From: Candidatus Borrarchaeum weybense
GTDB taxonomy: Archaea > Asgardarchaeota > Sifarchaeia > Borrarchaeales > Borrarchaeaceae
DNA: 64,000 nucleotides
Reading direction: 5' to 3'
Assembly (NCBI GenBank): GCA_019057385.1
Contig: JAHQJS010000004.1
Coordinates: forward strand, 576,001 to 640,000
In this document: in pieces, positions 1 through 64,000 of the stretch
How the letters are laid out: each line of letters starts with the position of its first letter
Position numbering within the stretch: position 1 is the first letter of the stretch
Notes under the pieces: generated by a model
What the model was told of the DNA's origin: nothing
What the model saw: the letters and a program-made list of their open reading frames with translations, nothing else
The model's database searches: none
Position numbers and translations under genes: made by a program

Positions 1-397
1 TAACCTCTTTGTATATTTTTCCATTGCTTTCAACCTGTAATATCTCTGGATATTCTTCCCGAAGCCAATCTGGAATACCATAGCCGGCATATTCGGCAAA
101 GATATAGGGACCAGGTCTAACTACAAGTTTATAACCTAGTCGTTTGACGATTGAGATAAATTCAGCAAGATTTCTCTCAGGGACGGTGTTACCTTCGTAA
201 TCAAATTGACCTTCATTAATCTCATGCCAAATCCAAGGAATGTAAGTAGAAATTGTATTAAACCCCGCGTCTTTTAATTGAGTTAAACTACTCTCCCATA
301 AATCCCTCGGAATGCGAAAATAATGATATGCGCCGCTTATAAGAGTAAAAGGTTCCCCATCAACAAACCAAACATTATCTTTGATCTCAGACGTCAT
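1..397 (-). CDS. GH35 beta-galactosidase-family glycoside hydrolase, N-terminal part (runs off window)
   Basis: Hand translation from ATG at 397: MTSEIKDNVWFVDGEPFTLISGAYHYFRIPRDLW...DAGFNTISTYIPWIWHE...VVRPGPYIFAEYAGYGIPDWL. These are the GH35 HYFR, YIPW..HE and RPGPYI.AE motifs. Absent from the ORF track. Confidence 0.9.
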   Translation of the reverse strand, partial: MTSEIKDNVWFVDGEPFTLISGAYHYFRIPRDLWESSLTQLKDAGFNTISTYIPWIWHEINEGQFDYEGNTVPERNLAEFISIVKRLGYKLVVRPGPYIFAEYAGYGIPDWLREEYPEILQVESNGKIYKEV

Positions 398-635
398 ATT
401 CTAACATCCCTACTCTCTACTTCAATATTTTCAAAAACAATATGTAAAACTTTTCGGTCTAAAATTGAATACTTTATAGGGCATCTTTTTTAAAAAGCCA
501 AGTCATATGCTTTTTACTACTATTTTGTTAATTTATCTCAATATATTGCTTGCTGAAAACGTTTAATTTACCAACTTGTTGAACATACTAGAAAAATTCA
601 ATAAAATAAAAAAACAATAATCCTTGATTGGGTGA

Positions 636-1337
636 TTGATCACACCCCAGTTCACCTATAATATCATATATAACCAGGGGAATTATTTGAAAGAGAAGAC
701 AAAAATAAAATTTAGAAGAGAGGTAAGCCGAAAACTATTCCATCTCACTATTCTAGTTGTTGTCATTCTATATTATTTTTCTAATAAGCCAACAACTCTA
801 TTATGGTGTTCTATTTTTTTGTTGGGGTTTGTTGTATCAGATATCATTCGTGTAAAAGCCTATTACTTATTTCCTTTACGAAAAATGGCGGATACAGTCA
901 CGAGGCCGTTCGAAAAGCGAACTTTAGGTGCTGCTGTCTACTTCACAATAGGTGCATTGACTACAGTTTTTTTATTTGAAAAGATAATCGCTATCGCAGC
1001 AGTTACTATCGCAGCAGCCGGAGATGGGATGGCAGCAGTTACTGGAATTGCTCTTGGAAGACACAAGATTTCTAAAGATTCACAAAAGACAGTTGAAGGG
1101 GCAATAGGTGCGTTTCTTACCAGTTTAGGTCTTAGTATATTTTTCTTCTTTGAAACACCTTTATTTTGGCCAATTATTATTTCGATAGTAGCTGCAAGTG
1201 TAGTTGTTTCAGTTGACTTAGTTGAGTTGCCGATTGATGATAACCTTATCCTGTCAATCATTCTAGGTTTCGCAATTACATATGTTCATCTTGCCCGTTT
1301 TTATATGAGTGATATTCTCAGCATTATCTTCTTTTAA
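636..1337 (+). CDS. Dolichol/phytol kinase-like (CTP-dependent polyprenol kinase) membrane protein
   Basis: RKLFH, GDGMAAVTG..LGRHK, KTVEG and DDNL motifs; multiple TM helices. Start codon uncertain. Confidence 0.8.
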   Translation: MITPQFTYNIIYNQGNYLKEKTKIKFRREVSRKLFHLTILVVVILYYFSNKPTTLLWCSIFLLGFVVSDIIRVKAYYLFPLRKMADTVTRPFEKRTLGAAVYFTIGALTTVFLFEKIIAIAAVTIAAAGDGMAAVTGIALGRHKISKDSQKTVEGAIGAFLTSLGLSIFFFFETPLFWPIIISIVAASVVVSVDLVELPIDDNLILSIILGFAITYVHLARFYMSDILSIIFF

Positions 1338-1362
1338 GAAACCCAGTTTGGCTAAAATGCAT

Positions 1363-2547
1363 TTATTGATTCTTTCGCTTGCCAATACGAGCAGAATGTA
1401 GAAAGAGCCCTATAATGAGAATAAATGGTATAAAAAATCCAACAACAAAATTAAAGGCTGATATCTTGATTGAAATGATGAATTCCACAGCATAAACAAT
1501 ATTTAGATTGAACGCGAAAGGCTTAAAGAGAATAATAAGTCTAAGTGTTTTTTCTCCAAAAGTGTAGGGGATCAAAGACGATTGTACTTCAATTGAAATA
1601 TGATTCGATCCTTCTGTAATGTTAAAAGGCTTCTCAAATCTCTCAAATCCTCCTGATTCTGATTCTACTCGAACAAATAAATTAGAGCGATTTTGTAGAC
1701 TGAAAATATTAATTGTTAATATCACAGATGCTCCTTGGACAACACTGGTTGCGCCAACAACAATTTCAGTAACATCTAAGACGAACCACCCGAAAATATT
1801 TAAAAGAAGGTTCCTTGCTTCCCCTTCAAGAAATTCGTTACTAAAAAGATCAGAATCCCCTATAGCTACGATTTTTCCACTTTTTAACCGACTTGATGTC
1901 AATACTGTTGCATTTGAGGGACTAGCCTCTAAGGAAGTAAATGCGATTGGTCTACCACCAAATATTGAAGTCGCATTATAGAGCGTGAACTCCTGAACAT
2001 CAGTAGTATTGATAATAGGATGCTTAGAGAATCTTGAAATTGTTGGCTGATCAGGACGGCCATCATTGCTACTGACATCTTCAATAAGTTCTTGGTCAAA
2101 TTCTATTCCAAAATGCGATGAAAGAGAGTTAATAGAAGTAGTCAAAGTTGAATTGAATTCATAATCACCAAGCAAGAAAAGGTTTCCACCATTAGCGACA
2201 AAAGTCTCTATGAGTTGTGTCTCATTCGGAAGAAACGTCTTGTGGGGAGCAGTTACTACAAAAATATCACAGTTAAGAAGCACTATAGAAAGGTCAGTGT
2301 GTATCTCTGTACTTTTGTTTACTAAATAACCTTTATTATTAAGCAATTCAGCGGCATTATTAAACTCCCCATTAATTGAATTGGTTTCTTCGTGAGTATT
2401 ATCAAATACAATTCTCATAAGAGGCTGATCTGCTGCAGTAACATGATTATCATTGTCCGTAATAGGCAAACCTGCAATGAGCACAAAGATAAGACAAAAT
2501 ATCGTAAGAAAAACAGCACTTTGTTTTAAGGGTGTGAAGTATCGCAT
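1363..2547 (-). CDS. Secreted, C-terminally anchored GIFT (GldG/IFT52-like, DUF4350) domain protein
   Basis: Signal-like N-terminus; IVFDNTHEE, FVANGGNLFLLGD, INSLSSHFGIEF and GKIVAIGDSDLFSN motifs; beta-rich domain then a C-terminal TM helix. Confidence 0.7.
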   Translation of the reverse strand: MRYFTPLKQSAVFLTIFCLIFVLIAGLPITDNDNHVTAADQPLMRIVFDNTHEETNSINGEFNNAAELLNNKGYLVNKSTEIHTDLSIVLLNCDIFVVTAPHKTFLPNETQLIETFVANGGNLFLLGDYEFNSTLTTSINSLSSHFGIEFDQELIEDVSSNDGRPDQPTISRFSKHPIINTTDVQEFTLYNATSIFGGRPIAFTSLEASPSNATVLTSSRLKSGKIVAIGDSDLFSNEFLEGEARNLLLNIFGWFVLDVTEIVVGATSVVQGASVILTINIFSLQNRSNLFVRVESESGGFERFEKPFNITEGSNHISIEVQSSLIPYTFGEKTLRLIILFKPFAFNLNIVYAVEFIISIKISAFNFVVGFFIPFILIIGLFLHSARIGKRKNQ

Positions 2548-2894
2548 AAGTTTTCCCTTACAATATTTTTAGTAATGCACAATAGTTATTCTAAAAGCAA
2601 AGAAAATGACTAAAAATGTTTTGGAGATAAAATACCTTTTGATCTCTCCACCATAATTGCATGAAAGACCTCAAAACTTGGGATTAGGCAATTTTTATAA
2701 GAAAGCATTGCGTTATTTGTATAACAACCTAGGTGTGTCAATTCAACATATCCCTCCATGAGATTGAATCTGGTAGATTTTTCATTAATTTATCGCATAG
2801 AAAACTTCTATCATCATCTAAAAAGAACATCTGGTTGTTATGCACAGTGTTTCATTAAGAATGAAGAGCAAAAGCTCTTGAATTAGTATCAAAG

Positions 2895-4409
2895 GTGAAA
2901 AATGTGAGTTGGACAAAAAGAGTGAAAGTAACTGAAAAGACGGTTGAACGAGTAGAGGCTTCACAAGCAAGATATACAGCCTATAATGTTCGCTTGGGGA
3001 AGCCATTGTTATATATTCTACCACTATTTTTGGTTGGTCTCACAATTGTTTCATTATTAAATATCTTTAATGCTATGGTGTTATTGTATGTATTTGTTGT
3101 TGTGCTTTTGGTATTTGCTATTAATACTTTGATGCTAGGTTTTGCAGCGACAAGAACAAAAAGCGCCTTTACGAAACGCCTTCAACTTGAAAGACAAAAA
3201 GGGAGACCTCTGGATAGCTTAAGAGGCTTTGTTGCGATTAAACGTAATATTGATGCAACCATCTTCACTTTGAAATTGTTGTTTGTTATCAGCATTCTAG
3301 TGCTAATCATCTACCTTGTTTACGTTTATATGATTTTCACTAATGTAGATGTCAATTTAGCTCAGTGGGTAGCTTATGGAGGGCTGGGGTTGGCATTAGT
3401 ATGCTTCGGAGGAGCACTTCTAGTGCAAAGTGTACAAATGGACATTACCTCAGTGACAGGACTTTCTGATTTCTATAGACCCTCTGCACATGAATTATTT
3501 GTAGATAACTTTTTTGGTGACGTTTTTCAAGGCCATTTAGATCCAGTAGTTTATTTAAAATGGGATGAATTTACTGAAGAAGTCAGGAAAAGCCTAAAAC
3601 CCGGTTTCATAAACTCAATACTGGCAGAAGAACCTGACGAAATACCGGTAAAGTTTGCTATTGAGAAACTGCTTTACTTGCACTATTTGGAATATAGCGG
3701 TGTTTTAGACCATAAAGAAGTCTTGAGAGAATTAGAAGAGTTCCTTGATCTTAATTCAGGGTTTTATCATCCTGACCAAGGTGTTAAGATCGGCGGAAGA
3801 CGCTATTTTCATTGGAACGACATTTTCAAGATATTTGACTTAATTGAAAGTTATAGTCCAGCATTTTTTGATATTGTAGATAGATTACAGCTTGAATTAA
3901 TGGACAATATTACAATCGTTGCGGACGATCCTGTTTATATGGATGTTTCAGCTAGTGAAGTATGCAGAAAGGACGATGAATGTAATTTGTTTTTGATGAT
4001 CTATAACAACGCACCCGAAACGAAAGACTACTTTGTACGAATCATCTCACCAGGTTTTGAACCTAACGAATTGAAGGTAAAAGTACCTGTAGAAGGACGT
4101 GGCAACTTTGAGATTCCTAAAAAACCAATTGCGCTTACTGATGAATCTGATGAGGATGTTGTGTACATACTTGCTACAATGATTAAAAATGCTGATTCTC
4201 TATGGGTAACGTTTGAGCCACGAGATATTGGTATTCAGACAGTGCAGGTTTTCCTTGAGGACGCTGAGGGCAGAATTATTGAAGGAAAGACTATGGCCAT
4301 TGACATTATAAGAAATATTGAGCATCTCCTTAAAAGATTTACTTCCTTCGGTTCAATGGCCGGTGGGGCTGCGAGTCCTCTCTTAAGACTGATTGGGTTC
4401 GATTTTTAA
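2895..4409 (+). CDS. Uncharacterised membrane protein (4 N-terminal TM helices, soluble C-terminal region)
   Basis: 504-aa ORF; hydrophobic N-terminal third, beta-rich C-terminus; no family recognised. Confidence 0.7.
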   Translation: MKNVSWTKRVKVTEKTVERVEASQARYTAYNVRLGKPLLYILPLFLVGLTIVSLLNIFNAMVLLYVFVVVLLVFAINTLMLGFAATRTKSAFTKRLQLERQKGRPLDSLRGFVAIKRNIDATIFTLKLLFVISILVLIIYLVYVYMIFTNVDVNLAQWVAYGGLGLALVCFGGALLVQSVQMDITSVTGLSDFYRPSAHELFVDNFFGDVFQGHLDPVVYLKWDEFTEEVRKSLKPGFINSILAEEPDEIPVKFAIEKLLYLHYLEYSGVLDHKEVLRELEEFLDLNSGFYHPDQGVKIGGRRYFHWNDIFKIFDLIESYSPAFFDIVDRLQLELMDNITIVADDPVYMDVSASEVCRKDDECNLFLMIYNNAPETKDYFVRIISPGFEPNELKVKVPVEGRGNFEIPKKPIALTDESDEDVVYILATMIKNADSLWVTFEPRDIGIQTVQVFLEDAEGRIIEGKTMAIDIIRNIEHLLKRFTSFGSMAGGAASPLLRLIGFDF

Positions 4410-4499
4410 TTCATCAGCAATAATAGACTTTTTGTCTAAAAATTCCCTTTTATTTTTTAGTGAAGGGCAACTGATGTAAACTTAATCACAACGTAGGCC

Positions 4500-5606
4500 A
4501 TGCACTTAGGGGTTAAAAAAATGCACGTTTCAGACAATATAAAATTTGGTATCTGCCCTAATCTTTATCCAATTGATGTGATCTACGAAAGTGCGCTGTA
4601 TGCTGATAATAATGGCTTTGCCTCTGTTATGATGGGTGACCATCTTATTGCTATTGGGATTAAACGTTTTGATTGCCTCGAAGCATGGAATACTTTATCT
4701 GCCTTAGCTGTAAAAACAAAAAAGGTGAAGTTAGGCACTTGTGTTACCGATCCTCATCGACGACCTCCGGCAGTATTAGCACAAACTGTAACCACACTTG
4801 ATATCATTAGTAATGGAAGAGCAATATTAGGTATTGGACCCGGCGAAGCAATGAACTTAGATCCTTATGGTGTAACTTGGAAGCGACCGGTATCGCGAAT
4901 GCAAGAATCTCTTAAAATAATTAAGAGCTTATGGACAAAGGAGATGACAGACTATAACGGGGACTTCTTTAGCCTTCAAGAAGCCATATTTGAGCCAAAG
5001 CCAATTCAACAACCACATCCTCCCATTTGGATAGCCGCTAACTCACCAAGAACTATGAAGATAACAGGTGAATTGGCTGATGGATGGTTTCCACTCAATA
5101 TTTCACCTGAAGCCTACAAAGAGAAACTTACATTCATTAGAAAACATGCAAAAGATGCTGGACGATCTCCTGAAGATATTGAACCCGCACTGTTCATGTA
5201 TACGCTTGTTGCACCAACTTCTGATGAGGCTATTGAAAGATTTGAACTGCCTGCAAAAATGCTTTTGGCGTTTTTTCCACGACTGCTTAAAGAGAAGTTT
5301 GGCTATACGTTACCTAACGAGAAATTCAATGCAGCAAAGTTCATTGTTACGCCTTCTAATGTTAAAGAACTCCTAAGCCAAGTGAAAGACATTCCTATGG
5401 AAGCGGTTGAAAAATTTTTTGTTTTCGGTTCACCTGACGAGTGTATCGAAGGAATTGAAAAATTCAAAAAAGCAGGAACTAGGCATTTTGCCTTGGCTTT
5501 GCTTGTTCCTCCACCAAAATTGATGCCTACATTAAAAATGTATCGTGAAAAAGTCATAGCTTATTTCAAAGAATCAACAACGTCATCACTATCGTCTATT
5601 CCTTAG
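4500..5606 (+). CDS. LLM-class (luciferase-like) flavin/F420-dependent oxidoreductase
   Basis: GDH, TLDIISNGRAILGIGPG, PKPIQQPHPPIWIA and GELADGW motifs; real start may be ATG 4521. Confidence 0.9.
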   Translation: MHLGVKKMHVSDNIKFGICPNLYPIDVIYESALYADNNGFASVMMGDHLIAIGIKRFDCLEAWNTLSALAVKTKKVKLGTCVTDPHRRPPAVLAQTVTTLDIISNGRAILGIGPGEAMNLDPYGVTWKRPVSRMQESLKIIKSLWTKEMTDYNGDFFSLQEAIFEPKPIQQPHPPIWIAANSPRTMKITGELADGWFPLNISPEAYKEKLTFIRKHAKDAGRSPEDIEPALFMYTLVAPTSDEAIERFELPAKMLLAFFPRLLKEKFGYTLPNEKFNAAKFIVTPSNVKELLSQVKDIPMEAVEKFFVFGSPDECIEGIEKFKKAGTRHFALALLVPPPKLMPTLKMYREKVIAYFKESTTSSLSSIP

Positions 5607-5667
5607 ACTTGTTCTTCATTTTTATAATTAAAGTGATATATACGAAAGGTGGTAAATTAGAGAAATT

Positions 5668-5925
5668 GTGGTGAATATTATGAAAAAAGTTGGCGTTGTA
5701 GATAAATTCTATTCTAAGATAAGCGTGGCCTTAGTTACGCTTAGTGATACTTTGGCTGTAGATGATAAGATAAAAATTAAAGGGGCGACGACTGATTTTG
5801 AACAGGTTGTTAAGAGTATGCAGATTGAACATGAATCAATTAATTCTGCAACAAAAGGTCAGATGATAGGATTGAAAGTTGAAAATAGGGTACGACCTCA
5901 TGATGAGGTGTTTATTGTAGAATAG
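5668..5925 (+). CDS. Small translation-elongation-factor domain II-like (U32 peptidase C-terminal-like) protein
   Basis: VGVVDKFYSKISVA...IKIKGATTDFEQVVKSMQIEH...GLKVENRVRPHDEVF. Confidence 0.75.
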   Translation: MVNIMKKVGVVDKFYSKISVALVTLSDTLAVDDKIKIKGATTDFEQVVKSMQIEHESINSATKGQMIGLKVENRVRPHDEVFIVE

Positions 5926-6004
5926 CCTGTATCAAAATTTTAAGTTCATTTTTTTAAATTGACTTTTTTGTAGTTTCATCAAAAAAATAGGACCAAAAAA
6001 TCGG

Positions 6005-7312
6005 TCATTTCGAGTAATCGTAGAATCCTCTTCCAGTTTTTCGCCCTAATCGACCAGCTCGTACCATCTTTCGAAGCAGTGGGCACGCTTTATATTTTGG
6101 ATCTCCGAATTCTTCATAAAGATAGTCAAGAATCGCTAGTACGACATCTAATCCTATAAAGTCAGCGAGTGTGAGAGGACCCATTGGATGATTCAATCCA
6201 AGTTTCATCGCTGTATCGATTCCTTCGGCGCTAGAAACTCCCTCTTGAAAAGCAATTATAGCCTCATTGATCATGGGAGTTAGTATTCTATTGACGACGA
6301 ACCCTGGTGCTTCATTAACAAGAACTACAGTCTTATCGAGTTTTTTCACGAATGTTTGCACAGTTTCATATGTTTCATCTGAAGTGCTAAATCCTCGAAT
6401 TAATTCGACTAACTTCATTATAGGCGCTGGGTTGAAGAAGTGTACACCAACTACATTAGCTGGTCTTTTTGTTGCAGAAGCTATCTCTGTTATGCTCAAT
6501 GAAGACGTATTGCTGCCGATAATCGCTTCAGGTTTACATATATTGTCAAGATCGCTAAAGATCTTCTTCTTAAGATCCATGTTTTCTGGTGCAGCTTCAA
6601 TGACGATATCTGCATCTTTTACCGCATTTAAATCTAATGAGCCTTCAATTCTTCCCATTATTGAATCTGCTTGTACTTGTGAAATTTTCCCTTTATCAGC
6701 ACTTCTTGTAACGAATTTCTTGATAGTATTCAGGCCTTTTTGAAGAAACTCATCTGCAACATCTGTCACGACAACATTAAACCCATTCTCTGCCGCAACT
6801 TGGGCAATTCCCGCTCCCATAGTTCCTGCACCAATAACAGCGACCTTCTTTATAACAAAATCTTCCTCAACCTCTTTTTCAACTTCTTCGAGCCCTGTTC
6901 CAACCTCAAAGGCTAAGGCCATCCCAGATTTCGTGGCCATAAATCTTGCGGTCACAGATTTACCAATTTCGACAGTTTCTGGTTTCGATTGCTCTATTCC
7001 GAGAAGAACTGCACTAATTGATGCCCCCTCATCTAATTTTACGACACAATAAGCGTAAGGATGCTTCATATCATAGCCTTTTTGACAATATTCTGAAGTA
7101 CCTACATAAATATTCGTGAATGATTCAACTTTTCCTTTCCCAGCAAGTTCTTGCCATTTGGTATCGGTACTTTGGCACTTTGAACATATTTGTCGTGGCG
7201 GTAAATCAATATTACCACAATTCTTACACTTTGTCCCCATGAGTTTCTTTTCATTCAAAAACTCGTGATAAGATGCCATTGAAATTTCTTTTTCAGCAGT
7301 CATTTTTTCCAC
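6005..7312 (-). CDS. hbd: Fusion of DUF35 Zn-ribbon/OB-fold domain and 3-hydroxybutyryl-CoA dehydrogenase
   Basis: N-terminal CKNC..PPRQICSKC plus OB fold; C-terminal GAGTMGAG, SNTSSLSI, HFFNP, PGFVVNR and HPMGP motifs. Confidence 0.9.
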   Translation of the reverse strand: MEKMTAEKEISMASYHEFLNEKKLMGTKCKNCGNIDLPPRQICSKCQSTDTKWQELAGKGKVESFTNIYVGTSEYCQKGYDMKHPYAYCVVKLDEGASISAVLLGIEQSKPETVEIGKSVTARFMATKSGMALAFEVGTGLEEVEKEVEEDFVIKKVAVIGAGTMGAGIAQVAAENGFNVVVTDVADEFLQKGLNTIKKFVTRSADKGKISQVQADSIMGRIEGSLDLNAVKDADIVIEAAPENMDLKKKIFSDLDNICKPEAIIGSNTSSLSITEIASATKRPANVVGVHFFNPAPIMKLVELIRGFSTSDETYETVQTFVKKLDKTVVLVNEAPGFVVNRILTPMINEAIIAFQEGVSSAEGIDTAMKLGLNHPMGPLTLADFIGLDVVLAILDYLYEEFGDPKYKACPLLRKMVRAGRLGRKTGRGFYDYSK

Positions 7313-7520
7313 CTACCTTCGATAAATATGAACATATAAGTGTATACATTCATCGCCCAACTACTTAATATGAAGATTTTCATTAGTGAGTTAATGGTAA
7401 AGTGACTAGAATTACTTCTATTTTACTTGAGTTTAAAAAGTATTGGCCCGATTCGATCGACAGACGGTTTACAAGTTAATAGTTAATACAAAACAAAGTT
7501 TGAGGGGAAAAGGGGGCTAC

Positions 7521-7570
7521 CCTCTGTCTCTCGAACCATTTGCGCTTTCTAGATTCGAGATCATCCTTAT
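7521..7570 (-). promoter_or_regulatory. Eukaryote-like SECIS element in the 3' UTR of the Sec-peroxiredoxin
   Basis: Minus strand AUGA-UCUCGAA-UCUA-GAAAGCGCAAA-UGG-UUCGAGA-GAC: AUGA/GA core, 7-bp perfect helix, apical AAA; about 30 nt after the stop. Confidence 0.85.
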
Positions 7571-7595
7571 CCCTCAGATATTATTGGTTATCACT

Positions 7596-8159
7596 TTAAA
7601 GTTTTCCTGCTAGGTCTATACCGGGTGTTAAACCAGGTTCTCCTTCCTTCCATCCGGCAGGAGCAACTTGTCCGGTTTTTTTATGGAATTGTATGGCCTT
7701 GAGAACTCGGATAACTTCGTCCGTATTGCGTGCTATGGGTTCATTGTATATACTGAGCGCTTGTATCATTCCCTCTGGATCGATCCAGAAGATTGCACGA
7801 AGAGCAAATTTTCTGTCCTCGTCGTAAACCCCGTATAGTCTGCTTATTTCACCGTCTGGGTCAGCTAGCATCGGATAGGTAACTTTCTTGACTGTCGGAG
7901 AAACATCGGTCCAGACCTTATGTGAAAACACTGTATCCATGCTGATTGAAAGCACTTCTGCATTGAGTTCTTTAATTTCATTGTATTGATCGGCTACAGC
8001 GCCTAATTCGGTGGGTCAGATGAAGGTAAAATCGGCAGGATAGAACCAGAGAAGAACCCACTTACCGAGGTAGTCCGCGAGGCTAACTTCTTTGATTTCA
8101 TTGTCAATGTATGCTTGCGTCTTAAAGTCAGGTGCTGGCTTTCCAACAATTGCCTCCAT
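7596..8159 (-). CDS. Selenocysteine-containing AhpC/Prx1-type peroxiredoxin (187 aa, U48)
   Basis: ATG 8159 after a GGTGA SD; reads [12 protein letters not shown]...[13 protein letters not shown](8018-8016)-PTELG, with UGA at the peroxidatic Cys; in frame with ORF 7596..7955; SECIS downstream. Confidence 0.92.
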
Positions 8160-8303
8160 TTTTTTCACCTTTTTGGCTGAAACCGTATCTATATAGGCTT
8201 TAAGTCTAATTGTATGCTCTAAAAAAGCAAATTCTTATTTTTAAAGAGCAAACAGACCCCCGCACTGGTCTGACTTTTGAAGCACTTTTAATACAATTTC
8301 TGC

Positions 8304-8332
8304 CATAATGAAAATGATTATCAATATCATTA
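8304..8332. promoter_or_regulatory. Fur-box-like operator
   Basis: 8304-8322 CATAATGAAAATGATTATC matches the 19-bp Fur consensus GATAATGATAATCATTATC at 16/19. It lies just downstream of a minus-strand TTTATATA box (~8335-8342) facing the Sec-Prx gene. Confidence 0.7.
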
Positions 8333-8650
8333 AATATATAAAATTAACGGATTCAATTCTAAAAGGCCCATCCATCTAATTCAGAAATTTTTCAAAGACG
8401 AGTAATCATCATAAAGAGGCTTAAAAAGCATAGAATTATGCACATAAAGGCAGTTCAAATGGCTCCCGAAAGCACAAGTGGTCTAGCGCACATTTTTCTA
8501 AGAGTGCAACAGTGCTCAATATTGAAGACAACTGGTAACTCGATGAGGGCTTACGGTTCGATAATTTCTGATAGCATAAAAAAAACGAAAATTCACTCGT
8601 AAACCGCTACCATACATTCTTAAGAGTAATAGAGTTTATTATCTTTCAGA

Positions 8651-9127
8651 GTGAGGAAAATGCAATTGCAGAAAAGAAAAAAGGATTTAAATCTCATAAT
8701 ATCTGAGTCTCACTTAAAAGAAAAACTTAAGGAAAGAAATCTACGTTTAACGAAAGCACGAAAAATTATCCTTGAAGAAGTAAAAAAGGCACGGTCTCAT
8801 CCAAGTGCGTATGATATTTGTGTAAAAGTTAGAGAGCGGTTTCCGAACATCGGAATTGCTACGGTCTATCGTAATTTGAAGCTTTTTAAAGAATTAGGCC
8901 TTATTTTTGAGTTAGAATATACTGGGGAACAAGGTAGGTTCGATAGTGGTTCTCCAGATCATTCTCATTTTATTTGTGAGAGGTGTGGAGAGGTTTTCGA
9001 CCTTGAAGATCCCATTGATAAAACACTTGAGGTAACATTTGAAAAACGTATTGGTGCAAAATTTACACACCATAGAGTAGAATTCTATGGACTTTGCAAA
9101 GTATGCAGGTCTACTAAGCGCGCATAG
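8651..9127 (+). CDS. fur: Fur/PerR-family metalloregulator
   Basis: RLTKAR..IL, HPSA, IATVYRNL, HSHFICERCG and YGLCKVC motifs. Confidence 0.92.
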   Translation: MRKMQLQKRKKDLNLIISESHLKEKLKERNLRLTKARKIILEEVKKARSHPSAYDICVKVRERFPNIGIATVYRNLKLFKELGLIFELEYTGEQGRFDSGSPDHSHFICERCGEVFDLEDPIDKTLEVTFEKRIGAKFTHHRVEFYGLCKVCRSTKRA

Positions 9128-9180
9128 ACATTGATTTTTCCAATTTTTTCTCTTTAAGATATACTAAATTCTTTCATTAC

Positions 9181-9228
9181 AAATAACTAAGCAAGAAAGC
9201 ACCACCGCTTTAGCGTGAGGTAGTTCAC
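9181..9228 (+). mobile_element. 48-bp IS200/IS605-derived left-end/right-end hybrid (PATE-like relic)
   Basis: TTAC|aaataactaagcaagAAAGcacca-cgctttagcg-tgaggtagtTCAC. The left part is near-identical to the left end of the MITE at 35696-35900; the right part resembles its right end. Confidence 0.8.
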
Positions 9229-10475
9229 CTTTTATAGATGTGAACAACTGCAGTGCTTCCGGATCCTCCTACATTATGTGTCAATCCAATTTCAACGTTT
9301 GATACCTGACGTTCCCCAGCTTCATCACGTAATTGCTTAAATATCTCAACAGTTTGTGCAACTCCGCTAGCACCAACCGGATGTCCCTTACTCTTGAGCC
9401 CACCTGATGTATTGATAGGCAGATCGCCGTCTAAGGCGGTTCTTCCTTCCAAAGTTACTCTTCCTCCAGTTCCTTTCTCAAAAAAGCCCAGATCTTCTAT
9501 TGCCAGAATCTCAGCGATAGTGAAACAATCGTGTACTTCAGCAATTTTGATATCCTGAGGTCCAAGACCAGCCATTTGATAAGCCTGTTGACTTGCTACC
9601 CTAGCAGCTCTCAGAGAGGTCATAGTATCTCGATCATCTAAAGAAAATGCATCACTACCCTGACCACTACCTATTACCCAGATAGGTGTATCTGTATACT
9701 TTTTAGCTACCTCTTCAGATGCTAAAAAGACACATGCCGCCCCGTCTGTGATCAATGAGCAATCAAACAATCGTAATGGATATGCAATCATAGGATTTGA
9801 ACTACTTTTCAGAAATTCATATTCATCAGCCCAACTTGGAACAGTTTGACCCTTTTGTTTTGCTCTTTCAATGCGTTTGTTCATGATGTCCGTGATGGTG
9901 TTTTGCATTTGCGCCTTTGGATTAAGCGCACCGTTTGCATGGTTCTTAATTGATACTGCCATTAATTGTTCCTCTGTTGTACCGAACTTTGCCATATGTG
10001 CTGTGGCCATAGTTGCATATAGACCAGGGAACGTAGCTCCAGCTAAAACTTCTGAGTGCGTGTCGCTTGCTGCTGCTAAGGCATCTGTCACTTCAGTCGT
10101 CGTCAAGTTTGTCATCTTTTCTGTGCCACCGATACATACAATATCGTATTCACCAGAGGCAATAGCTAGAACACCAAGTCTTAAGGCTACACCACTACTG
10201 GCACATGCATCTTCGATCCTCATTGCAGCCTTTGGAGTGAGTCCAACTAGATCCGCCATAAGCGGAGCAGTATGCGTCTGTTTTTCGAAAAGGTCAGATG
10301 AATAATTGCCTAAAAAGAGGGCTTCAACGTCCTTCACATCAATGTCATTATCCACTGATTTTTTTGAGTCCAAAAAAGCTTCTACCCAAAGTTCTCGGTT
10401 CGTCTTTCTATCAAATCTACCAAATTTACTCATTCCTGCTCCAATAACTGCTACATTTCGAAAAAGTTTTCCCAT
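9225..10475 (-). CDS. Archaeal (SCP2-type) thiolase / acetyl-CoA acetyltransferase
   Basis: EDACASSG, EVHDCF, GHPVGA and HNVGG motifs. Confidence 0.93.
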   Translation of the reverse strand: MGKLFRNVAVIGAGMSKFGRFDRKTNRELWVEAFLDSKKSVDNDIDVKDVEALFLGNYSSDLFEKQTHTAPLMADLVGLTPKAAMRIEDACASSGVALRLGVLAIASGEYDIVCIGGTEKMTNLTTTEVTDALAAASDTHSEVLAGATFPGLYATMATAHMAKFGTTEEQLMAVSIKNHANGALNPKAQMQNTITDIMNKRIERAKQKGQTVPSWADEYEFLKSSSNPMIAYPLRLFDCSLITDGAACVFLASEEVAKKYTDTPIWVIGSGQGSDAFSLDDRDTMTSLRAARVASQQAYQMAGLGPQDIKIAEVHDCFTIAEILAIEDLGFFEKGTGGRVTLEGRTALDGDLPINTSGGLKSKGHPVGASGVAQTVEIFKQLRDEAGERQVSNVEIGLTHNVGGSGSTAVVHIYKR

Positions 10476-10514
10476 GTTGTTTCCCTCATAAAAAATCGAA
10501 TTTTCTGTTACACA

Positions 10515-11300
10515 TCAATTTCCTGCAAAGTTTGGTTTTCTCTTATCAAATAGTGCTTGAATTCCTTCTCTGAGGTCTTCGGTCTCAAAACATTTCTTTT
10601 CTGCTTCGAGTTCATGTTTGTATCCTTCTTCAATATTTCCTTCAAAAGAAACATTTGTAGCTGCTTTTGCTAATTGCACCGCAATAGGTGCGTTGTTTGC
10701 TATTTTTTCTGCGATCTTGTTAGCCGACGGGATTAATTCGTCGAAAGTTACAACCTTATTAACCAGCCCTAGACGTTCTGCATCTTTTGCCGAAATATGA
10801 TTTCCCGTTAAAATAAGTTCTTTTGCTCTTCCTAGTCCTATCACTTTTGGCAGTCTTTGTGTTGCGCCCCAGCCAGGTATGAGTCCTACTCCAACTTCAG
10901 GAGTTCCTAATTTTGCATTCTCAGAAGCAATCCTAATATCACAAGCGAGGGCTAACTCTAAACCGCCACCAAGAGCGAATCCATTAATCGCCGCAATGAA
11001 AGGTTTTTTCATAGTCTCAATTTTTCGCATAAGCATTTGTCCTTTTTCGATAAATTGTGCAAATTCCTCTTTGGTGGAGTTTTTAATTCCAGCCAAATCT
11101 GCACCAGTACAAAAGGCTCTCTCTCCTTCACCTGTTATTATTACAACTTTTACTCTCCCATCGTTCCCTATTTCGTCTAGCAAATTGTCAAATTTGTCTA
11201 TCACATCTTTATTAAAAGCATTGAGAGCATTTGGCCTATTAATCGTAATAATTCCTATTTTATCTACCGCTTCATATTTCAGTGAGTTCAATATAATCAC
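10515..11300 (-). CDS. crt: Enoyl-CoA hydratase (crotonase)
   Basis: NRPNALNA, AFCTGADL, GFALGGGLELALACD and PEVGVGLIPGWG motifs. Confidence 0.92.
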   Translation of the reverse strand: MIILNSLKYEAVDKIGIITINRPNALNAFNKDVIDKFDNLLDEIGNDGRVKVVIITGEGERAFCTGADLAGIKNSTKEEFAQFIEKGQMLMRKIETMKKPFIAAINGFALGGGLELALACDIRIASENAKLGTPEVGVGLIPGWGATQRLPKVIGLGRAKELILTGNHISAKDAERLGLVNKVVTFDELIPSANKIAEKIANNAPIAVQLAKAATNVSFEGNIEEGYKHELEAEKKCFETEDLREGIQALFDKRKPNFAGN

Positions 11301-11466
11301 CTATCACGCTTGTATAGAACTTTGATAACTTTCTTAACTTCACCTCATGTGCCTTTATTTAATAAAAGTTTGATGTAGAACTATCCCCTCAAATGAAACT
11401 TAAAATAGCTTTTTCTCATAGACACAAAATGTTTGTGATTTCGTTAAAAAAAAGAAAAGATGATTG

Positions 11467-11934
11467 TTACATCCTACCTTTTAGGAAGAATAGAATCGAA
11501 TTAAGTAAGCCAGCTATTGTGCCGCCGTAAAAGCCTGGTTCGAACCACCATTCATAATAACTGTATGCAGCCGCAAATGCTGCACCGCCTATAAGCGTAA
11601 TAATCAAGGTAAAGACTGCAAAAAAGATACCCCATCTTGAAAAGTTTGCTGGCAGAAACTGAGAAAGTATAGTCTCAGGCCACAACTCATTCACGCATAT
11701 CACAATTTGTCCCAGCAGAAGTAACATAGCAAGAATAATCGCCGTTCTATCAACTGCGGTTGCATATTCACAGGTTAAGCAGGAATAACGGTACCCTTTA
11801 TAATAGCCTGTTAAATAAAATCCTGCAAAACGCGTAAAGGTAACAAGAATAAATCCTATTATACTCAGTACAAGAATAATTAACGAATACATCCTTTGTG
11901 ACGCAAATCCTAAATTTGAGTTCGAGTCTGACAA
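11467..11934 (-). CDS. Hypothetical 4-TM membrane protein
   Basis: Four hydrophobic segments; CxxC in a loop; GGAGG SD upstream. Confidence 0.65.
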   Translation of the reverse strand: MSDSNSNLGFASQRMYSLIILVLSIIGFILVTFTRFAGFYLTGYYKGYRYSCLTCEYATAVDRTAIILAMLLLLGQIVICVNELWPETILSQFLPANFSRWGIFFAVFTLIITLIGGAAFAAAYSYYEWWFEPGFYGGTIAGLLNSILFFLKGRM

Positions 11935-12085
11935 ATTTAATCCTCCCTAAGACTTCTGAATTAAAAATATATGTATCTATTTGCTAATATAAAAAAAATT
12001 GGTATAGGCTAGATTCTGATGCTTATTGTTAAAGAATGTATTAAACGGAAAAAAGAACTATGACCAAGCAAAACGCCAAGTCGAC

Positions 12086-13546
12086 TCACTCTTTGAATTC
12101 TGGAAATGCTTCAAATGGTTCGATGCCCGCAAGTACTTTTGCGATTTTCTTTCGTGTTTCCCAATCGTATCCTCTATTAATTGTGATTCGTTGCGCTTCT
12201 GGTGATCCACCGCCATGGCATGATGCAACCATGAGCCAGCCTGCGAATCCATGAGCCGTTAAGTCTTCCACTAGTTTGAATGCTTTCATTCTGTCTTCAG
12301 AAGGAATTTCTGCTTTTCCTTTCATGTATTTTTCGAGGTCAGGGCGTGTTTCAGGGTTTTCAAAGTCTGCGCCTGAGGGACAGGTAACCGCAAATCCTCC
12401 GGCGATATCATGGACGCGATAAATCTCTTCGTATATGTGAGTTCCCGCGATATACTTGCCAATATTGACATAAGTAATATCAGGGATATATGTGCCAGGC
12501 CCCATTGGTTTACCTCTGACTGACCCTGTAATTCCGCATGCATACATCTGTTCTGCTGTGCATGCTAAATCTGTAAGTTTTCCTTGTATGTGAGATGCAT
12601 GGTCTACGCCATTATATTCTGCAATTAATGCTGCAGTTCCTGAGAGCATGTCCGTGACCGCTGGCTTGCAACCACAGTAGGAATGTCGATGATAAACCCC
12701 AAATCCCTCGGCTACTTGACCTGCGAGCTCCCACTCTCCTGCCATAAACACGCGATTCCATGGGACAAATACATCCTGCAAGATTGTTAAAGTCTCTGTA
12801 ACACCCCATCTTTGTCCGAAGGGACGGTCCATTTTACTTGTTCTTTTTGGAACAGTTGAACGTGCAATGAATTTCATGCCCTCAGCATCCACAGGTAACG
12901 CAAATGCAACGGCATAATCTTTATCTTCTTTTCTCATTGCGCGTGTAGGCAAGAAAATTATATCATTGGCAGGAATAGCCGCAGTGGTGTGGCATTTGGC
13001 TCCTCTAACGGTGATCCCTTCGTCATTTCTATCAACAATTCGAACATAAAGGTCTGGGTCTGCTTGATCTGCGGGTCTTAACTTTCTATCGCCCTTTACA
13101 TCCGTCATCGCCCCTGTGGCACAAACATCCTCTTTTTGAAACCATTTCATATATTCAATGAAATTATCATAATAATTTGTTCCATATTTCTTGTCAGAAA
13201 GCCAAGTTGTTATTGACAGCGTGTTAAGGGCATCTATGGCCATACATCTTTGAATGCAACAGCAATATCGTGCGTATAATCTAGTCATTTGGACTTTTTT
13301 CACTAAATCCTCGTTCGATTGCTGTATGTGAGTGAACCGATTAATTTTTTCACCAGTGAGATGTGATGTGGCGGTTGTCAGATGTTCATATCTTGGATCT
13401 CGTGCTAATTCGTAGGTGAACGCTAATACATCGATTTGAGGCTTGAGTAGTGGATGATTTATGCGATCTTCTATTTTTTCACCAAACATGTAAATCTCAG
13501 GTTTCTGTTTTTTTAGGCTTTCAATATACTCTCCTTTTGTTTTCAA
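12086..13546 (-). CDS. abfD: 4-hydroxybutyryl-CoA dehydratase-like protein (AbfD/HpaB family)
   Basis: CIQRC and HRHSYCGC Fe-S ligand motifs; AMTDVKGDR, DPDLY, RGAKCH and HGGGSPEAQR. Confidence 0.85.
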   Translation of the reverse strand: MKTKGEYIESLKKQKPEIYMFGEKIEDRINHPLLKPQIDVLAFTYELARDPRYEHLTTATSHLTGEKINRFTHIQQSNEDLVKKVQMTRLYARYCCCIQRCMAIDALNTLSITTWLSDKKYGTNYYDNFIEYMKWFQKEDVCATGAMTDVKGDRKLRPADQADPDLYVRIVDRNDEGITVRGAKCHTTAAIPANDIIFLPTRAMRKEDKDYAVAFALPVDAEGMKFIARSTVPKRTSKMDRPFGQRWGVTETLTILQDVFVPWNRVFMAGEWELAGQVAEGFGVYHRHSYCGCKPAVTDMLSGTAALIAEYNGVDHASHIQGKLTDLACTAEQMYACGITGSVRGKPMGPGTYIPDITYVNIGKYIAGTHIYEEIYRVHDIAGGFAVTCPSGADFENPETRPDLEKYMKGKAEIPSEDRMKAFKLVEDLTAHGFAGWLMVASCHGGGSPEAQRITINRGYDWETRKKIAKVLAGIEPFEAFPEFKE

Positions 13547-13745
13547 AGTCTTGCCTCCAAAATATGTAGGTGAACTAGTTTAGAAGATGCGATTAAAAAA
13601 CCTATTCTTTCGGTCAAATATGAGCATAGCTGTTGCTTGAGCTATGTTTTTTTATACAAAGAGGCATAAAAGAACCTTGCAGTTAGTCTTGTTGTTGTAG
13701 TTTAACCCTCAAACGATATTTGTAATTGATTACCGAGGTGTCTCT

Positions 13746-14516
13746 ATGAGTGAAAGGCTCAAAGATAAAATTGCGATTGTTACAGGGAGTTCAACAGGAA
13801 TTGGTAAGGCGATTGCATTAGCTTTTGCTAAAGAAGGTGCGATAGTGGTTACAAATTCGAGAAAATTGGAAAGAGCAGAAACTACAGCCAAAGAAATCAG
13901 AATTATGGGACGACAAGCACATACTATTGAAGCAGATCTCACAAAAACGTCTGATATAGATTATCTTATTGATACAACAATTGAAAAGTTAGACAGAATT
14001 GATATTCTCGTAAATAATGCCGGAATTGCGATGATTTCGCCAACTGAGGATCTTTCAGAGCATGACTGGGATCGAGCCGTAACTATTGATCTCAAAGCAA
14101 CCTTTCTTTGTTCTCAAAAAGCGGCTAAACGCGCTATGATACCTCAAAAACGCGGTGTGATCATTAACATCAGCTCAATTTTGGGCAACGTTGGTTTGCC
14201 CATGCGGGCTGCTTATTGTGCTGCAAAAGCAGGGGTAAATGCGCTTACTCAGGTTATGGGTAGTGAATGGGCTAAATATAATATACGGGTAGTTGCTATT
14301 GGACCTGGCTATATATTGACTGAGATGGAGCAGCAATCGCTTGACAAAGGTGATTATACTACTGAACATATTCTTAATCGGGTGCCTATGAAACGGTATG
14401 GTAAACTTGAGGAGGTAGCAAACACTGCGGTATTTTTGGCTTCAGATGATGCCAGTTACATTACAGGAGAAATAGTTTACGTAGATGGTGCAATGAGCGC
14501 AACTGGTGGGTGGTAA
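13746..14516 (+). CDS. Short-chain dehydrogenase/reductase (FabG-like)
   Basis: TGSSTGIG, NNAG, YCAAK. Confidence 0.92.
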   Translation: MSERLKDKIAIVTGSSTGIGKAIALAFAKEGAIVVTNSRKLERAETTAKEIRIMGRQAHTIEADLTKTSDIDYLIDTTIEKLDRIDILVNNAGIAMISPTEDLSEHDWDRAVTIDLKATFLCSQKAAKRAMIPQKRGVIINISSILGNVGLPMRAAYCAAKAGVNALTQVMGSEWAKYNIRVVAIGPGYILTEMEQQSLDKGDYTTEHILNRVPMKRYGKLEEVANTAVFLASDDASYITGEIVYVDGAMSATGGW

Positions 14517-14581
14517 CAACACTAACTGACTTATAGTTTAATATTTACACGATACATTTGATTGATGGATGGTGTGTTTCA

Positions 14582-15352
14582 GTGAGTGAGAAACTCAAAG
14601 ATAAAATAGCGATTGTTACGGGAAGTTCATTAGGAATTGGTAAGGCGATTGCATTAGCTTTTGCCAAACAAGGTGCAATTGTAGTTACAAATTCAAGAAA
14701 ATTAGAAAGAGCAGAAGTCACAGCCAGTGAAATCAGGCATCTGGGACGACAAGCACATGCTATTGAAGCAGATCTTACAAAATCGACCGATGTAGACCAT
14801 TTAATCGATACAACTATTGAGCATTTCGGGAGGATTGATATCCTTGTAAATAATGCTGGAATCGCGATGATTGTGCCGACAGAAGACCTTTCAGAGCATG
14901 ACTGGGATCGTGCAATAGATATCGACCTTAAGGCGACTTTTCTGTGCTCGCAGAAGGCTGCTAAGCGTGCTATGATTCCGCAAAGGAGTGGTGTTATCAT
15001 CAACATCAGCTCGATCCTAGCCAAAACCGCCTTACCTATGCGTGCCGCTTATTGTGCCTCAAAAGCTGGAGTAATGGCACTCACTCAAGTTATGGGATGT
15101 GAATGGGCAAAATACAGAATCCGCGTTGTTGCAATCGGTCCCGGTTATATATTGACGGAGTTAGTACAACAGTCGATTGATACCGGTGTCTTTAATGCTG
15201 AAACTCTTATCGATAGGACACCGATGAAACGCCTTGGTAAGCTTGACGAAATTGCGAATTTGGCAGTATTTTTAGCTTCTGATGATGCGGGTTACATTAC
15301 AGGAGAGATAATATATGTAGACGGCGGTATGACAGCAACTGGAGGCTGGTAA
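14582..15352 (+). CDS. Short-chain dehydrogenase/reductase, tandem paralogue
   Basis: TGSSLGIG, NNAG, YCASK; start set to GTG 14582 by alignment with the upstream copy. Confidence 0.92.
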   Translation: MSEKLKDKIAIVTGSSLGIGKAIALAFAKQGAIVVTNSRKLERAEVTASEIRHLGRQAHAIEADLTKSTDVDHLIDTTIEHFGRIDILVNNAGIAMIVPTEDLSEHDWDRAIDIDLKATFLCSQKAAKRAMIPQRSGVIINISSILAKTALPMRAAYCASKAGVMALTQVMGCEWAKYRIRVVAIGPGYILTELVQQSIDTGVFNAETLIDRTPMKRLGKLDEIANLAVFLASDDAGYITGEIIYVDGGMTATGGW

Positions 15353-15397
15353 AGTCTTTTCCTCTTAGAAAAAAAGGAAAATACTCACATCTAATTC

Positions 15398-15877
15398 TTA
15401 AGCCAAATTCTCTAAAGATTTTTCGATTTCTTCGTAAGGGGGCTCAATTTTTGGATTCTCTGATACCCATGTGTATCTTACAATCCCTTCTTTGTCAATA
15501 ACAAAGACGGCACGCATTGCAACTGTATATCCTTTGAGCCCTGCAAAGTCTTTAGATTCAAGACCATAAAGTCGTGTTACTTCTCTATTATAATCATTTA
15601 GCAAAGGAAATTCGAGTAAGTTTGCCCCTGCAAAAGCCCTGTTCGTGAAGGGATCATTTACACTTATTCCGAGAACTTGAGCGTTTAGATCGTTAAATCT
15701 TGATAGAGAATCTTGAAAGGTACAGAGAGATTTTTGACAGGTTGACGTAAATGCTCCTGGGTAAAAGTATAAAACAACATTTTTGCCACGAAAACCACTT
15801 AATCTTTGAGGTTTTAACTCGGTGTCGGGTAGAGTGAAATCAGGAGCTTCCTGATCAACTTTTATTTTAGGATTCAT
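15398..15877 (-). CDS. Cys-peroxiredoxin (BCP/AhpE-like)
   Basis: [31 protein letters not shown]. Confidence 0.9.
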
Positions 15878-15980
15878 TTATTTTAAAACCCCTCGCAGAT
15901 TACTGTTAATAACTCGTTTAGTTAAACTATAAAGACGTTTCCAAATGGGAAAAAGTATTCTTTTTAAATGAGAAAAAAGC

Positions 15981-17009
15981 ATGCGTTTACTAATTCAGGT
16001 GATCAATATGAAGATGGTCTTTTATGAAGTTGAGCCGTGGCAAGAAGAGTACTTGCAAAAAACCCTTGAAGGACATGAGTTATATTTCTACGAAAATTGC
16101 CTTAGTTCTCCTGATGTCGTAGAAGTCGATGAAGTTGGCGATGCAGAGGTTCTCTCTACGATGGGAAGAGGACACCATCCGAACAAAGCGGCTTTGGATC
16201 GTTTTTCGAATCTCAAATTTATAGCACTCAGATGTACCGGATTCGATCATGTCGACCTAAAAGAATGTAAGAGACGTAATATACCCGTGAGTAATGTTCC
16301 AGCCTACGGTGATAATACAGTAGCTGAGCAAGGATTTTGTTTATTATTGGCATTGATGCGGCGATTCCCTCAATATAATTCAATGGTTGCTGCTGAAGAT
16401 TTCTCTGTTGGGCCGATAGGATTTGATCTGAAAGGGAAGACTCTAGGAATAGTTGGTGCTGGTCGTATTGGACTCTATGCTATCAAAATCGGACGCGGAT
16501 TTGGAATGGACGTACTTGCATATGATATTATCTTTAATGATTTTGCTCGCGAAACGCTTGGATACGAATATGTATCTCTTGAAGAACTGTTGAAAAACTC
16601 GGATGTAATCTCTCTGCATGCACCATACAATAAATACACACATCATATGATCAACAAGGACAACATTAGACTGATTAAACCAGGTGCTGTCCTTGTTAAT
16701 ACGGCCCGTGGTGCAATTATAGAGCTTGGAGCTCTCAAACAGGCATTGGAAGAAGGAATCTTTGGTGGAGCGGCTTTAGATGTTATTGAAGGAGAGGAAT
16801 TGCTTTTAAAAGATCGAACACAACTTTCTCAAGAGGAAACAGAGATTTTGGAACAAGTTTTGAGCATTGTGCGGCGCGACAATGTTGTTTTCACTCCGCA
16901 TATCGCTTACTATACAAAAGAGGCGGCGGAAAGAATTCTAGACACAACGATTGCTAATATAAAAGCGTTTGTAGAAGGACATCCCCAAAATGTGGTTTCA
17001 AAAACATAA
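15981..17009 (+). CDS. D-isomer-specific 2-hydroxyacid dehydrogenase (D-lactate dehydrogenase-like)
   Basis: GFDHVD, GAGRIG, NTARG and TPHIAY motifs. Confidence 0.9.
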   Translation: MRLLIQVINMKMVFYEVEPWQEEYLQKTLEGHELYFYENCLSSPDVVEVDEVGDAEVLSTMGRGHHPNKAALDRFSNLKFIALRCTGFDHVDLKECKRRNIPVSNVPAYGDNTVAEQGFCLLLALMRRFPQYNSMVAAEDFSVGPIGFDLKGKTLGIVGAGRIGLYAIKIGRGFGMDVLAYDIIFNDFARETLGYEYVSLEELLKNSDVISLHAPYNKYTHHMINKDNIRLIKPGAVLVNTARGAIIELGALKQALEEGIFGGAALDVIEGEELLLKDRTQLSQEETEILEQVLSIVRRDNVVFTPHIAYYTKEAAERILDTTIANIKAFVEGHPQNVVSKT

Positions 17010-17137
17010 GAACGCGAATATTATCTTATCTCATACGTCAGAACTCCTCTAGATACAAAACTTATTTAAAATCACTTTGTAAAGGTAGAGCATACTTTAC
17101 TATTCTTTTTGTCCTATGATTTTATGTTTCATCAAAG

Positions 17138-17419
17138 GTGAATAAAGTGGAAAAACTCCGTCCGACCCCTGGTGCCGTAGTCCCATCTGGAACATCTGAC
17201 CAGTATATTAAAACAGGGACGTGGCGTTTTGAGAGACCTGTTATAGACAATAAAAAATGCATCCGATGTCTTCTGTGCTGGATTTTTTGTCCCGATGCAT
17301 CAATTGTGCAGAATGAAGATGGCACACTTGACGTCTTACTTGATTATTGTAAAGGTTGTGGAATTTGTGCACATGAATGTCCTGTAGAGGCAATTAAGAT
17401 GGAGGAAGAAGAAAGATGA
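17138..17419 (+). CDS. porD: 2-oxoacid:ferredoxin oxidoreductase delta subunit
   Basis: TGTWR..RP, two CxxCxxCxxxCP motifs, YCKGCGIC. Confidence 0.9.
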   Translation: MNKVEKLRPTPGAVVPSGTSDQYIKTGTWRFERPVIDNKKCIRCLLCWIFCPDASIVQNEDGTLDVLLDYCKGCGICAHECPVEAIKMEEEER

Positions 17420-18627
17420 CGAAAGTTCAAGAAGAGCAAATGATTCAAGAGCTAACAATGACTGGGGCAACAGCTGCTGCGATAGGTGCAATACTGTCTC
17501 GTGTAGAGGTAGTCTCAGCATATCCAATCACTCCGATGACACATGCTTTGGAATACATAGCTAAAGTAATTGCTGACGGTGAACTAAATGCTGAAATGCT
17601 TACAGTTGAAAGCGAGCATTCCGCAATGGCTGCATGCATAACTGCGTCTCTATCAGGTGCGCGAACCTTCACGGGCACAAGTTCCCAAGGTCTATTTTTG
17701 ATGCATGAGATGCTTCATTGGGCTGGTGGGTCTCGTGTCCCTATTGTAGCGCTTGTAGGAAACAGGGCGGTGTGTGTGCCTTGGTGCTTGAATGTAGACC
17801 ATCAGGACTCAATGAGTCAACGAGATACAGGATGGATGCAATTTTACGTTGAGAATAATCAGGAGGTTCTAGATACAGTTATCCAAGCGTATCGTATTGC
17901 AGAAGATAAGAACATATTACTTCCTGCTATGGTCTGCCTTGATGGCTTTATTCTTACTCACACCAGAGAAAGGGTTTTCGTTCCCACTCAAAGGAAAGTT
18001 GACGATTTTTTGCCCCCATACGACAGTGGAGTATTTAAGATCGATGCTGACAATCCCTTATCTCAAAATGTAGTAGCGTTAACGAGTTCTTATCAAGAAT
18101 TTCGTTATCTTCAACAGAGAGCTATGGAAAATGCTAAGAAATTAATCAAACAAGTGAATGACGAGTTTGCTGAGGAATTTGGACGTTCTTGGGGAGGTCT
18201 CATCAATATTTATCCACAGGATGCCGATTTCGAGACTGCTGTTGTTGCAATGGGTACAGCAGCAAGCACAGCCAGGACTGCTGTCAAGGAACTCAGATCT
18301 GAAGGCAAAGATGTGGGATTAATTAAACTACGCGTATTTCGTCCGTTTCCAGATGAAGAATTACAAAAAATATGTTCTGGGATGAATGCTCTTGCGGTTA
18401 TTGATCGAAATTGTTCTTTTGGCGCGCAAGGAATTGCATATAACCAAATCCGTTCAAGCCTGTATGATTTAAAGGAACGTCCCTTAGTGTTGGGTCATAT
18501 CGCTGGTCTCGGAGGTCGTGATATTTCTGTAAATGATATTAAAAAGATATTAACTGATGCTATTGAAGTCGGAAAAACTGGTGAGCCCCCAAAAACTGTT
18601 GAATGGGTCAATTTAAAGGAGATCTAA
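17416..18627 (+). CDS. porA: 2-oxoacid:ferredoxin oxidoreductase alpha subunit
   Basis: AYPITP, VESEHSA, TSSQGL; ATGA overlap with porD. Confidence 0.92.
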   Translation: MTKVQEEQMIQELTMTGATAAAIGAILSRVEVVSAYPITPMTHALEYIAKVIADGELNAEMLTVESEHSAMAACITASLSGARTFTGTSSQGLFLMHEMLHWAGGSRVPIVALVGNRAVCVPWCLNVDHQDSMSQRDTGWMQFYVENNQEVLDTVIQAYRIAEDKNILLPAMVCLDGFILTHTRERVFVPTQRKVDDFLPPYDSGVFKIDADNPLSQNVVALTSSYQEFRYLQQRAMENAKKLIKQVNDEFAEEFGRSWGGLINIYPQDADFETAVVAMGTAASTARTAVKELRSEGKDVGLIKLRVFRPFPDEELQKICSGMNALAVIDRNCSFGAQGIAYNQIRSSLYDLKERPLVLGHIAGLGGRDISVNDIKKILTDAIEVGKTGEPPKTVEWVNLKEI

Positions 18628-18630
18628 AAA

Positions 18631-19551
18631 ATGCCGTCACAACAGATTCCCATACGAGATATTCCCTATGATATTGAACTTTTGACAAGAGGACATCGTG
18701 CATGCCCAGGCTGTGGAATGGCTATTGCGTGTCGTCAAGCCCTGAAGATATTAGGTAAAAATACAGTATGTATGTTATCAGCTGGATGCTTTGCGAGTTG
18801 TACTGCTGGTCCGTTTCCTACCTCAAGTATTGGAACCCCTGCAATTTTTGGCTCCTTTGGAAGTACTGGCGCGGCTCTTTCAGGTATTGAGGCTGCTTTG
18901 AGAATAAAGGGGCGAAATAAGGACTTCAACATTGTCGCCATAGCTGGTGATGGAGGAACCGCTGATATCGGGTATCAGTCACTCTCAGCAGCTATCGATC
19001 GGGGGCATAATATCATCTATATTTGTTACGATAATGAAGCCTATATGAACACAGGAATTCAGAAAAGTGGCTCAACGCCTTATGGTGCCTGGACTACCAC
19101 AACACCTGTTGGAAGATTGATAAAAGGAAAGCAACAACCAAAGAAGCCGCTTGCACAACTGTTTGCAACAAATGGTGCATATTATTCTGCAACAGCATCA
19201 ATTGCTTACGTTTCTGATTGGGTTGGCAAGGTCAAGCGCGCAATTGAGGTTACACAAGCAGGGTTAGGACCCGCATTTCTTCACATTCCGGCTGAATGCC
19301 CCACAGGATGGCGATATCCTTCAGAACACACAGTTGAATTGGCTCGACTTGCGGTTCTGACTGGATGGTGGGCACTTTACGAGATCGAGCATGGTGAATT
19401 TAAACTCAATTTCCGTCCTAAGAACAGAGAACCTGTTGAAGCATATCTTCGTCCACAAGGACGATTTAGACATTTTACAGCAGAAGATATTGCTAAAATA
19501 CAGGAACGGATTGATAAAGACTGGGAAGTACTGGAGAGTGACATGATTTGA
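18631..19551 (+). CDS. porB: 2-oxoacid:ferredoxin oxidoreductase beta subunit
   Basis: GHRACPGC, GDGGTADIG, YDNEAYMNTGIQ, CPTGW. Confidence 0.92.
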   Translation: MPSQQIPIRDIPYDIELLTRGHRACPGCGMAIACRQALKILGKNTVCMLSAGCFASCTAGPFPTSSIGTPAIFGSFGSTGAALSGIEAALRIKGRNKDFNIVAIAGDGGTADIGYQSLSAAIDRGHNIIYICYDNEAYMNTGIQKSGSTPYGAWTTTTPVGRLIKGKQQPKKPLAQLFATNGAYYSATASIAYVSDWVGKVKRAIEVTQAGLGPAFLHIPAECPTGWRYPSEHTVELARLAVLTGWWALYEIEHGEFKLNFRPKNREPVEAYLRPQGRFRHFTAEDIAKIQERIDKDWEVLESDMI

Positions 19552-20126
19552 GCTGGAACTATAAGAATGATGTAACTGAGATAATTCTTTTTGGTCGAGG
19601 CGGAATGGGCGTAGTAACAGGTACGGAACTATTAACAGAAGCAGCAGCTCACGAAGACAAGTATGGTCAAAGTTTTCCCCTTTTTGGATTAGAACGTCGA
19701 GGTGCTCCTTTCCGAGCATATGTGAGACTTAGTAATGAACCAATTTATGTTCGGACAGAAATTCATCAACCAGACATTGTTATTGTTATGGATCAAACAC
19801 TATTGAAATTACTGGATGTTACCGAAGGTTTGGATTCTCAGAATGGAACACTAATCATTAATAGCACACATTCTCCTTCTGAACTTAGATCAGAATACGG
19901 TTTCCAATGTAAAGTAGCAACAGTAGATGCAGATCATATTGCTATGAAAGAATTCGGACGTCGTATAACAAATACGCCAATGATTGGAGCTTTTTGCCGA
20001 GTAAGTGGATTAGTACAACTTACATCAGTATTTAAAGCAGTATCTACCCTTTTTGGTGAATCTGCTATTACAGAAAAAAATATCAATGCCATAACAGAAG
20101 CATACCACTCAGTTGTGATGGAATAA
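19548..20126 (+). CDS. porG: 2-oxoacid:ferredoxin oxidoreductase gamma subunit
   Basis: GRGGMGVVT, FGLERRGAP, NTPMIGA. Confidence 0.9.
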   Translation: MSWNYKNDVTEIILFGRGGMGVVTGTELLTEAAAHEDKYGQSFPLFGLERRGAPFRAYVRLSNEPIYVRTEIHQPDIVIVMDQTLLKLLDVTEGLDSQNGTLIINSTHSPSELRSEYGFQCKVATVDADHIAMKEFGRRITNTPMIGAFCRVSGLVQLTSVFKAVSTLFGESAITEKNINAITEAYHSVVME

Positions 20127-20320
20127 GTGTTTCTAAATCTTTACCTCTTCTTCTTAAGTTTTGTTTGTCCCGTTCAGAGCGATCGGATCTTTAGTTTCCA
20201 GTTTTGATACGTGGATCTGCCTTTCACAACTTTACAATACCCTTTTTTGTAATAAGTTAACTATTTATTTTTGTAATAATATATACCCCCACATTATTTT
20301 ACATCTCAAAAAAGGTGACG

Positions 20321-20940
20321 ATGAATGGCTGAAGAATTATTGGAGAAAATCCCACCTGAAAAGCGTTGGGCAATAACTGCCAAACTTCTCACTTCATTAC
20401 ACGTGATACAAGGTGAAAAAAACACTGCGCCAATCATAGGGAAAGGAGAGAATATTAATTCACCAGTTAAGGGTGCGGAAACGTGGACAGAGATAAATAC
20501 AAAGATATTTGGCGGATTCTTTAAGTGGTGGTGGCCAAGGATTCAAGAAATGTTCAACATACCAGTAGAGAACGCCGTAGATGCCGCTAAATTTGCAAAC
20601 GTCACGGCGCCATTGCAGTCAGGACCTGAATGGGAGTTTGAGTATCCTGAAGTAACCAGAGAAAGAACTGTACTCAAGGTGGCCAAATGTCCGTGGTGGG
20701 AGAGATATACGGAATATGAGGTACGTCCTGAATTTATCCCTTGTCTCCCAACCTGTGAAGTAGAGATTGGAGAGGGAATTAAGGCAGTTAATCCTAAGAT
20801 GACTCACGAACTCACGAAGGCAAGACCAAGAGGCGATTCCTACTGTGAATGGGTCTACGAGCTTAAAGACGAGTAAACATTCAGAAATCTAAACAGGTGA
20901 CATGAATGGCTGAAGAATTATTGGAGAAAATCCCACCTGA
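20321..20940 (+). repeat. 39-bp exact direct repeat (20321-20359 and 20902-20940) spanning both start codons
   Basis: ATGAATGGCTGAAGAATTATTGGAGAAAATCCCACCTGA occurs twice. Confidence 0.95.
20325..20876 (+). CDS. ATC-hydrolase/V4R-like small-ligand-binding protein, copy 1
   Basis: KCPWW...C...C...RPRGDSYCEW Cys pattern. Confidence 0.65.
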   Translation: MAEELLEKIPPEKRWAITAKLLTSLHVIQGEKNTAPIIGKGENINSPVKGAETWTEINTKIFGGFFKWWWPRIQEMFNIPVENAVDAAKFANVTAPLQSGPEWEFEYPEVTRERTVLKVAKCPWWERYTEYEVRPEFIPCLPTCEVEIGEGIKAVNPKMTHELTKARPRGDSYCEWVYELKDE

Positions 20941-21466
20941 GAAGTGTTGGGAGATAACTCGTGATATACTCGTCAAATTTATAGTTTTGAGAGGGGATAA
21001 AATTATCGCGCCTGTTTTAGGTTTGAGTGAAGGAATCATCGCGCCTGTCTTGGGCGCGGAAAAGTGGGATGAGATAAACGATAAGGTATATGGTGAAGGC
21101 GGTAAGCAACTTTATACTTGGGTTAAAAAAACTTTTAATATACCAGTAGAGGATGCAATAGGAGCGTTTAAATTAGTCTACGTTGTTGAATCACTATTGT
21201 CTGCTGGCCCATTCACGAGCGAGGATTATGAAATAGTCGAGGCAACCCCAGAAAGAGTAGTATTCAGATGGCATAACTGTTGCTGGTGGGAGGCGTATGA
21301 AGAGTTTGGTGTACATTCTGAGCATAGAGCTTGCGACGCAGCCGATCAAAAACATCAGGAAGAGGGTCTCAAGGCTGTTAATCCTAAGGCAACTTACAAG
21401 CTCACGAAGACTCGACAAGAAGGATATCCCTATTGCGAATTGATCATCGAGTTTAAGGAAGAATAA
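20906..21466 (+). CDS. ATC-hydrolase/V4R-like small-ligand-binding protein, copy 2
   Basis: NCCWW...C...RQEGYPYCE; paralogue of the upstream gene. Confidence 0.65.
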   Translation: MAEELLEKIPPEKCWEITRDILVKFIVLRGDKIIAPVLGLSEGIIAPVLGAEKWDEINDKVYGEGGKQLYTWVKKTFNIPVEDAIGAFKLVYVVESLLSAGPFTSEDYEIVEATPERVVFRWHNCCWWEAYEEFGVHSEHRACDAADQKHQEEGLKAVNPKATYKLTKTRQEGYPYCELIIEFKEE

Positions 21467-21599
21467 ATGATTAATCCTATCTCTTTCATAAATCTCTTTA
21501 GCTAAAATTGATTTTAAGGAAAAAATTAAAGTGCATTTTAGTTTGTTGCCTTATATTTATTGAAAAAGTTAAAAGCAGTGTAAATATTCTAAAACGAGG

Positions 21600-22166
21600 A
21601 TGATCAAAGTGGAAAACTACAAACTCTCGTTAACAGATATTCTCATTGTCATCAATTCCATCATCTACGTAATCCTTGGAGTGCTTGGTGGAAATATCCT
21701 TATACTTCCCATTTCTCTGTTAGCCCAATGGGGTCAATGGAATCGTGCGGTTCTTGAATTCGGTGCTTATTGGCAACTTTTCAGCTCTATTTTCATTCAC
21801 GCAAATATCCTTCACATTGGGGCTAACATGTTCTTTCTATGGATCTATGGAAAACGTGCTGAGGAACTCTTTGCTTCTTATTCATTTCTGGCTATCTATC
21901 TCATTGGTGGTCTCCTTGGTAGTCTATTTACGTTATTGCTACCTCTAGATACGGTCTCAGTTGGTGCTTCGGGTGCCATTTTTGCAGTCCTTGCCGCCGA
22001 TTTAATCAGTTTAGGGCGCAGATATGGAAAACTTAAACAAAATATCCTTGTAGCTGCATTATTTTTTATGTTTAGCATTACAGTGGGATCGAATATTCTA
22101 GCCCATTTGGGCGGAATTTTTGACGGAGCACTTTTAGGTTACTTTATTCCCTCAAAAAAGAAATAA
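21600..22166 (+). CDS. Rhomboid-family intramembrane serine protease
   Basis: H...HI..NM, GASG (catalytic Ser), AHLGG (catalytic His). Confidence 0.92.
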   Translation: MIKVENYKLSLTDILIVINSIIYVILGVLGGNILILPISLLAQWGQWNRAVLEFGAYWQLFSSIFIHANILHIGANMFFLWIYGKRAEELFASYSFLAIYLIGGLLGSLFTLLLPLDTVSVGASGAIFAVLAADLISLGRRYGKLKQNILVAALFFMFSITVGSNILAHLGGIFDGALLGYFIPSKKK

Positions 22167-22197
22167 AAGCAAAATGAAGTTAGATAAACCATGCACT

Positions 22198-22662
22198 TTA
22201 TTTATTATCTGATAGATTAGTCCAAGTAGCATGTCGTGCTACATGTTCTTTTACATGTGCCTTAAATTTTTCAACATTTTCTTGTAATTCTCTAGCAGCT
22301 TGCCTATTCAGAGGATCGCTCGGATTTGGTGCGGTTAATAAAATTCGTAAAGTTTCAATAACATCAATCAAGCTATTTGAAGGCGACCAATCCTTTCCAA
22401 GTATCCCAACACAGACATTTTTATTGTGGATATTCGGATGCCATGTTTTTGTAAGCCATCTCACCTTTGGTGGTCTATACGGAAAGTTTCTTGGTAGTAC
22501 AATTTCAATTTCAAAAACCCCTCCATCATAGAGCTCAGTGCCGAGAATAAAGCCTCTTAACTTACGAATATCGTTTTTTACTGGTGAGAAGGTTGGTTCT
22601 TCCCGCTGTAGTAACTTAAGTTCATATACAAGTCTCGCCGCGAAGTCTTCATCAGAGAGCAC
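22198..22662 (-). CDS. Ubiquitin-conjugating enzyme E2-like protein
   Basis: FPYRPPKVRWLTKTWHPNI...VC (catalytic Cys), WSP, PNPSDPLN. Confidence 0.93.
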   Translation of the reverse strand: MLSDEDFAARLVYELKLLQREEPTFSPVKNDIRKLRGFILGTELYDGGVFEIEIVLPRNFPYRPPKVRWLTKTWHPNIHNKNVCVGILGKDWSPSNSLIDVIETLRILLTAPNPSDPLNRQAARELQENVEKFKAHVKEHVARHATWTNLSDNK

Positions 22663-22826
22663 TTTAATTCTACCTTCAAGATCTTATATAAGAAATCGCT
22701 GATAACTAATTGAAATGTCTTTCCATGTTCTATCAGCTATGAATGATTCGTGAACAAAACTATTTATTAGACTTAAGTTCAGGTAGTAATTTGTTACCAA
22801 ACAAATGAAGCCTAAAGAAGTTTTCT

Positions 22827-23588
22827 GTGTTCACCAAAAAATTTATACTATTTCTAGTGGTGTTGTTGATTGCCAGAATTACAAATTCTGTAACTGAAGT
22901 TTATGGTGCCAACATATTGAAAATCTTAGTTGTTGAAAATTCTATCATGGGTAGGAAACAATATGAATGGCTAGGTGATCTAATTCCAAATTACCGTGAG
23001 TCTATGGATGTATGGATTAGTTACAATTGCGAACCTCCTAAAACAATTAATCAATATGACCGTCTTATTTTGCTAGGTTCGGAAGCTTCAATTTTAGATG
23101 AACATGAATGGCTTAAACCAGAAATGGATATCATTCAAAACTCAATTGAGCATGGGATCCCGCTTCTAGGAATCTGCTTTGGTCATCAACTGATTGTTCA
23201 TACAGTACTTGGTCGTGAATGTGTTAAAAGAAGGTCTAAACCTGAATTAGGATGGCCCGAAATTCGAATTTTAAAAAAGAATAAGCTTTTTCAAGGTATC
23301 TCCAGTCGTTTTTTTTCATATTCTTTCCACTTTGACGAAGTAATCAAGTCATTCGCTCTAGAAATATTAGCAAATTCCAATGAATGTAAAATACAGGCCT
23401 ATAAATTGAAGAACAAAGATGTGTGGGGTATTCAGTTTCATCCAGAGATTAATATTGAAACTGGTGCACAAATCCTTCGCGAAACTGCATCTAGTTTTAG
23501 ATGGAATAATATTGAAGAGATAATCAAAAAAGCAAATGATTCCAATATCGGATCACAGTTGCTTCTCAACTTTTTAAACGAACTTTAG
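22827..23588 (+). CDS. Type 1 glutamine amidotransferase-like protein
   Basis: LGICFGHQ and QFHPE; real start probably later (~22917). Confidence 0.88.
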   Translation: MFTKKFILFLVVLLIARITNSVTEVYGANILKILVVENSIMGRKQYEWLGDLIPNYRESMDVWISYNCEPPKTINQYDRLILLGSEASILDEHEWLKPEMDIIQNSIEHGIPLLGICFGHQLIVHTVLGRECVKRRSKPELGWPEIRILKKNKLFQGISSRFFSYSFHFDEVIKSFALEILANSNECKIQAYKLKNKDVWGIQFHPEINIETGAQILRETASSFRWNNIEEIIKKANDSNIGSQLLLNFLNEL

Positions 23589-24106
23589 TTTTTATTTACG
23601 TCTTTAATTACATGAAAGTGCGCTTTCATGCCATTCATTACAGGAATTTTATATATTAATTCTATGACATGATCACAGGATAGTTTTTGAACGCGCATTT
23701 GAAATTTCTTGTCTAGTTTCTATTTCGAATTTTATTATGGATTCTACCAACTTGTTGTGCTATTTAGTAAGCAAGTCAGATTAAGGCTGTCGACTGCTGA
23801 ATCTTGATATCCGAAAAATTCTGACATTCGAAGAAATCGGAAGCGTGATGGCCATTGCTCACAACTTAATAAATACAATGATAAGGTGACATGTTCGCGA
23901 TAAATTTTATTATTTGATGAAAATTTTGCCATTATATTAATGTAAATTATTTTCTCCCCCTAAATGATGATTCTTATTTGAGAAAAAATTCAAATACATG
24001 AAAATACAATTTCTTTTAGAGAATGTTGATAATTTTCAAGAATGAAGGTAAATGTACACGAGGTATCGACTATAAGAAACTACCTTTGTGAACTATATCC
24101 TACTCC

Positions 24107-26839
24107 ATGTCTCGGATTTTATGGATGCTGTTGTATATGACTGATATAAACCATAACGTCACGGAACGTGAGAAAATGAAGGAAATCTTGCGCGAGAGTG
24201 AAAAAAAATACCATTCTGTGTACGATTCAATGAATGAAGGAGTTGCGCTCCATCAGATTATTTATGATGAACAGGGGGAGACGGTAGACTATACAATCAT
24301 AGATGTTAACCCCGCTTATGAATCGATTACCGGTTTGAAGAGAGAAAAGGCAGTAGGGAGTAGAGCATCAGAATTATATGGAATAGGCAATTCTCCTTAC
24401 CTCGACATATATGCAAAAGTGGCTGCTACGGGACAACCAACGTCATTCGAGACCTATTTCCCACCAATAGACAAGCACTTCAGCATCTCCGTTTTTTCAC
24501 TAAGCAAAGGCCAGTTTGCCACGGTGTTCACTGATATCACAGCCCACAAAAAAGCAGAGAAGGCACTCATTTCTGAAAAAGAACGCCTTGCAGTCACGTT
24601 GCGTAGTATTGGTGATGGCGTAATCGCCACCGACACCGAGGGAAAGATAGTCTTAATCAATAAAGTCGCTGAAAAATTAACTGGATGGCCTCAGAAGGAG
24701 GCCTTTGGCAAACCTCTTGGTGAGGTTTTTCGTATCATTAATGAGAAAACTAGTACGCCCTGTGAAAATCCTGTGGAGAATGTACTAAAAACTGGTGTTA
24801 CAGTCGGTCTTGCCAACGATACAGTACTTGTATCTAGAGATGGTAAGGAGCGCATTTTAGCAGACAGTGGAGCGCCTATTCGTGATGGAGACGACAAAAT
24901 TATTGGTGTTGTTCTTGTATTCAGAGACATCACCAAGCGCAAGCAAACGGAGAAACAACTGAAATACTATACTGAAAATCTGGAAAAGCTTGTTGAGGAA
25001 CGGACAGATGCCTTAAGTGAATCGGAAGAAAAACTTAAGGTAATACTATCGGGAATCGGAGATTTCGTCACTATTCAAAATAAGAATTTAGACATTATCT
25101 GGGCAAATCAATCAATAAAGGATATCTGGGGAGATGTTATCGGAAAGAAGTGTTACGAAGTATATAAAGGGTTAACTGTACCCTGTCCTGACTGTTACGT
25201 CGAAAAGGTGTTTAATGAAGGAAAAACAGTCGTTTCGGAACGAGTTGACATAGGTCCGGATGGAAAACATATTCACCTTTTGATCTCCAGTTCTCCGATG
25301 CGAGATGTTGAGGGGAACATCGTAGGTGTTGTGGAAGTGGTTAAGGACATCACGAAACGAAAAAATGCAGAGGAGGCCCTAAAGGAGTCGGAGGAACGCT
25401 ATCGTGGGCTGTATGAATCCTCAATTGATGGTATTGCCTCTTTGGATCTGAAGGGACATATTGTAGAATGCAATCAGGCCTTTGCAGAAATGCTCGGCTA
25501 TACAAAAGAAGAACTGTACAACCTTACCACTTTTGACCTGACGCCTAGTAAATGGCTCGATACGAATAAAAGGTTCCATAAACAGTTACTTACGACAAAT
25601 TATTCGAAAGAGCTAGAAAAAGAATACTACAAGAAAGATGGATCCATTATCCATGTCTCCATAAAAGGATGGCCCATAAGAGAAAAAGAGGGCAAGCCGA
25701 TTGGTATGTGGGGCATTATTCGCGACATCACAGAACGTAAGCAGGCTGAGAAAAAAATAAATGAATCAGAAAAAAAGTACTCAACTATCGTAGAAAAAGG
25801 AAACGACGGAATAATTATTATTCAGGACGGCTTACTGAAATTTGCAAATTCAAAGATGGTAGAAACTACGGGTTTTTCGTTGGAGGATGCAATTGAGAAG
25901 CCGTTTATTAATTTTATTGCTCCAGAATATAAAGAATTAGTGCTAGATAGATACAAAAAGAGACTCTCTGGAAAGGAGGTGTCAAACAAATACGAAATAG
26001 AACTTTTTTCAAGAGATGGCAGAAAGATACCTATTGAAACAAGTGCCAGTGTGATTGAATACGAAGGTCGTCCTGCAGATATAGCTATACTCCGTGACAT
26101 CACCGAGCGCAGGGAGGCTGAAGAAAAGTTAAAACAAACCTTAGAGGAGTTATCACGTTCCAATTCGGAACTAGAGAAATTCGCCTATATCACTTCTCAT
26201 GACCTACAGGAGCCACTACGCATGGTTGCGAGTTTTTTACAATTGCTGGAGCACCGATATAAAGATAAACTCGACGAAGACGCAAATGAGTTCATTGCCT
26301 TTGCCGTAGATGGAGCAAACCGTTTAAAGGGGATGATTAAGGATCTGCTGACGTATTCACGTGTGGGGACGCGCGGTAAGTCCTTCGAACTATTTGACAG
26401 CAAAGAGGCACTTGATTTGGCACTGATCAATCTCAAGATGGCGATTGAAGAGAGTAATGCAGTGATAACCAATGATCTTCTGCCGAATATAATGGCAGAT
26501 CGTTCACAATTGATTCAGCTATTTCAAAATTTAATCGGGAATGCTATTAAATTTCGAGGTAAGGCGCTGCCAAGAGTTCATGTCTCTGCACGACAAGAAG
26601 GCAGCGATTGGATATTTTCTGTACGCGATAATGGAATTGGCGTAGATCCTAAATATTTCAATAGGATATTCGATGTTTTCCAGCGATTGCACAGCAGAGA
26701 TGAGTATCCAGGTTCTGGTATTGGGTTATCGATATGTAAAAAGATTGTAGAGCGCCATAATGGGCGAATTTGGGTGGAATCACAGCCCGAAAATGGTTCA
26801 ACGTTTTTTTTTACAATCCCCTTTAGACATGCTGTTTAA
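24107..26839 (+). CDS. Cytoplasmic multi-PAS (5 PAS) histidine kinase, phytochrome-type HisKA
   Basis: Repeated PAS/PAC ends (DIT.RK); SHDLQEPLR; NAIKF, DNGIG and GSGIGL boxes. Confidence 0.93.
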   Translation: MSRILWMLLYMTDINHNVTEREKMKEILRESEKKYHSVYDSMNEGVALHQIIYDEQGETVDYTIIDVNPAYESITGLKREKAVGSRASELYGIGNSPYLDIYAKVAATGQPTSFETYFPPIDKHFSISVFSLSKGQFATVFTDITAHKKAEKALISEKERLAVTLRSIGDGVIATDTEGKIVLINKVAEKLTGWPQKEAFGKPLGEVFRIINEKTSTPCENPVENVLKTGVTVGLANDTVLVSRDGKERILADSGAPIRDGDDKIIGVVLVFRDITKRKQTEKQLKYYTENLEKLVEERTDALSESEEKLKVILSGIGDFVTIQNKNLDIIWANQSIKDIWGDVIGKKCYEVYKGLTVPCPDCYVEKVFNEGKTVVSERVDIGPDGKHIHLLISSSPMRDVEGNIVGVVEVVKDITKRKNAEEALKESEERYRGLYESSIDGIASLDLKGHIVECNQAFAEMLGYTKEELYNLTTFDLTPSKWLDTNKRFHKQLLTTNYSKELEKEYYKKDGSIIHVSIKGWPIREKEGKPIGMWGIIRDITERKQAEKKINESEKKYSTIVEKGNDGIIIIQDGLLKFANSKMVETTGFSLEDAIEKPFINFIAPEYKELVLDRYKKRLSGKEVSNKYEIELFSRDGRKIPIETSASVIEYEGRPADIAILRDITERREAEEKLKQTLEELSRSNSELEKFAYITSHDLQEPLRMVASFLQLLEHRYKDKLDEDANEFIAFAVDGANRLKGMIKDLLTYSRVGTRGKSFELFDSKEALDLALINLKMAIEESNAVITNDLLPNIMADRSQLIQLFQNLIGNAIKFRGKALPRVHVSARQEGSDWIFSVRDNGIGVDPKYFNRIFDVFQRLHSRDEYPGSGIGLSICKKIVERHNGRIWVESQPENGSTFFFTIPFRHAV

Positions 26840-27463
26840 CTTAATGATGCGGAAAACACTCAAATCTGATTGAAAGATAAATTCGTTGGAAATTCTTTTT
26901 GGAACTATTTGCAAATAAAGAAATAATAATAATAAGGAAGATGCCAAACCGTGACTTTAACGAGTTCAATCATGTGTTCCGACCTCTAGATTGTGATAAC
27001 AAATTTTTGTGTTTCTTTTAGAAATAAATAATACTCGCCAAAAATATCCAATATCTTATATCAGAACAAATTGCAATGCAAATTGGATCTAGACATCTCC
27101 AAGGCTCTTAAAAAATAGAACCTTAATGCAAACTTCAACCGATTCATAGTTTTCAAATTTGACTTTTCTAAATGAAATACTTGTTGTTTGACATGCGGAG
27201 AATTTACTGGAAACACTTAAATGAAAAGCTAATGGTTCTCTAAGTAACACACAGTTCTGAAAAACTTAAGAAAAAGATTATAAAAGAACTAAAAAATAAA
27301 AATATCGCGGATTTAATTATAAAATATTGTGAATATCACAATCTCTATTGAAAAAATTGTAGTTTTTTGGAACTTTATTCTTATCTATCCACATATTCAA
27401 TGTGTGATATAATCCCTGTTCAAACACTCGAATGAGCTATACTTTAACGGAGTTCATCCAAAA

Positions 27464-29398
27464 ATGGATAAATATCGTGATCTCTCAACTCTTAAGGACC
27501 TTGACGACTATTTTTTTAAAAAATTACAATTTGATTCTATGCAAAAAGGAGTATTAAATGCACTACCTTACATGGTAAGAATTATTGATAAAAGCTTAAA
27601 TATTGTCTGGGCAAACAAAATATCGATAGAAAGGTGTGGTAACACTATCGGAAAAAAATGGAATGCCGTTTATGAAAATTGCGATGAGGATTATCCAGAT
27701 TGTGTGATAAGACAAATCTTCGCTAAGGGAGAAAAATTTGAGACAGAAAACTCGATTATTTTCACAAATCATACGAGGAGAGATTTTTTAATAAGCCATT
27801 CTCCTCTCAAAGACTTGAATGGAAAAGTCATCGCTGTTATAGAATCCTTAAAAGACATTACAAAGCGAAAACAAGTTGAGAAAGAAATAATGGAATCACA
27901 AAGAAAATACTCAACCATTGTAGAACGAGGAAACGATGGAATTGTTCTTATTCAAGATGGCTTACTAAAATTTGCAAATTTGAAGTTTATTGAAATTACG
28001 GGGTTTTCTTTGCATAGCTTATTCGGAAAGCCGTTTATGGATTTTTTTTCTACTGAATATAAAGAATTATTCGTAGAAATCAATTTAGAGACTTCAGATC
28101 AAAACGAGAATGAAAATATATTCGAAGCAGAAATCATTCCCGAAGATGGAAGTAAGATATCCGTTGAAATAAATTCAAAGAAGTTTAAATACGAAGGGAG
28201 AACCGCGTATGTTTCCATAATCCGTGATATCACTAAGCGCAAACTCGCTGAAGAAAAATTAAAAGATTATACAGAAAATCTCGAAAATAAGATTAAAGAA
28301 CGAACAAAGGCCTTAAGAGAATCTGAAAAAAAATACTCGACTATAGTTGAAAGAGGTAACGATGGAATAGTCATTATTCAGGATGATGTATTAAAATTTG
28401 CAAATTCAAAAATAGTTGAATTCACTGGCTTTTCATTAAAGGAAGCAATTGGACAGCCATTCATTAATTTTATTTCCCCAGAATATAGAGAACTAATATT
28501 AGATAGATATAAAAAAAAGTTGTCTGGAGAGAATGTTCAAAACAAGTATGAAGTAAAGATTCTTTCCAAAGATGGAAGAGAGATACCTGTTGAAATAAAT
28601 GCCAGTATAATTGAATACAAAGGATATCCTGCAGATATGGCTTTAATTCGTGACATTACGGAAAGAAAGCTGACCGATGAAAAACTAAATCAAACGTTAG
28701 TAAATCTGGAACGTTCTAATACTGAACTTGAGCAATTTGCATATATAGCCTGTCATGATCTGCAAGAGCCGTTACGTATGGTTGCGAGTTTTTTACAGCT
28801 GCTGGAGCGACGATATTGGGATAAGATAGATGAAGCTGCTACTGAATTTATTTCATATGCCGTAGACGGGGCAACTCGTATGCAGCAAATGATCAATGAT
28901 TTGTTAGCATTTTCACGCGTGGGGACACGTGGAAAACCATTTGAGAACGTAAACAGTAAGAATGTTTTAGATTTGGCAATTGCAAATCTTGCATTATTAA
29001 TTGAAGAAAATGATGCGATAATAACTCAAAGTTCTCTGCCGATCGTATACGCAGATCCCTTACAATTAACCCAGGTATTTCAGAATCTAATAGTAAATGG
29101 AATCAAATTCCGAAGAGCTGATCCACCGAGGATTCATGTTTCATCAGAAAGAAAAGGCGAGTGGGTTTTTTCTGTAAAAGATAATGGCATAGGTATAGAC
29201 TCAAAGCATTTTAATCGCATTTTCTCGATCTTTCAACGTTTAAATACAAAGGGAAAATATCCAGGTTCAGGTATTGGTCTATCAATATGTAAGAAGATTG
29301 TAGAACGTCATGGGGGAAGAATACGGGTCGAATCAAAGCTTGGAAGGGGCTCAACATTTTTTTTTACGATCCCGATGATAGAAGGTGAAATCTTATGA
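27464..29398 (+). CDS. Multi-PAS (3 PAS) histidine kinase
   Basis: CHDLQEPLR, DNGIG, GSGIGL. Confidence 0.93.
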   Translation: MDKYRDLSTLKDLDDYFFKKLQFDSMQKGVLNALPYMVRIIDKSLNIVWANKISIERCGNTIGKKWNAVYENCDEDYPDCVIRQIFAKGEKFETENSIIFTNHTRRDFLISHSPLKDLNGKVIAVIESLKDITKRKQVEKEIMESQRKYSTIVERGNDGIVLIQDGLLKFANLKFIEITGFSLHSLFGKPFMDFFSTEYKELFVEINLETSDQNENENIFEAEIIPEDGSKISVEINSKKFKYEGRTAYVSIIRDITKRKLAEEKLKDYTENLENKIKERTKALRESEKKYSTIVERGNDGIVIIQDDVLKFANSKIVEFTGFSLKEAIGQPFINFISPEYRELILDRYKKKLSGENVQNKYEVKILSKDGREIPVEINASIIEYKGYPADMALIRDITERKLTDEKLNQTLVNLERSNTELEQFAYIACHDLQEPLRMVASFLQLLERRYWDKIDEAATEFISYAVDGATRMQQMINDLLAFSRVGTRGKPFENVNSKNVLDLAIANLALLIEENDAIITQSSLPIVYADPLQLTQVFQNLIVNGIKFRRADPPRIHVSSERKGEWVFSVKDNGIGIDSKHFNRIFSIFQRLNTKGKYPGSGIGLSICKKIVERHGGRIRVESKLGRGSTFFFTIPMIEGEIL

Positions 29399-29850
29399 AT
29401 CAGCACAAGAGTAGAAATTCCATTGATATCCTGCTTGTCGAGGATAATCCTGGCGATGTGCGTCTGACCATAGAAAGCCTTAAAGAAGCAAAACTACTAA
29501 ATAAACTTCACATTAGTTCTGATGGCGAGGAAGCTATGGCATTCCTACGCCGTGAAAGAGAATTCAAAGATGCACCACGTCCAGATCTTATCCTACTTGA
29601 CCTTAATCTGCCTAGGAAGGATGGACGTGAGGTTTTGGCGGAAATCAAAGAAGATTCAGATTTAAAACAAATACCCGTCGTTATCCTTACCACTTCAAAC
29701 TCATGTGAGGACATTCAAGAAACATACAATAGCTATGCAAACTGCTATATTAAGAAGCCAGTTGTACTTGATGAGTTTATCAAAGTAGTGATGTCCATTG
29801 AAAACTTCTGGCTATGTATTGTACAACTCCCACCAAAAGTCTTTAGGTGA
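29395..29850 (+). CDS. Single-domain response regulator (Rcp1-like)
   Basis: LLVEDN, LILLDLNLP, LTTS, KP; ATGA overlap with the kinase. Confidence 0.93.
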   Translation: MNQHKSRNSIDILLVEDNPGDVRLTIESLKEAKLLNKLHISSDGEEAMAFLRREREFKDAPRPDLILLDLNLPRKDGREVLAEIKEDSDLKQIPVVILTTSNSCEDIQETYNSYANCYIKKPVVLDEFIKVVMSIENFWLCIVQLPPKVFR

Positions 29851-29855
29851 TTTAA

Positions 29856-30293
29856 TTGGCACGTAATCTATTTAAGGTCTTATTGATCGAAGATAATCCT
29901 GGAGATGTGCGATTAATACAAGAAGAACTCACAGATATAGAGGCAATTACTCTTCATAACATAAATTTCGAATTAACAAAAGCTAATCAACTCTCAAAAG
30001 GTTTGAAATGTCTTCATGATCAAAAGATTGACCTAATCTTATTGGATCTAATGTTACCGGACAGTCTAGGGATTGATACTTTCATGGAAGTGCATTTGTA
30101 TGCTCAAAAAGTTCCGATCATTGTCTTAACGGGAATTAACGATGAAAAATTGGCAATTAAAGCAGTTAATGAGGGTGCGCAAGACTATATCGTCAAAGGA
30201 AAAATGGATACGCAATTATTGATGCAATCTATAATTCGTGCGATCGGGAAACATCGAGTGTCATCGAAATTGAAAAAATCATCATATTATTGA
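29856..30293 (+). CDS. Receiver-domain protein (resembles a truncated copy of the N-terminus of 33048..34607)
   Basis: LLIEDN, LLDLMLPDS, GAQDYIVKG. Confidence 0.85.
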   Translation: MARNLFKVLLIEDNPGDVRLIQEELTDIEAITLHNINFELTKANQLSKGLKCLHDQKIDLILLDLMLPDSLGIDTFMEVHLYAQKVPIIVLTGINDEKLAIKAVNEGAQDYIVKGKMDTQLLMQSIIRAIGKHRVSSKLKKSSYY

Positions 30294-30632
30294 CGATAGA
30301 AATTACAGATTACTTTGGAGCAGTCTTCGATAATAATTTTTTAGTGTTTATGGTATATTATAACTTCTGTTGTATTTTGAGAAATTCGCAAAAATTGATA
30401 TTATTGATGATATCTTATACTTTAAAATCTTATCAACTTGCGGAATATTATGTGAGAATCTTTATATTATTTTAATAATTAGTATATTAATTAAGGAATT
30501 CTTATTAAAGAATATTTATTATTGAGAATGTCGTAAAAATTATAAAACTGATTCCAATTTCTAAAAGAAGCATGTCTAATGAGTCCCTCACAAGTCAGAT
30601 ATTATATGCTATATCCAAGCGACGGATGAAAA

Positions 30633-32591
30633 ATGCTCTCTCGACGAGATCAATTACAAAACAATGGAGCCTATGACATGATAGACCAAAACCAAGATAT
30701 CTCAAAACTTGAGATCGTTGAAGACAAACTTACGAAAGTCTTTCGATCGAAGGTTATGTATGAACACATATTAAACGGAGTAACTCATTTGATCATTATA
30801 ATTGATGACACTCTTAATCTTATCTGGGCAAACAAAGCAGCAGTGGAAAAGTGTGGCGATATTATCGGAAAAAAGAGCTACAAAGTATATAATAGTCTCG
30901 ATTCAGAGTGTCCCGATGGTATTGTGAGACAAGTACTTGAAGATGAAGAAGTATTTGAATTAGAGCGTTCAATTACATTTCCGAACGGTACACAGGGAGA
31001 TTTTATTATCACTAGTTCTCCCCTCAAAGATTTAACTGGAAATGCTGTCGCGGTTCTACAAATATTCACAGATATTAGTGAACGTAAACAGGCTGAAGAG
31101 AATTTAAAAAAGAGTGAATTGCATTTTCGTACACTCATCGATAATATCTCAGAAATTATTACTGTATTGGACTCTAAGGGAGAAATCAGTTATCAAAGTT
31201 CGTCGATTGAACTAGTTCTTGGTTACTCAATTGAAAAAATCCTCGAAAAATCTTTTTTTGACTTTGTACATCCCGATGATCTTCCATTGATACTTAAGGT
31301 TTTCCAAGATATTATCAAAAAGCCAGGAGCATCTCGTACTCTTAAATATCGTTTTCATCATAAGAATGGCTCGTGGCGTGTTCTTGAAAGTACTGGGAGA
31401 ACGTTTATTGACGATTCAGGTTCAATAAGTGTCATTTTAACTTCTCGCGATATAACTGAGAGAATGCACGCTGAAAAAGCTCTGATAAAGGCTCAAGAAG
31501 AATCGGCTGTTGCCAAGACGGCCAAACAAACAATTGGTTGTATGATGGATCCTGTTATCATTACTGATCTTCATGGAAAGATAACTCAATTTAATAATGC
31601 TTTTACAAATTTGTTAGGTTATGAATCAGAGATGATAGGTGAGTCTCCTACAAAAATTATTGTTGAAAAGGATGCTTTAAAGATTCAAGAGGCAATAAAA
31701 GAATGTCTTAAGACGGGATTTTTAAACAATTTCGAATGCACAACATTAAGTAAGTATGGAAAAAAAATCCCGGTTTTATTCAATATTACAGTGTTGAAGA
31801 ACTCGACGAATAAATCCATAGGTTTGATTTTTGATGCAAGAGATATTACTGAACAGAAAAAAGCAGAACAAAAATTGCAACTAACTTTAAACGATCTAGC
31901 TCGTTCTAATGCAGAACTGGAACAATTCGCCTATATTGCATCTCACGATCTGCAGGAACCACTACGCATGGTGGCAAGCTTTTTACAATTACTGGAGCGT
32001 CGCTATAAGGATAAGATCGACGACAACGCAAATGAGTTCATTGCCTATGCCGTAGATGGGGCAACTCGTATGCAGCAAATGATCAATGATCTGTTAAAAT
32101 ATTCCCGCGTCGGAACACGGGGTAACCCCCTCGAAAAAACTGATAGCAAGGCTGCCCTTGACTTGGCAATTGCAAATCTCACCGTAGCAATTAGAGAAAA
32201 TAATGCACTGATAACCAATGATCCTCTGCCGATTATTATGGCAGATTCATCTCAATTAATTCAAGTATTTCAGAATCTAATTGAAAATGCCATTAAATTC
32301 CGGAGAGATGTACCACCAAAGATCCATATTTCTGCTGAACGTAAAAAAAACGAATGGATATTCTCTGTAAAAGATAATGGCATAGGTATAGACTCGAAAC
32401 ATTTCGATCGCATTTTCTTAATCTTTCAAAGCCTACATAATAAGATTTCGTATCCAGGTTCGGGTATTGGTCTCTCGATCTGTAAAAAAATTGTTGAACG
32501 CCATGGAGGAAAAATATGGGTGGAATCACAGCATGGAAAGGGCTCAACATTTTATTTTTCAATTCCAGTCACAGGAGGAAAAAACTCATGA
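30633..32591 (+). CDS. Multi-PAS (3 PAS) histidine kinase
   Basis: VHPDD PAS, SHDLQEPLR, NAIKF, DNGIG. Confidence 0.93.
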   Translation: MLSRRDQLQNNGAYDMIDQNQDISKLEIVEDKLTKVFRSKVMYEHILNGVTHLIIIIDDTLNLIWANKAAVEKCGDIIGKKSYKVYNSLDSECPDGIVRQVLEDEEVFELERSITFPNGTQGDFIITSSPLKDLTGNAVAVLQIFTDISERKQAEENLKKSELHFRTLIDNISEIITVLDSKGEISYQSSSIELVLGYSIEKILEKSFFDFVHPDDLPLILKVFQDIIKKPGASRTLKYRFHHKNGSWRVLESTGRTFIDDSGSISVILTSRDITERMHAEKALIKAQEESAVAKTAKQTIGCMMDPVIITDLHGKITQFNNAFTNLLGYESEMIGESPTKIIVEKDALKIQEAIKECLKTGFLNNFECTTLSKYGKKIPVLFNITVLKNSTNKSIGLIFDARDITEQKKAEQKLQLTLNDLARSNAELEQFAYIASHDLQEPLRMVASFLQLLERRYKDKIDDNANEFIAYAVDGATRMQQMINDLLKYSRVGTRGNPLEKTDSKAALDLAIANLTVAIRENNALITNDPLPIIMADSSQLIQVFQNLIENAIKFRRDVPPKIHISAERKKNEWIFSVKDNGIGIDSKHFDRIFLIFQSLHNKISYPGSGIGLSICKKIVERHGGKIWVESQHGKGSTFYFSIPVTGGKNS

Positions 32592-33058
32592 CTATACAAA
32601 TAAGCCAAAAACCTCTTGAGATTTTATTAATTGAGGATAATCCTGGTGATGTTCGTCTGACGGTAGAAGGTTTTAGAGAAACCAAAGCATTTAATAAACT
32701 CAACGTAGCCTATGATGGCGAGGAAGCTATGGCTTTTCTACGACGAGAAGGTAAGTTTAAAAAAGCACCTCGTCCAGACCTCATTTTACTCGATCTTAAT
32801 TTACCTAAGAAAGACGGTCGTGAGGTATTAGAAGAAATTAAAGATGATAGAGACCTGAAATGTATCCCCGTAGTGATCTTAACGACCTCTCATTCTATTG
32901 ATGATATTGAAGAGACGTATTCTAATCATGCTAATTGCTATATCACAAAACCAGTTGATCTGAATCAATTTGTCAAAGTAGTAAAATCCATTGATGACTT
33001 TTGGTTGAACATTGTGAAATTGCCGAATAAGGAGACTGGTGATTATAATGGAGGGTAA
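32588..33058 (+). CDS. Single-domain response regulator (Rcp1-like)
   Basis: LLIEDN, LILLDLNLP, TKP; start set to ATG 32588 (ATGA overlap with the kinase stop). Confidence 0.92.
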   Translation: MTIQISQKPLEILLIEDNPGDVRLTVEGFRETKAFNKLNVAYDGEEAMAFLRREGKFKKAPRPDLILLDLNLPKKDGREVLEEIKDDRDLKCIPVVILTTSHSIDDIEETYSNHANCYITKPVDLNQFVKVVKSIDDFWLNIVKLPNKETGDYNGG

Positions 33059-34607
33059 TCAACTCAGAGTCTTATTAATAGAAGATAATCCAGGCGATGC
33101 AAGGCTAATACAAGAAGAACTTGCTGAAACAGACCCCTTATGTCATGAAATTACCCACTTCTTTCTGTTGCATGTTGATCGGCTCTCGCAAGGCCTTGAA
33201 TGCCTTAAAAACGAAAAGATCGATATTGTACTTCTGGATCTCGGATTACCAGATAGCCTAGGGCTAGATACGTTCACAAAACTATATGCTTATTCGCCAC
33301 AAGTACCGATTATTGTCTTGACTGGTTTTGATGATGAGAATCTGGCAGTTAAAGCTGTGGGAGAGGGTGCACAAGATTATCTTGTCAAAGGAAAATTTGA
33401 TAAAAACCTGCTGACACGTTCTATATGCTATGCTATTGAGCGACACCGATTGATCTCAAAATTAAGAGATTATGCAGAAAACCTTGAAAAAATGGTTGAA
33501 GAGAGAACAATGGATCTTAAAGAGTCTGAGGAGCGCTATCGCGGTTTATACGAGTCATCTATAGATGGCATTGCCACAGCAGACATGAAGGGCAATCTTA
33601 TAGACTGCAATCAGGCTTTCGCGGAATTGCTCGGCTATACAAAGGAGGAACTGCTTAAACTAACCTATTGGGATCTTGCGCCTAAGAAATGGCATGAACT
33701 CACGGCAAAAATCCACGCTGAACAGGTATTAACTAGGGGCTATTCTGATGTGTATGAAAAAGAATACATGAAGAAGGATGGAACAATCTTTCCCATCTCT
33801 ATTAGATCGTGGATCATCAAAGACAAGGATGACAAGTCAGTGGGAACCTGGGCAATCGTTCAGGACATCACTGAAAGATATAAGATCATGGAAATGAAGG
33901 ATCGGTTTATATCAGTCGCCACCCATGAACTTCGAACACCACTTATCTCGGTCAAGGGATACATTGACTTCCTTCTATCTAAGAATTTGAACGTAACACC
34001 CGAGTTACTTGAGTCGAGCCTGCAAGTGGTGAATCGCAACACTGACCGGTTGATTTATCTGACCGACGAGTTGTTGGATATCCAGCGCATTAAATCTGGA
34101 CGAATCTCCTTAAATTTGGAGTTTCAGGATCTTATTAATATCATAAATCATTGTATAGAGGAAATTCAACCCTTTATTGATGAGAAAAAACAAAATCTCA
34201 ACTTGAAAATTCCAGAAAGGCCCTTAAAGATTCGAGTGGATCGTGTTCGCCTTAGCCAAATTATTATGAACATTCTTAATAATGCTACTAAATTTACGCC
34301 AGAAGGCGGAGACATAACGCTTGCCGTTGAAGAGACGGACGGTGTCATGCAAGTTCAAGTTTCAGACAATGGAATTGGAATTCGTGAGGAGGATTTGGAG
34401 AAAGTTTTTCGCCCCTTCTCGGACATAAAGAAGCCAACCTACATCAAGGGCACAGGTCTTGGTCTCAGCGTAACCAAAGGTCTGGTGGAAGCACATGGAG
34501 GCAGGATCTGGGCACATTCAGATGGAGAGGATCGAGGAGCAGCTTTCACTTTTACCTTACCAAATACAGAATCAAACCCAAAACCAAAGGTAAAGGAGGT
34601 AAATTAA
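33048..34607 (+). CDS. Hybrid REC-PAS histidine kinase
   Basis: N-terminal REC (LLIEDN, LLDLGLPDS), one PAS, THELRTPL, NATKFT, DNGIG, GTGLGL. Confidence 0.93.
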   Translation: MEGNQLRVLLIEDNPGDARLIQEELAETDPLCHEITHFFLLHVDRLSQGLECLKNEKIDIVLLDLGLPDSLGLDTFTKLYAYSPQVPIIVLTGFDDENLAVKAVGEGAQDYLVKGKFDKNLLTRSICYAIERHRLISKLRDYAENLEKMVEERTMDLKESEERYRGLYESSIDGIATADMKGNLIDCNQAFAELLGYTKEELLKLTYWDLAPKKWHELTAKIHAEQVLTRGYSDVYEKEYMKKDGTIFPISIRSWIIKDKDDKSVGTWAIVQDITERYKIMEMKDRFISVATHELRTPLISVKGYIDFLLSKNLNVTPELLESSLQVVNRNTDRLIYLTDELLDIQRIKSGRISLNLEFQDLINIINHCIEEIQPFIDEKKQNLNLKIPERPLKIRVDRVRLSQIIMNILNNATKFTPEGGDITLAVEETDGVMQVQVSDNGIGIREEDLEKVFRPFSDIKKPTYIKGTGLGLSVTKGLVEAHGGRIWAHSDGEDRGAAFTFTLPNTESNPKPKVKEVN

Positions 34608-34609
34608 TT

Positions 34610-35482
34610 TTGACAGATAAAATTTTGATTGTAGATGACGAACCAGATACTGTTAACCTAGCAAAAATGATTTTGGAGAGAGATGGCTACCACGTAATTA
34701 GTGCATATAATTGGGATGACGCTATAAAGAAGGCGGAATCGGAGATGCCGGACTTTATCTACTTAGACATGGTTATGCCAGGTAAAAGTGGCTTGGAGGT
34801 CTGCAAAATTTTGAAGGCCCAGCCCAAGACCAAGAAAATTCCGGTAGTGATGTTTACAGCTCTTGGACGGGATGTTGATAAAAAGTTAAGCAAGGAAGCC
34901 GGGGCTGACGGTCATTTTTTGAAACCCTTCGAGGCTGAGGATTTAATTGCCGAGATAAAAAAACATCTAAAATTTATTCGCCCTGAAAAGTTTTCTAATA
35001 CCCTGGAACTTGATCATGAACGGTTAAAGGGTAGAAAAATCCTGCTAGAGTTCGATCCCGTAGTTCCTTATGAAAGGGTGGTCAGAGATTTTGTGATGGA
35101 ATGTCAGGTACACGAAGAAGTAATTGTTCTCTTAGGAAACAAAGCAAGTGTAGTCTATCAAACGCTTCAAAAATATGATGGTCTAGAGTTTATCGCTTTG
35201 ATCCCCCAACCGATACTTACCCCTATTCTAGAGACAAATGCTGGAACACCAGTAAACATAATCTGTGATAATCTAACAGACCTTATTTTCTCTATGGGCT
35301 TCCAGGCCACATATAAATTCATAAAACACACGTTAGAACGACTAACCACAGTTTTATCGACTGCCCTATTTCTTTTGAACCCCAAAGCTCACCCGTCAAA
35401 CGAAACCTATAGTATCAGAAGCCTCTTTAGCGATCAAATAACCTTTGGAAAAGATGGACTGACAATTAATAAGTTAACTTAA
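34610..35482 (+). CDS. Response regulator: REC fused to an inactive KaiC-like (DUF835-type) domain
   Basis: N-terminal ILIVDDE / YLDMVMP / KPF. C-terminal RecA-like alpha/beta region with no Walker A (GRKILLEFDP, IICDNLTDLI, LFLLNPKAH, RSLFSDQI). Confidence 0.75.
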   Translation: MTDKILIVDDEPDTVNLAKMILERDGYHVISAYNWDDAIKKAESEMPDFIYLDMVMPGKSGLEVCKILKAQPKTKKIPVVMFTALGRDVDKKLSKEAGADGHFLKPFEAEDLIAEIKKHLKFIRPEKFSNTLELDHERLKGRKILLEFDPVVPYERVVRDFVMECQVHEEVIVLLGNKASVVYQTLQKYDGLEFIALIPQPILTPILETNAGTPVNIICDNLTDLIFSMGFQATYKFIKHTLERLTTVLSTALFLLNPKAHPSNETYSIRSLFSDQITFGKDGLTINKLT

Positions 35483-35695
35483 TTCGGAGGCAAAAATTTG
35501 TGCGTTGATCTTGAGAATTAAGGAAATCCAAGAATACCATCGCAAGGCACCGAAGAACTCATAAAAGGACACTAGAGCACCAGAAAACTGAAGGAACTCA
35601 TAATTTGACGTGAGATCATGTTGATGCCAGACTTCAAGGTCTGACAAAGCGATCCCAAGATTCTTGAAGTTCGAATATTAAGTGGTAGACAATCA

Positions 35696-35815
35696 GTGAG
35701 CTACCTCATGCTCAAGCGCTGAGGCTTCCTGCTTCAACGACAGACTCGATCTCCTTGACGGGTTACGGAGGTCTCGATGTTCACAGGCTTAATATCCCTA
35801 TGCCCCGTAGGTACT
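35696..35815 (-). ncRNA. Putative TnpB omegaRNA scaffold inside the MITE (guide would be the flanking UGAUUGUCUACCACUUAAUA)
   Basis: acctacggggcatagggatattaagcctgtgaac...gtcgttgaagcaggaagcc...tcac resembles tnpB 3'-end/omegaRNA sequence; TTTATATA box at 35846-35839 upstream. Confidence 0.65.
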
Positions 35816-35900
35816 CATAGGCTCTATCACCAACAAAGTATATAAACCCAAGTCATTCATCACCACGCTACAGCAATGGTGCTTTCTTGCTTAGTTGTTT
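35696..35900 (-). mobile_element. 205-bp non-autonomous IS200/IS605 MITE
   Basis: Minus strand: TTAC|15 nt-AAAG-hairpin(cacca/tggtg)-atgaat ... gcagGAAG-hairpin(cctca/tgagg)-tagcTCAC. IS608-like end geometry; no ORF. Confidence 0.85.
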
Positions 35901-36043
35901 GTAAGAATTATTGATGGTTACTCTCGTCTAAATTATGTAAATAATAACATTTGAATTAAATCAAAAAAAATATGAATAAGTTAAGTGGGTTTTACTCAGA
36001 GTATTTCTCTCTGTTAATTTAAGGTAAATTTAAGATCTGTGAG

Positions 36044-36724
36044 GTGCTTCAGATGGAACGTTTGAATACAGGAATTAGAGGTTTAGACCAACTTATTGAT
36101 GACGGAATTCCCCGCTCATGGGTTATTCTCATTAAAGGGCCAGCCGGCTGTGGAAAAACAACTTTTGGTCTTCAGTTTTTGTGTTATGGCGCAGAAAATG
36201 ACGAGTTTGGTATTTATATCACTATAGGTGAGCCAATATCACATGTAAAAAAATATATTCGATTTAACTTGAATCTGGAAAAATTAACAACAGAAGGCAA
36301 GCTTATTCTTGTTGATACAAAACTCATAAAACTTTCTGATCTCAGTGAGATTTTACAAGATGCAATAGGTAAGTATAACGCACAAAGAATTGTTATTGAC
36401 TCATTTACATCTCTCATTTCCCTCTATAAAGATGAACCGACACTTCGTCAAGAATTTTCTAATTTTCTTGATGTGGTAAGACAAGTGAAGAATGCCACGT
36501 GGATGATTATAGAAGAAGGAACGCCGCGCTCTCCTGATGCCCTTAGTGAGTTTATGGCAGATGGAGTTATTAATCTCACTTATTTCTTAAGAGGAAACCA
36601 TCGTGTTAGGGGAATAGAGATTACTAAGATGAGAGGAACTGCGCATTCTGAAGGAATTCATCTCTATAAGTTTAATGAAGATGGAATTACGGTGTATCCC
36701 GAGGAAAAAGTGTTTGAAATGTAA
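36044..36724 (+). CDS. Single-domain KaiC-like ATPase
   Basis: TGIRGLD, Walker A GPAGCGKTT, RIVIDS, ADGVI, KMRGT; the EE motif is reduced to GE. Confidence 0.9.
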   Translation: MLQMERLNTGIRGLDQLIDDGIPRSWVILIKGPAGCGKTTFGLQFLCYGAENDEFGIYITIGEPISHVKKYIRFNLNLEKLTTEGKLILVDTKLIKLSDLSEILQDAIGKYNAQRIVIDSFTSLISLYKDEPTLRQEFSNFLDVVRQVKNATWMIIEEGTPRSPDALSEFMADGVINLTYFLRGNHRVRGIEITKMRGTAHSEGIHLYKFNEDGITVYPEEKVFEM

Positions 36725-36856
36725 TTGTGATCGTATCTATTGGCGGACATTGTATTCTGAATGTAATTCTAAGATATTCTATCATATAACTTGACACAAA
36801 AAAATGATTCGATCCAATTTGCAAGTCACACAAAGATGATTATCGAGGTATGACAC

Positions 36857-37375
36857 GTGTTCCTGCTCGTGAAAGTGATCGTTATTGGCGATGGGGCTGT
36901 CGGGAAAACAACTCTATCAACTCACTTCACATTCAGCAAATTTATTGAATATTACAAAATGACAATAGGAGTAGATTTTTTTGCGAAAGATGTGAAGATA
37001 GGAAAGGATGTAGTCAGATTGCAAATTTGGGATATGGCAGGTCAAGAAAAGTTCGCATTCATGCGCCCTAATTATTATGACGGTGCAAGCGGAGGATTTT
37101 TAGTATACGATGTAACTCGTCCTGAAACCTTTAAGGATCTTGATATGTGGCTACACGAGGTATATAAAAGATGCGGGAAGATTCCTCTTTTTTTGTTAGG
37201 CAATAAAATAGATTTAGAGACTCGCAAGGTTAAAAACTCGCAAGCCGAACAATACGCGGAAAAACAGGGACTAACGTATTACGAAACCTCTGCGAAAACA
37301 GGAGAATGCGTCTTTGATGTCTTTTCTAAGCTAGCACATACGTTATATAATAAATATTTAGAGTCTGGGAATTAA
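36857..37375 (+). CDS. Rab-like small GTPase
   Basis: GDGAVGKT, TIGVDF, WDMAGQE, NKID, ETSAK; no C-terminal Cys. Confidence 0.95.
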   Translation: MFLLVKVIVIGDGAVGKTTLSTHFTFSKFIEYYKMTIGVDFFAKDVKIGKDVVRLQIWDMAGQEKFAFMRPNYYDGASGGFLVYDVTRPETFKDLDMWLHEVYKRCGKIPLFLLGNKIDLETRKVKNSQAEQYAEKQGLTYYETSAKTGECVFDVFSKLAHTLYNKYLESGN

Positions 37376-37487
37376 GCATTATGGTTGATAAGGATCTTGA
37401 AGAAATAGCATTAAAGAGGTTTCGCACAATTAGAAACATACAAAACCTCTATTTAAAATCTGATGGAAAAAATCGGAGAAATTAGAT

Positions 37488-38693
37488 GTGATTTTAAGCG
37501 TTTACATCATCAATTCTTTCTCTGGCCTTTGCCTATTATCATGGTCAAGAATACTAAAGAAATTTGATGATACTTTAATTGGTGGCTTTCTCATTGCAAT
37601 AAGCAGATTTGGTCGAGAAATTGGGGGAGAAAACGCCCAATTTGTTGATTTTCGTGAAAGGAAATTCATATTTGCATACAAAGACAAGCTGATTTTTGTT
37701 ATTGAAATAACAAGTTATAAAGAAGTGCAAATAGGACGTAGACTTCTGCAACAAATAATGGTTGCATTTTTCAGGGACTATGGAGGCGCGAAAGAAATAA
37801 TCACTGAAACTGATGTCTCGATATTGTGGCCTTTTTGTGATACAATTGAAGAACTGATTTCAAGTCAAATTGTTGAATTAGAAAGGCTAGTCGAAAGCAT
37901 TCAAAAAAGTTCAAAGGCCTCAGGCATACTATTGCTAAATTTAAGTGGAGACATATTCAGTACCACGCCAAGACAAATAGTAGATCTTGGCGAGAAATTT
38001 ATCAAGAGCGTTAAAATGATACTTAGTGCTCACGAGTCAGTTACAAAAGATGATAGTCCATTTGAGATCGTCATTAATGGACTTCATCAGACTTTTTACA
38101 GCCGCCGAATAATTGGAGATCATTTTATCGTGGTTTACGGACCAAAGGAAATGGGAGAGGATAATTTAAGGATCTTAATTCAGGGACATCTAGATGAACT
38201 TGCGAGCGTCTTAATGACTTTTGGTCATATTAGACCAAGAGCAGTAGGTACGGAGACCACAATTCAGAAATTTCTGGAATGGAGTGCTAAACACCCCCTG
38301 TTGTCACAATTAAGATTTCAAGAGTATGAAGCTTATTTCGATACTATAATAAATGCAGAAAAAGGGCTTTACGAATTTGATTGTGTCCTAAAATCGCCGA
38401 CTAATATTGCATTTATTCGAATTTATAGACATTTTGGCCAATCTGATAGCAAATTCATCCAAAGATTTTTAGATGATGCTAATTCGGTATGCAGAAAACT
38501 AGATTCCTCGCCAGTTTTGTTTTTAGCCATAAGTAAAGATAATTTCTCAAAGAAGGCTAGGGAAATCATAAAAAAAACAATGATACAGTATAAAGACAAG
38601 TATTTTCAATTAGTTCTTTGTAAGCAAACTAACGATGAATTTCAAATTATTGAAGGATTAAGAGATAAAAAAAGCAAAGGAGGAATTCTTTGA
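37488..38693 (+). CDS. Longin + roadblock + Mrr-like (PD-(D/E)XK fold) multidomain protein
   Basis: N-terminal VYII..SGLCL...LIGGFLIAISRFGREI (longin-like); middle GILLLNLSG...EIVING...IVVYG (roadblock-like); C-terminal EFDCVL...FIQRF...AISKDNFSKKARE (restriction-endonuclease-like). Confidence 0.65.
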   Translation: MILSVYIINSFSGLCLLSWSRILKKFDDTLIGGFLIAISRFGREIGGENAQFVDFRERKFIFAYKDKLIFVIEITSYKEVQIGRRLLQQIMVAFFRDYGGAKEIITETDVSILWPFCDTIEELISSQIVELERLVESIQKSSKASGILLLNLSGDIFSTTPRQIVDLGEKFIKSVKMILSAHESVTKDDSPFEIVINGLHQTFYSRRIIGDHFIVVYGPKEMGEDNLRILIQGHLDELASVLMTFGHIRPRAVGTETTIQKFLEWSAKHPLLSQLRFQEYEAYFDTIINAEKGLYEFDCVLKSPTNIAFIRIYRHFGQSDSKFIQRFLDDANSVCRKLDSSPVLFLAISKDNFSKKAREIIKKTMIQYKDKYFQLVLCKQTNDEFQIIEGLRDKKSKGGIL

Positions 38694-39442
38694 GGAAAGT
38701 TCCCACAGGAATTAAAGGGCTTGACAAATTACTTGAAGGTGGTGTTCCCGAAAGTTGGGGGGTTCTGTTGACTGGTAGCACTGGAACAGGGAAAACAACT
38801 CTTGCAGTACAATATCTATACAATGGCTGTGTGCAATATGACGAGCCCGGAGTATTTGTTAGTTTAGAAGAAGACAATCAGAAGATTGCGCGTGTGATGA
38901 GATTATTTGGATGGGATCTTGAGGTTCTACAGAACGACAAGAAACTTGTAATGATAAATGCTGTTCCAAAAAGAACTCCCGGCAAATCAGGATACGTTAT
39001 TGAAACCCCATTTTTTTCTCGAACCTTTAGCTTTGATTCAATTTGCGATTTACTAGAAGACAAGATAAAGGAAACAAACGCAAAACGCGTTGTCATTGAT
39101 GGCTTAAGCGGTCTCACACTTCAATATCAGAACGAATTCGAAATTCGACAAGGTCTTTTAGATATTACAAATGTCATTAGCGAAGCAGGCTGCACTTCGC
39201 TCTATACTTCAGAAATGCCTGAGGGAAAACCAGGGATCAGCAGATTTGGAGTCGAAGAATTCATCGCTTCTGGTGTCATTGTACTTTATTATCTTCGTGA
39301 AAGAGGAAAAAGAATACGTGCCATAGAAATTCGAAAAATGCGAGGTACTAACCATGACGAATCTCTGCATCCATATAAAATTACTGAAAAAGGAATCGTC
39401 GTCTTTCCGGAAGAAATAATTTTTATGGAAAAAGATGTGTAA
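38690..39442 (+). CDS. Single-domain KaiC-like ATPase
   Basis: TGIKGLD, GSTGTGKTT, SLEE, RVVIDG, EEFIASGVI, KMRGT; TTGA overlap with the upstream gene. Confidence 0.92.
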   Translation: MRKVPTGIKGLDKLLEGGVPESWGVLLTGSTGTGKTTLAVQYLYNGCVQYDEPGVFVSLEEDNQKIARVMRLFGWDLEVLQNDKKLVMINAVPKRTPGKSGYVIETPFFSRTFSFDSICDLLEDKIKETNAKRVVIDGLSGLTLQYQNEFEIRQGLLDITNVISEAGCTSLYTSEMPEGKPGISRFGVEEFIASGVIVLYYLRERGKRIRAIEIRKMRGTNHDESLHPYKITEKGIVVFPEEIIFMEKDV

Positions 39443-40036
39443 AAAATAAAAAGAAAATAAGAACTTTAGCGAAACCGCGCCTTTTTATGATGAAATTGCC
39501 GTTGAGAGGATATTATTTGTTTGAGGAACTCTGATTCACTTATGATGCGGATAATTACTTTTCACTAGTCTTACTAACCTGTTTTTGTAATCTAAAATAC
39601 AACTATATTTATTTTTCACAATTAAATCTTAATTTTTCGCAAAATAGTAGAGAAGTAATTATAAAACTGCGAATTATCTTTTTAGTATTAATTTATTTTG
39701 AAAAAACTCTGCAATTTGAAAATGTTATAGAGGAAACTTGTACTAGATAGAGCTCAATTTGTTATAGAAACCGCATTTTTCTTATTAAAAGAGAAATATA
39801 TTGTGATATCACTTAAGAAAATCGCGAATATAGTCTAATGACTATTATTTTTCTCGGAAATTTTTTCCAGAAACTTAAAAAGTAAGATCTTTGCATCATA
39901 ATACTCATACTTCTTATGAAGGATCAAAGGGCAATAAACACAAGCGTTTAGAATAGAACAAAGAACGCAACGTGTCTAACTATTTTGTCGATAACATAAG
40001 CAAAAATCCGAAAAAAATCCGCGAGGGTTAATTTCA

Positions 40037-40507
40037 TTGAAAGAGGACGAATTAATCAGCCGTAAACACACACAAACTTCAGATAAGGAGAAAGCAAAAA
40101 AAGATCCTATTTCTGGTACCGGAAATATTTTGATAATGGAAGATGACGATGTTATCAGAGAGGCACTAGGAGAGATATTAACTCATTTAGGCTATCAGAT
40201 TGAACTCGCTAAGAATGGTGAAGAAGCTATCTCTTTGTTTAAAGCAGCAAAATCAGTAGGACAGTCTTTTAATTTAGTAATAATAGATTTAACAATTCGT
40301 TGTGGGATGGGCGGCAAAGAAGCAATTATGAAGTTGCTTGAAATAGATCCTAATGTTAAAGCTCTTGTTTCCAGCGCCTATTCAATAGAATCAGTTATGT
40401 CTGATTATAAGAGTTACGGATTCTGCGGCGTTGTTTCCAAACCCTACAATATTTCAGAATTAAGTGAAATCATATCGGAAATAATTGGTAGTAATTGCGT
40501 AAAATGA
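40037..40507 (+). CDS. Stand-alone receiver domain resembling the C-terminal REC of bacterial hybrid kinases
   Basis: ILIMEDD, IIDLT, GMGGKEA, VSSAYS, KPY. Confidence 0.85.
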   Translation: MKEDELISRKHTQTSDKEKAKKDPISGTGNILIMEDDDVIREALGEILTHLGYQIELAKNGEEAISLFKAAKSVGQSFNLVIIDLTIRCGMGGKEAIMKLLEIDPNVKALVSSAYSIESVMSDYKSYGFCGVVSKPYNISELSEIISEIIGSNCVK

Positions 40508-40530
40508 GCCTTTCATGCAATTATTCCTTT

Positions 40531-42564
40531 TTAGATTAGTGCTTTGTATATCGTTACAGCATTATTCTTAAACGCAATTTCAAATAAATCAGGATGCTCA
40601 TTAAATCTTTGCAGTTCTTCCATTGTGAATTTTTGGCGTTCTCTTGGAGATACAAGTACGTAGTTCACATCATATTTTTTTAAGAGATCAGAAACAAGGT
40701 TTTCATTATCTGAGGTGTACATTGAAATTGTGTCGTTATATCTCTGATCAAAGTATAAACGTTGGCTCTCTACGTGAATTTCACTCCCTACAACGACTCT
40801 CCTTGCTCCATACATGATAAGAGGACTTGGTGCTTCTATAGAAAGTGAAGGGGCAACTAAGAATACTGCATCTGAAGATGTATTTGCTTTAACCCAATTA
40901 TATGCCTCCATCTCTTCTTCAGTGATGATATAATAGGGTGTTTCCATCGTAGCAGTAGTATACCATCTTTGCCAGAAAGGAACAAAAGCAATAATCATAA
41001 TTATAATAAGTACTATAAGAGGCATTGAAGAGATTCGAATCCTTTTGTTCACAAGATTCATTGTTTCTTTAATCCCGACTGCGCCTAAGAAGACTACTGG
41101 GATTGTTATGGAGTAATAATAGGTATAATTACCGCCACGATACAAGTGCGTAAATACTATAAAGAGGATTGTACATAATATCCACGATCCAAGTAGTAGA
41201 GATAATTTATGCTCTTTTTTGATTTGCGTCAAAAATCCTATACACCCGAATATAGAACAGACACCAAAGTAGATGAGTATCGCTTGTATAGATTGCAAAG
41301 GAACAAAAAGTCCAACTAAAGGTCTTATTCGGAAATATCCGCCAGGGTTTCCTCTCGCTAGATCTATAAGATATGGAGCGAATGTGACGGTGTATGCTCC
41401 AAATGGTATCATTGATGCAATTGTTGAAAGTGTAAATATTATGCTTTCTTTATACTTCCTTAATGACAATAAGATGAGATAGAAGATTGCAAAAGTCCCT
41501 ATAATCGTAAGGTGAAGAATTGGATGGTAAAATGGCAATGCTGCAAGAAGAGCGAATGCTATAATATAAAACCGTTTAGTTTTTTGTATTAAATAAGAAT
41601 AGAGAAAAAAAGCAAATAGTACTGCAACAATATATCCTGGTGCACGTATGAAGCCAGAATAAAGGGATTCGATAGCTAAAGCCCTCACAAATACTTGTGG
41701 TCCTGGTGTCCTTTGATATAGTGCAAAAAGTGGAAATGTACCTGTCTCTATGGCAACAATGAGCCAATAAATAGCAATGCCAACTGACATAAGATATGCA
41801 GCTATTAGCCCTGCCTTTTTACTCTTAAATGTATCGACAACAAAAATAAAACACAAAGCGATAAATATCGTATTCATTGTAGCGTTTTGAATTATCATAG
41901 TTAAAACTACATTGATTCCACTCGTTTTCATTATAGCTGCATAGTGAAGCATGTATAACCATGGATAGGTAAGCACAACCCCTGCATATTCGGGGGTCTG
42001 AGGAGGGATACTGCGTGCACATTCCTCTATAATTGCACAATACCAGAAATGATCAATAGGATCGAAATAGAAGAGAGTATTTCCCTGATCAACGCGAATC
42101 AACAGAGTGTAAAAGACTATGTTGTTTGAAAATTGAAATAAGAGTAAAATGGCTAGTATAACTAACGTTATTTTTTGAAATGGCACTCCAGAGTAATTAA
42201 TCGTTCTGTTTACATATTGAGAGAACAGAATGCCAATAGCAAGGGCAACATCAATAGATAAAACAATAAGCCAAATGCTAAGTCTTCCAAAAATACTTCC
42301 TAAAGGCAAGATGATTAACGGAGATGCAACTATGTTCAAAGCTGCTGAAAAAAGCAGCATACGTATTCTGTCAGTTTGGATTTGTAAGAAAAATCTTAAT
42401 AGAATATAACCAGGCAAAATATTTAGAAGAGAGATATACACTAGACTGCGAAATGGGTTGATAAAGAAGAACGATATATTAAGCAAGAACATTGAAATAA
42501 TCAAAATTTTTTCTGAGTTCCATATAGGAAGCAACCTTGCTTTCGCTTCATCAAAGGTTTTCAT
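40531..42564 (-). CDS. Polytopic membrane protein, probable GT-C glycosyltransferase
   Basis: Many TM helices; YPWLY loop; C-terminal AYNWVKANT...LLKKYDVNYVLV..RE domain typical of archaeal GT-C/STT3-like proteins. Confidence 0.65.
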   Translation of the reverse strand: MKTFDEAKARLLPIWNSEKILIISMFLLNISFFFINPFRSLVYISLLNILPGYILLRFFLQIQTDRIRMLLFSAALNIVASPLIILPLGSIFGRLSIWLIVLSIDVALAIGILFSQYVNRTINYSGVPFQKITLVILAILLLFQFSNNIVFYTLLIRVDQGNTLFYFDPIDHFWYCAIIEECARSIPPQTPEYAGVVLTYPWLYMLHYAAIMKTSGINVVLTMIIQNATMNTIFIALCFIFVVDTFKSKKAGLIAAYLMSVGIAIYWLIVAIETGTFPLFALYQRTPGPQVFVRALAIESLYSGFIRAPGYIVAVLFAFFLYSYLIQKTKRFYIIAFALLAALPFYHPILHLTIIGTFAIFYLILLSLRKYKESIIFTLSTIASMIPFGAYTVTFAPYLIDLARGNPGGYFRIRPLVGLFVPLQSIQAILIYFGVCSIFGCIGFLTQIKKEHKLSLLLGSWILCTILFIVFTHLYRGGNYTYYYSITIPVVFLGAVGIKETMNLVNKRIRISSMPLIVLIIIMIIAFVPFWQRWYTTATMETPYYIITEEEMEAYNWVKANTSSDAVFLVAPSLSIEAPSPLIMYGARRVVVGSEIHVESQRLYFDQRYNDTISMYTSDNENLVSDLLKKYDVNYVLVSPRERQKFTMEELQRFNEHPDLFEIAFKNNAVTIYKALI

Positions 42565-42705
42565 TTTAAGACGTTATCCTTTGTTTGTTCTATCAGTTTC
42601 TACAATGTATCTGGATTTATAAAATATATTTAGGCAATGAGTCTGCAGCTTGAATAATTTATAGCATTTGCGAATCTATCTTTTTTTCAATTAGGGTGAT
42701 TTTTT

Positions 42706-43425
42706 ATGTTACTTGAAGAAATGAGTTGGAATATAGTCGAAGAAATGCTAGAAACAGTTAAAACGATAATTTTGCCTTATGGTTCATGTGAAGCACATGG
42801 TTTTCATGCTCCCCTCTTCACGGACACTAAACTTGCTTTTGAGATTGCAAATAAGGCAGCAGAAGAATTAAACGTTTTTATTGCCCCCGTTATTCCGTAC
42901 GGAATTTGTAGAACGACAAGAGGATTTAGCGGAACTCTTAGTCTATCATTTGATTCGCTCAAAATCCTAACTTATGATCTTATTAAAGAACTTGCTGAAA
43001 CTGGCTTCGAAGAGATAATTTTATTCACAGCACACTGTGGAAAAAGTCAGATGATAGCCTTAAGGGAAGCAGGATTCTCTTACACAAAAAACTCTCACAA
43101 ATCTAAGGTTTTTCTTGTTTCTGCAGCTGATTTGGTGGATGAACGCATAAAGAAATTGACGGAATCTCCGCTTTACCATGCTGATGAACTCGAAACTTCT
43201 TTGATGCTGTTTCTAGAGCCTTCTTTGGTTAATATGGATAAAGCAGTCAAAGAAACTCCTCAAGTACCTAAGTACCTTATTAAAACAACTGGAAGACCCT
43301 GGATGAAGTCAAGTGTCTTAGGAGATGCCACAAAAGCTTCTTATGAGAAAGGTGAAAAAATCTTCAATTTGTTAGTCGATAACCTCGTACAAATTATTAA
43401 GGACTTCCAGACCCCATTGATGTAA
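42706..43425 (+). CDS. Creatininase-family amidohydrolase
   Basis: GSCEAHGFHAPLFTD, HCG, HADELETS. Confidence 0.9.
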   Translation: MLLEEMSWNIVEEMLETVKTIILPYGSCEAHGFHAPLFTDTKLAFEIANKAAEELNVFIAPVIPYGICRTTRGFSGTLSLSFDSLKILTYDLIKELAETGFEEIILFTAHCGKSQMIALREAGFSYTKNSHKSKVFLVSAADLVDERIKKLTESPLYHADELETSLMLFLEPSLVNMDKAVKETPQVPKYLIKTTGRPWMKSSVLGDATKASYEKGEKIFNLLVDNLVQIIKDFQTPLM

Positions 43426-43606
43426 AATGATACTTCAATATCATTTCTATTTAATAATGAAAAAATATAAGATAAACGAAATACTATTTGTATTTACAGC
43501 AATTTAATTTCGTGATATAAGCGGGTAACAAAAGCGGGTATAGCAACCTGTTAGGTTTTACTAACGCAGGTTACCCCCGCAGTTGCAAGCAAAACGGTGA
43601 TAAACT

Positions 43607-43942
43607 ATGTCAAAAGGTGCTGCTCTACTAGGCGGTATACTGATTGGAGCCGCCGTTTGGATCGAAGTGTTTGCACTCCTAGGTCTATCATATTATTGGT
43701 TGGTGGTGCCACTCATTCTCGGATTCCTAGCTGGCTTATTTATCGGAGGCTCAGGAGAGGCAAGCGGAGGTGTCTGGCTTGGCGGTATATTCCTAAGCGC
43801 AATGGTCGGCTTTTTCGTCTATTTCTTATGGTTCGATGTAAACCTAACGCCAATGTCTAATGCCGCATTACTTACCATACCTGCTAGTCTCTTAGCATTT
43901 GCAGGCACATTTTTGATGGCGAAAAGTGCATCTTATTACTGA
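43607..43942 (+). CDS. Small 4-TM membrane protein
   Basis: Gly-rich hydrophobic ORF with a GGTGA SD. Confidence 0.7.
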   Translation: MSKGAALLGGILIGAAVWIEVFALLGLSYYWLVVPLILGFLAGLFIGGSGEASGGVWLGGIFLSAMVGFFVYFLWFDVNLTPMSNAALLTIPASLLAFAGTFLMAKSASYY

Positions 43943-44118
43943 TTCATCTCCCTGGTCATCCTCCGACATTTTTTCCTTTTTTCTGATTTATTATCGCGAA
44001 GTTTTCTTGCTTATTCTTGTAGTTTATTTAACGTATGACTCTATGTACGAAAAAATTAAAACTTGAAAAGAAAAGCATATCAACCAGAAGGACTTTTTTA
44101 ATTCTAGGAGGCAAAGTC

Positions 44119-44979
44119 TTGCTTAACAGTATTTGGATCATCGACAAAGACACGGGTACATGTGTATTCCTGAGGAGGTATGGGTATGGCATACCAGATG
44201 ATCAAACATTGATTTCACGTTTCTTCTCTGCCCTTTGGAACTTTTTTCAAGAAATTGAGGGCCGGGGAATATCTACTTTGACTACAACTGAACTTGACTT
44301 TGCTCTAGCGGAGTCAGAAAAACTGCTCTTCATAGTTGCCACTGCCCGTGATTCAGTTCATCAATTGAAGATGGTCAGTTGGGTCAAGAATTTAAAAGAA
44401 GAGTTTTTGAAATCTTATGAAGAGGACTCTAATTTTCAAGACTCAAGATTTGTTGATGAATTGAATGAAAAACTAGATCAGGTATTAGATGCTTGGATTG
44501 ACGAATATATTGACGAATCGGAAGTTTTCTCTACAGCAGATTTACGAAGGGCATCACAATTAGGGACCGAACTCAATCAACTGTTGACAATGCGCTTTGG
44601 CCATCAAGGTCTTGAAACCCTTAAATCCTTGGATGGATTAAAAACAGTAAAAGATGTTCAGGAAGAGTCTGGACTCCCTAATAAAGAATTAAAAGAACTC
44701 TTTCGCATTAGTATTCAACACGGTCTCATCGAACAATCACAAAGGGCCACAGATCTGCGTATACCCTATCGAACAACAAGCACGCCTGAAGTTTTCGCTT
44801 ATGGAACTCCTCTGAGAAATAGAGTATGGAATAGATTTGGAAATCGAGGAATTGATGTCCTTGGAACGATCGATGGGATACGCCATGTAAGAGATATTTC
44901 TGCTTTTTTGGGGATTGATATGGATATCGTGAAACAAATACTAGAATTAGCCCAAAAAGAGGGTTTAATCGAATGGTAG
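44119..44979 (+). CDS. Longin-domain protein with two C-terminal winged-helix-like repeats
   Basis: SIWIIDKDTGTC...LISRFFSALWNFFQEI (longin-like); repeats RFG..G...L..(L/I)DG...V......G......GLIE; start set to TTG 44119 after GGAGG. Confidence 0.7.
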   Translation: MLNSIWIIDKDTGTCVFLRRYGYGIPDDQTLISRFFSALWNFFQEIEGRGISTLTTTELDFALAESEKLLFIVATARDSVHQLKMVSWVKNLKEEFLKSYEEDSNFQDSRFVDELNEKLDQVLDAWIDEYIDESEVFSTADLRRASQLGTELNQLLTMRFGHQGLETLKSLDGLKTVKDVQEESGLPNKELKELFRISIQHGLIEQSQRATDLRIPYRTTSTPEVFAYGTPLRNRVWNRFGNRGIDVLGTIDGIRHVRDISAFLGIDMDIVKQILELAQKEGLIEW

Positions 44980-45013
44980 GTTATTAAGACTTAGTTTTGA
45001 ATACAATGGGTAA

Positions 45014-45568
45014 TTATAATTCTAACGCTTCGACATCTATAACAATCTGTTCTGTTAGTTGAGTGAAGGTATCTTCCACATGTAGTCCATCTTTTGCAGA
45101 TGTTTCAAAGAAGGGTATACCACGTTCATCCGCAAAACTTTGTCCTTCATCAACTCCAACAACTCTTAACTCCTCAAGATCCTTTTTCGTACCTATTAAG
45201 ATCGATGGGATGTTTCCACAATGCTTTTCGATATCACCAAACCATTTTGGCAAATTTTGGAAACTCTTACGATTTGTGATATCATAACAACAGAGTGCTC
45301 CTAGCGCTCCCCGATAATATAACGGACGGACATAAGAAAAGCGTTCTTGGCCTCCTGTATCCCATATTTGTAGCTTTACAGTAGAAATTTTACTCTTGCT
45401 TTCTTGGCTTATTTTCAATATCTTGATTGAGAAATCTACACCAATAGTCATTTTATAACTTTCTCGAAACTGCCCTGTGGTAAATTTACGCGTAAGCGAT
45501 GTTTTACCGACCGCTCCATCTCCGACAACGATCACCTTGAACAAATAATCGAAAGTCATTAAATTCAC
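45014..45568 (-). CDS. Rab-like small GTPase
   Basis: GDGAVGKT, TIGVDF, WDTGGQE, TKKD, ETSAK. Confidence 0.95.
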   Translation of the reverse strand: MNLMTFDYLFKVIVVGDGAVGKTSLTRKFTTGQFRESYKMTIGVDFSIKILKISQESKSKISTVKLQIWDTGGQERFSYVRPLYYRGALGALCCYDITNRKSFQNLPKWFGDIEKHCGNIPSILIGTKKDLEELRVVGVDEGQSFADERGIPFFETSAKDGLHVEDTFTQLTEQIVIDVEALEL

Positions 45569-45874
45569 TTCATTCTTGTCATTTTAGTACGTATTTCTTC
45601 CCTTGTTAATTATAACTGCAGACAAGTAAAAAAGATTTTTCCATAGTATAAGTATTTCTTTCGTTTACTATACACATTTTTTGTATTTTCTAACACGTTC
45701 TAAAACTTTGATTTTCTTGGAAAAAGCGTTCTTATATCTGTTTTGTGGTTGCGGAAAAAAGTCTTAGGTAATAATATTATACGAAAGTTAAATATATTAG
45801 AGCGTATCAAGTTTTGTTGTCTAACACTTTCCATTCGAAGCTTTCGTTATTAAGCTTATAATTGAGGTGGACAA

Positions 45875-46249
45875 ATGTCTGTTGAACCACGAGAGGATTT
45901 AATGGAAATATTAAGTGAAATTGAGAGTTCAACTGATTTAGAGGCATGTGCAATTGTGACGAAAGAAGGATTAAGGATAGCCCATGCAACTGGCACTAAT
46001 ACTGATGCTGATATTTTTTCAGCGCTTACTGCTGTTATACTATCGATGGGTTATAAAGCTATAAATGAACTTGGTCACGGTGATTTCAAAGAAGTAATTA
46101 TAAGAGGAACTGAGGGTTATACAATTGTAACCAGCATCGATAACGAGCACGTATTGGTAGGTGCTGGTCGTAATCCGATTCGAATTGGTTATTCTGCACT
46201 TGTTTTAAGAAAATATGCGCTGAACATGGCTTCAGTACTTGAAAAGTAA
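45875..46249 (+). CDS. Roadblock/LC7 (MglB-like) protein
   Basis: ACAIVTKEGL.IA...SALTA.ILSMG..AINELGHG...EVIIRGTEG. Confidence 0.92.
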   Translation: MSVEPREDLMEILSEIESSTDLEACAIVTKEGLRIAHATGTNTDADIFSALTAVILSMGYKAINELGHGDFKEVIIRGTEGYTIVTSIDNEHVLVGAGRNPIRIGYSALVLRKYALNMASVLEK

Positions 46250-46374
46250 TAGATTTAGCAAACAAAACTTCTGAAAAATCTAATTCAGTAAATCTCTCTT
46301 TTTTAGCTTCATTTTAAGGAAGCAAATTAGTAATAGGAGTTGTGCTTTTGCTTTTTAATTGTTTTACAAGAAAT

Positions 46375-48132
46375 TTAAGTTGAAATGAAAATCGCAATGC
46401 CTTCTGTTTCGATAATCAAATTAAAGGACTCAAAATCTTTGAGTTTTTCCATCAATAACGGATTTTCTTGCAGTAATTCCACATTACCTTTATTTATTAA
46501 GACAAATCGGGCATTATATTTGTTCATTATAGCAAGAATCTCATTTTCTTCTGTATTTAGTTCAAGCGCTTTTTTCACGTCTTCCTCTCTCTCAATTTGG
46601 TTTGTGTCTTCCCAATTAAGCAAGTGTCCTCTATCTAAGGCAATGGGGTACACCGAACACCAGAAAGGTAAGATATTACCTGTTTTAAGGTCTGTTAGAA
46701 CTATATTTCCCTCTGGAATTATCGCTCGGATCGTTTCTATATCTTGGTCCGAGAGATAAAAAGAGTCTATATCAACGATTTCTCCTGTAAACGGTTTGTA
46801 AATTAAAAGACCTCCAAAAACTGATAATGGACCAATGGCAACTGCACTCAGAATTAGAACGGTTATTGCATTTTTAGGAAGTCTTATTCGGCCTGTCCCA
46901 ACTGAAATAGTCGCAATTTCTTTAATACCATATATCCCTATAGTAGCCACATTAAAATCAAGAAGAAGTTTAACAAACCTATATTTGTATATAGCGAATC
47001 CACGAATCACAGGAATAAAATCTTCAAGTAAAACAGCTACAAAAATAATTATAATTACTCCAATTAAAGTATAAAGTAACAGGCGAATTTCTTGTTTTTC
47101 AAATGCTCCTCTATGCCAAATTATTATCCATCCAAGTCCTATAATTATCAGATAGAAAATGATGCTAATCGATTTGTAAAAGAAGAATCCCAAGAAATAT
47201 TCTAGTGCGAAAATTCCTTCATTTAAGAATAATCTATCATAAATTGCCCCAAAACTGTTTTTTGTGAAGTCTTCTGTGGGGTACCAACTTATCAATCCTA
47301 GTATAAATGATACAATTAAACTAATGCCAAAAACAATTTCATTAATTTTAACAGACCTTTTAATGAGTGAATTAAAGAAGATATAACTTACCGCTCCAAT
47401 TAGGAAAAAAGTAGGCATCTGTACGTGAATAAGCATTCCTATTAATGCAAAAGGTATCGTTAAAAAAAGATGTCTTTGATTATCATTTTTTAAGTAGCGA
47501 ACAAAGTAATAAAATGCAAATAACGTGAGGAAATTTGAACCGTTGAAGTGTATTGCAGGATAAAAAACACATGAGTAGACTGCAAATAATAACGCCGAAT
47601 AAATTCCCGTTTTTTCATCAAAAATCTCTTTTGAAAGTTTATAAAATGCCAAAGTCGTCAAAACTGCACCAAGAGGACCGAAAGCTGATGCAAAGAGGTA
47701 AATTTGTAGGGGATGCCTAAGATTAAGCAATCCACAGAGGCCTCCTATAATTACCTGCGAAAGTGAGGTAGGTTTTGTCCAAAATTCCGTGCCATAGTGT
47801 ACATCTTTTGCAGGATAATTTCCTATCGCAATTTCTTTAATCTTAGTGTAATAATCCCACTCAAATTCAGGGTGCATATTTGCACCAGTGGCATATGTAG
47901 ATATAGTTGTAATTACAATGACAAGAAAGATGATTCCGAAGAACTGTAATTTTTCTTTCTGTAGAGAAAAAAACCAAAGGGCAACTATCGTACCGATTAT
48001 TATGCCAAATATGGCTAAATACGCTGTCGTTCTTGAAAAAATAAACAAAAGTGAGAATACAAATTGTAAAATTATTGCACAAAAAATACATCCTACTAAT
48101 AGGAACGATTGCCGTTCCATCAATTTTCTCAA
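46375..48132 (-). CDS. Polytopic membrane protein, probable GT-C glycosyltransferase
   Basis: Many TM helices; C-terminal VLTD...IMNKYNARFVLI domain like that of 40531..42564. Confidence 0.6.
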   Translation of the reverse strand: MRKLMERQSFLLVGCIFCAIILQFVFSLLFIFSRTTAYLAIFGIIIGTIVALWFFSLQKEKLQFFGIIFLVIVITTISTYATGANMHPEFEWDYYTKIKEIAIGNYPAKDVHYGTEFWTKPTSLSQVIIGGLCGLLNLRHPLQIYLFASAFGPLGAVLTTLAFYKLSKEIFDEKTGIYSALLFAVYSCVFYPAIHFNGSNFLTLFAFYYFVRYLKNDNQRHLFLTIPFALIGMLIHVQMPTFFLIGAVSYIFFNSLIKRSVKINEIVFGISLIVSFILGLISWYPTEDFTKNSFGAIYDRLFLNEGIFALEYFLGFFFYKSISIIFYLIIIGLGWIIIWHRGAFEKQEIRLLLYTLIGVIIIIFVAVLLEDFIPVIRGFAIYKYRFVKLLLDFNVATIGIYGIKEIATISVGTGRIRLPKNAITVLILSAVAIGPLSVFGGLLIYKPFTGEIVDIDSFYLSDQDIETIRAIIPEGNIVLTDLKTGNILPFWCSVYPIALDRGHLLNWEDTNQIEREEDVKKALELNTEENEILAIMNKYNARFVLINKGNVELLQENPLLMEKLKDFESFNLIIETEGIAIFIST

Positions 48133-48266
48133 GTTCTCCTTATAATGTCTTCTTAGATTATTTGTAGAGTGTCTTCATTCAGACTGCCAAAAATTTCCAA
48201 TAAGATTTATATTCATCTCTGTATTAAACGCTCTTTATAAATGCATGGAATTTTGTCTATGTAGAG

Positions 48267-49928
48267 TTGGACGCAACAATGGAATCATTATTCACTGAGC
48301 AATTGAAAGCTAAAATTAAGGAGCATAAGGAACTTTTACTCATTCTAATCCTCTCAATCATTATTCGACTTTTATTTTTAAATCGTCCAGAATTACAGTC
48401 CAGGGATGAAGGTGTTCATGCTGTAGTTGCCCAAAGCCTTCTTATTAATCCATTAAAGCCGATTCTTATAGCAAATCCTATTCCAGGTTTAGAAAATATT
48501 AGAGAATTCCCTCATATTTTTTTAGAAAAGCCCCCGCTAATCTTCTGGCTAATGGCAGTTTCCTATAAAATATTCGGAGTGAATGAATTTGCAGTGCGAT
48601 TTGTTCCGGCTGTATTTGGCATTATCTCAATTCTGCTTACTTATATGTTAGCAAAGCAATTTTTTGAAAAAAAGATTGCGTTACTTTCTGCTCTTCTTTT
48701 ATCGCTGTGCCAGTTTAATGTAAAATATAGCCGTCAAGGAATGTTAGATGTCCCATTAACGTTTTTTAGTATTCTAACTCTTTTTTTGTTCATTAAAGGG
48801 TTCAATTCAAAGTCATCATCATCAATGTTGTTCGTATTAGCTGGCATTTCTCAGGGATTAGGGATACTTACAAAATGGCATGCTGCAATATTTCCGACCG
48901 TCACAATTCTACTATTTGTCTGTCTACAAAAAAAATGGGAATTCCTTTTTTCTAGGAAAATTGCATTTTATTTTATTTCTGTTGTGCTTTCTACATTGCC
49001 TTGGCTTGTTTATATATATGTGAGTTTTCCAGAGGCCACTAGAGCCTTGCTCTTATTTGAGCTAGGTGGCCGCCCATCTTATGTGAGTTCACGAGGTCCA
49101 TTTTGGTATTTTGGCATGTTGATGTGGGGGTTAACGCCGTGGGCACCAATTACTCTAATTTCTGTCTTCTATTCTGCTTGGAAACGCAGTTCCGGAGATT
49201 TATTCCTTCTTCTAATCAGTGGGACAACGTTTTTTACTTTCGAGCTAAGTTCCTATAAACTATATTTTTACATCCTTCCAATAATTCCATTTCTCCTCAT
49301 TCTGACTGCTCGATTCATCTACAAAATCATCTTACTAAAGGAAAAAACTATTCTTTTGTTTGCCGTTTCTTTAATCGGATCATTCGTATATATCTCTTTA
49401 AAAGGAGTTTTTCCGAATACTTTGTTTGGAATTGATCAACTATTGTTTTTATTGATAGTTAGTGCTGGTGTAGGACTTTATTACATTGCTATCTGGTTTT
49501 ATGAAAATAAAATGAATAATTCGTATCCAATTAAATCTGGACTCCTCCTGCTCCTTATCCCACTTTTTATCTCTAATCTTACGTTTACTGGAGTAGATAT
49601 ATACACAGAAGTTTCATATGGTGATGTGGGTATAAAGGAAATAGGATTTTATATTGAAAACCATTCTTCAGAGGACGATTATGTCTTTAGCACACCTGGT
49701 CTAGGTTGGTCAATAATGTTTTATGCAAAACGGTCAACCTATGAATTCCATGTTGTCCCGCGAGAGATTTTTGAAAACTATATTTTAGCGAAACAGGTGA
49801 AGTTTATTGTCATTTCTGAGGAATTTCTTTCTTCTGCAAATCAAAAAGTAAACTTTGTTTTGACGCATTCAGTTGAAGTGAATATTCCAGGCGTTTCGCC
49901 TAGTTTACATGTGTTTTCCGTAGTCTGA
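48267..49928 (+). CDS. ArnT/PMT-family (GT39/GT83) glycosyltransferase
   Basis: RDEGVH, EKPPLIFW, FGVNEFAVR, LTK. Confidence 0.85.
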   Translation: MDATMESLFTEQLKAKIKEHKELLLILILSIIIRLLFLNRPELQSRDEGVHAVVAQSLLINPLKPILIANPIPGLENIREFPHIFLEKPPLIFWLMAVSYKIFGVNEFAVRFVPAVFGIISILLTYMLAKQFFEKKIALLSALLLSLCQFNVKYSRQGMLDVPLTFFSILTLFLFIKGFNSKSSSSMLFVLAGISQGLGILTKWHAAIFPTVTILLFVCLQKKWEFLFSRKIAFYFISVVLSTLPWLVYIYVSFPEATRALLLFELGGRPSYVSSRGPFWYFGMLMWGLTPWAPITLISVFYSAWKRSSGDLFLLLISGTTFFTFELSSYKLYFYILPIIPFLLILTARFIYKIILLKEKTILLFAVSLIGSFVYISLKGVFPNTLFGIDQLLFLLIVSAGVGLYYIAIWFYENKMNNSYPIKSGLLLLLIPLFISNLTFTGVDIYTEVSYGDVGIKEIGFYIENHSSEDDYVFSTPGLGWSIMFYAKRSTYEFHVVPREIFENYILAKQVKFIVISEEFLSSANQKVNFVLTHSVEVNIPGVSPSLHVFSVV

Positions 49929-50003
49929 AACTCTCTATGAGGGTCTTAACATTATAGTAGCAATTCTCTCTAATTCACATTCCACATTTTTAAATATATT
50001 TAA

Positions 50004-51391
50004 CTTAATAGGCGGGAACTCTCCTTCCAACAGGTGGGGGCTGAAAGTCGCTGGCTTTATATAGAGTTTATGGCTATAACCTAGTAAGTAACAGAGTTCT
50101 ACGTGAAGTCCATGAAACTCACACAGAAAATCAGGATTTTTCCGACACCAGAACAGGAAGCAGTTCTCTGGAAACTTTCGGAGAAATGCAGGCTCATCTA
50201 TAACTTTGCCCTTGCCGAGAGAAGGGACGCCTATAAACACGGGATATCGGGTGTGAATTACCGCACACAACAAAACGACCTGCCACTCATCAAACAACAC
50301 TTCCCAGAGTATACGTGGGTGTATTCCAAGGTCTTACAGTATGCTCTCAGGTCGTTAGCCGCCGATTACGAGTCGTTTTTTGCCCTTCGGAAAAATGGGC
50401 ATGCCGATGCCTGTCTCCCGCGATTCAAAGGCAAACAGTACTTCACCACCATGGTGTATAACCAGTCGGGGTTCAGGATCAAACCCGGAAAGATTACCTT
50501 TTCCCACAAATACAATGATATGCCTTTGGAGTTTACCATCCCTGACAAATTTTCTTTTGACGAAAAGCAGGTAAAACAGGTCGCCATCTCATCATATAGA
50601 AGTCAATATTTTGTGAGCCTCACCTACGAATTGGAAGACCACCCCTATGTGGATAACGGACGATACCAAGCCATCGACCTCGGCATTACCCATATCGTTA
50701 CGGCGGTCAATTCCAAGGGGAAGTTCTTGATGGTGAAAAATCAGCGTCCTGACAAATATTGGAATCCGAAAATCGCCGAGGTACAATCGCGGAAGGATAA
50801 GTGTAAGAAGTTCAGCAAAAGGTGGAAACTGCTCAATAAGATCAAACACAAGTACGAGCGAAAACGGGATGAACAGACCCGTGATTTCCAGCATAAACTC
50901 AGCAGGAAACTGGTGGAAAACACTAGGGCTAACACTCTGATCGTGGGCGAACTGGACGTCAAACACATGGCACAATCGAACAAGGTGCCGAAACCCATGA
51001 GAGCGGGATTGAACCGCGCCACACAGAACAGCGGGTCGCTGGGACGGTTCGTGCATTTTCTAACCTACAAGTCCAGGCGAGTAGGTAAAAGGACAATAGA
51101 AATTGACGAACGAAACTCGACCAAAGAATGTTGGGTGTGCGGTAAACTGCACTGTATGCCAATTTGGAAACGAATTATGAGTTGTGACTGTGGTAACGTG
51201 ATAGCGAGGGACAAAAATAGTTGTGTTGTCCTTATGAAACGTTATCTATCACAGAATGCCAAGTGGACAGGCTATCGGGTATTTCTCGATAATCTGCGAT
51301 ACACAGCCAAATGTAAAACGAAAGTTTCTCCCCCGGTAGGGAGTTAGGAGGACTCGCAGGAAGCCCCATCCGTCAGGGTGGGGTAGTTCAC
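50004..51391 (+). mobile_element. IS200/IS605-family, IS1341-type (tnpB-only) element
   Basis: Left-end hairpin after TTTAA (49999-50003; boundary approximate); internal TTTATATA; right end GAAG-ccccatcc/gggtgggg-tagtTCAC at 51391; visibly more GC-rich than the flanks. Confidence 0.85.
50103..51347 (+). CDS. tnpB: TnpB RNA-guided endonuclease
   Basis: KIRIFPTPEQ, CRLIYNFAL, PRFK, AIDLG (RuvC-I), CWVC..CDC zinc finger, RDKNS (RuvC-III). Confidence 0.93.
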   Translation: MKSMKLTQKIRIFPTPEQEAVLWKLSEKCRLIYNFALAERRDAYKHGISGVNYRTQQNDLPLIKQHFPEYTWVYSKVLQYALRSLAADYESFFALRKNGHADACLPRFKGKQYFTTMVYNQSGFRIKPGKITFSHKYNDMPLEFTIPDKFSFDEKQVKQVAISSYRSQYFVSLTYELEDHPYVDNGRYQAIDLGITHIVTAVNSKGKFLMVKNQRPDKYWNPKIAEVQSRKDKCKKFSKRWKLLNKIKHKYERKRDEQTRDFQHKLSRKLVENTRANTLIVGELDVKHMAQSNKVPKPMRAGLNRATQNSGSLGRFVHFLTYKSRRVGKRTIEIDERNSTKECWVCGKLHCMPIWKRIMSCDCGNVIARDKNSCVVLMKRYLSQNAKWTGYRVFLDNLRYTAKCKTKVSPPVGS

Positions 51392-51481
51392 GGTGAGACA
51401 AAGAACCAATTAACTACGAATATAATTGGACGAAGGAGAAACCACGCCTTTTGCCCACGCCAAAGATAAGGTGATGGAAAG

Positions 51482-53476
51482 ATGTCAGATAATTTCGTAA
51501 CAGTTAAAGGAACGAAATATTACGTTGAAAACGGCACACTAGACCTTCACGGAAAAGGAATTGCTGATCTTACCGAAATCAAAGGATTAGAAACACTCAC
51601 TGATCTTCGAAGAATAGACCTTAAGAAGAACCAAATAAAAGAAATTAAGGACTTAGAATATCTTATCAATCTCCGAGAACTAGATCTTAGGGAGAATCAA
51701 ATAGAAGAAATTCAAGGCTTAGAGACGCTTACCAATCTCCGAGAACTAGATCTTTGTGTAAATCATATAAACGAGATCAAAGGCTTGGAAAACCTTACTA
51801 ACCTACAAATACTGAATCTTTGTGACAATCGAATATCAGAACTCAAGGGCTTAGAGACCCTTACTGACCTCCAAGAACTAGACCTTGTTTGGAATCGAAT
51901 AAAAGACCTTAAAGCGTTGGAGCGGCTTACCAATCTAAGAAAACTTTATCTTCAGCACAATCAGATAAAAGAGCTTAAGGGTTTGGAGACGCTTACTAAT
52001 CTCAAAGAACTGAATCTTAGTGAAAATGATATAAATGAGATCAACGGCTTGGATCAACTTACTAATCTCCAAAAACTAAATCTTAGTGGTAATCAAATAG
52101 AGGAACTCAAAGGATTGGAGCGTCTCACCAACCTCAAGACACTAATACTTAGTGTTAATCGGATAAGAGAAATCAAGGGTTTGGAAACACTCACCAATCT
52201 CCAAGAACTATACATATGGGCTAATCCCATAAGAGATGATGAGAGGCTCTTAATAGGGCGACTTGGACAGGAACTTGTGAAATATTGTCAAGAGAAAACA
52301 AAAATGGAATTTGTAAAATTTAGAGAAACAAAGTACTACGTAAAAAATGGCAAACTAGATCTTTCTGGAAAAAGAATCAAAGATATTAACGAGATCACAG
52401 GATTAGAAACACTTGCTAATCTCCGAGAACTAGATCTTCAGCACAATCATATAAAAGACCTTCAGGGTTTGGAGATCCTTACTACCCTTCAAAAACTTAA
52501 CCTTAGTGAGAATGACATAAAAGAGATCAGGGGACTGGAAAAACTCATAAATCTTCAAATACTCGATCTAAGTCATAATCGCAAAATCAAAGAGATCAAG
52601 GGATTGAATCACCTTGTAAATCTCCAAGAACTAAACCTTAGTGACAATCAGATAAAAGAGCTCAAAGGATTGGAAACACTCACTAACCTTCAGGAACTAG
52701 ATCTTAGTGAAAATTACATAGAAGGGATCAAGGGACTGAAGACGCTTAGTAATCTACAAATACTACATCTCTATGATAATCGGATAAATGAGATTAAGGG
52801 CTTAAAGACTCTTACCAATCTCCGAAAGCTATACCTCTATGATAATCGGATAAAAGAAATTAAGGGCTTGGAGACTCTTACCAACCTTCAAGAACTAGAT
52901 CTTTTTGCGAACCAGATAAGAGATGAAGAATGGTCTTTAGTAGAGAGACCCGCTCAAGAACTTGTGAAATATTGTCAAGAAAAAGCAGAAATGACGAAAG
53001 AGGAACTCAAAATCACTTTAAAGAAAAAAATTGATGAGCAATATATTGCGGATAATTTTGTGACGGTTAAAGGAACAAAATATTATGTCGAATACGGCAC
53101 ACTAGATCTTCACAGAAAAGGAATTACTGATCTTACCGAAATCAAAGGATTGGAGCATCTCAGTTACCTCGAAATACTAGATCTTAGTTATAACCATATA
53201 GAAGAGCTTAAAGATTTAGAACATCTTTCTGACCTAAAAGAACTACATCTTTATGCGAATCAAATAAAAGAACTCAAAGGATTAAAAAGGCTTATTCAGC
53301 TCGAACTATTAGACCTTAGGGACAATAATATAGAAGAAATTAAAGGGTTGGAGCACCTTGTTCACCTAAAAAGGCTATATCTCGGAGGAAATCCGATAAG
53401 AACAGATGAACACTATCTTATACCAAGACCTGCGCAAGAAGTTGTGAGATACTGCCAAGAAAAACTGAAAAAGTAA
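51482..53476 (+). CDS. SDS22-like leucine-rich-repeat protein with three capped LRR modules
   Basis: 22-aa LxxLxLxxNxIxxIxGLExLTN repeats; three FVxxxxTKYYV..G.LDL N-caps and three QE(L/V)V(K/R)YCQEK C-caps. Confidence 0.92.
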   Translation: MSDNFVTVKGTKYYVENGTLDLHGKGIADLTEIKGLETLTDLRRIDLKKNQIKEIKDLEYLINLRELDLRENQIEEIQGLETLTNLRELDLCVNHINEIKGLENLTNLQILNLCDNRISELKGLETLTDLQELDLVWNRIKDLKALERLTNLRKLYLQHNQIKELKGLETLTNLKELNLSENDINEINGLDQLTNLQKLNLSGNQIEELKGLERLTNLKTLILSVNRIREIKGLETLTNLQELYIWANPIRDDERLLIGRLGQELVKYCQEKTKMEFVKFRETKYYVKNGKLDLSGKRIKDINEITGLETLANLRELDLQHNHIKDLQGLEILTTLQKLNLSENDIKEIRGLEKLINLQILDLSHNRKIKEIKGLNHLVNLQELNLSDNQIKELKGLETLTNLQELDLSENYIEGIKGLKTLSNLQILHLYDNRINEIKGLKTLTNLRKLYLYDNRIKEIKGLETLTNLQELDLFANQIRDEEWSLVERPAQELVKYCQEKAEMTKEELKITLKKKIDEQYIADNFVTVKGTKYYVEYGTLDLHRKGITDLTEIKGLEHLSYLEILDLSYNHIEELKDLEHLSDLKELHLYANQIKELKGLKRLIQLELLDLRDNNIEEIKGLEHLVHLKRLYLGGNPIRTDEHYLIPRPAQEVVRYCQEKLKK

Positions 53477-53543
53477 AGAAATGAGTGGCAACGCTTATTT
53501 TGAATGAGTTTTGACCCCTTCTAGAATATCTTTTAATTGGCGT

Positions 53544-53738
53544 TTAGGCTCTCAATCCTTTCACTATAAATCGTAATCCTAGAAGCAAGAGAAAAAAAGC
53601 GAGTCCATAGGCGAAAATCGGTACAAATGGTGAATATGGATATAACTGTATCCATACCGCTTGATTTAGAATTATTAGAAGGAGAATACCAATAATAATG
53701 CAGCTTACTCCCACTATCATAAAACTTAACTGTTTCAT
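53544..53738 (-). CDS. Small 2-TM membrane protein
   Basis: ATG 53738 after GGAGG; two hydrophobic segments. Confidence 0.55.
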   Translation of the reverse strand: MKQLSFMIVGVSCIIIGILLLIILNQAVWIQLYPYSPFVPIFAYGLAFFLLLLGLRFIVKGLRA

Positions 53739-53790
53739 TGCCTCCCTCTCCGTAAAACCTCTCTTAAAGGCTAGACTAATTAGATCAAAG

Positions 53791-53982
53791 TTATTCAGTT
53801 TCGCTTGAGGCATCTGCATGTCCGATTTGCGCACGTTTTAGTGCGACATTTATTTTTCGCTTGTCTGTTCCAATGGTTTTTATGATTTTTTCAATTAATC
53901 TCCGAGTCTTAGCACCTTTAAGACCTCTCTCTTTCATAATTTCCTTTGCATATTCCTTTGCAAATTCGTCACTGTTGCTCAT
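53791..53982 (-). CDS. Small basic hypothetical protein
   Basis: GGTGA SD; co-oriented after the TPR gene. Confidence 0.55.
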   Translation of the reverse strand: MSNSDEFAKEYAKEIMKERGLKGAKTRRLIEKIIKTIGTDKRKINVALKRAQIGHADASSETE

Positions 53983-53999
53983 ATTGTCACCTGTTTTTT

Positions 54000-54548
54000 T
54001 TATTTTATATCAGAAAGTTCCAATACTCGCATCTTACATTTTAAAGACTCATCATATTCTCCTAAGAGCTTATATAATTCTGCTAAATTTTCCCATGTAT
54101 GAATATCTGTATCATCCATGTCTAAGATCTTCAAAAAGTAGTCGATAGCCTCTTTTGCTTTTCCTATACGCGTATATAATATAGCTAAGTTGTTTAATGC
54201 GTCTTTATTTGTTTCATCAGAAGTTAGTGCATTTTCTAAGTATTCCTGTGCCTTTGAATATTCTCCTAGTTGAATATATGCGACAGCAAGAGCATTTTGT
54301 ATCTTTAAATTTCTTGAAATATATTTTCCTTCTTTTTCTGATGTAACTATGCTTAATGCGGTTTTTAGATGCTCAAGCGCTTGATTAAATTTTCTTATCT
54401 GAATGTATGCTTTCCCTAAAGCCATCAACGCGTCTACATCGGAGGGATTCTCCTCAATTAATTTTCTATAGTGTTCTATCTTTTCTACACCCTCTTTAAC
54501 GGCAAGGAGATCGATATTTAGTTCATTACCCTTGACAGAATTTTCCAA
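54000..54548 (-). CDS. TPR-repeat protein
   Basis: ALMALGKAY, NALAVAY, LNNLAILY and WENLAELY TPR helices. Confidence 0.88.
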   Translation of the reverse strand: MENSVKGNELNIDLLAVKEGVEKIEHYRKLIEENPSDVDALMALGKAYIQIRKFNQALEHLKTALSIVTSEKEGKYISRNLKIQNALAVAYIQLGEYSKAQEYLENALTSDETNKDALNNLAILYTRIGKAKEAIDYFLKILDMDDTDIHTWENLAELYKLLGEYDESLKCKMRVLELSDIK

Positions 54549-54574
54549 GTTTCTCTCTTCCTTGAGTTTCAGTG

Positions 54575-54988
54575 TTACTTTTTCAAGGGTGTAGGCCCTA
54601 ATGTGCGTAATTTTTCTGTAAATTCCTCTACAACATTTTTGAACTTCATACCTTCAGAAGCAGAAACCCATTCTAAACGAAGACGTTCTGGAGATATACC
54701 CATGAGTTCTAAAAATTTTTTAGTCTGTTCAACGCGTTCTTTTGCGCGTTCGTTTCCATTTTGATAATGGCAATCACCAATGTGACATCCACCTACCAAA
54801 ACCCCATCTACACCTCGATTGAAAGCGTCAAGAATGAACGACGGTTCTACTCGTCCAGAACACATTACGCGAATAATTCGAATATTTGGTGGATATTGAA
54901 ATCGTGAAACTCCAGCTAAATCTGCTCCCGCATAGGAACACCAGTTACACAAAAAGGCTACTATCTGCGGTTCATAGGATTTACTCAT
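54575..54988 (-). CDS. mvhD: MvhD/FlpD [2Fe-2S] subunit, Cys form
   Basis: FLCNWCSYAGADLAG, MCSGR, GCHIGDCHY, WVSASEG. Confidence 0.95.
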   Translation of the reverse strand: MSKSYEPQIVAFLCNWCSYAGADLAGVSRFQYPPNIRIIRVMCSGRVEPSFILDAFNRGVDGVLVGGCHIGDCHYQNGNERAKERVEQTKKFLELMGISPERLRLEWVSASEGMKFKNVVEEFTEKLRTLGPTPLKK

Positions 54989-55003
54989 CTTTTATCACCG
55001 AAG

Positions 55004-55171
55004 GAGATTCCCTCCTAAAGGAAGGGGTAGTTGACTTTATATTATCGCACGAGAAGGTTTCCCCAGTTTATAGGGGAGATGAATCGTACTACCTTTAAAT
55101 AATTTTCCCGTATTTAAATACCTGTGTTTCGTTGTGAGCGTGATGTTTGGGGGGTATAGAAGCCAGTTCAC
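55004..55171 (+). mobile_element. Degenerate IS200/IS605 end relics (right end, then left end, then decayed right end)
   Basis: ccctcc-taaa-ggaagggg-tagttgac (to 55035); gcacga..tcccc/gggga-gatgaa-tcgtac-TTTAAATA (left-end architecture); gaagcc-agttcac (to 55171). Confidence 0.55.
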
Positions 55172-55176
55172 TCATC

Positions 55177-58100
55177 TTAAGCCTCTTCGGATAAACAGGC
55201 TCTTACCATATCCACTATTTGCTCTGTCGTAAAGTGTCTGTGAGATATTGCGTTTACTGGACACGCTGCCACGCAAGTTCCACACCCTTTACATGTTGCT
55301 TGGTTAACGCGGCTTTTCCTCTCAATTAACTTAATATCTTCAAACTCTCTAACTATTTCGACAGGCTCGATGGCGTTATATGGGCAGATTGAAATACATG
55401 TCCCGCATCCTATGCATCTATCTTCATCAATAACAGCTGTTGTACCAATCGTTTCTAAAGTTCCTCTGCTCAATAAAATACCTGCCCTTGAGGCCGCACC
55501 ACTTGCTTGTGCTATTGCTTCCCCTACACTTTTAGGACCATGTGCAACTCCACATAGAAAGATTCCATCTGTAGCGAAATCAACTGGGCGCAGTTTCACG
55601 TGTGCTTCGAGGAAAAAGCCTCCTTCCTCTTCACTAACAAGTGGGACTTTCAGCTGCTTTGATAATTCCTTTGCATCCTCTTGGGCAATTAAGGGTGTGC
55701 TTAAAACAATTAGGTCACTGTCTAAACAGAGTTTCGTGTTCGATACCGTATCGAAAACCTCTACATTTACTTTGTCATCCATAACATTTACAGATGGTGG
55801 TTTGTCTTCGGTATACCTTAAGAAAGTGATGTTCTGACCTCGTGCTTTGCGATAATATTCCTCTAGATTTTTCGCGGGCGTAACGATATCTCTGTTGCAG
55901 ATATAGATATTCGCATTTGGTAGTCGCTCACGAAGAAGCATTGCATTTTTTAGTGCCGCTGTACAACAAATTCTACTACAATACGTTCTGCCTTCCTTTT
56001 CTCGGGCACCTACACATTGAATCGTCACAATGTTTTCTAAGTCGTCAATTTCTTCGTTTTTGAGGCGATTTTCTAGTTCTAACTGTGTGATAATATTACC
56101 GCTTTTTCCAAAAGCAAACATTCCTTCTGGTTCAAAAACCTGACCACCAGTTGCAACAACAATTACGCCGACTGTAATTTCTTTTGTATCAGATTTATTT
56201 TCTAAAATTTCTACGTTGAAATTGCCTACATATCCTTCAATTGATTTAATCTCAGAATTCAAGAAGGTTTTAATATTAGGTTGTTCTTTTACTGCTTTAA
56301 CCTTTTTCTGAATGATATCTTCCGCTAATTCATCTTTTGGCGCTATTTTATATAGGTCCTTAAGTAAACCTCCTAGCTCATTCTCCCGTTCAACAAGATA
56401 TGTTTGAAAGCCTCGACTTGCGATATCTAAGGCGGCAGCCATACCGGAAACACCTCCACCGATGACTAACGCCTCTTGTTTGACGTCTATATATCTTACT
56501 TCAATTGGTTCGAAACGTCTTGCTTTTGAGGTGTACATCCGTACAAGGTCTTTTGCTTTCTGTGTCGCTTCGGTAGGTTGCTTCATATGAACCCATGAAC
56601 ACTGATCTCTGATGTTTACTAGTTCAAAAAGGAATGGATTGAGTCCCGCTTCTTCACACGTCTTCATAAATAATGCTTCATGTGTCCTTGGAGTGCATGA
56701 TGCCACAATTAATCTGTTCAAATCACGTTCCTTTATCATATCTTTCAAAACATTTTGAGCTTCAGATGAGCATGCATATCGGTTTTCAACAGCAACTTCT
56801 ACGTTAGGAAGCGATTTTGCATATTCCACCACTTCAGGAACGTCCACCACACCACCAATATTGATACCACAATGACAGACCATAATACCGATCCGTGGTT
56901 CTTCATCTGGTTTTATTTCTCGAACAGGGGCAATACGGTCTTTCTCCTCAAGAACTCCTCTTTCAATACGTCCAAGAATTTTTCCTACCTTGGCAGCAGC
57001 ACCACTTGCTTGGGCAACAGTATCAGGGATATCTTTTGGTCCTTGGGCAAGACCTGCGCTAAATATCCCAGGAACGCTTGTTTCATTGATTGCGTCCGCG
57101 CTTTTTTCTTTAATGAATCCATTCTTATCTGTTTCTATGCCAAGAATCTTTGCCAATTCTTGTGTGCCTGCTGATGGAATAAGAGCCGGGCATAATACAG
57201 CCATATCTACTTTTAACTCTTCTACTGCGTCTTTATTAAAATTATAAAGATATAACGTCAACTCATGAGTATCGAGATCTTCTTTGATATTACAAACTCT
57301 TCCACGATTGTATGTTACCCCATATTCGTCGCGCGCTCTCATGGTATATTCATTAAATCCTTTACCATGTGCCCTTAAATCGATATAACAAATATGCTCT
57401 TCCATATCAGGTTCATGTTCTTTAGTGATAATAGCCTGCTTTGTAGCATACATACAACACACTGCTGAGCAATATTCCTTTCTTCTTACGTCACGAGAAC
57501 CGACGCATTGAATCCACGCTATTTTTTTAGGCGGCTTTTGATCCGAAGGGCGTAATATATGTCCATGAGTTGGTCCTGAAGCACACATAATTCGTTCGTA
57601 TTCTAAACTTGTGACAACATTTGGATATGTACCATATCCGTATTCTGTCATGTCTGAAGGATCATAGACATCCAAGCCAGTAGCGACAATGATAGCACCT
57701 ACATTAAGGTCTAGAATCTTTTCTTTTTGTTCAAAATCTATTGCGCCTTGGGTACATGCCTCTTGACATGGGGGTGTTTCTCCTTTCTTCCCGCATTGTC
57801 CTATTTTAAGATAAAGACATTTATTCTCATCAATGGTTGCGACTTGGGGGACTGCTTGTAAAAATGGGATATATACAGCTCCTCTCTTACCTATACCCAC
57901 TTCAAACTCGCTTGGAATTCTATCTTTAAGTCGACAAACAGCAATGCATTGCACACAGCCAGTGCATTTGCTTTCATCGATGTATCGTGGTTTTTTTCGA
58001 ACTGTTACTGTAAAATTGCCAGCAGCACCAGAAACCTCAGAAACCTCAGAATATGCGTGTAACTTGATATTTGGATGTCGTGCAACTTCTACCATTTTTG

Positions 58101-58296
58101 GCGCTAGTATACAAAGTGCACAATCACCTGTTGGGAATGTCTTGTCTAACTGTGACATTCGTCCACCGATGCTTGGCGTTCTTTCAACTAAATGAACAGT
58201 ATAACCATTATCAGCTAAATCTAAGGAGGCTTGCATTCCAGCAACTCCTCCGCCAATTACTAGCACTTCAGATACTTCAGATGCTTCCATCTTCAT
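55177..58296 (-). CDS. hdrA: Large HdrA-like flavoprotein with two FAD modules (Cys form)
   Basis: GGGVAG and GGGVSG; LDKTFPTGDCALCI; QCVGSR; CSAVCC; CHCGINI; ASCTPRTH; ferredoxin motifs. Confidence 0.93.
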   Translation of the reverse strand: MKMEASEVSEVLVIGGGVAGMQASLDLADNGYTVHLVERTPSIGGRMSQLDKTFPTGDCALCILAPKMVEVARHPNIKLHAYSEVSEVSGAAGNFTVTVRKKPRYIDESKCTGCVQCIAVCRLKDRIPSEFEVGIGKRGAVYIPFLQAVPQVATIDENKCLYLKIGQCGKKGETPPCQEACTQGAIDFEQKEKILDLNVGAIIVATGLDVYDPSDMTEYGYGTYPNVVTSLEYERIMCASGPTHGHILRPSDQKPPKKIAWIQCVGSRDVRRKEYCSAVCCMYATKQAIITKEHEPDMEEHICYIDLRAHGKGFNEYTMRARDEYGVTYNRGRVCNIKEDLDTHELTLYLYNFNKDAVEELKVDMAVLCPALIPSAGTQELAKILGIETDKNGFIKEKSADAINETSVPGIFSAGLAQGPKDIPDTVAQASGAAAKVGKILGRIERGVLEEKDRIAPVREIKPDEEPRIGIMVCHCGINIGGVVDVPEVVEYAKSLPNVEVAVENRYACSSEAQNVLKDMIKERDLNRLIVASCTPRTHEALFMKTCEEAGLNPFLFELVNIRDQCSWVHMKQPTEATQKAKDLVRMYTSKARRFEPIEVRYIDVKQEALVIGGGVSGMAAALDIASRGFQTYLVERENELGGLLKDLYKIAPKDELAEDIIQKKVKAVKEQPNIKTFLNSEIKSIEGYVGNFNVEILENKSDTKEITVGVIVVATGGQVFEPEGMFAFGKSGNIITQLELENRLKNEEIDDLENIVTIQCVGAREKEGRTYCSRICCTAALKNAMLLRERLPNANIYICNRDIVTPAKNLEEYYRKARGQNITFLRYTEDKPPSVNVMDDKVNVEVFDTVSNTKLCLDSDLIVLSTPLIAQEDAKELSKQLKVPLVSEEEGGFFLEAHVKLRPVDFATDGIFLCGVAHGPKSVGEAIAQASGAASRAGILLSRGTLETIGTTAVIDEDRCIGCGTCISICPYNAIEPVEIVREFEDIKLIERKSRVNQATCKGCGTCVAACPVNAISHRHFTTEQIVDMVRACLSEEA

Positions 58297-59213
58297 TCAC
58301 CTTGTTCAATTTTAGATAGAAATGTTTTAATTTTATCAGCAGGAACTCTATTGAATTGGAATCCAAGATCATCGAAAGTGTATCCAAGAGTTAAACCAAG
58401 AAGTTGTGGATAAAATAGTGCAGGGAGATCATACTTTGTCTTCAGTCTCCGTTCAATGTTTAATTGCTGTGTATCGAACATTTGTTCACAGAATGGACAT
58501 ATCATGATTGTACAGTCGGCCCCTGCCGCTTTAGCACTGTCTAATTTTTCTTGCGCGAGTTTTACAGCCACATCTTCGTTTATTGCTAAAATCGGCCCAC
58601 CACAGCACTTTAGCTGGTATTCCCAATCGATTGCTTGCGCTCCAGTTATGTCTACTAGATCTTCCAGGATATGCGGTCGCTCAGGATCATCTACTTGCAT
58701 AGCTTCTGATGGTTTAAGGCTGTGACATCCATAGAAGACGGCTGCTTTTAGACCATCAAAACGCATTGTCATTTTCTTTTCAATATTCTCAAGCCCATAA
58801 TCATAAAGCATTTTAATGTAATGATTGACCTCGATGGTTCCCTTAAATTCCGGCAACTCACTTTCTGTTAAAACAGTATTTACGCGTACGCGTAATTGCT
58901 CATCATGTTTCAAATGATGATTTGCTTCTTTTAAGGCCCCAAAACATCCATTGCATAACGCTACAATATCCAAATTCATCTCTTCAGCGATTACTAAATT
59001 TTTAGCAGCCATTGAAATCCATGTATCGAAATCCACAGACCTTAAGAAAACTGGGCCACAGCAGCCTGCGCCCCTTTCCTGCATGTCCACAAATTCTATT
59101 TCTAATGCTTCTGCGCACTTTCGGGCACTCACATCATAATTATTATATCGTTTTGGAATAGTACATCCAAGGAACAAAGCATATCGATGGTTCTTGCTCA
59201 TATTAATCGGCAC
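58293..59213 (-). CDS. hdrB: Heterodisulfide reductase subunit B
   Basis: FLGC, GCCG, CNGC, YGCH, CCGG, CPFC. Confidence 0.93.
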   Translation of the reverse strand: MPINMSKNHRYALFLGCTIPKRYNNYDVSARKCAEALEIEFVDMQERGAGCCGPVFLRSVDFDTWISMAAKNLVIAEEMNLDIVALCNGCFGALKEANHHLKHDEQLRVRVNTVLTESELPEFKGTIEVNHYIKMLYDYGLENIEKKMTMRFDGLKAAVFYGCHSLKPSEAMQVDDPERPHILEDLVDITGAQAIDWEYQLKCCGGPILAINEDVAVKLAQEKLDSAKAAGADCTIMICPFCEQMFDTQQLNIERRLKTKYDLPALFYPQLLGLTLGYTFDDLGFQFNRVPADKIKTFLSKIEQGE

Positions 59214-59736
59214 CCTCTTCCTCGATTAAATCCGTCATTTTAGTTTTTTTGAAGAGTCTTCTAATTCCTTGAACATCCGCTTCATCTAATGTGGGTAGTC
59301 CTAAATCTTCTCTATCCTCATTTTCAAAATCAGATATTTCATCTATCCTACCCATCTCAAAGATATTTTTTATTAAGGTCTTGAAAGCATCAGGCATATC
59401 TTTTTCTCTGGTGGCAATATTTTTGATAGCAAACAACACACTCGAAAGGTTAACCCGTTGTGGGCACCTTTCTGTGCATCCAAAACACGTTGAACATATC
59501 CAGATCGCTTTGCTGTTTAAAACCTCTTCTCTGAAGCCCAATAATGATTTTTGGATTATTTGGTGCGGTAAGATATCAAATGCGTCTTGAACTGGACACG
59601 TTGCCGAACATGTTCCGCATTGGTAACAATAAAATATCTGCTCTCCGTCAGGGTTTGCAGCAATTTCAAATTTGAAATTTGGGTCAAGTTGAGCGGTTTC
59701 AATGCATACCTTTTCAGTTTTTTCTTCATTTTCCAT
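59203..59736 (-). CDS. hdrC: Heterodisulfide reductase subunit C
   Basis: CYQCGTCSATCP and WICSTCFGCTERCP. Confidence 0.92.
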   Translation of the reverse strand: MENEEKTEKVCIETAQLDPNFKFEIAANPDGEQIFYCYQCGTCSATCPVQDAFDILPHQIIQKSLLGFREEVLNSKAIWICSTCFGCTERCPQRVNLSSVLFAIKNIATREKDMPDAFKTLIKNIFEMGRIDEISDFENEDREDLGLPTLDEADVQGIRRLFKKTKMTDLIEEEGAD

Positions 59737-59776
59737 AGGGTTTCCCTCTTTTTCCTCTCTTTCGTCAATTTCCTAT

Positions 59777-60994
59777 TTAAGTCTCGGATAACGTCTCTTT
59801 TAGCCCCATAGCTTTAGCAACTATGTTTACAACATCGAATACTTTAAGTTGTATCTCTTGCTCTTCTTCATCCTCTCGTTTTTCATTAAGTAGGCAATTA
59901 AAGTGGATTTGGCATTTCGGACAGGTAGTAACGAGTATTTCTGCCACATTTGCGGCTTCTGTTAATCGATCAGTTCGGATACCTTTAGTAAAATCATTAC
60001 AACCCATAAAAGCAGGGACGCCGCAACATAATGCCCTTTCTTTGTTTCGTTCCATTTCGATAAAACGCACCCCAACGTTTTCCATACTATTAAGAATCGT
60101 TCGTGGGGCATCATAAACTTTCATATACCGCCCTAATCGACAAGGATCATGGTAGGTTACGGTTATTTCGGGAGAAAATGACTGAGTAAATTCAACAGTC
60201 CCCTCATCTATTTTTTGCGCGATTAATTCAGTTATATGGAGTACTTCCACCTTACCAAGATCAAAATACTTAGGATATTCTTTTTTAAGGGCCATATATC
60301 CTTCTGCGCAAGAAGTAATGACTCTTTTAGCACCACTAGCTTTAATTGTTTCAATATTTTGCTTAGCTAGGCTCTTAAAGACATCAACATCTCCTCGCCA
60401 CAGTGCATCGTGTCCACAACACTTTTCCTGGCGAAGAATTACTGGAGGTTCTTCAAACAAGGCGTCCAAAATTCTAAAAGTATCGTGGGCTATAGATAAC
60501 GCATTAAAACCAATATCTTTTTTGAAATAATCATATGCATCAAAAAACGGGAGACATCCTATAAAATACGCCGTTTCCCCAGTCTCAGTGACTTCAACCC
60601 CAGGCGGTACCACAAAGTCTGGTAGATTTCTTTTAAGAGATTCGTTTGCCATCATTTTTTGAGAAAGTGAAAATTCGCCATGCGCTACTTCGCCATGAAG
60701 TGCTAATTCCTGTACCATTTCAGCCCTAGCATCTTTCACCATTTCTGGAAAATTAATATTCTGAGGGCATTTTTCGTAGCAATAACTGCAGGTGAGACAA
60801 GTCCAAAGATGACCTTCCTTTAGAACTTTTTCCCTATCACCAAGTAGAAGCTCATAGATATAAAGGCTCGGCTGATACGCCTCAAGAAAATATCCTAGCG
60901 GACAACAACCAGTACAGACACCGCACTGGTAACAACCTTTTACTATTTCTTTCAGGATTTTTTCATCTTCAGATGCCATCTTAGTCGATGTCAT
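59777..60994 (-). CDS. HdrD-like Fe-S oxidoreductase (2x4Fe-4S plus CCG domains)
   Basis: CYQCGVCTGCCP, CLTCSYC..CP, CCG, YHDPCRLGR, CPKC. Confidence 0.88.
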   Translation of the reverse strand: MTSTKMASEDEKILKEIVKGCYQCGVCTGCCPLGYFLEAYQPSLYIYELLLGDREKVLKEGHLWTCLTCSYCYEKCPQNINFPEMVKDARAEMVQELALHGEVAHGEFSLSQKMMANESLKRNLPDFVVPPGVEVTETGETAYFIGCLPFFDAYDYFKKDIGFNALSIAHDTFRILDALFEEPPVILRQEKCCGHDALWRGDVDVFKSLAKQNIETIKASGAKRVITSCAEGYMALKKEYPKYFDLGKVEVLHITELIAQKIDEGTVEFTQSFSPEITVTYHDPCRLGRYMKVYDAPRTILNSMENVGVRFIEMERNKERALCCGVPAFMGCNDFTKGIRTDRLTEAANVAEILVTTCPKCQIHFNCLLNEKREDEEEQEIQLKVFDVVNIVAKAMGLKETLSET

Positions 60995-61025
60995 ATATTT
61001 AACCTTCGTAAGAATTTAGCTTTTT

Positions 61026-62537
61026 TCATTTACTTTTCTTCTGAGCCAACTCTTTAATTGAGAAGTAATAGTGTGGGGGTAAACCCGGCGATTTCTGATA
61101 TTTCTCAATCACAGCCTTTGCGTTTCGACTTTTCTTCCGCTTTGACAGTTTCTCAACTAATTCTACATTGATAGGCTTCTCATTAATCTTTAAATAGCCT
61201 TCTTTTACTGCATTCTCAAAAATTTTCTCGCCTATGCCTGTTCGGACAACGGCAGTGGACCATCCTGCCCCCGCTCCAATCGAGCCAACTGAAATATCTG
61301 CCAATTCGGAAGTTAAATCTACACAATAATGACATGCTTCTCTTGCAAATTCTGCAACTTCAGCAATCGGTAATTCGATCGGGTCACCTTCAATCCTGTG
61401 GAGGAAAAATTTGCCTTTATTGATATCTGTCTTCTTCACATCACTTAGTTGAACTCCGCCCTTCTCTGCGATCTTTTTTACTCCTTCATAAGGGAAGCTT
61501 TCCATGCAAAATAGCCCGAAAATCGCGACTATCTCGCCAAAAGTATCCTTAAAGGTCTCGCCATAGTAACACTGGTATTTTCGCAAGGCTTGAAGCATGC
61601 AAGGTGTTCCAACTACGCATATTTTCTCGCATTCAGATTTTCGTACGGTGTCTAAAATTGATAGATTGGGAGACATTGCGTATTTAGTCCCTGCACATTT
61701 GACTAATTCTGCAACATTTCTTACAATTCGCGGTTGTGGTTTCCATGGGTCATCTTCAAGTCCTACGACAATTGCTCCATCAATTTCCCCTTTTTCCAAT
61801 AAGTAAGCGACTAATGACGTGACGACTCCACCATCTTGTTTTACCGTTTTTATGGTATCATCAGTGCATTGTGCCATTACGCATTTCTTATAACGTCCAA
61901 TTGGTTCTTCTTTAAAGTGATCACGATTAATGATGTTGTTTCCTAAGCCTTTAAGCAGTCCTATCGGCAGGAAAGTCCTCGGACAATTTTCAAAGCAAAG
62001 TGAGCAGTGTATACATACGTCTTCATCGAGAATTGGTCCATCATCACTTACTGAAAGTGCATTTACTGGACAAACTGAGACGCATAATCCGCAGAAAGTA
62101 CATAGGCGCGTTGCTAAAATGTTTTGTACTGATTGACCTACAGCAACGTCAGTTGGCGGAAGTAGGCTTAATCTAAGTAATTCATCTTCAACGATTTCGG
62201 AAATTCTTGTTCTGAAGACCAGCTCATCTTTGGTAGATATGCTTTCAACTTTTCCCTCCGATTCTAGATGTAAAAGATGTGAATAGACGTCAAATTCTTC
62301 TAAGTCCAATTCGTTTGCCAATCGAGAAATAGAAACTCCGTCTTTAAGGGCTAACTTAGATAAGATTAATTGTCTTCTTAAATCGTCTTCAAACACTTGA
62401 TCTTCAATATAGTGAATCATGTTAATATCAAGTTTGCCCTTTTTTATAATCTCCTCTTCATTCTCTAGAAGAACTTTCGTTCTAAAGTTCTCTGCGGTAT
62501 CTACAATTGCATTCAATTTTTCCTTCAGTTCAACCAA
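61026..62537 (-). CDS. FrhB/FdhB-family F420-binding subunit with N-terminal wHTH and ferredoxin domains
   Basis: QDGGVVT, GTKY, VGTPC, GLFCMESF, ACHYCVD, ADISVGSIG; 2x4Fe-4S; HTH-like SISRLANELDL. Confidence 0.88.
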   Translation of the reverse strand: MVELKEKLNAIVDTAENFRTKVLLENEEEIIKKGKLDINMIHYIEDQVFEDDLRRQLILSKLALKDGVSISRLANELDLEEFDVYSHLLHLESEGKVESISTKDELVFRTRISEIVEDELLRLSLLPPTDVAVGQSVQNILATRLCTFCGLCVSVCPVNALSVSDDGPILDEDVCIHCSLCFENCPRTFLPIGLLKGLGNNIINRDHFKEEPIGRYKKCVMAQCTDDTIKTVKQDGGVVTSLVAYLLEKGEIDGAIVVGLEDDPWKPQPRIVRNVAELVKCAGTKYAMSPNLSILDTVRKSECEKICVVGTPCMLQALRKYQCYYGETFKDTFGEIVAIFGLFCMESFPYEGVKKIAEKGGVQLSDVKKTDINKGKFFLHRIEGDPIELPIAEVAEFAREACHYCVDLTSELADISVGSIGAGAGWSTAVVRTGIGEKIFENAVKEGYLKINEKPINVELVEKLSKRKKSRNAKAVIEKYQKSPGLPPHYYFSIKELAQKKSK

Positions 62538-62568
62538 ATTCTAAACGCCCCTTTGCATTCTAAGGGTT

Positions 62569-62608
62569 GTCTTCTTGAAACCACAATGTTTACGTTTCAA
62601 GAGTCATT
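62569..62608 (-). promoter_or_regulatory. Eukaryote-like SECIS element overlapping the mvhD stop codon
   Basis: AUGA-C-UCUUGAAAC-GUAAACAUUGUG-GUUUCAAGA-A-GAC; 9-bp perfect helix; same 32-nt GA-to-GA spacing as the Prx SECIS. Confidence 0.85.
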
Positions 62609-63014
62609 CAGTTTTTAATGGATTTGGTCCAAGCTTTTCGACTTTCTTGAGGGTATCCTCTACAGCTGCCACAAATCTACCTGCTTCTGCAGCAGACAGG
62701 AAGTACATATTGACTCGGTTTTCGCCGAGACCATGTCGTTTGAGGATTCGTTTTACAAAGTTGACGTTTCTATCTGCCTTCAAATTTCCGTCAGGAAATT
62801 CACATTCACCCTTGTGACATCCAACTACCATAACACCATCAGCGCCCTGCCGAATGGCGTGAAGAAGATGTCCTGCGTTGATTCGTCCAGTGCAACGAAT
62901 CCTTACAATATTTATGTTTGGTGGGTACTTCATGCGACATGTGCCAGCTAAATCGGCTGCAGGGTAACCTCATTTGTCGCAAGCAAGAGCAACTATGTTA
63001 TAATTGTCATCCAT
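62604..63014 (-). CDS. mvhD: Selenocysteine-containing MvhD/VhuD (136 aa, U15)
   Basis: ATG 63014 after GGAG: MDDNYNIVALACDK-UGA(62972-62970)-GYPAADLAG, aligning with CNWCSYAGADLAG of the Cys paralogue; in frame with ORF 62604..62933. Confidence 0.92.
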
Positions 63015-63143
63015 AGGCTCGATCTCCACTCATGAAATTATATTATGATTTTATTTTTGATGTGTGCACCCTTCGGTTGCAACCTAACTGCTTCTATGAA
63101 GGCATAACTTTTTTCCATTCATGATCCTTGCAGTATATGGATG

Positions 63144-64000
63144 CTATGTTTTTACTTTCAAAGTTGGTTTTAATGTGCCTGAGATCTCGCGAAGAAGTTG
63201 TTCGTCCCTGTGATATCTAACTGAAAGTGCTTTTGTTGGACAGACTGAAACACACAATCCGCAACCCTTACACGCAATTTCTGATACTTGAGCGACTTCA
63301 TCTATAACTTCAACTGCGTTAAATGGACATATGCGTTCGCATGTCCCACATGAAATACACAAAGACTCATTGACAATTGGAACCATAAGTTCCAACATTA
63401 TTTTACCCTGTACAAATGCAGCAGCTAATGCAGCAACACCGTTTGCACCAGCTACACTGTAAGGAATATTCTTAGGACCGTGTGCTCCTCCGGCAATGTA
63501 TATACCAGGAGTCTTTGTGTCCTGTGGATTGAGACACTCATGGATTGGCTTAAGAAAGCCGCTTGGGCCACGATCAAGTCTTAAGACTTCTGCGATTTTC
63601 AGCGTTCCTTCTCCTGGGGCAATTCCTGCGGAAAGCACCAACATATCCACGTCATCGCGGATTAGTTCTCTCGTCAAAGTATTTTCTACTCGAATCTTCA
63701 GGTTCTTTGTTTCTTTGTTTTCTCGCACTTCAGCAATCTTGCCCCTGACGAATTTAATGCCTGCATCCCTCACACGGGCATAATATTCTTCGCAGGCTTT
63801 ATCTGGGGTGCGGATATCAATGTAATAGATAGTTATATCAGTGTCAGGATATTCTTGATGAATTAACTGAGCGTTCTTCATCGCTACCATACAGCAAACC
63901 TGACTGCAATGCGGGTTTGTTTTTAGATCTCTAGATCCAACACATTGAAGCATCCCTATTTTTTTAGGTCGCTTATTATCGGAAATACGTAATAAGTGAC
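63144..64000 (-). CDS. hdrA: HdrA-like protein, C-terminal part (5' end outside the window)
   Basis: Frame is open to the window edge; QCVGSR, CSQVCC, GPKNI, 2x4Fe-4S. Confidence 0.9.
   Translation of the reverse strand, partial: HLLRISDNKRPKKIGMLQCVGSRDLKTNPHCSQVCCMVAMKNAQLIHQEYPDTDITIYYIDIRTPDKACEEYYARVRDAGIKFVRGKIAEVRENKETKNLKIRVENTLTRELIRDDVDMLVLSAGIAPGEGTLKIAEVLRLDRGPSGFLKPIHECLNPQDTKTPGIYIAGGAHGPKNIPYSVAGANGVAALAAAFVQGKIMLELMVPIVNESLCISCGTCERICPFNAVEVIDEVAQVSEIACKGCGLCVSVCPTKALSVRYHRDEQLLREISGTLKPTLKVKT

Follow-up and report, generated by a model that had tools for sequence, protein, structure and literature searches.

A gene of the Asgard archaeon Candidatus Borrarchaeum weybense very likely encodes a functional PrxU-like peroxiredoxin of the AhpC/Prx1 fold, with selenocysteine (Sec) as its peroxidatic residue and with decoding through a SECIS element in the 3′ untranslated region. 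The gene lies on the minus strand of the 64,000-nt stretch of contig JAHQJS010000004.1 that we analysed (the window). As an archaeal T-x-x-U peroxiredoxin, it is very probably an addition to a selenoprotein type known from bacteria. Several lines of sequence evidence point to this reading: the position of the in-frame UGA in an otherwise intact frame, the hairpin that follows the gene, the Sec-decoding genes of the genome and the bacterial relatives of the protein.

Coding sequence and active site

The coding sequence (7596–8159, minus strand) runs from an ATG at 8159 to a TAA at 7596–7598, giving 187 codons when TGA is translated as Sec, and a ribosome-binding-like GGTGA (8165–8169, minus strand) lies 5 nt upstream of the ATG. 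The sole in-frame interruption is a TGA at 8016–8018 (minus strand), the putative Sec codon, at residue 48 counted from the ATG (U48; context FTFI-U-PTE). An earlier note on this DNA had placed the UGA exactly at the peroxidatic position, and alignment with 22 homologues of 47–55% identity bears this out: the peroxidatic column, FTF[IV]-C-PTE, holds an invariant Cys in 22 of 22, where the window gene has UGA. P44, T48 and R124 stand in invariant columns of the alignment (A1), and W173 is likewise kept across the 22 homologues. The window protein has the P-x-x-x-T-x-x-U site together with the conserved Arg that mark members of the AhpC/Prx1 group.

Profile and structure searches assign the protein to the same group. 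Pfam AhpC-TSA matches with E = 4e-39 (PF00578, 133.8 bits against a cut-off of 26), and a C-terminal 1-cysPrx_C domain (PF10417) scores 31.2 bits against a cut-off of 21.1. The nearest solved structures in a PDB search are bacterial AhpC chains, which match over the full length with E of about 4e-51. Among NCBIfam models, PrxU (NF040737, which NCBI names ‘thioredoxin-dependent’) ranks first with 224.5 bits, below its curated equivalog cut-off of 270, and AhpC ranks second with 213.7 bits.

The second catalytic position is changed as well. The resolving V-C-P motif of typical 2-Cys enzymes is absent from the window protein and reads V-A-P instead (GQVAPAGW), at a column that holds Cys in 22 of the 22 homologues, and the 187-aa translation contains no Cys at all. 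Both the VCP-to-VAP change and the absence of Cys had been reported in the earlier note, and both are seen in the translation.

The gene is another case of one split in two by standard gene callers. A translation-table-11 listing of open reading frames cuts it into 50 aa and 119 aa, the latter being the truncated product that the earlier note had described, and one public gene call gives 47 aa and 114 aa. That note had called the protein hidden. This holds for the listing and for the public call, but assembly GCA_019058535.1 appears to list the gene with a full 187-aa product spanning the TGA, and its annotation probably already treats the gene as a selenoprotein. The gene may already be present in an automated annotation, and perhaps also in the 2021 table of PMC9723677.

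Could the TGA be a sequencing or assembly error, or be read throughout the organism as an ordinary amino acid? Nothing specific speaks for this beyond the generic worry that attaches to a metagenome-assembled genome, here 4.18 Mb in 8 contigs with an estimated contamination of 7%. The same TGA is found in three assemblies: the window, a Logan contig from run SRR14802573 (L049, 99.9% identical to the window over 3.7 kb) and contig JAHPYX010000215.1 of the NCBI assembly GCA_019058535.1 (L100, 99.6% identical over 6.5 kb). The latter two depart from the window sequence at sites close by but show zero differences within the gene or the hairpin, and neither has at 8016–8018 the TGT or TGC that the earlier note had raised as a counter-indication. 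Genome-wide recoding is opposed by the VhuD genes, which end in TGA where their orthologues have TAA; TGA thus serves this genome as an ordinary stop codon. We regard error or general recoding as extremely improbable.

Another explanation is that the gene is a recent pseudogene, in which the Cys codon (TGT or TGC) of an acquired 1-Cys-type peroxiredoxin became TGA, and that the hairpin downstream resembles a SECIS by chance or belongs to a terminator. An intact start codon and ribosome-binding motif, and the full set of catalytic residues, argue against decay; however, the DNA insert that carries the gene is recent (see below), so decay would not yet show, and a fresh nonsense mutation leaves an intact-looking frame. 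Weighing these points together with the evidence on the hairpin and the relatives given below, we consider a pseudogene unlikely and favour a functional, Sec-containing peroxiredoxin.

The 3′ hairpin and the selenocysteine machinery

A SECIS-like hairpin lies at 7527–7564 (minus strand), 31 nt after the stop codon and about 450 nt after the UGA, where the earlier note had described an AUGA..AAA..GA hairpin about 30 nt downstream. In the predicted fold it consists of AUGA (7564–7561), the 5′ stem UCUCGAAUC, the loop UAGAAAGCGCAAAU, the 3′ stem GGUUCGAGA and GA (7528–7527). The stem has 9 bp (7560–7552 with 7537–7529), and the 14-nt loop has an A-run that starts at loop position 4. Directly after the GA, the MFE fold forms a second, G+C-rich hairpin (AGAGGG/CCCUUU, 7501–7526, minus strand); the CCCUCA that follows it can pair with UGAGGG at 7571–7576 as a lower helix, and T-runs come next. 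A G+C-rich hairpin 3′ of the core is also present in verified SECIS elements of the genome (VhuD a and c, and an AhpF-N-like gene) and is lacking from hairpins that are likely false positives.

How often such a hairpin arises by chance was estimated with a strict descriptor, which replaced a first version that was too loose (272 matches). It comprises AUGA, a stem of 9–12 bp with no mismatch beyond the first pair, a loop of 9–20 nt with AAA within its first 7 positions, and GA or AA after the stem. The 4.18-Mb genome holds 11 sites of this kind, compared with 2–5 (about 3) in five shuffled genomes; among the 11 are the SECIS elements that belong to two VhuD genes and to the AhpF-N-like gene. 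Candidates at C6:513942, C8:185740 and C8:162369 were dropped as SECIS elements, being repeat copies without an upstream UGA gene. The expected number of false strict matches in the 100 nt after the peroxiredoxin gene is about 4e-5.

We also built SECIS models from 16 elements of VhuD and AhpF-N-like genes, taken from this genome and eight relatives, with the peroxiredoxin element left out. In the training set, the 9-bp helix has standard pairs in 92% of cells and two-sided changes at all 9 pairs, support that no shuffle or slide comes near, and the loops span 11 to 14 alignment columns. A model with 8-nt flanks (R1) gave the peroxiredoxin element 7.4 bits; its flanks were judged specific to VhuD, because in VhuD genes the stop codon sits inside the AUGA, and a core-only model (R2) was built instead. 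With R2, the element scores 15.5 bits, a modest value, and is outscored by a single training element, so that over the two strands of the 64-kb window (a search space of 128 kb) it is the top non-training match. Its E-value is 0.26 for the whole window and 0.0011 for the 283-nt 3′ intergenic region taken alone, in which nothing else scores with R2. No Rfam SECIS family matches the window at the gathering threshold, and 7350–7700 gives no match even with E allowed up to 10; Rfam SECIS models likewise failed on the Loki SECIS elements (PMC4989117).

The hairpin is thus more than chance, and it fits the eukaryote-like pattern of Asgard elements under the strict descriptor, with a modest score under R2, in keeping with the eukaryote-type 3′-UTR SECIS proposed in the earlier note. 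As evidence for a SECIS function of this candidate, we judge these results good but not overwhelming. The modest model scores favour the pseudogene explanation; against it stand a strict-pattern hairpin in the right place and on the right strand with so low a chance expectation, its rank as best non-training match in 128 kb, and the extra 3′ hairpin that it shares with verified elements.

Sec could also be inserted in response to a signal other than the hairpin at 7527–7564, either another structure or SECIS-independent read-through. SECIS elements are diverse in this genome, whose tandem Prx-like genes use a differently shaped 3′ element, and the loop length and model score of the hairpin are atypical, which would suit such a signal. 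However, the UGA is followed by no in-ORF hairpin, only by a 3-bp stem with an MFE of −5 kcal/mol (z = +0.59), and the 3′ region offers no second match to R2. A different signal is therefore highly improbable in our estimation. With a bacterial in-ORF SECIS absent, decoding would be carried out by the Asgard-type 3′-UTR hairpin.

The genome has a complete Sec-decoding set: tRNA-Sec, PSTK, SepSecS, SelD and EFSec. SepSecS scores 410.6 bits; SelD scores 250 bits and has one in-frame TGA of its own; and EFSec (286.5 bits) directly follows a PSTK-like gene (185.8 bits, below the TIGR03574 cut-off). The earlier note had made its proposal depend on such machinery, and these genes and the tRNA bear it out. 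The tRNA-Sec(UCA), at C6:464920–465039, is 120 nt long, with a long variable arm, discriminator G and CCA, and its T-arm carries an AT-rich insert of about 32 nt (an intron in the T-loop). It was the one gene found by a purpose-written search that required a 9-bp acceptor stem enclosing a UCA anticodon loop, having been missed in genome scans by ARAGORN and by the Rfam tRNA-Sec model, and it agrees with the Loki tRNA-Sec of PMC4989117. A ‘tRNA-???’ reported by ARAGORN on C5 was rejected as tRNA-Sec, being an ordinary intron-bearing tRNA. The genome also has a tRNA-Pyl(CUA), in line with the description of Ca. Borrarchaeum (PMC9723677).

Besides the window gene and SelD, an in-frame TGA occurs in three genes of the VhuD/FlpD type, in a tandem pair of Prx-like genes and in one AhpF-N-like gene. 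The Prx-like pair lies about 90 kb from the window gene and has the redox boxes N-U-P-Y-C and A-U-G-H-U. That the genome makes several selenoproteins is a further argument against a pseudogene.

Relatives, distribution and origin

Four relatives, found through fragment-length matches, have UGA at the same codon. The first (L045), from Syntrophomonas sp. UBA4922, reads FTFV-U-ATE with Ala in place of the resolving Cys and passes the PrxU model NF040737 with 335.4 bits; the second (L079) keeps the resolving Cys, the third (L080) has Ile in its place and the fourth (L083) lacks it. Each of the four has a 6–8-bp hairpin 11–21 nt after the UGA, as in bacterial SECIS elements. This recurrence of UGA at the very same codon within the clade argues against a chance nonsense mutation in the window gene. 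A point in favour of one is P0130, a close relative of the Cys form, in which QVAPAGW and the lack of a resolving Cys are already found. The loss of the resolving Cys, which the earlier note had singled out and which is seen as Ala in the window protein, is therefore not special to it: the loss recurs across the bacterial PrxU-like clade.

Phylogenetic trees place the window protein with these sequences. In a 34-row tree it is sister to three Sec-peroxiredoxin rows (support 94/84), and in a 47-row maximum-likelihood (ML) tree it falls inside a starred 14-row clade (100/97) that contains all Sec rows; support for the clade with the window protein was 98/99 in one ML tree and 100/97 in the next. 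Both UGA forms and Cys forms occur in the clade, with varying resolving positions; Syntrophomonas and Peregrinibacteria are its named members, and it is separate from the clade of Asgard Cys-peroxiredoxins. An approximately unbiased (AU) test rejects grouping the window protein with the Asgard Cys-peroxiredoxin rows (p = 0.011). In the 47-row tree, the neighbours of the window protein, P0134 (a UGA form) and P0148 (a Cys form), are long-branched; because the exact sister is unstable and long-branched, we claim placement at the level of the clade only.

Among Asgard archaea the gene stands alone. Of 399 other Asgard genomes, 8 have an AhpC-type homologue at E of 1e-35 or better; these homologues all carry Cys and reach no more than 52% identity. 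The four same-genus genomes have none (absent from 4 of 4). No TGA-bearing orthologue was found in 400 Asgard genomes, and no TGA-bearing counterpart above about 57% identity was found in a second species across genome and metagenome contigs, 60 relatives, the 400 Asgard genomes, word-indexed protein searches and an exhaustive search of representatives. With no second species carrying the gene, there is no comparative proof of selection on the UGA or the hairpin. This single-species status is the main weakness of the selenoprotein reading, and the singleton is also a point for the pseudogene explanation.

For Lokiarchaeota, Prx-like proteins with U-x-x-C/U are all that Mariotti et al. 2016 (PMC4989117) found, and these authors stressed that such proteins are without a T-x-x-C site. 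Huang et al. 2024 (PMC11227280) described seven Asgard families in 227 Sec-using genomes, with no true peroxiredoxin; a Borrarchaeum weybense MAG appears in their files, and peptides of the window protein were not found in their sequence files. A 2026 review (PMC13188914) counts 11 archaeal selenoprotein families, among which a T-x-x-U peroxiredoxin does not appear; its Table 1 lists ‘Peroxiredoxin (Prx), TxxU’ as an established bacterial selenoprotein, not marked for archaea. Sun et al. 2021 (PMC9723677) mention ‘a peroxiredoxin (Prx)’ that Seblastian detected in Sifarchaeia or Jordarchaeia, and treat it as the same protein as that of Loki, an ambiguous record. A TxxU peroxiredoxin is thus unlisted in the published Asgard selenoproteome surveys (PMC4989117, PMC11227280), setting aside the ambiguous ‘Prx’ of PMC9723677.

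The gene lies on a lineage-specific insert of about 1.9 kb (7322–9246) that holds the peroxiredoxin gene, the candidate SECIS and a regulator, and that has an imperfect 13-nt direct repeat at either end (7322–7334 and 9234–9246). In three same-genus genomes with 80–95% DNA identity in the flanks, the homologue of the window up to 7333 joins directly to that of 9227–9253 onward, so that the start of a 3-hydroxyacyl-CoA dehydrogenase gene abuts the stop of a thiolase gene; the window from 7334 to about 9230 has no counterpart in these three genomes. The regulator gene (8651–9127, plus strand), divergent from the peroxiredoxin gene, is Fur-family and PerR-like: it matches Pfam FUR with E = 5e-30, and its best NCBIfam models are PerR, with scores below their cut-offs. 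A 67%-identical homologue of the regulator sits divergently beside rubrerythrin, and the neighbourhoods of regulator homologues hold rubrerythrin or unrelated genes, and no Sec-peroxiredoxin.

As judged from these alignments, the insert was acquired after the split from the sequenced congeners. Its recent arrival and the Asgard character of its SECIS suggest that the gene probably came most immediately from another Asgard archaeon that uses Sec, whereas further back the protein seems to be of bacterial origin; both the direction of transfer and its route are inferred. A fuller history may be drawn, although we lean slightly against it: a PrxU-type gene passed from bacteria to Asgard archaea, lost its in-ORF SECIS, gained a eukaryote-like 3′-UTR SECIS and now travels among Sec-using Asgard archaea as a PerR–Prx–SECIS cassette. 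If true, this history would provide a tangible example of SECIS elements being exchanged between domains.

Function and comparison with known systems

Under the functional reading, the UGA at 8016–8018 would be recoded by the archaeal/eukaryote-type Sec pathway (tRNA-Sec, PSTK, SepSecS, SelD and EFSec), with the kink-turn-type hairpin 31 nt past the stop codon serving as the recoding signal. The resulting selenolate would reduce peroxide and become a selenenic acid. Because the protein has no resolving Cys and no other Cys, reduction of the selenenic acid would have to come from a separate protein with a thiol or selenol, most likely a partner with a thioredoxin fold; the need for an external resolving thiol, which the earlier note had put forward, is our inference too. 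One speculative candidate for the partner is the AhpF-N-terminal-like selenoprotein of the same genome, since the N-terminal domain of AhpF is the natural reductant of AhpC. Expression of the peroxiredoxin would presumably be under the neighbouring PerR-like repressor. Sec insertion, the reductant and regulation by the neighbour are thus predictions.

If the gene functions in this way, the Asgard selenoproteome extends past enzymes of the hydrogenase and heterodisulfide-reductase kinds and takes in direct defence against peroxide. One family would then use an in-ORF hairpin in bacteria and a 3′-UTR kink-turn hairpin here, which would make the locus a clean natural example of a change of decoding signal upon a change of domain, with a bearing on the spread of eukaryotic-style Sec decoding. 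The defined 1.9-kb insert with its regulator also offers a compact unit for reporter work on Asgard SECIS elements.

Several known systems resemble the window gene in part. Its hairpin resembles the type I lokiSECIS (PMC4989117, PMC11227280) in the AUGA...GA core, the 9-bp stem, the unpaired A-run early in the apical loop and the site just after the stop codon. It differs in its 14-nt apical loop, compared with 11 nt in lokiSECIS (PMC4989117), in an A-run that begins at position 4 of the loop, and in its only modest score against the VhuD-derived model.

Among Asgard selenoproteins, PrxL.1 and PrxL.2 (PMC4989117, PMC11227280) share with the window protein a thioredoxin fold, a PF00578 match, a 3′-UTR SECIS and the absence of Cys outside the active site. 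However, PrxL proteins have a U-x-x-C or U-x-x-U box and no T-x-x-C site (PMC4989117), whereas the window protein has T-F-I-U, no second Cys or Sec, and in addition a 1-cysPrx_C tail; against PF00578 it scores 127.7 bits, compared with 69 and 48.7 bits for the PrxL proteins of the same genome. The Asgard homologue of the AhpF N-terminal domain and the DsbA-like selenoprotein (Huang et al. 2024, PMC11227280) offer a different parallel, being rare, lineage-restricted members of otherwise bacterial families whose eukaryote-like SECIS elements are similar to the ones found with resident selenoprotein genes. The window gene belongs to another family, lies on a defined 1.9-kb insert and groups in the tree with bacterial sequences, Sec forms among them, rather than with the Cys homologues of Asgard archaea.

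Typical 2-Cys AhpC enzymes (among them PDB 4mab and 1yep, Salmonella AhpC) share the catalytic Pro, Thr and Arg. They have a peroxidatic Cys where the window protein would have Sec, and a resolving Cys where it has Ala, a replacement that would make an intersubunit disulfide cycle and direct AhpF-type recycling impossible. The closest parallel is with PrxU, described as the Sec-containing peroxiredoxin of Eubacterium acidaminophilum (Sohling et al. 2001, as cited in PMC8533274 and PMC13188914). The window protein shares with it the AhpC/Prx1 fold, a putative Sec at the peroxidatic T-x-x-U position, a place in the starred clade that holds bona fide members such as the Syntrophomonas protein, and the loss of the resolving Cys that is frequent in that clade, and differs in its score of 224.5 bits against the equivalog cut-off of 270 and in its archaeal host. 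PrxU uses a bacterial SECIS within the open reading frame, whereas the window gene has its candidate SECIS, of the kink-turn type, in the 3′ untranslated region.

Gene neighbourhood of the insert

The roughly 1.9-kb insert that carries the gene for the AhpC-type Sec-peroxiredoxin splits a thiolase/3-hydroxyacyl-CoA dehydrogenase arrangement that is uninterrupted in congeners. This pair belongs to a beta-oxidation or butyrate-type cluster (window 5000–17000), which also holds an enoyl-CoA hydratase, an HpaB/AbfD-like enzyme and two SDRs. A second peroxiredoxin, of the shorter, Cys-containing BCP/PrxQ-like type and without the C-terminal domain (window 15398–15877, minus strand; PF00578, 126 bits), lies 7 kb from the Sec-peroxiredoxin gene.

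Further selenoprotein genes and SECIS-pattern hairpins

Near the other end of the window, a VhuD/FlpD selenoprotein gene with a single in-frame TGA (62568–62996, minus strand) is served by a SECIS at 62570–62607 (minus strand), the AUGA core of which includes the gene's stop codon, a layout also present in orthologues from several relatives. Elsewhere in the source genome, on contig C6, a 251-aa thioredoxin-fold ORF resembling the N-terminal domain of AhpF (C6:507436–508240, minus strand) carries the motif G-D-U-P-F-C-P, and its stop TGA sits within the AUGA of its own SECIS. This AhpF-N-like selenoprotein is a possible reductant of the Sec-peroxiredoxin.

Three AUGA-stem-loop-GA hairpins (C6:513942–513985, minus strand; C8:185740–185783, plus strand; C8:162369–162421, minus strand) were considered as SECIS elements and rejected: they are copies of one element, with the loop GAA(A/C)GCAGGGAUACAAGA in common and the 5′ flank conserved as well, and none of the three has a UGA-bearing ORF upstream. 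They resemble a dispersed repeat or a small RNA more than SECIS elements. Two hairpins matching the strict SECIS pattern (C5:171523–171556 and C6:678474–678509, both plus strand) are each followed by a G+C-rich hairpin, as in verified SECIS elements. No clear UGA-containing gene was found upstream of either, and they may therefore mark still unrecognised selenoprotein genes.

Apparent recoding of UGA and UAG

In the 120-nt tRNA-Sec(UCA) gene (C6:464920–465039, minus strand), the T-arm is enlarged by about 32 nt of AT-rich inserted sequence; the gene was not detected by ARAGORN and falls below the cut-off of the Rfam tRNA-Sec model. Because ARAGORN finds a tRNA-Pyl with anticodon CUA (C7:143743–143811, minus strand), the genome appears to recode UAG, as pyrrolysine, as well as UGA, as selenocysteine.

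In a 939-nt Logan contig (SRR31392202) encoding a bacterial Sec-peroxiredoxin, the public gene call renders the TGA as Trp (FSFV-W-PTE), a mis-assigned genetic code caused by the selenocysteine codon.

Follow-up and report, generated by a model that had tools for sequence, protein, structure and literature searches.

Archaeal KaiC-like ATPases are reportedly signalling hubs with inactivated KaiC partners. Longin and roadblock folds owe their renown chiefly to the regulation of small GTPases, for which they serve as GAP/GEF platforms (MglB, Ragulator, Mon1-Ccz1). Response regulators of the REC-DUF835 and iKaiC-REC types have been described, and the DUF835 and MEDS families have been labelled inactivated KaiC (Galperin et al. 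2018, PMC5847659). In MK-D1, genes for GTPases generally do not share operons with those for roadblock, longin or TRAPPC3 proteins, and the partners of these GTPases are therefore unreadable from the genome (Tran et al. 2024, PMC10933270). In contrast to MK-D1, the locus described here, from Candidatus Borrarchaeum weybense, places one Rab-like gene and the gene of a longin-roadblock protein in the same conserved operon. Positions are those of the window, the whole 64,000-nucleotide stretch that was analysed.

An earlier note had proposed that five plus-strand genes for a REC-iKaiC protein, two KaiC ATPases, a Rab-like GTPase and a longin-roadblock-nuclease-fold protein (LRN) directly follow a two-component cluster. 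All five genes lie at the coordinates claimed, with open reading frame positions in agreement, and the domain calls of all five proteins were borne out by Pfam, profiles, structure comparisons and motifs. Pfam identifies four PAS histidine kinases upstream of REC-iKaiC, together with three stand-alone receivers.

23590..39442, no strand: accessory island, 15.9 kb, with kinases, receivers, REC-iKaiC and the KaiC-Rab-LRN-KaiC operon (indel relative to genome G004)
24107..26839, + strand: histidine kinase, PAS x4 - HisKA - HATPase, 910 aa (Pfam)
27464..29398, + strand: histidine kinase, PAS - HisKA - HATPase, 644 aa (Pfam)
29395..29850, + strand: stand-alone receiver, 151 aa (Response_reg, 1.9e-18)
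29856..30293, + strand: stand-alone receiver, 145 aa (Response_reg, 1.8e-16)
30633..32591, + strand: histidine kinase, PAS - HisKA - HATPase, 652 aa (Pfam)
32516..33058, + strand: stand-alone receiver, 180 aa (Response_reg, 5.8e-19)
33039..34607, + strand: hybrid kinase, REC - PAS - HisKA - HATPase, 522 aa (Pfam)
34610..35482, + strand: REC-iKaiC response regulator, 290 aa (Response_reg, 5.5e-25)
35483..36043, no strand: spacer between REC-iKaiC and KaiC-1 (alignment of related loci)
35695..35897, no strand: inserted dispersed repeat copy, outside the system (BLAST)
36044..36724, + strand: KaiC-1, single-domain KaiC-family ATPase, 226 aa (KaiC PF06745, 4e-51)
36857..37375, + strand: Rab-like small GTPase, 172 aa (Pfam Ras family, 3e-51)
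37488..38693, + strand: LRN, longin + roadblock + PD-(D/E)xK-like, 401 aa (profile and structure comparisons)
37488-37847, + strand: LRN longin domain, aa 1-~120 (profile match)
37857-38225, + strand: LRN roadblock domain, aa 124-246 (superposition on MglB)
38235-38663, + strand: LRN PD-(D/E)xK-like domain, aa 250-392, lacking the (D/E)xK motif (structure comparison)
38690..39442, + strand: KaiC-2, single-domain KaiC-family ATPase, 250 aa (KaiC PF06745, 3e-71)

The gene run stood in order and content but not in contiguity, the receiver gene and KaiC-1 being 561 bp apart. The hybrid kinase gene stops 2 nt ahead of the REC-iKaiC gene, and the LRN stop and KaiC-2 start share the TTGA overlap that had been claimed (38690-38693). 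We lean, by a modest degree, toward reading the locus as one signalling module built from two linked transcription units. The first would be a PAS-kinase phosphorelay whose last kinase is, judging from the 2-nt gap, translationally coupled to REC-iKaiC, and the second would be an operon of KaiC-1, the Rab-like GTPase, LRN and KaiC-2. Phosphorylation of the receiver would alter the association of the dead KaiC domain with a KaiC-1/KaiC-2 ATPase ring; LRN, putatively coupled in translation to KaiC-2, would read the state of the ATPase, and its longin and roadblock domains would determine which nucleotide the Rab-like GTPase holds. The third domain of LRN, a nuclease fold without the catalytic (D/E)xK motif, is a probable docking domain. 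All contacts within the module, its direction of signal flow and its biochemical activities are predicted from the sequence.

REC-iKaiC consists of a receiver (aa 1-120, with DD, D53, T83 and K105) and an inactivated KaiC-like domain (aa 126-290) from which the P-loop is missing; no GxxxxGK[ST] motif was found in residues 126-290. Many of the 91 relatives of this domain carry DUF835, DUF7504, DUF7090, MEDS or KaiC. The locus resembles the archaeal KaiC hubs and the REC-DUF835 and iKaiC-REC regulators in three respects: the C-terminal domain of its receiver protein is related to DUF835, DUF7504 and MEDS, a PAS kinase is coupled to the receiver, and single-domain KaiC-family ATPases lie beside a receiver-fused, P-loop-less KaiC domain. 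It differs from them in its Rab-like GTPase and longin-roadblock protein, which were not found described in such a neighbourhood in the literature searched.

Orthologues of REC-iKaiC (45-55% identity) were found in Bathyarchaeia, Thermoplasmata and one JGI contig. Those of Bathyarchaeia and Thermoplasmata adjoin a PAS kinase as a coupled pair of HK and REC-iKaiC, and no KaiC, GTPase or LRN gene was found within 8 kb of the orthologues from these three sources; the receiver therefore has no need of the operon. The distance from the receiver gene to KaiC-1 ranges from 355 to 561 bp across loci. Of the 561 bp here, 203 bp are an inserted copy of a dispersed repeat of ~200 bp, which has 62 further BLAST matches in the genome (15 of at least 150 bp) and dozens across four congeneric genomes, and which is missing from the corresponding spacer in loci L001, L004 and G002. 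Alignment of four related loci revealed ~355 bp of conserved spacer, with conservation about equal to that of coding sequence, a weak consensus fold and no conserved open reading frame; no Rfam match was obtained for 35483..36043. Because of the 355- to 561-bp spacing and a spacer that accepted a repeat insertion, the REC-iKaiC gene and the operon likely have separate promoters.

These observations bear on a second reading, which we regard as possible though rather unlikely: two independent systems, a two-component pathway and a separate KaiC-Rab-LRN-KaiC operon, are neighbours by descent, the REC-iKaiC regulator acting elsewhere and the operon having its own promoter and its own input. The orthologues of other phyla, which have a kinase as their sole partner, and the 355-bp spacer, repeat-interrupted here, that parts the two units are as this reading expects; conservation of the spacer at about the level of coding sequence argues against it.

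KaiC-1 has intact Walker A and Walker B motifs, and the first of its two catalytic glutamates is a glycine (TIGEP), a substitution conserved in orthologues; its true start is probably the ATG at 36053. KaiC-2 has both Walker motifs, A and B, along with the EE catalytic pair. The closest alignment of KaiC-1 and KaiC-2 with the cyanobacterial KaiABC clock is to the CI domain of genuine KaiC (whole-chain matches, E 1e-68 and 2e-44). In contrast to the CI-CII double-domain KaiC, they are single-domain proteins of 226 and 250 aa, and the locus has no KaiA or KaiB gene and no sign of timekeeping.

The Rab-like GTPase retains G1 to G5 (GDGAVGKT, TIGVDF, WDMAGQE, GNKID and ETSAK) and lacks a C-terminal cysteine; its top PDB matches are Rab2, Thor-Rab, Rab14 and Rab7. 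As in MglA-MglB (Myxococcus, Thermus) and Rag-Ragulator/GATOR (eukaryotes), the gene of a small Ras-superfamily GTPase adjoins that of a roadblock-fold protein. In contrast to MglA and Rag, the GTPase is Rab-like by its top PDB matches and is without a roadblock C-terminal domain; the roadblock makes up one of the three domains of LRN, the locus also includes KaiC ATPases and a phosphorelay, and any GAP/GEF activity is putative.

No Pfam match was found for the 401-aa LRN. A profile of 33 N-terminal LRN homologues matches the longin domain of MON1 (E 1.9e-4), as well as VAMP7 and AP-3 mu, and 8 of the 33 match Fuz_longin_1. The roadblock domain superposes on MglB (Z 16.7, rmsd 1.8, 117 residues); Ragulator and the C-terminal domains of Rag match it at Z 13-14. 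The third domain has the PD-(D/E)xK fold (Z 10.7 for AF1548, 9.4 for NucS and 9.3 for Can2); the catalytic motif (D/E)xK is absent in all LRN homologues, and the pI of the domain, 5.3 to 9.7 across homologues, is not consistently basic. Asgard small GTPases and roadblock/longin proteins (PDB 7ezb, Thor-Rab; 7f8m; 7yh1; 9jue; 8yqk, Roadblock-Longin protein) show these folds in the same phylum, and longin-roadblock fusions are known there; relative to these, LRN adds the nuclease-fold domain and the KaiC coupling. LRN is diverging much faster than the genes around it: its window and L004 versions are 65% identical (53% in the roadblock domain), whereas the remaining four proteins keep 80-92% identity, a disparity that counts against the single module.

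The full order of kinase/receiver genes and KaiC-Rab-LRN-KaiC recurs in five related contigs, namely, L001 to L003 (JGI metagenomes), L004 (NCBI Promethearchaeota MAG) and G002 contig C118, as kinase, REC, kinase, REC-iKaiC, spacer, KaiC, Ras, LRN, KaiC. The 4-nt LRN/KaiC-2 overlap is kept in L001 to L004, and the Rab-like gene is directly upstream of LRN in all close relatives. Conservation of gene order thus holds among close relatives, whereas at phylum distance LRN keeps its KaiC neighbour only: full-length LRN homologues of another family (24-25% identity; G007 and G018) are directly downstream of a KaiC gene, with neither GTPase nor two-component genes nearby. In genus g24, of a further family, longin and then Ras genes (G048, G063), or a Ras gene (G040), come after the nearest relatives of KaiC-2, and these Ras genes are not clear orthologues of that in the window. 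In a background control of top-scoring KaiC loci, one from each of 30 Asgard genomes, Ras/longin genes lay within 1.5 kb of KaiC in 2 of 30; in G000 alone, 2-3 of ~11 KaiC loci had such neighbours against an estimated 0.5-0.7 expected, which is only weakly above chance.

LRN-KaiC pairs and KaiC-longin-Ras clusters without receivers again suit two independent systems, as does the close relationship of all full-order loci (80-92% identity for most proteins), whose synteny may reflect simple inheritance. The persistence of KaiC and LRN alone at phylum distance, with the translational coupling of LRN and KaiC-2, also suits an improbable third reading, in which these two are the functional core, the Rab-like gene is a lineage-specific addition, and the adaptor acts on a non-GTPase target, e.g., nucleic acid or another machine. 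The nuclease fold of LRN fits such a target, as do weak winged-helix matches seen in many longin paralogues of the phylum; the nuclease motif is not conserved, however, the domain is not consistently basic, and both the usual role of longin and roadblock folds and the constant position of the Rab-like gene upstream of LRN in close relatives speak for a GTPase partner.

Elsewhere in this genome, a further cluster (C4:900442-903453) encodes a 177-aa Ras, a 251-aa KaiC and a 436-aa fusion of a P-loop KaiC-like domain to a C-terminal REC. Its Ras shares 71% identity with that of the window (next best, 52%), and its KaiC shares 68% with KaiC-2 (next best, 38%). Each is the reciprocal best match of its window counterpart, so the Rab-like and KaiC genes were duplicated as a pair, and a receiver-KaiC-like fusion accompanies either copy, against the expectation for independent systems. 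LRN is absent from this cluster, where the Rab-like gene was nonetheless co-duplicated with KaiC, contrary to a KaiC and LRN core.

The 15.9-kb block is missing as one indel from G004, a congeneric genome that is 100% complete, where its flanks (21371-23483 and 39435-42537) are joined with ~265 bp between them, and G002 has an empty site as well as a filled copy. The kinases and the KaiC/GTPase block are thus a single presence/absence unit within the genus, and their joint gain or loss counts further against independent systems. The right edge of the island is the KaiC-2 stop codon. The variability of the block within the genus, its PD-(D/E)xK fold and nearby IS605-type elements and dispersed repeat could suggest anti-virus or mobile-element cargo, ATPases and a nuclease-fold protein in a strain-variable region. 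We consider this very improbable: PADLOC gave generic REC or P-loop matches only, none meaningful, all homologues lack the nuclease motif, no integrase or terminal repeats were found at the island edges, and what the island encodes are sensor kinases, receivers and a GTPase.

Conserved order, single-indel co-inheritance and the co-duplicated Rab-like and KaiC pair support linkage. Of the earlier interpretation, gene content and linkage hold, given synteny, the indel, the paralogous cluster and the recurrence of KaiC with LRN and of KaiC-longin-Ras; tight phosphorelay wiring is weakened by the kinase-only REC-iKaiC orthologues, the LRN-KaiC pairs lacking two-component genes and the repeat-tolerant spacer. 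The module was found in full in one genus-level clade only, and a complete congeneric genome lacks it; it is accessory and dispensable within its genus. In the literature searched, the layout was not described, and KaiC was not found together with an Asgard GTPase, longin or roadblock. The module would bridge prokaryotic and eukaryotic signalling, and its conserved operon gives an Asgard GTPase that would otherwise be an orphan a set of partners open to testing.

The locus lies in an Asgard genome of 4.18 Mb on 8 contigs (G000), the window being positions 576001-640000 of contig C4. Dozens of eukaryote-like small GTPases are encoded by Asgard archaea, along with many longin and roadblock proteins; in G000, about 38 Ras-like and about 24 longin ORFs were counted. 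In the window, one Rab-like GTPase was found in a putative operon with two KaiC proteins and LRN, a longin-roadblock protein with a degenerate nuclease fold, downstream of histidine kinases and receivers:

24107-26839, + strand, PAS histidine kinase (Pfam)
27464-29398, + strand, PAS histidine kinase (Pfam)
29395-29850, + strand, stand-alone receiver
29856-30293, + strand, stand-alone receiver
30633-32591, + strand, PAS histidine kinase (Pfam)
32516-33058, + strand, stand-alone receiver
33039-34607, + strand, hybrid REC-PAS kinase (Pfam)
34610-35482, + strand, gene 1, REC-iKaiC (receiver plus P-loop-less KaiC domain), starting 2 nt past the hybrid kinase
36044-36724, + strand, KaiC-1, 226 aa (PF06745, 4e-51, 173.9 bits)
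36857-37375, + strand, gene 3, Rab-like small GTPase, motifs G1 to G5 complete
37488-38693, + strand, LRN, 401 aa, longin, roadblock, and nuclease folds
38690-39442, + strand, KaiC-2, 250 aa (PF06745, 3e-71, 240 bits)

KaiC-1 and KaiC-2 pass the KaiC family cutoff (PF06745, 26.6 bits) across the full domain, and the nearest solved likeness of both is the CI half of KaiC. In contrast to the circadian KaiC of the KaiABC oscillator, which carries CI and CII in tandem in one chain, each has one domain and is not of the circadian type. The motifs of KaiC-2 are complete, with GSTGTGKT as Walker A, the EE catalytic pair in SLEED, and VVIDG as Walker B. KaiC-1 contains GPAGCGKT and IVIDS and has TIGEP at the catalytic pair, the first Glu being replaced by Gly; its orthologues likewise read GE, not EE. 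As a query for related loci, KaiC-2 returned only the MAG known already and one unrelated bacterial match.

Motifs G1 to G5 of the GTPase read GDGAVGKT, TIGVDF, WDMAGQE, GNKID, and ETSAK, and its best PDB matches are Rab2B (5.9e-38), Rab2A, a Thorarchaeota Rab, Rab14, and Rab7. The C-terminal Cys motif for prenylation is not present, the protein ending in NKYLESGN, and Asgard Rab-like proteins usually have no C-terminal Cys. In contrast to eukaryote-type Rabs, which are membrane anchored, the protein is therefore named Rab-like only. Elsewhere in the window (44035-45568), a 314-aa longin protein is convergent with another Ras-family GTPase (184 aa). This longin protein has a weak winged-helix match at its C terminus. 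Weak wHTH matches were also seen in several other longin proteins of the phylum, which suggests that longin-DNA-binding fusions may occur there.

The description of LRN in the earlier note as a longin-roadblock-nuclease-fold protein was borne out domain by domain, although the full sequence has no Pfam, NCBIfam, or PADLOC match. The first ~125 residues form a domain with many paralogues throughout the phylum, and a profile of 33 homologues of this part matches MON1 (1.9e-4), VAMP7 (1.7e-3 to 7.8e-3), and AP-3 mu (0.013). Fuz_longin_1 (PF19036) was found in 8 of the 33 (best, 4e-9) and PF13774 in 7. On these profile matches the N-terminal domain is classed as a probable longin; the model of that part is poor (pLDDT <50). 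The AlphaFold model of LRN, built with nine homologues, has a pLDDT of 66, with ~57 to 83 across the roadblock part. Residues 124 to 246 superpose on MglB (6hjm_H; Z, 16.7; rmsd, 1.8; 117 residues aligned) and on the Asgard roadblocks 9jue, 7f8m, and 7yh1 (Z, 14 to 15.7), as well as on Ragulator, so that the middle domain is predicted to have the Roadblock/LC7 fold; Pfam gave no sequence match to the roadblock family PF03259. The C-terminal domain was modeled separately (pLDDT, 86.7) and submitted to an all-against-all structure comparison, in which AF1548 (Z, 10.7), NucS (9.4), Can2 (9.3), and XisH (9.2) were matched and PD-(D/E)xK-fold nucleases made up most of the 50 structure matches listed. 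The model points to a PD-(D/E)xK fold with a restriction-endonuclease-like core.

The nuclease-fold domain almost certainly lacks catalytic activity, judging from the homologue alignment: the (D/E)xK motif is present in none of the LRN homologues aligned, strand 3 reads AFIRIY or IFLKVIK with the acidic residue missing, and the strand-2 Asp (FD) is the sole near-invariant catalytic-site residue. A DNA-binding role for the domain was also considered and found no support, the pI of the homologues spanning 5.3 to 9.7. A defense island is one rival reading of the locus. The PADLOC matches were generic REC or P-loop matches alone (SduA to REC residues 3 to 63; mad8, 1e-6), and LRN and the GTPase were unmatched. 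Because there is neither a match to a defense model nor a catalytic nuclease motif, a defense function is unlikely.

Full-length relatives of LRN are scarce. Among 1.84 billion cluster representatives, four were found at E ≤ 1e-10, of which one is partial (156 aa) and two have 25 to 26% identity; LRN alone as a query of the genome contigs gave no relatives, and an ESM Atlas feature search returned Asgard clusters without names only (scores, 0.81 to 0.88). LRN appears to evolve unusually fast relative to its neighbors. Between the window (37488-38693) and L004 (8001-9206), a Promethearchaeota MAG contig, it is 65% identical, with 53% in the roadblock domain, versus 80 to 92% for the four neighboring proteins. 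The TTGA overlap reported earlier is present, the stop of LRN sharing these nucleotides with the start of KaiC-2. Complex prediction of LRN with KaiC-2 gave scores on both sides of the 0.32 mark (0.35, 0.25, and 0.29), which speak neither for nor against a contact.

Gene 1 had been labeled a REC-inactive KaiC, and this label is correct. It has an intact receiver domain (Response_reg, 5.5e-25, 88 bits), with the phospho-acceptor set DD, D53, T83, and K105 read in the translation, and a GxxxxGK[ST] P-loop is absent from the C-terminal 165 residues. Direct Pfam matches of the C-terminal part are weak (DUF7090, DUF7504, and DUF835; E, 0.008 to 0.04). Used alone as the query, this part retrieved 91 relatives, many of which bear DUF835, DUF7504, DUF7090, MEDS, or KaiC itself (Pfam ids PF05763, PF24336, PF23365, PF14417, or PF06745), and its Walker-B region aligns with that of a KaiC-like-REC paralogue of the same genome. 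The label follows because DUF835 and MEDS are listed as inactivated KaiC (iKaiC) outputs of archaeal response regulators (Galperin et al. 2018, PMC5847659); with its receiver residues and a P-loop-less KaiC-derived domain, gene 1 belongs with the iKaiC response regulators of the REC-DUF835 type described there.

Whether this receiver serves the operon downstream bears on a rival reading, in which the two-component genes and the KaiC-GTPase operon are two independent neighboring systems. Three observations weaken the phosphorelay wiring. First, REC-iKaiC orthologues with 45 to 55% identity are coupled to a PAS kinase in Bathyarchaeia and Thermoplasmata, and another is found on a JGI contig where the kinase is not beside it; KaiC, GTPase, and LRN genes are all missing within 8 kb of these orthologues. 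Second, a gap of 561 bp separates the REC-iKaiC gene from KaiC-1, and 203 bp of it (35695-35897) come from a dispersed repeat of ~200 bp, a copy of which is inserted in the spacer 5' of KaiC-1. The repeat has 62 further BLAST matches in G000, 15 of which span 150 bp or more at 79 to 86% identity, and dozens across the four congeneric genomes. The corresponding spacers of L001 (a JGI metagenome contig), L004, and G002 (a congeneric genome) do not contain it. It has no Rfam match and folds no better than its shuffles (z = −0.31). TnpB genes occur in G000. Third, the remaining ~355 bp of the spacer (35483-35694 plus 35898-36043) probably holds the promoter and leader of the operon. It is conserved in four loci about like coding DNA, with long invariant blocks interrupted by indels; because these break the frame, it contains no conserved ORF. 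It has no Rfam match (a scan of the whole window gave zero) and a weak consensus fold (−9.3 kcal/mol), and a promoter/leader or an undescribed RNA is possible. A look through public sequencing runs turned up no RNA run with the locus, and its transcription units are predicted ones.

The order kinase, REC, kinase, REC-iKaiC, spacer, KaiC, Ras, LRN, KaiC is common to the window, three JGI metagenome contigs (L001 to L003), L004, and contig C118 of G002, and the 4-nt LRN/KaiC-2 overlap is retained in L001 to L004. Because these five contigs are close relatives, with 80 to 92% protein identity in four of the five genes, their synteny is weak evidence alone. DNA comparison with the four other congeneric genomes showed that in G004 (100% complete) window positions 21371-23483 (94% identity) are followed by ~265 bp and then by window position 39435 onward. 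With the flanks joined in G004, the 15.9 kb from ~23590 to the KaiC-2 stop is therefore a single presence/absence unit, which takes in the operon together with every kinase and receiver. The G002 MAG has both an empty site (C240, L034) and a filled site (C118, L035), pointing to a mixture of strains in the binned population. A ubiquitin-conjugating-enzyme (UQ_con) homologue (22198-22662, − strand) adjoins the island and borders it in L004 and G002 C118 as well; the left junction varies among relatives, since the glutamine-amidotransferase gene (22827-23588) is missing in those two. The module is an accessory one with a narrow distribution.

KaiC genes near Ras or longin genes were found at the following loci:

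G000 contig C4, 900442-903453 (L028, 8443-11454), sister cluster: Ras (177 aa), KaiC (251 aa), and a 436-aa KaiC-like plus REC fusion
L054, 270-2767 (G048, genus g24), KaiC, then ~196-aa longin, then Ras-like GTPase, same strand
L055, 307-3242 (G063, genus g24), KaiC, then ~196-aa longin, then Ras-like GTPase, same strand
L053, 7989-9647 (G040, genus g24), KaiC, then Ras directly
G000 contig C6, 532039-537093 (L029), two adjacent KaiC, an iron alcohol dehydrogenase, and two longin genes, one strand

The case that receiver, KaiC, and GTPase may act jointly and not as independent neighbors rests most strongly on the sister cluster. Its Ras protein and the window GTPase are reciprocal best paralogues with 71% identity (next best, 52%), as are its KaiC and KaiC-2 with 68% (next best, 38%); therefore, the Rab-like and KaiC genes were duplicated together as a pair. 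A receiver/KaiC-like fusion accompanies both copies of the pair, with opposite domain orders: the 436-aa protein has a P-loop KaiC-like domain and the receiver at the C terminus. The sister cluster is conserved at 96 to 97% in G002 and G004. Directly upstream of it lie a TnpB gene and an actin homologue.

In a second rival reading, KaiC and LRN form a core not related to the GTPase. Full-length LRN homologues with 24 to 25% identity were found directly downstream of a KaiC gene in G007 and G018, two genomes of another family, and the GTPase, second KaiC, and two-component genes are all missing nearby. The kaiC-rab-longin neighborhood, whose conservation across Asgard genomes the earlier note had named as a check, is thus kept in order in the five close relatives and reduced to KaiC and LRN in G007 and G018. 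Against this reading stands the duplicated Rab-KaiC pair. In genus g24, of a further family, the KaiC-2 relatives nearest in sequence (41 to 43% identity) lie beside Ras-like genes; sequence comparison did not show clear orthology between those Ras genes and the window Ras. As a control, the 30 top-scoring KaiC loci, one per genome, were taken from 30 Asgard genomes; a Ras or longin gene lay within 1.5 kb in two of them, both of one genus. The link therefore belongs to particular KaiC subfamilies and not to KaiC generally, and a phylum-wide KaiC-GTPase rule was rejected. Genome-wide enrichment of KaiC beside Ras or longin genes in G000 is weak evidence alone. The C6 cluster was rejected as a further KaiC-longin case: a metabolic gene interrupts it, and the linkage is doubtful. 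Its edges carry an RRXRR-HNH gene and a TnpB gene.

The best-supported chain, of which we infer each contact and activity, runs from kinase to REC-iKaiC, KaiC, LRN, and GTPase. REC-iKaiC would be phosphorylated by one or more of the kinases, its dead KaiC domain would join the KaiC-1/KaiC-2 ATPases, and LRN, translationally coupled to KaiC-2, would pass the state of the ATPases on to the Rab-like GTPase via its longin and roadblock domains. In MglB, Ragulator, and Mon1-Ccz1, folds of these kinds act as platforms for GAP or GEF activity. That KaiC rings, under the control of a dead-KaiC subunit that can be phosphorylated, set the nucleotide state of the GTPase through a longin-roadblock adaptor is, in our estimate, rather unlikely.

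The layout as a whole appears to be new, and its components and two of the pairings are of known kinds. Archaeal KaiC hubs with iKaiC receivers have been described (PMC5847659, citing Makarova et al. 2017), as have Asgard GTPases paired with longin and roadblock proteins (PMC10933270). In the literature searched, KaiC joined with Asgard GTPase, longin, or roadblock genes is not described. In MK-D1, GTPase genes lie generally outside operons with longin/roadblock regulators, and gene order was generally uninformative on the partners of Asgard GTPases in the same structural study (PMC10933270). The present locus is an exception to this rule, with one Rab-like GTPase in a conserved operon with a longin-roadblock protein and two KaiC proteins, a sensor-kinase/receiver input adjoining it, and a co-duplicated sister cluster in the same genome. 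With its accessory nature and narrow distribution, the module is a poor guide to the ancestral Asgard state. The main interest of the finding is a clonable set of five proteins that are concrete, testable partners. If the link is true, archaeal KaiC signaling would be tied to GTPase-regulator folds that eukaryotes inherited, in an ATPase-to-GTPase relay built from folds later found in eukaryotic regulators of the Ragulator/GATOR/Mon1-Ccz1 type, and this would be the first Asgard small-GTPase switch with input, regulator, and GTPase legible from one operon.
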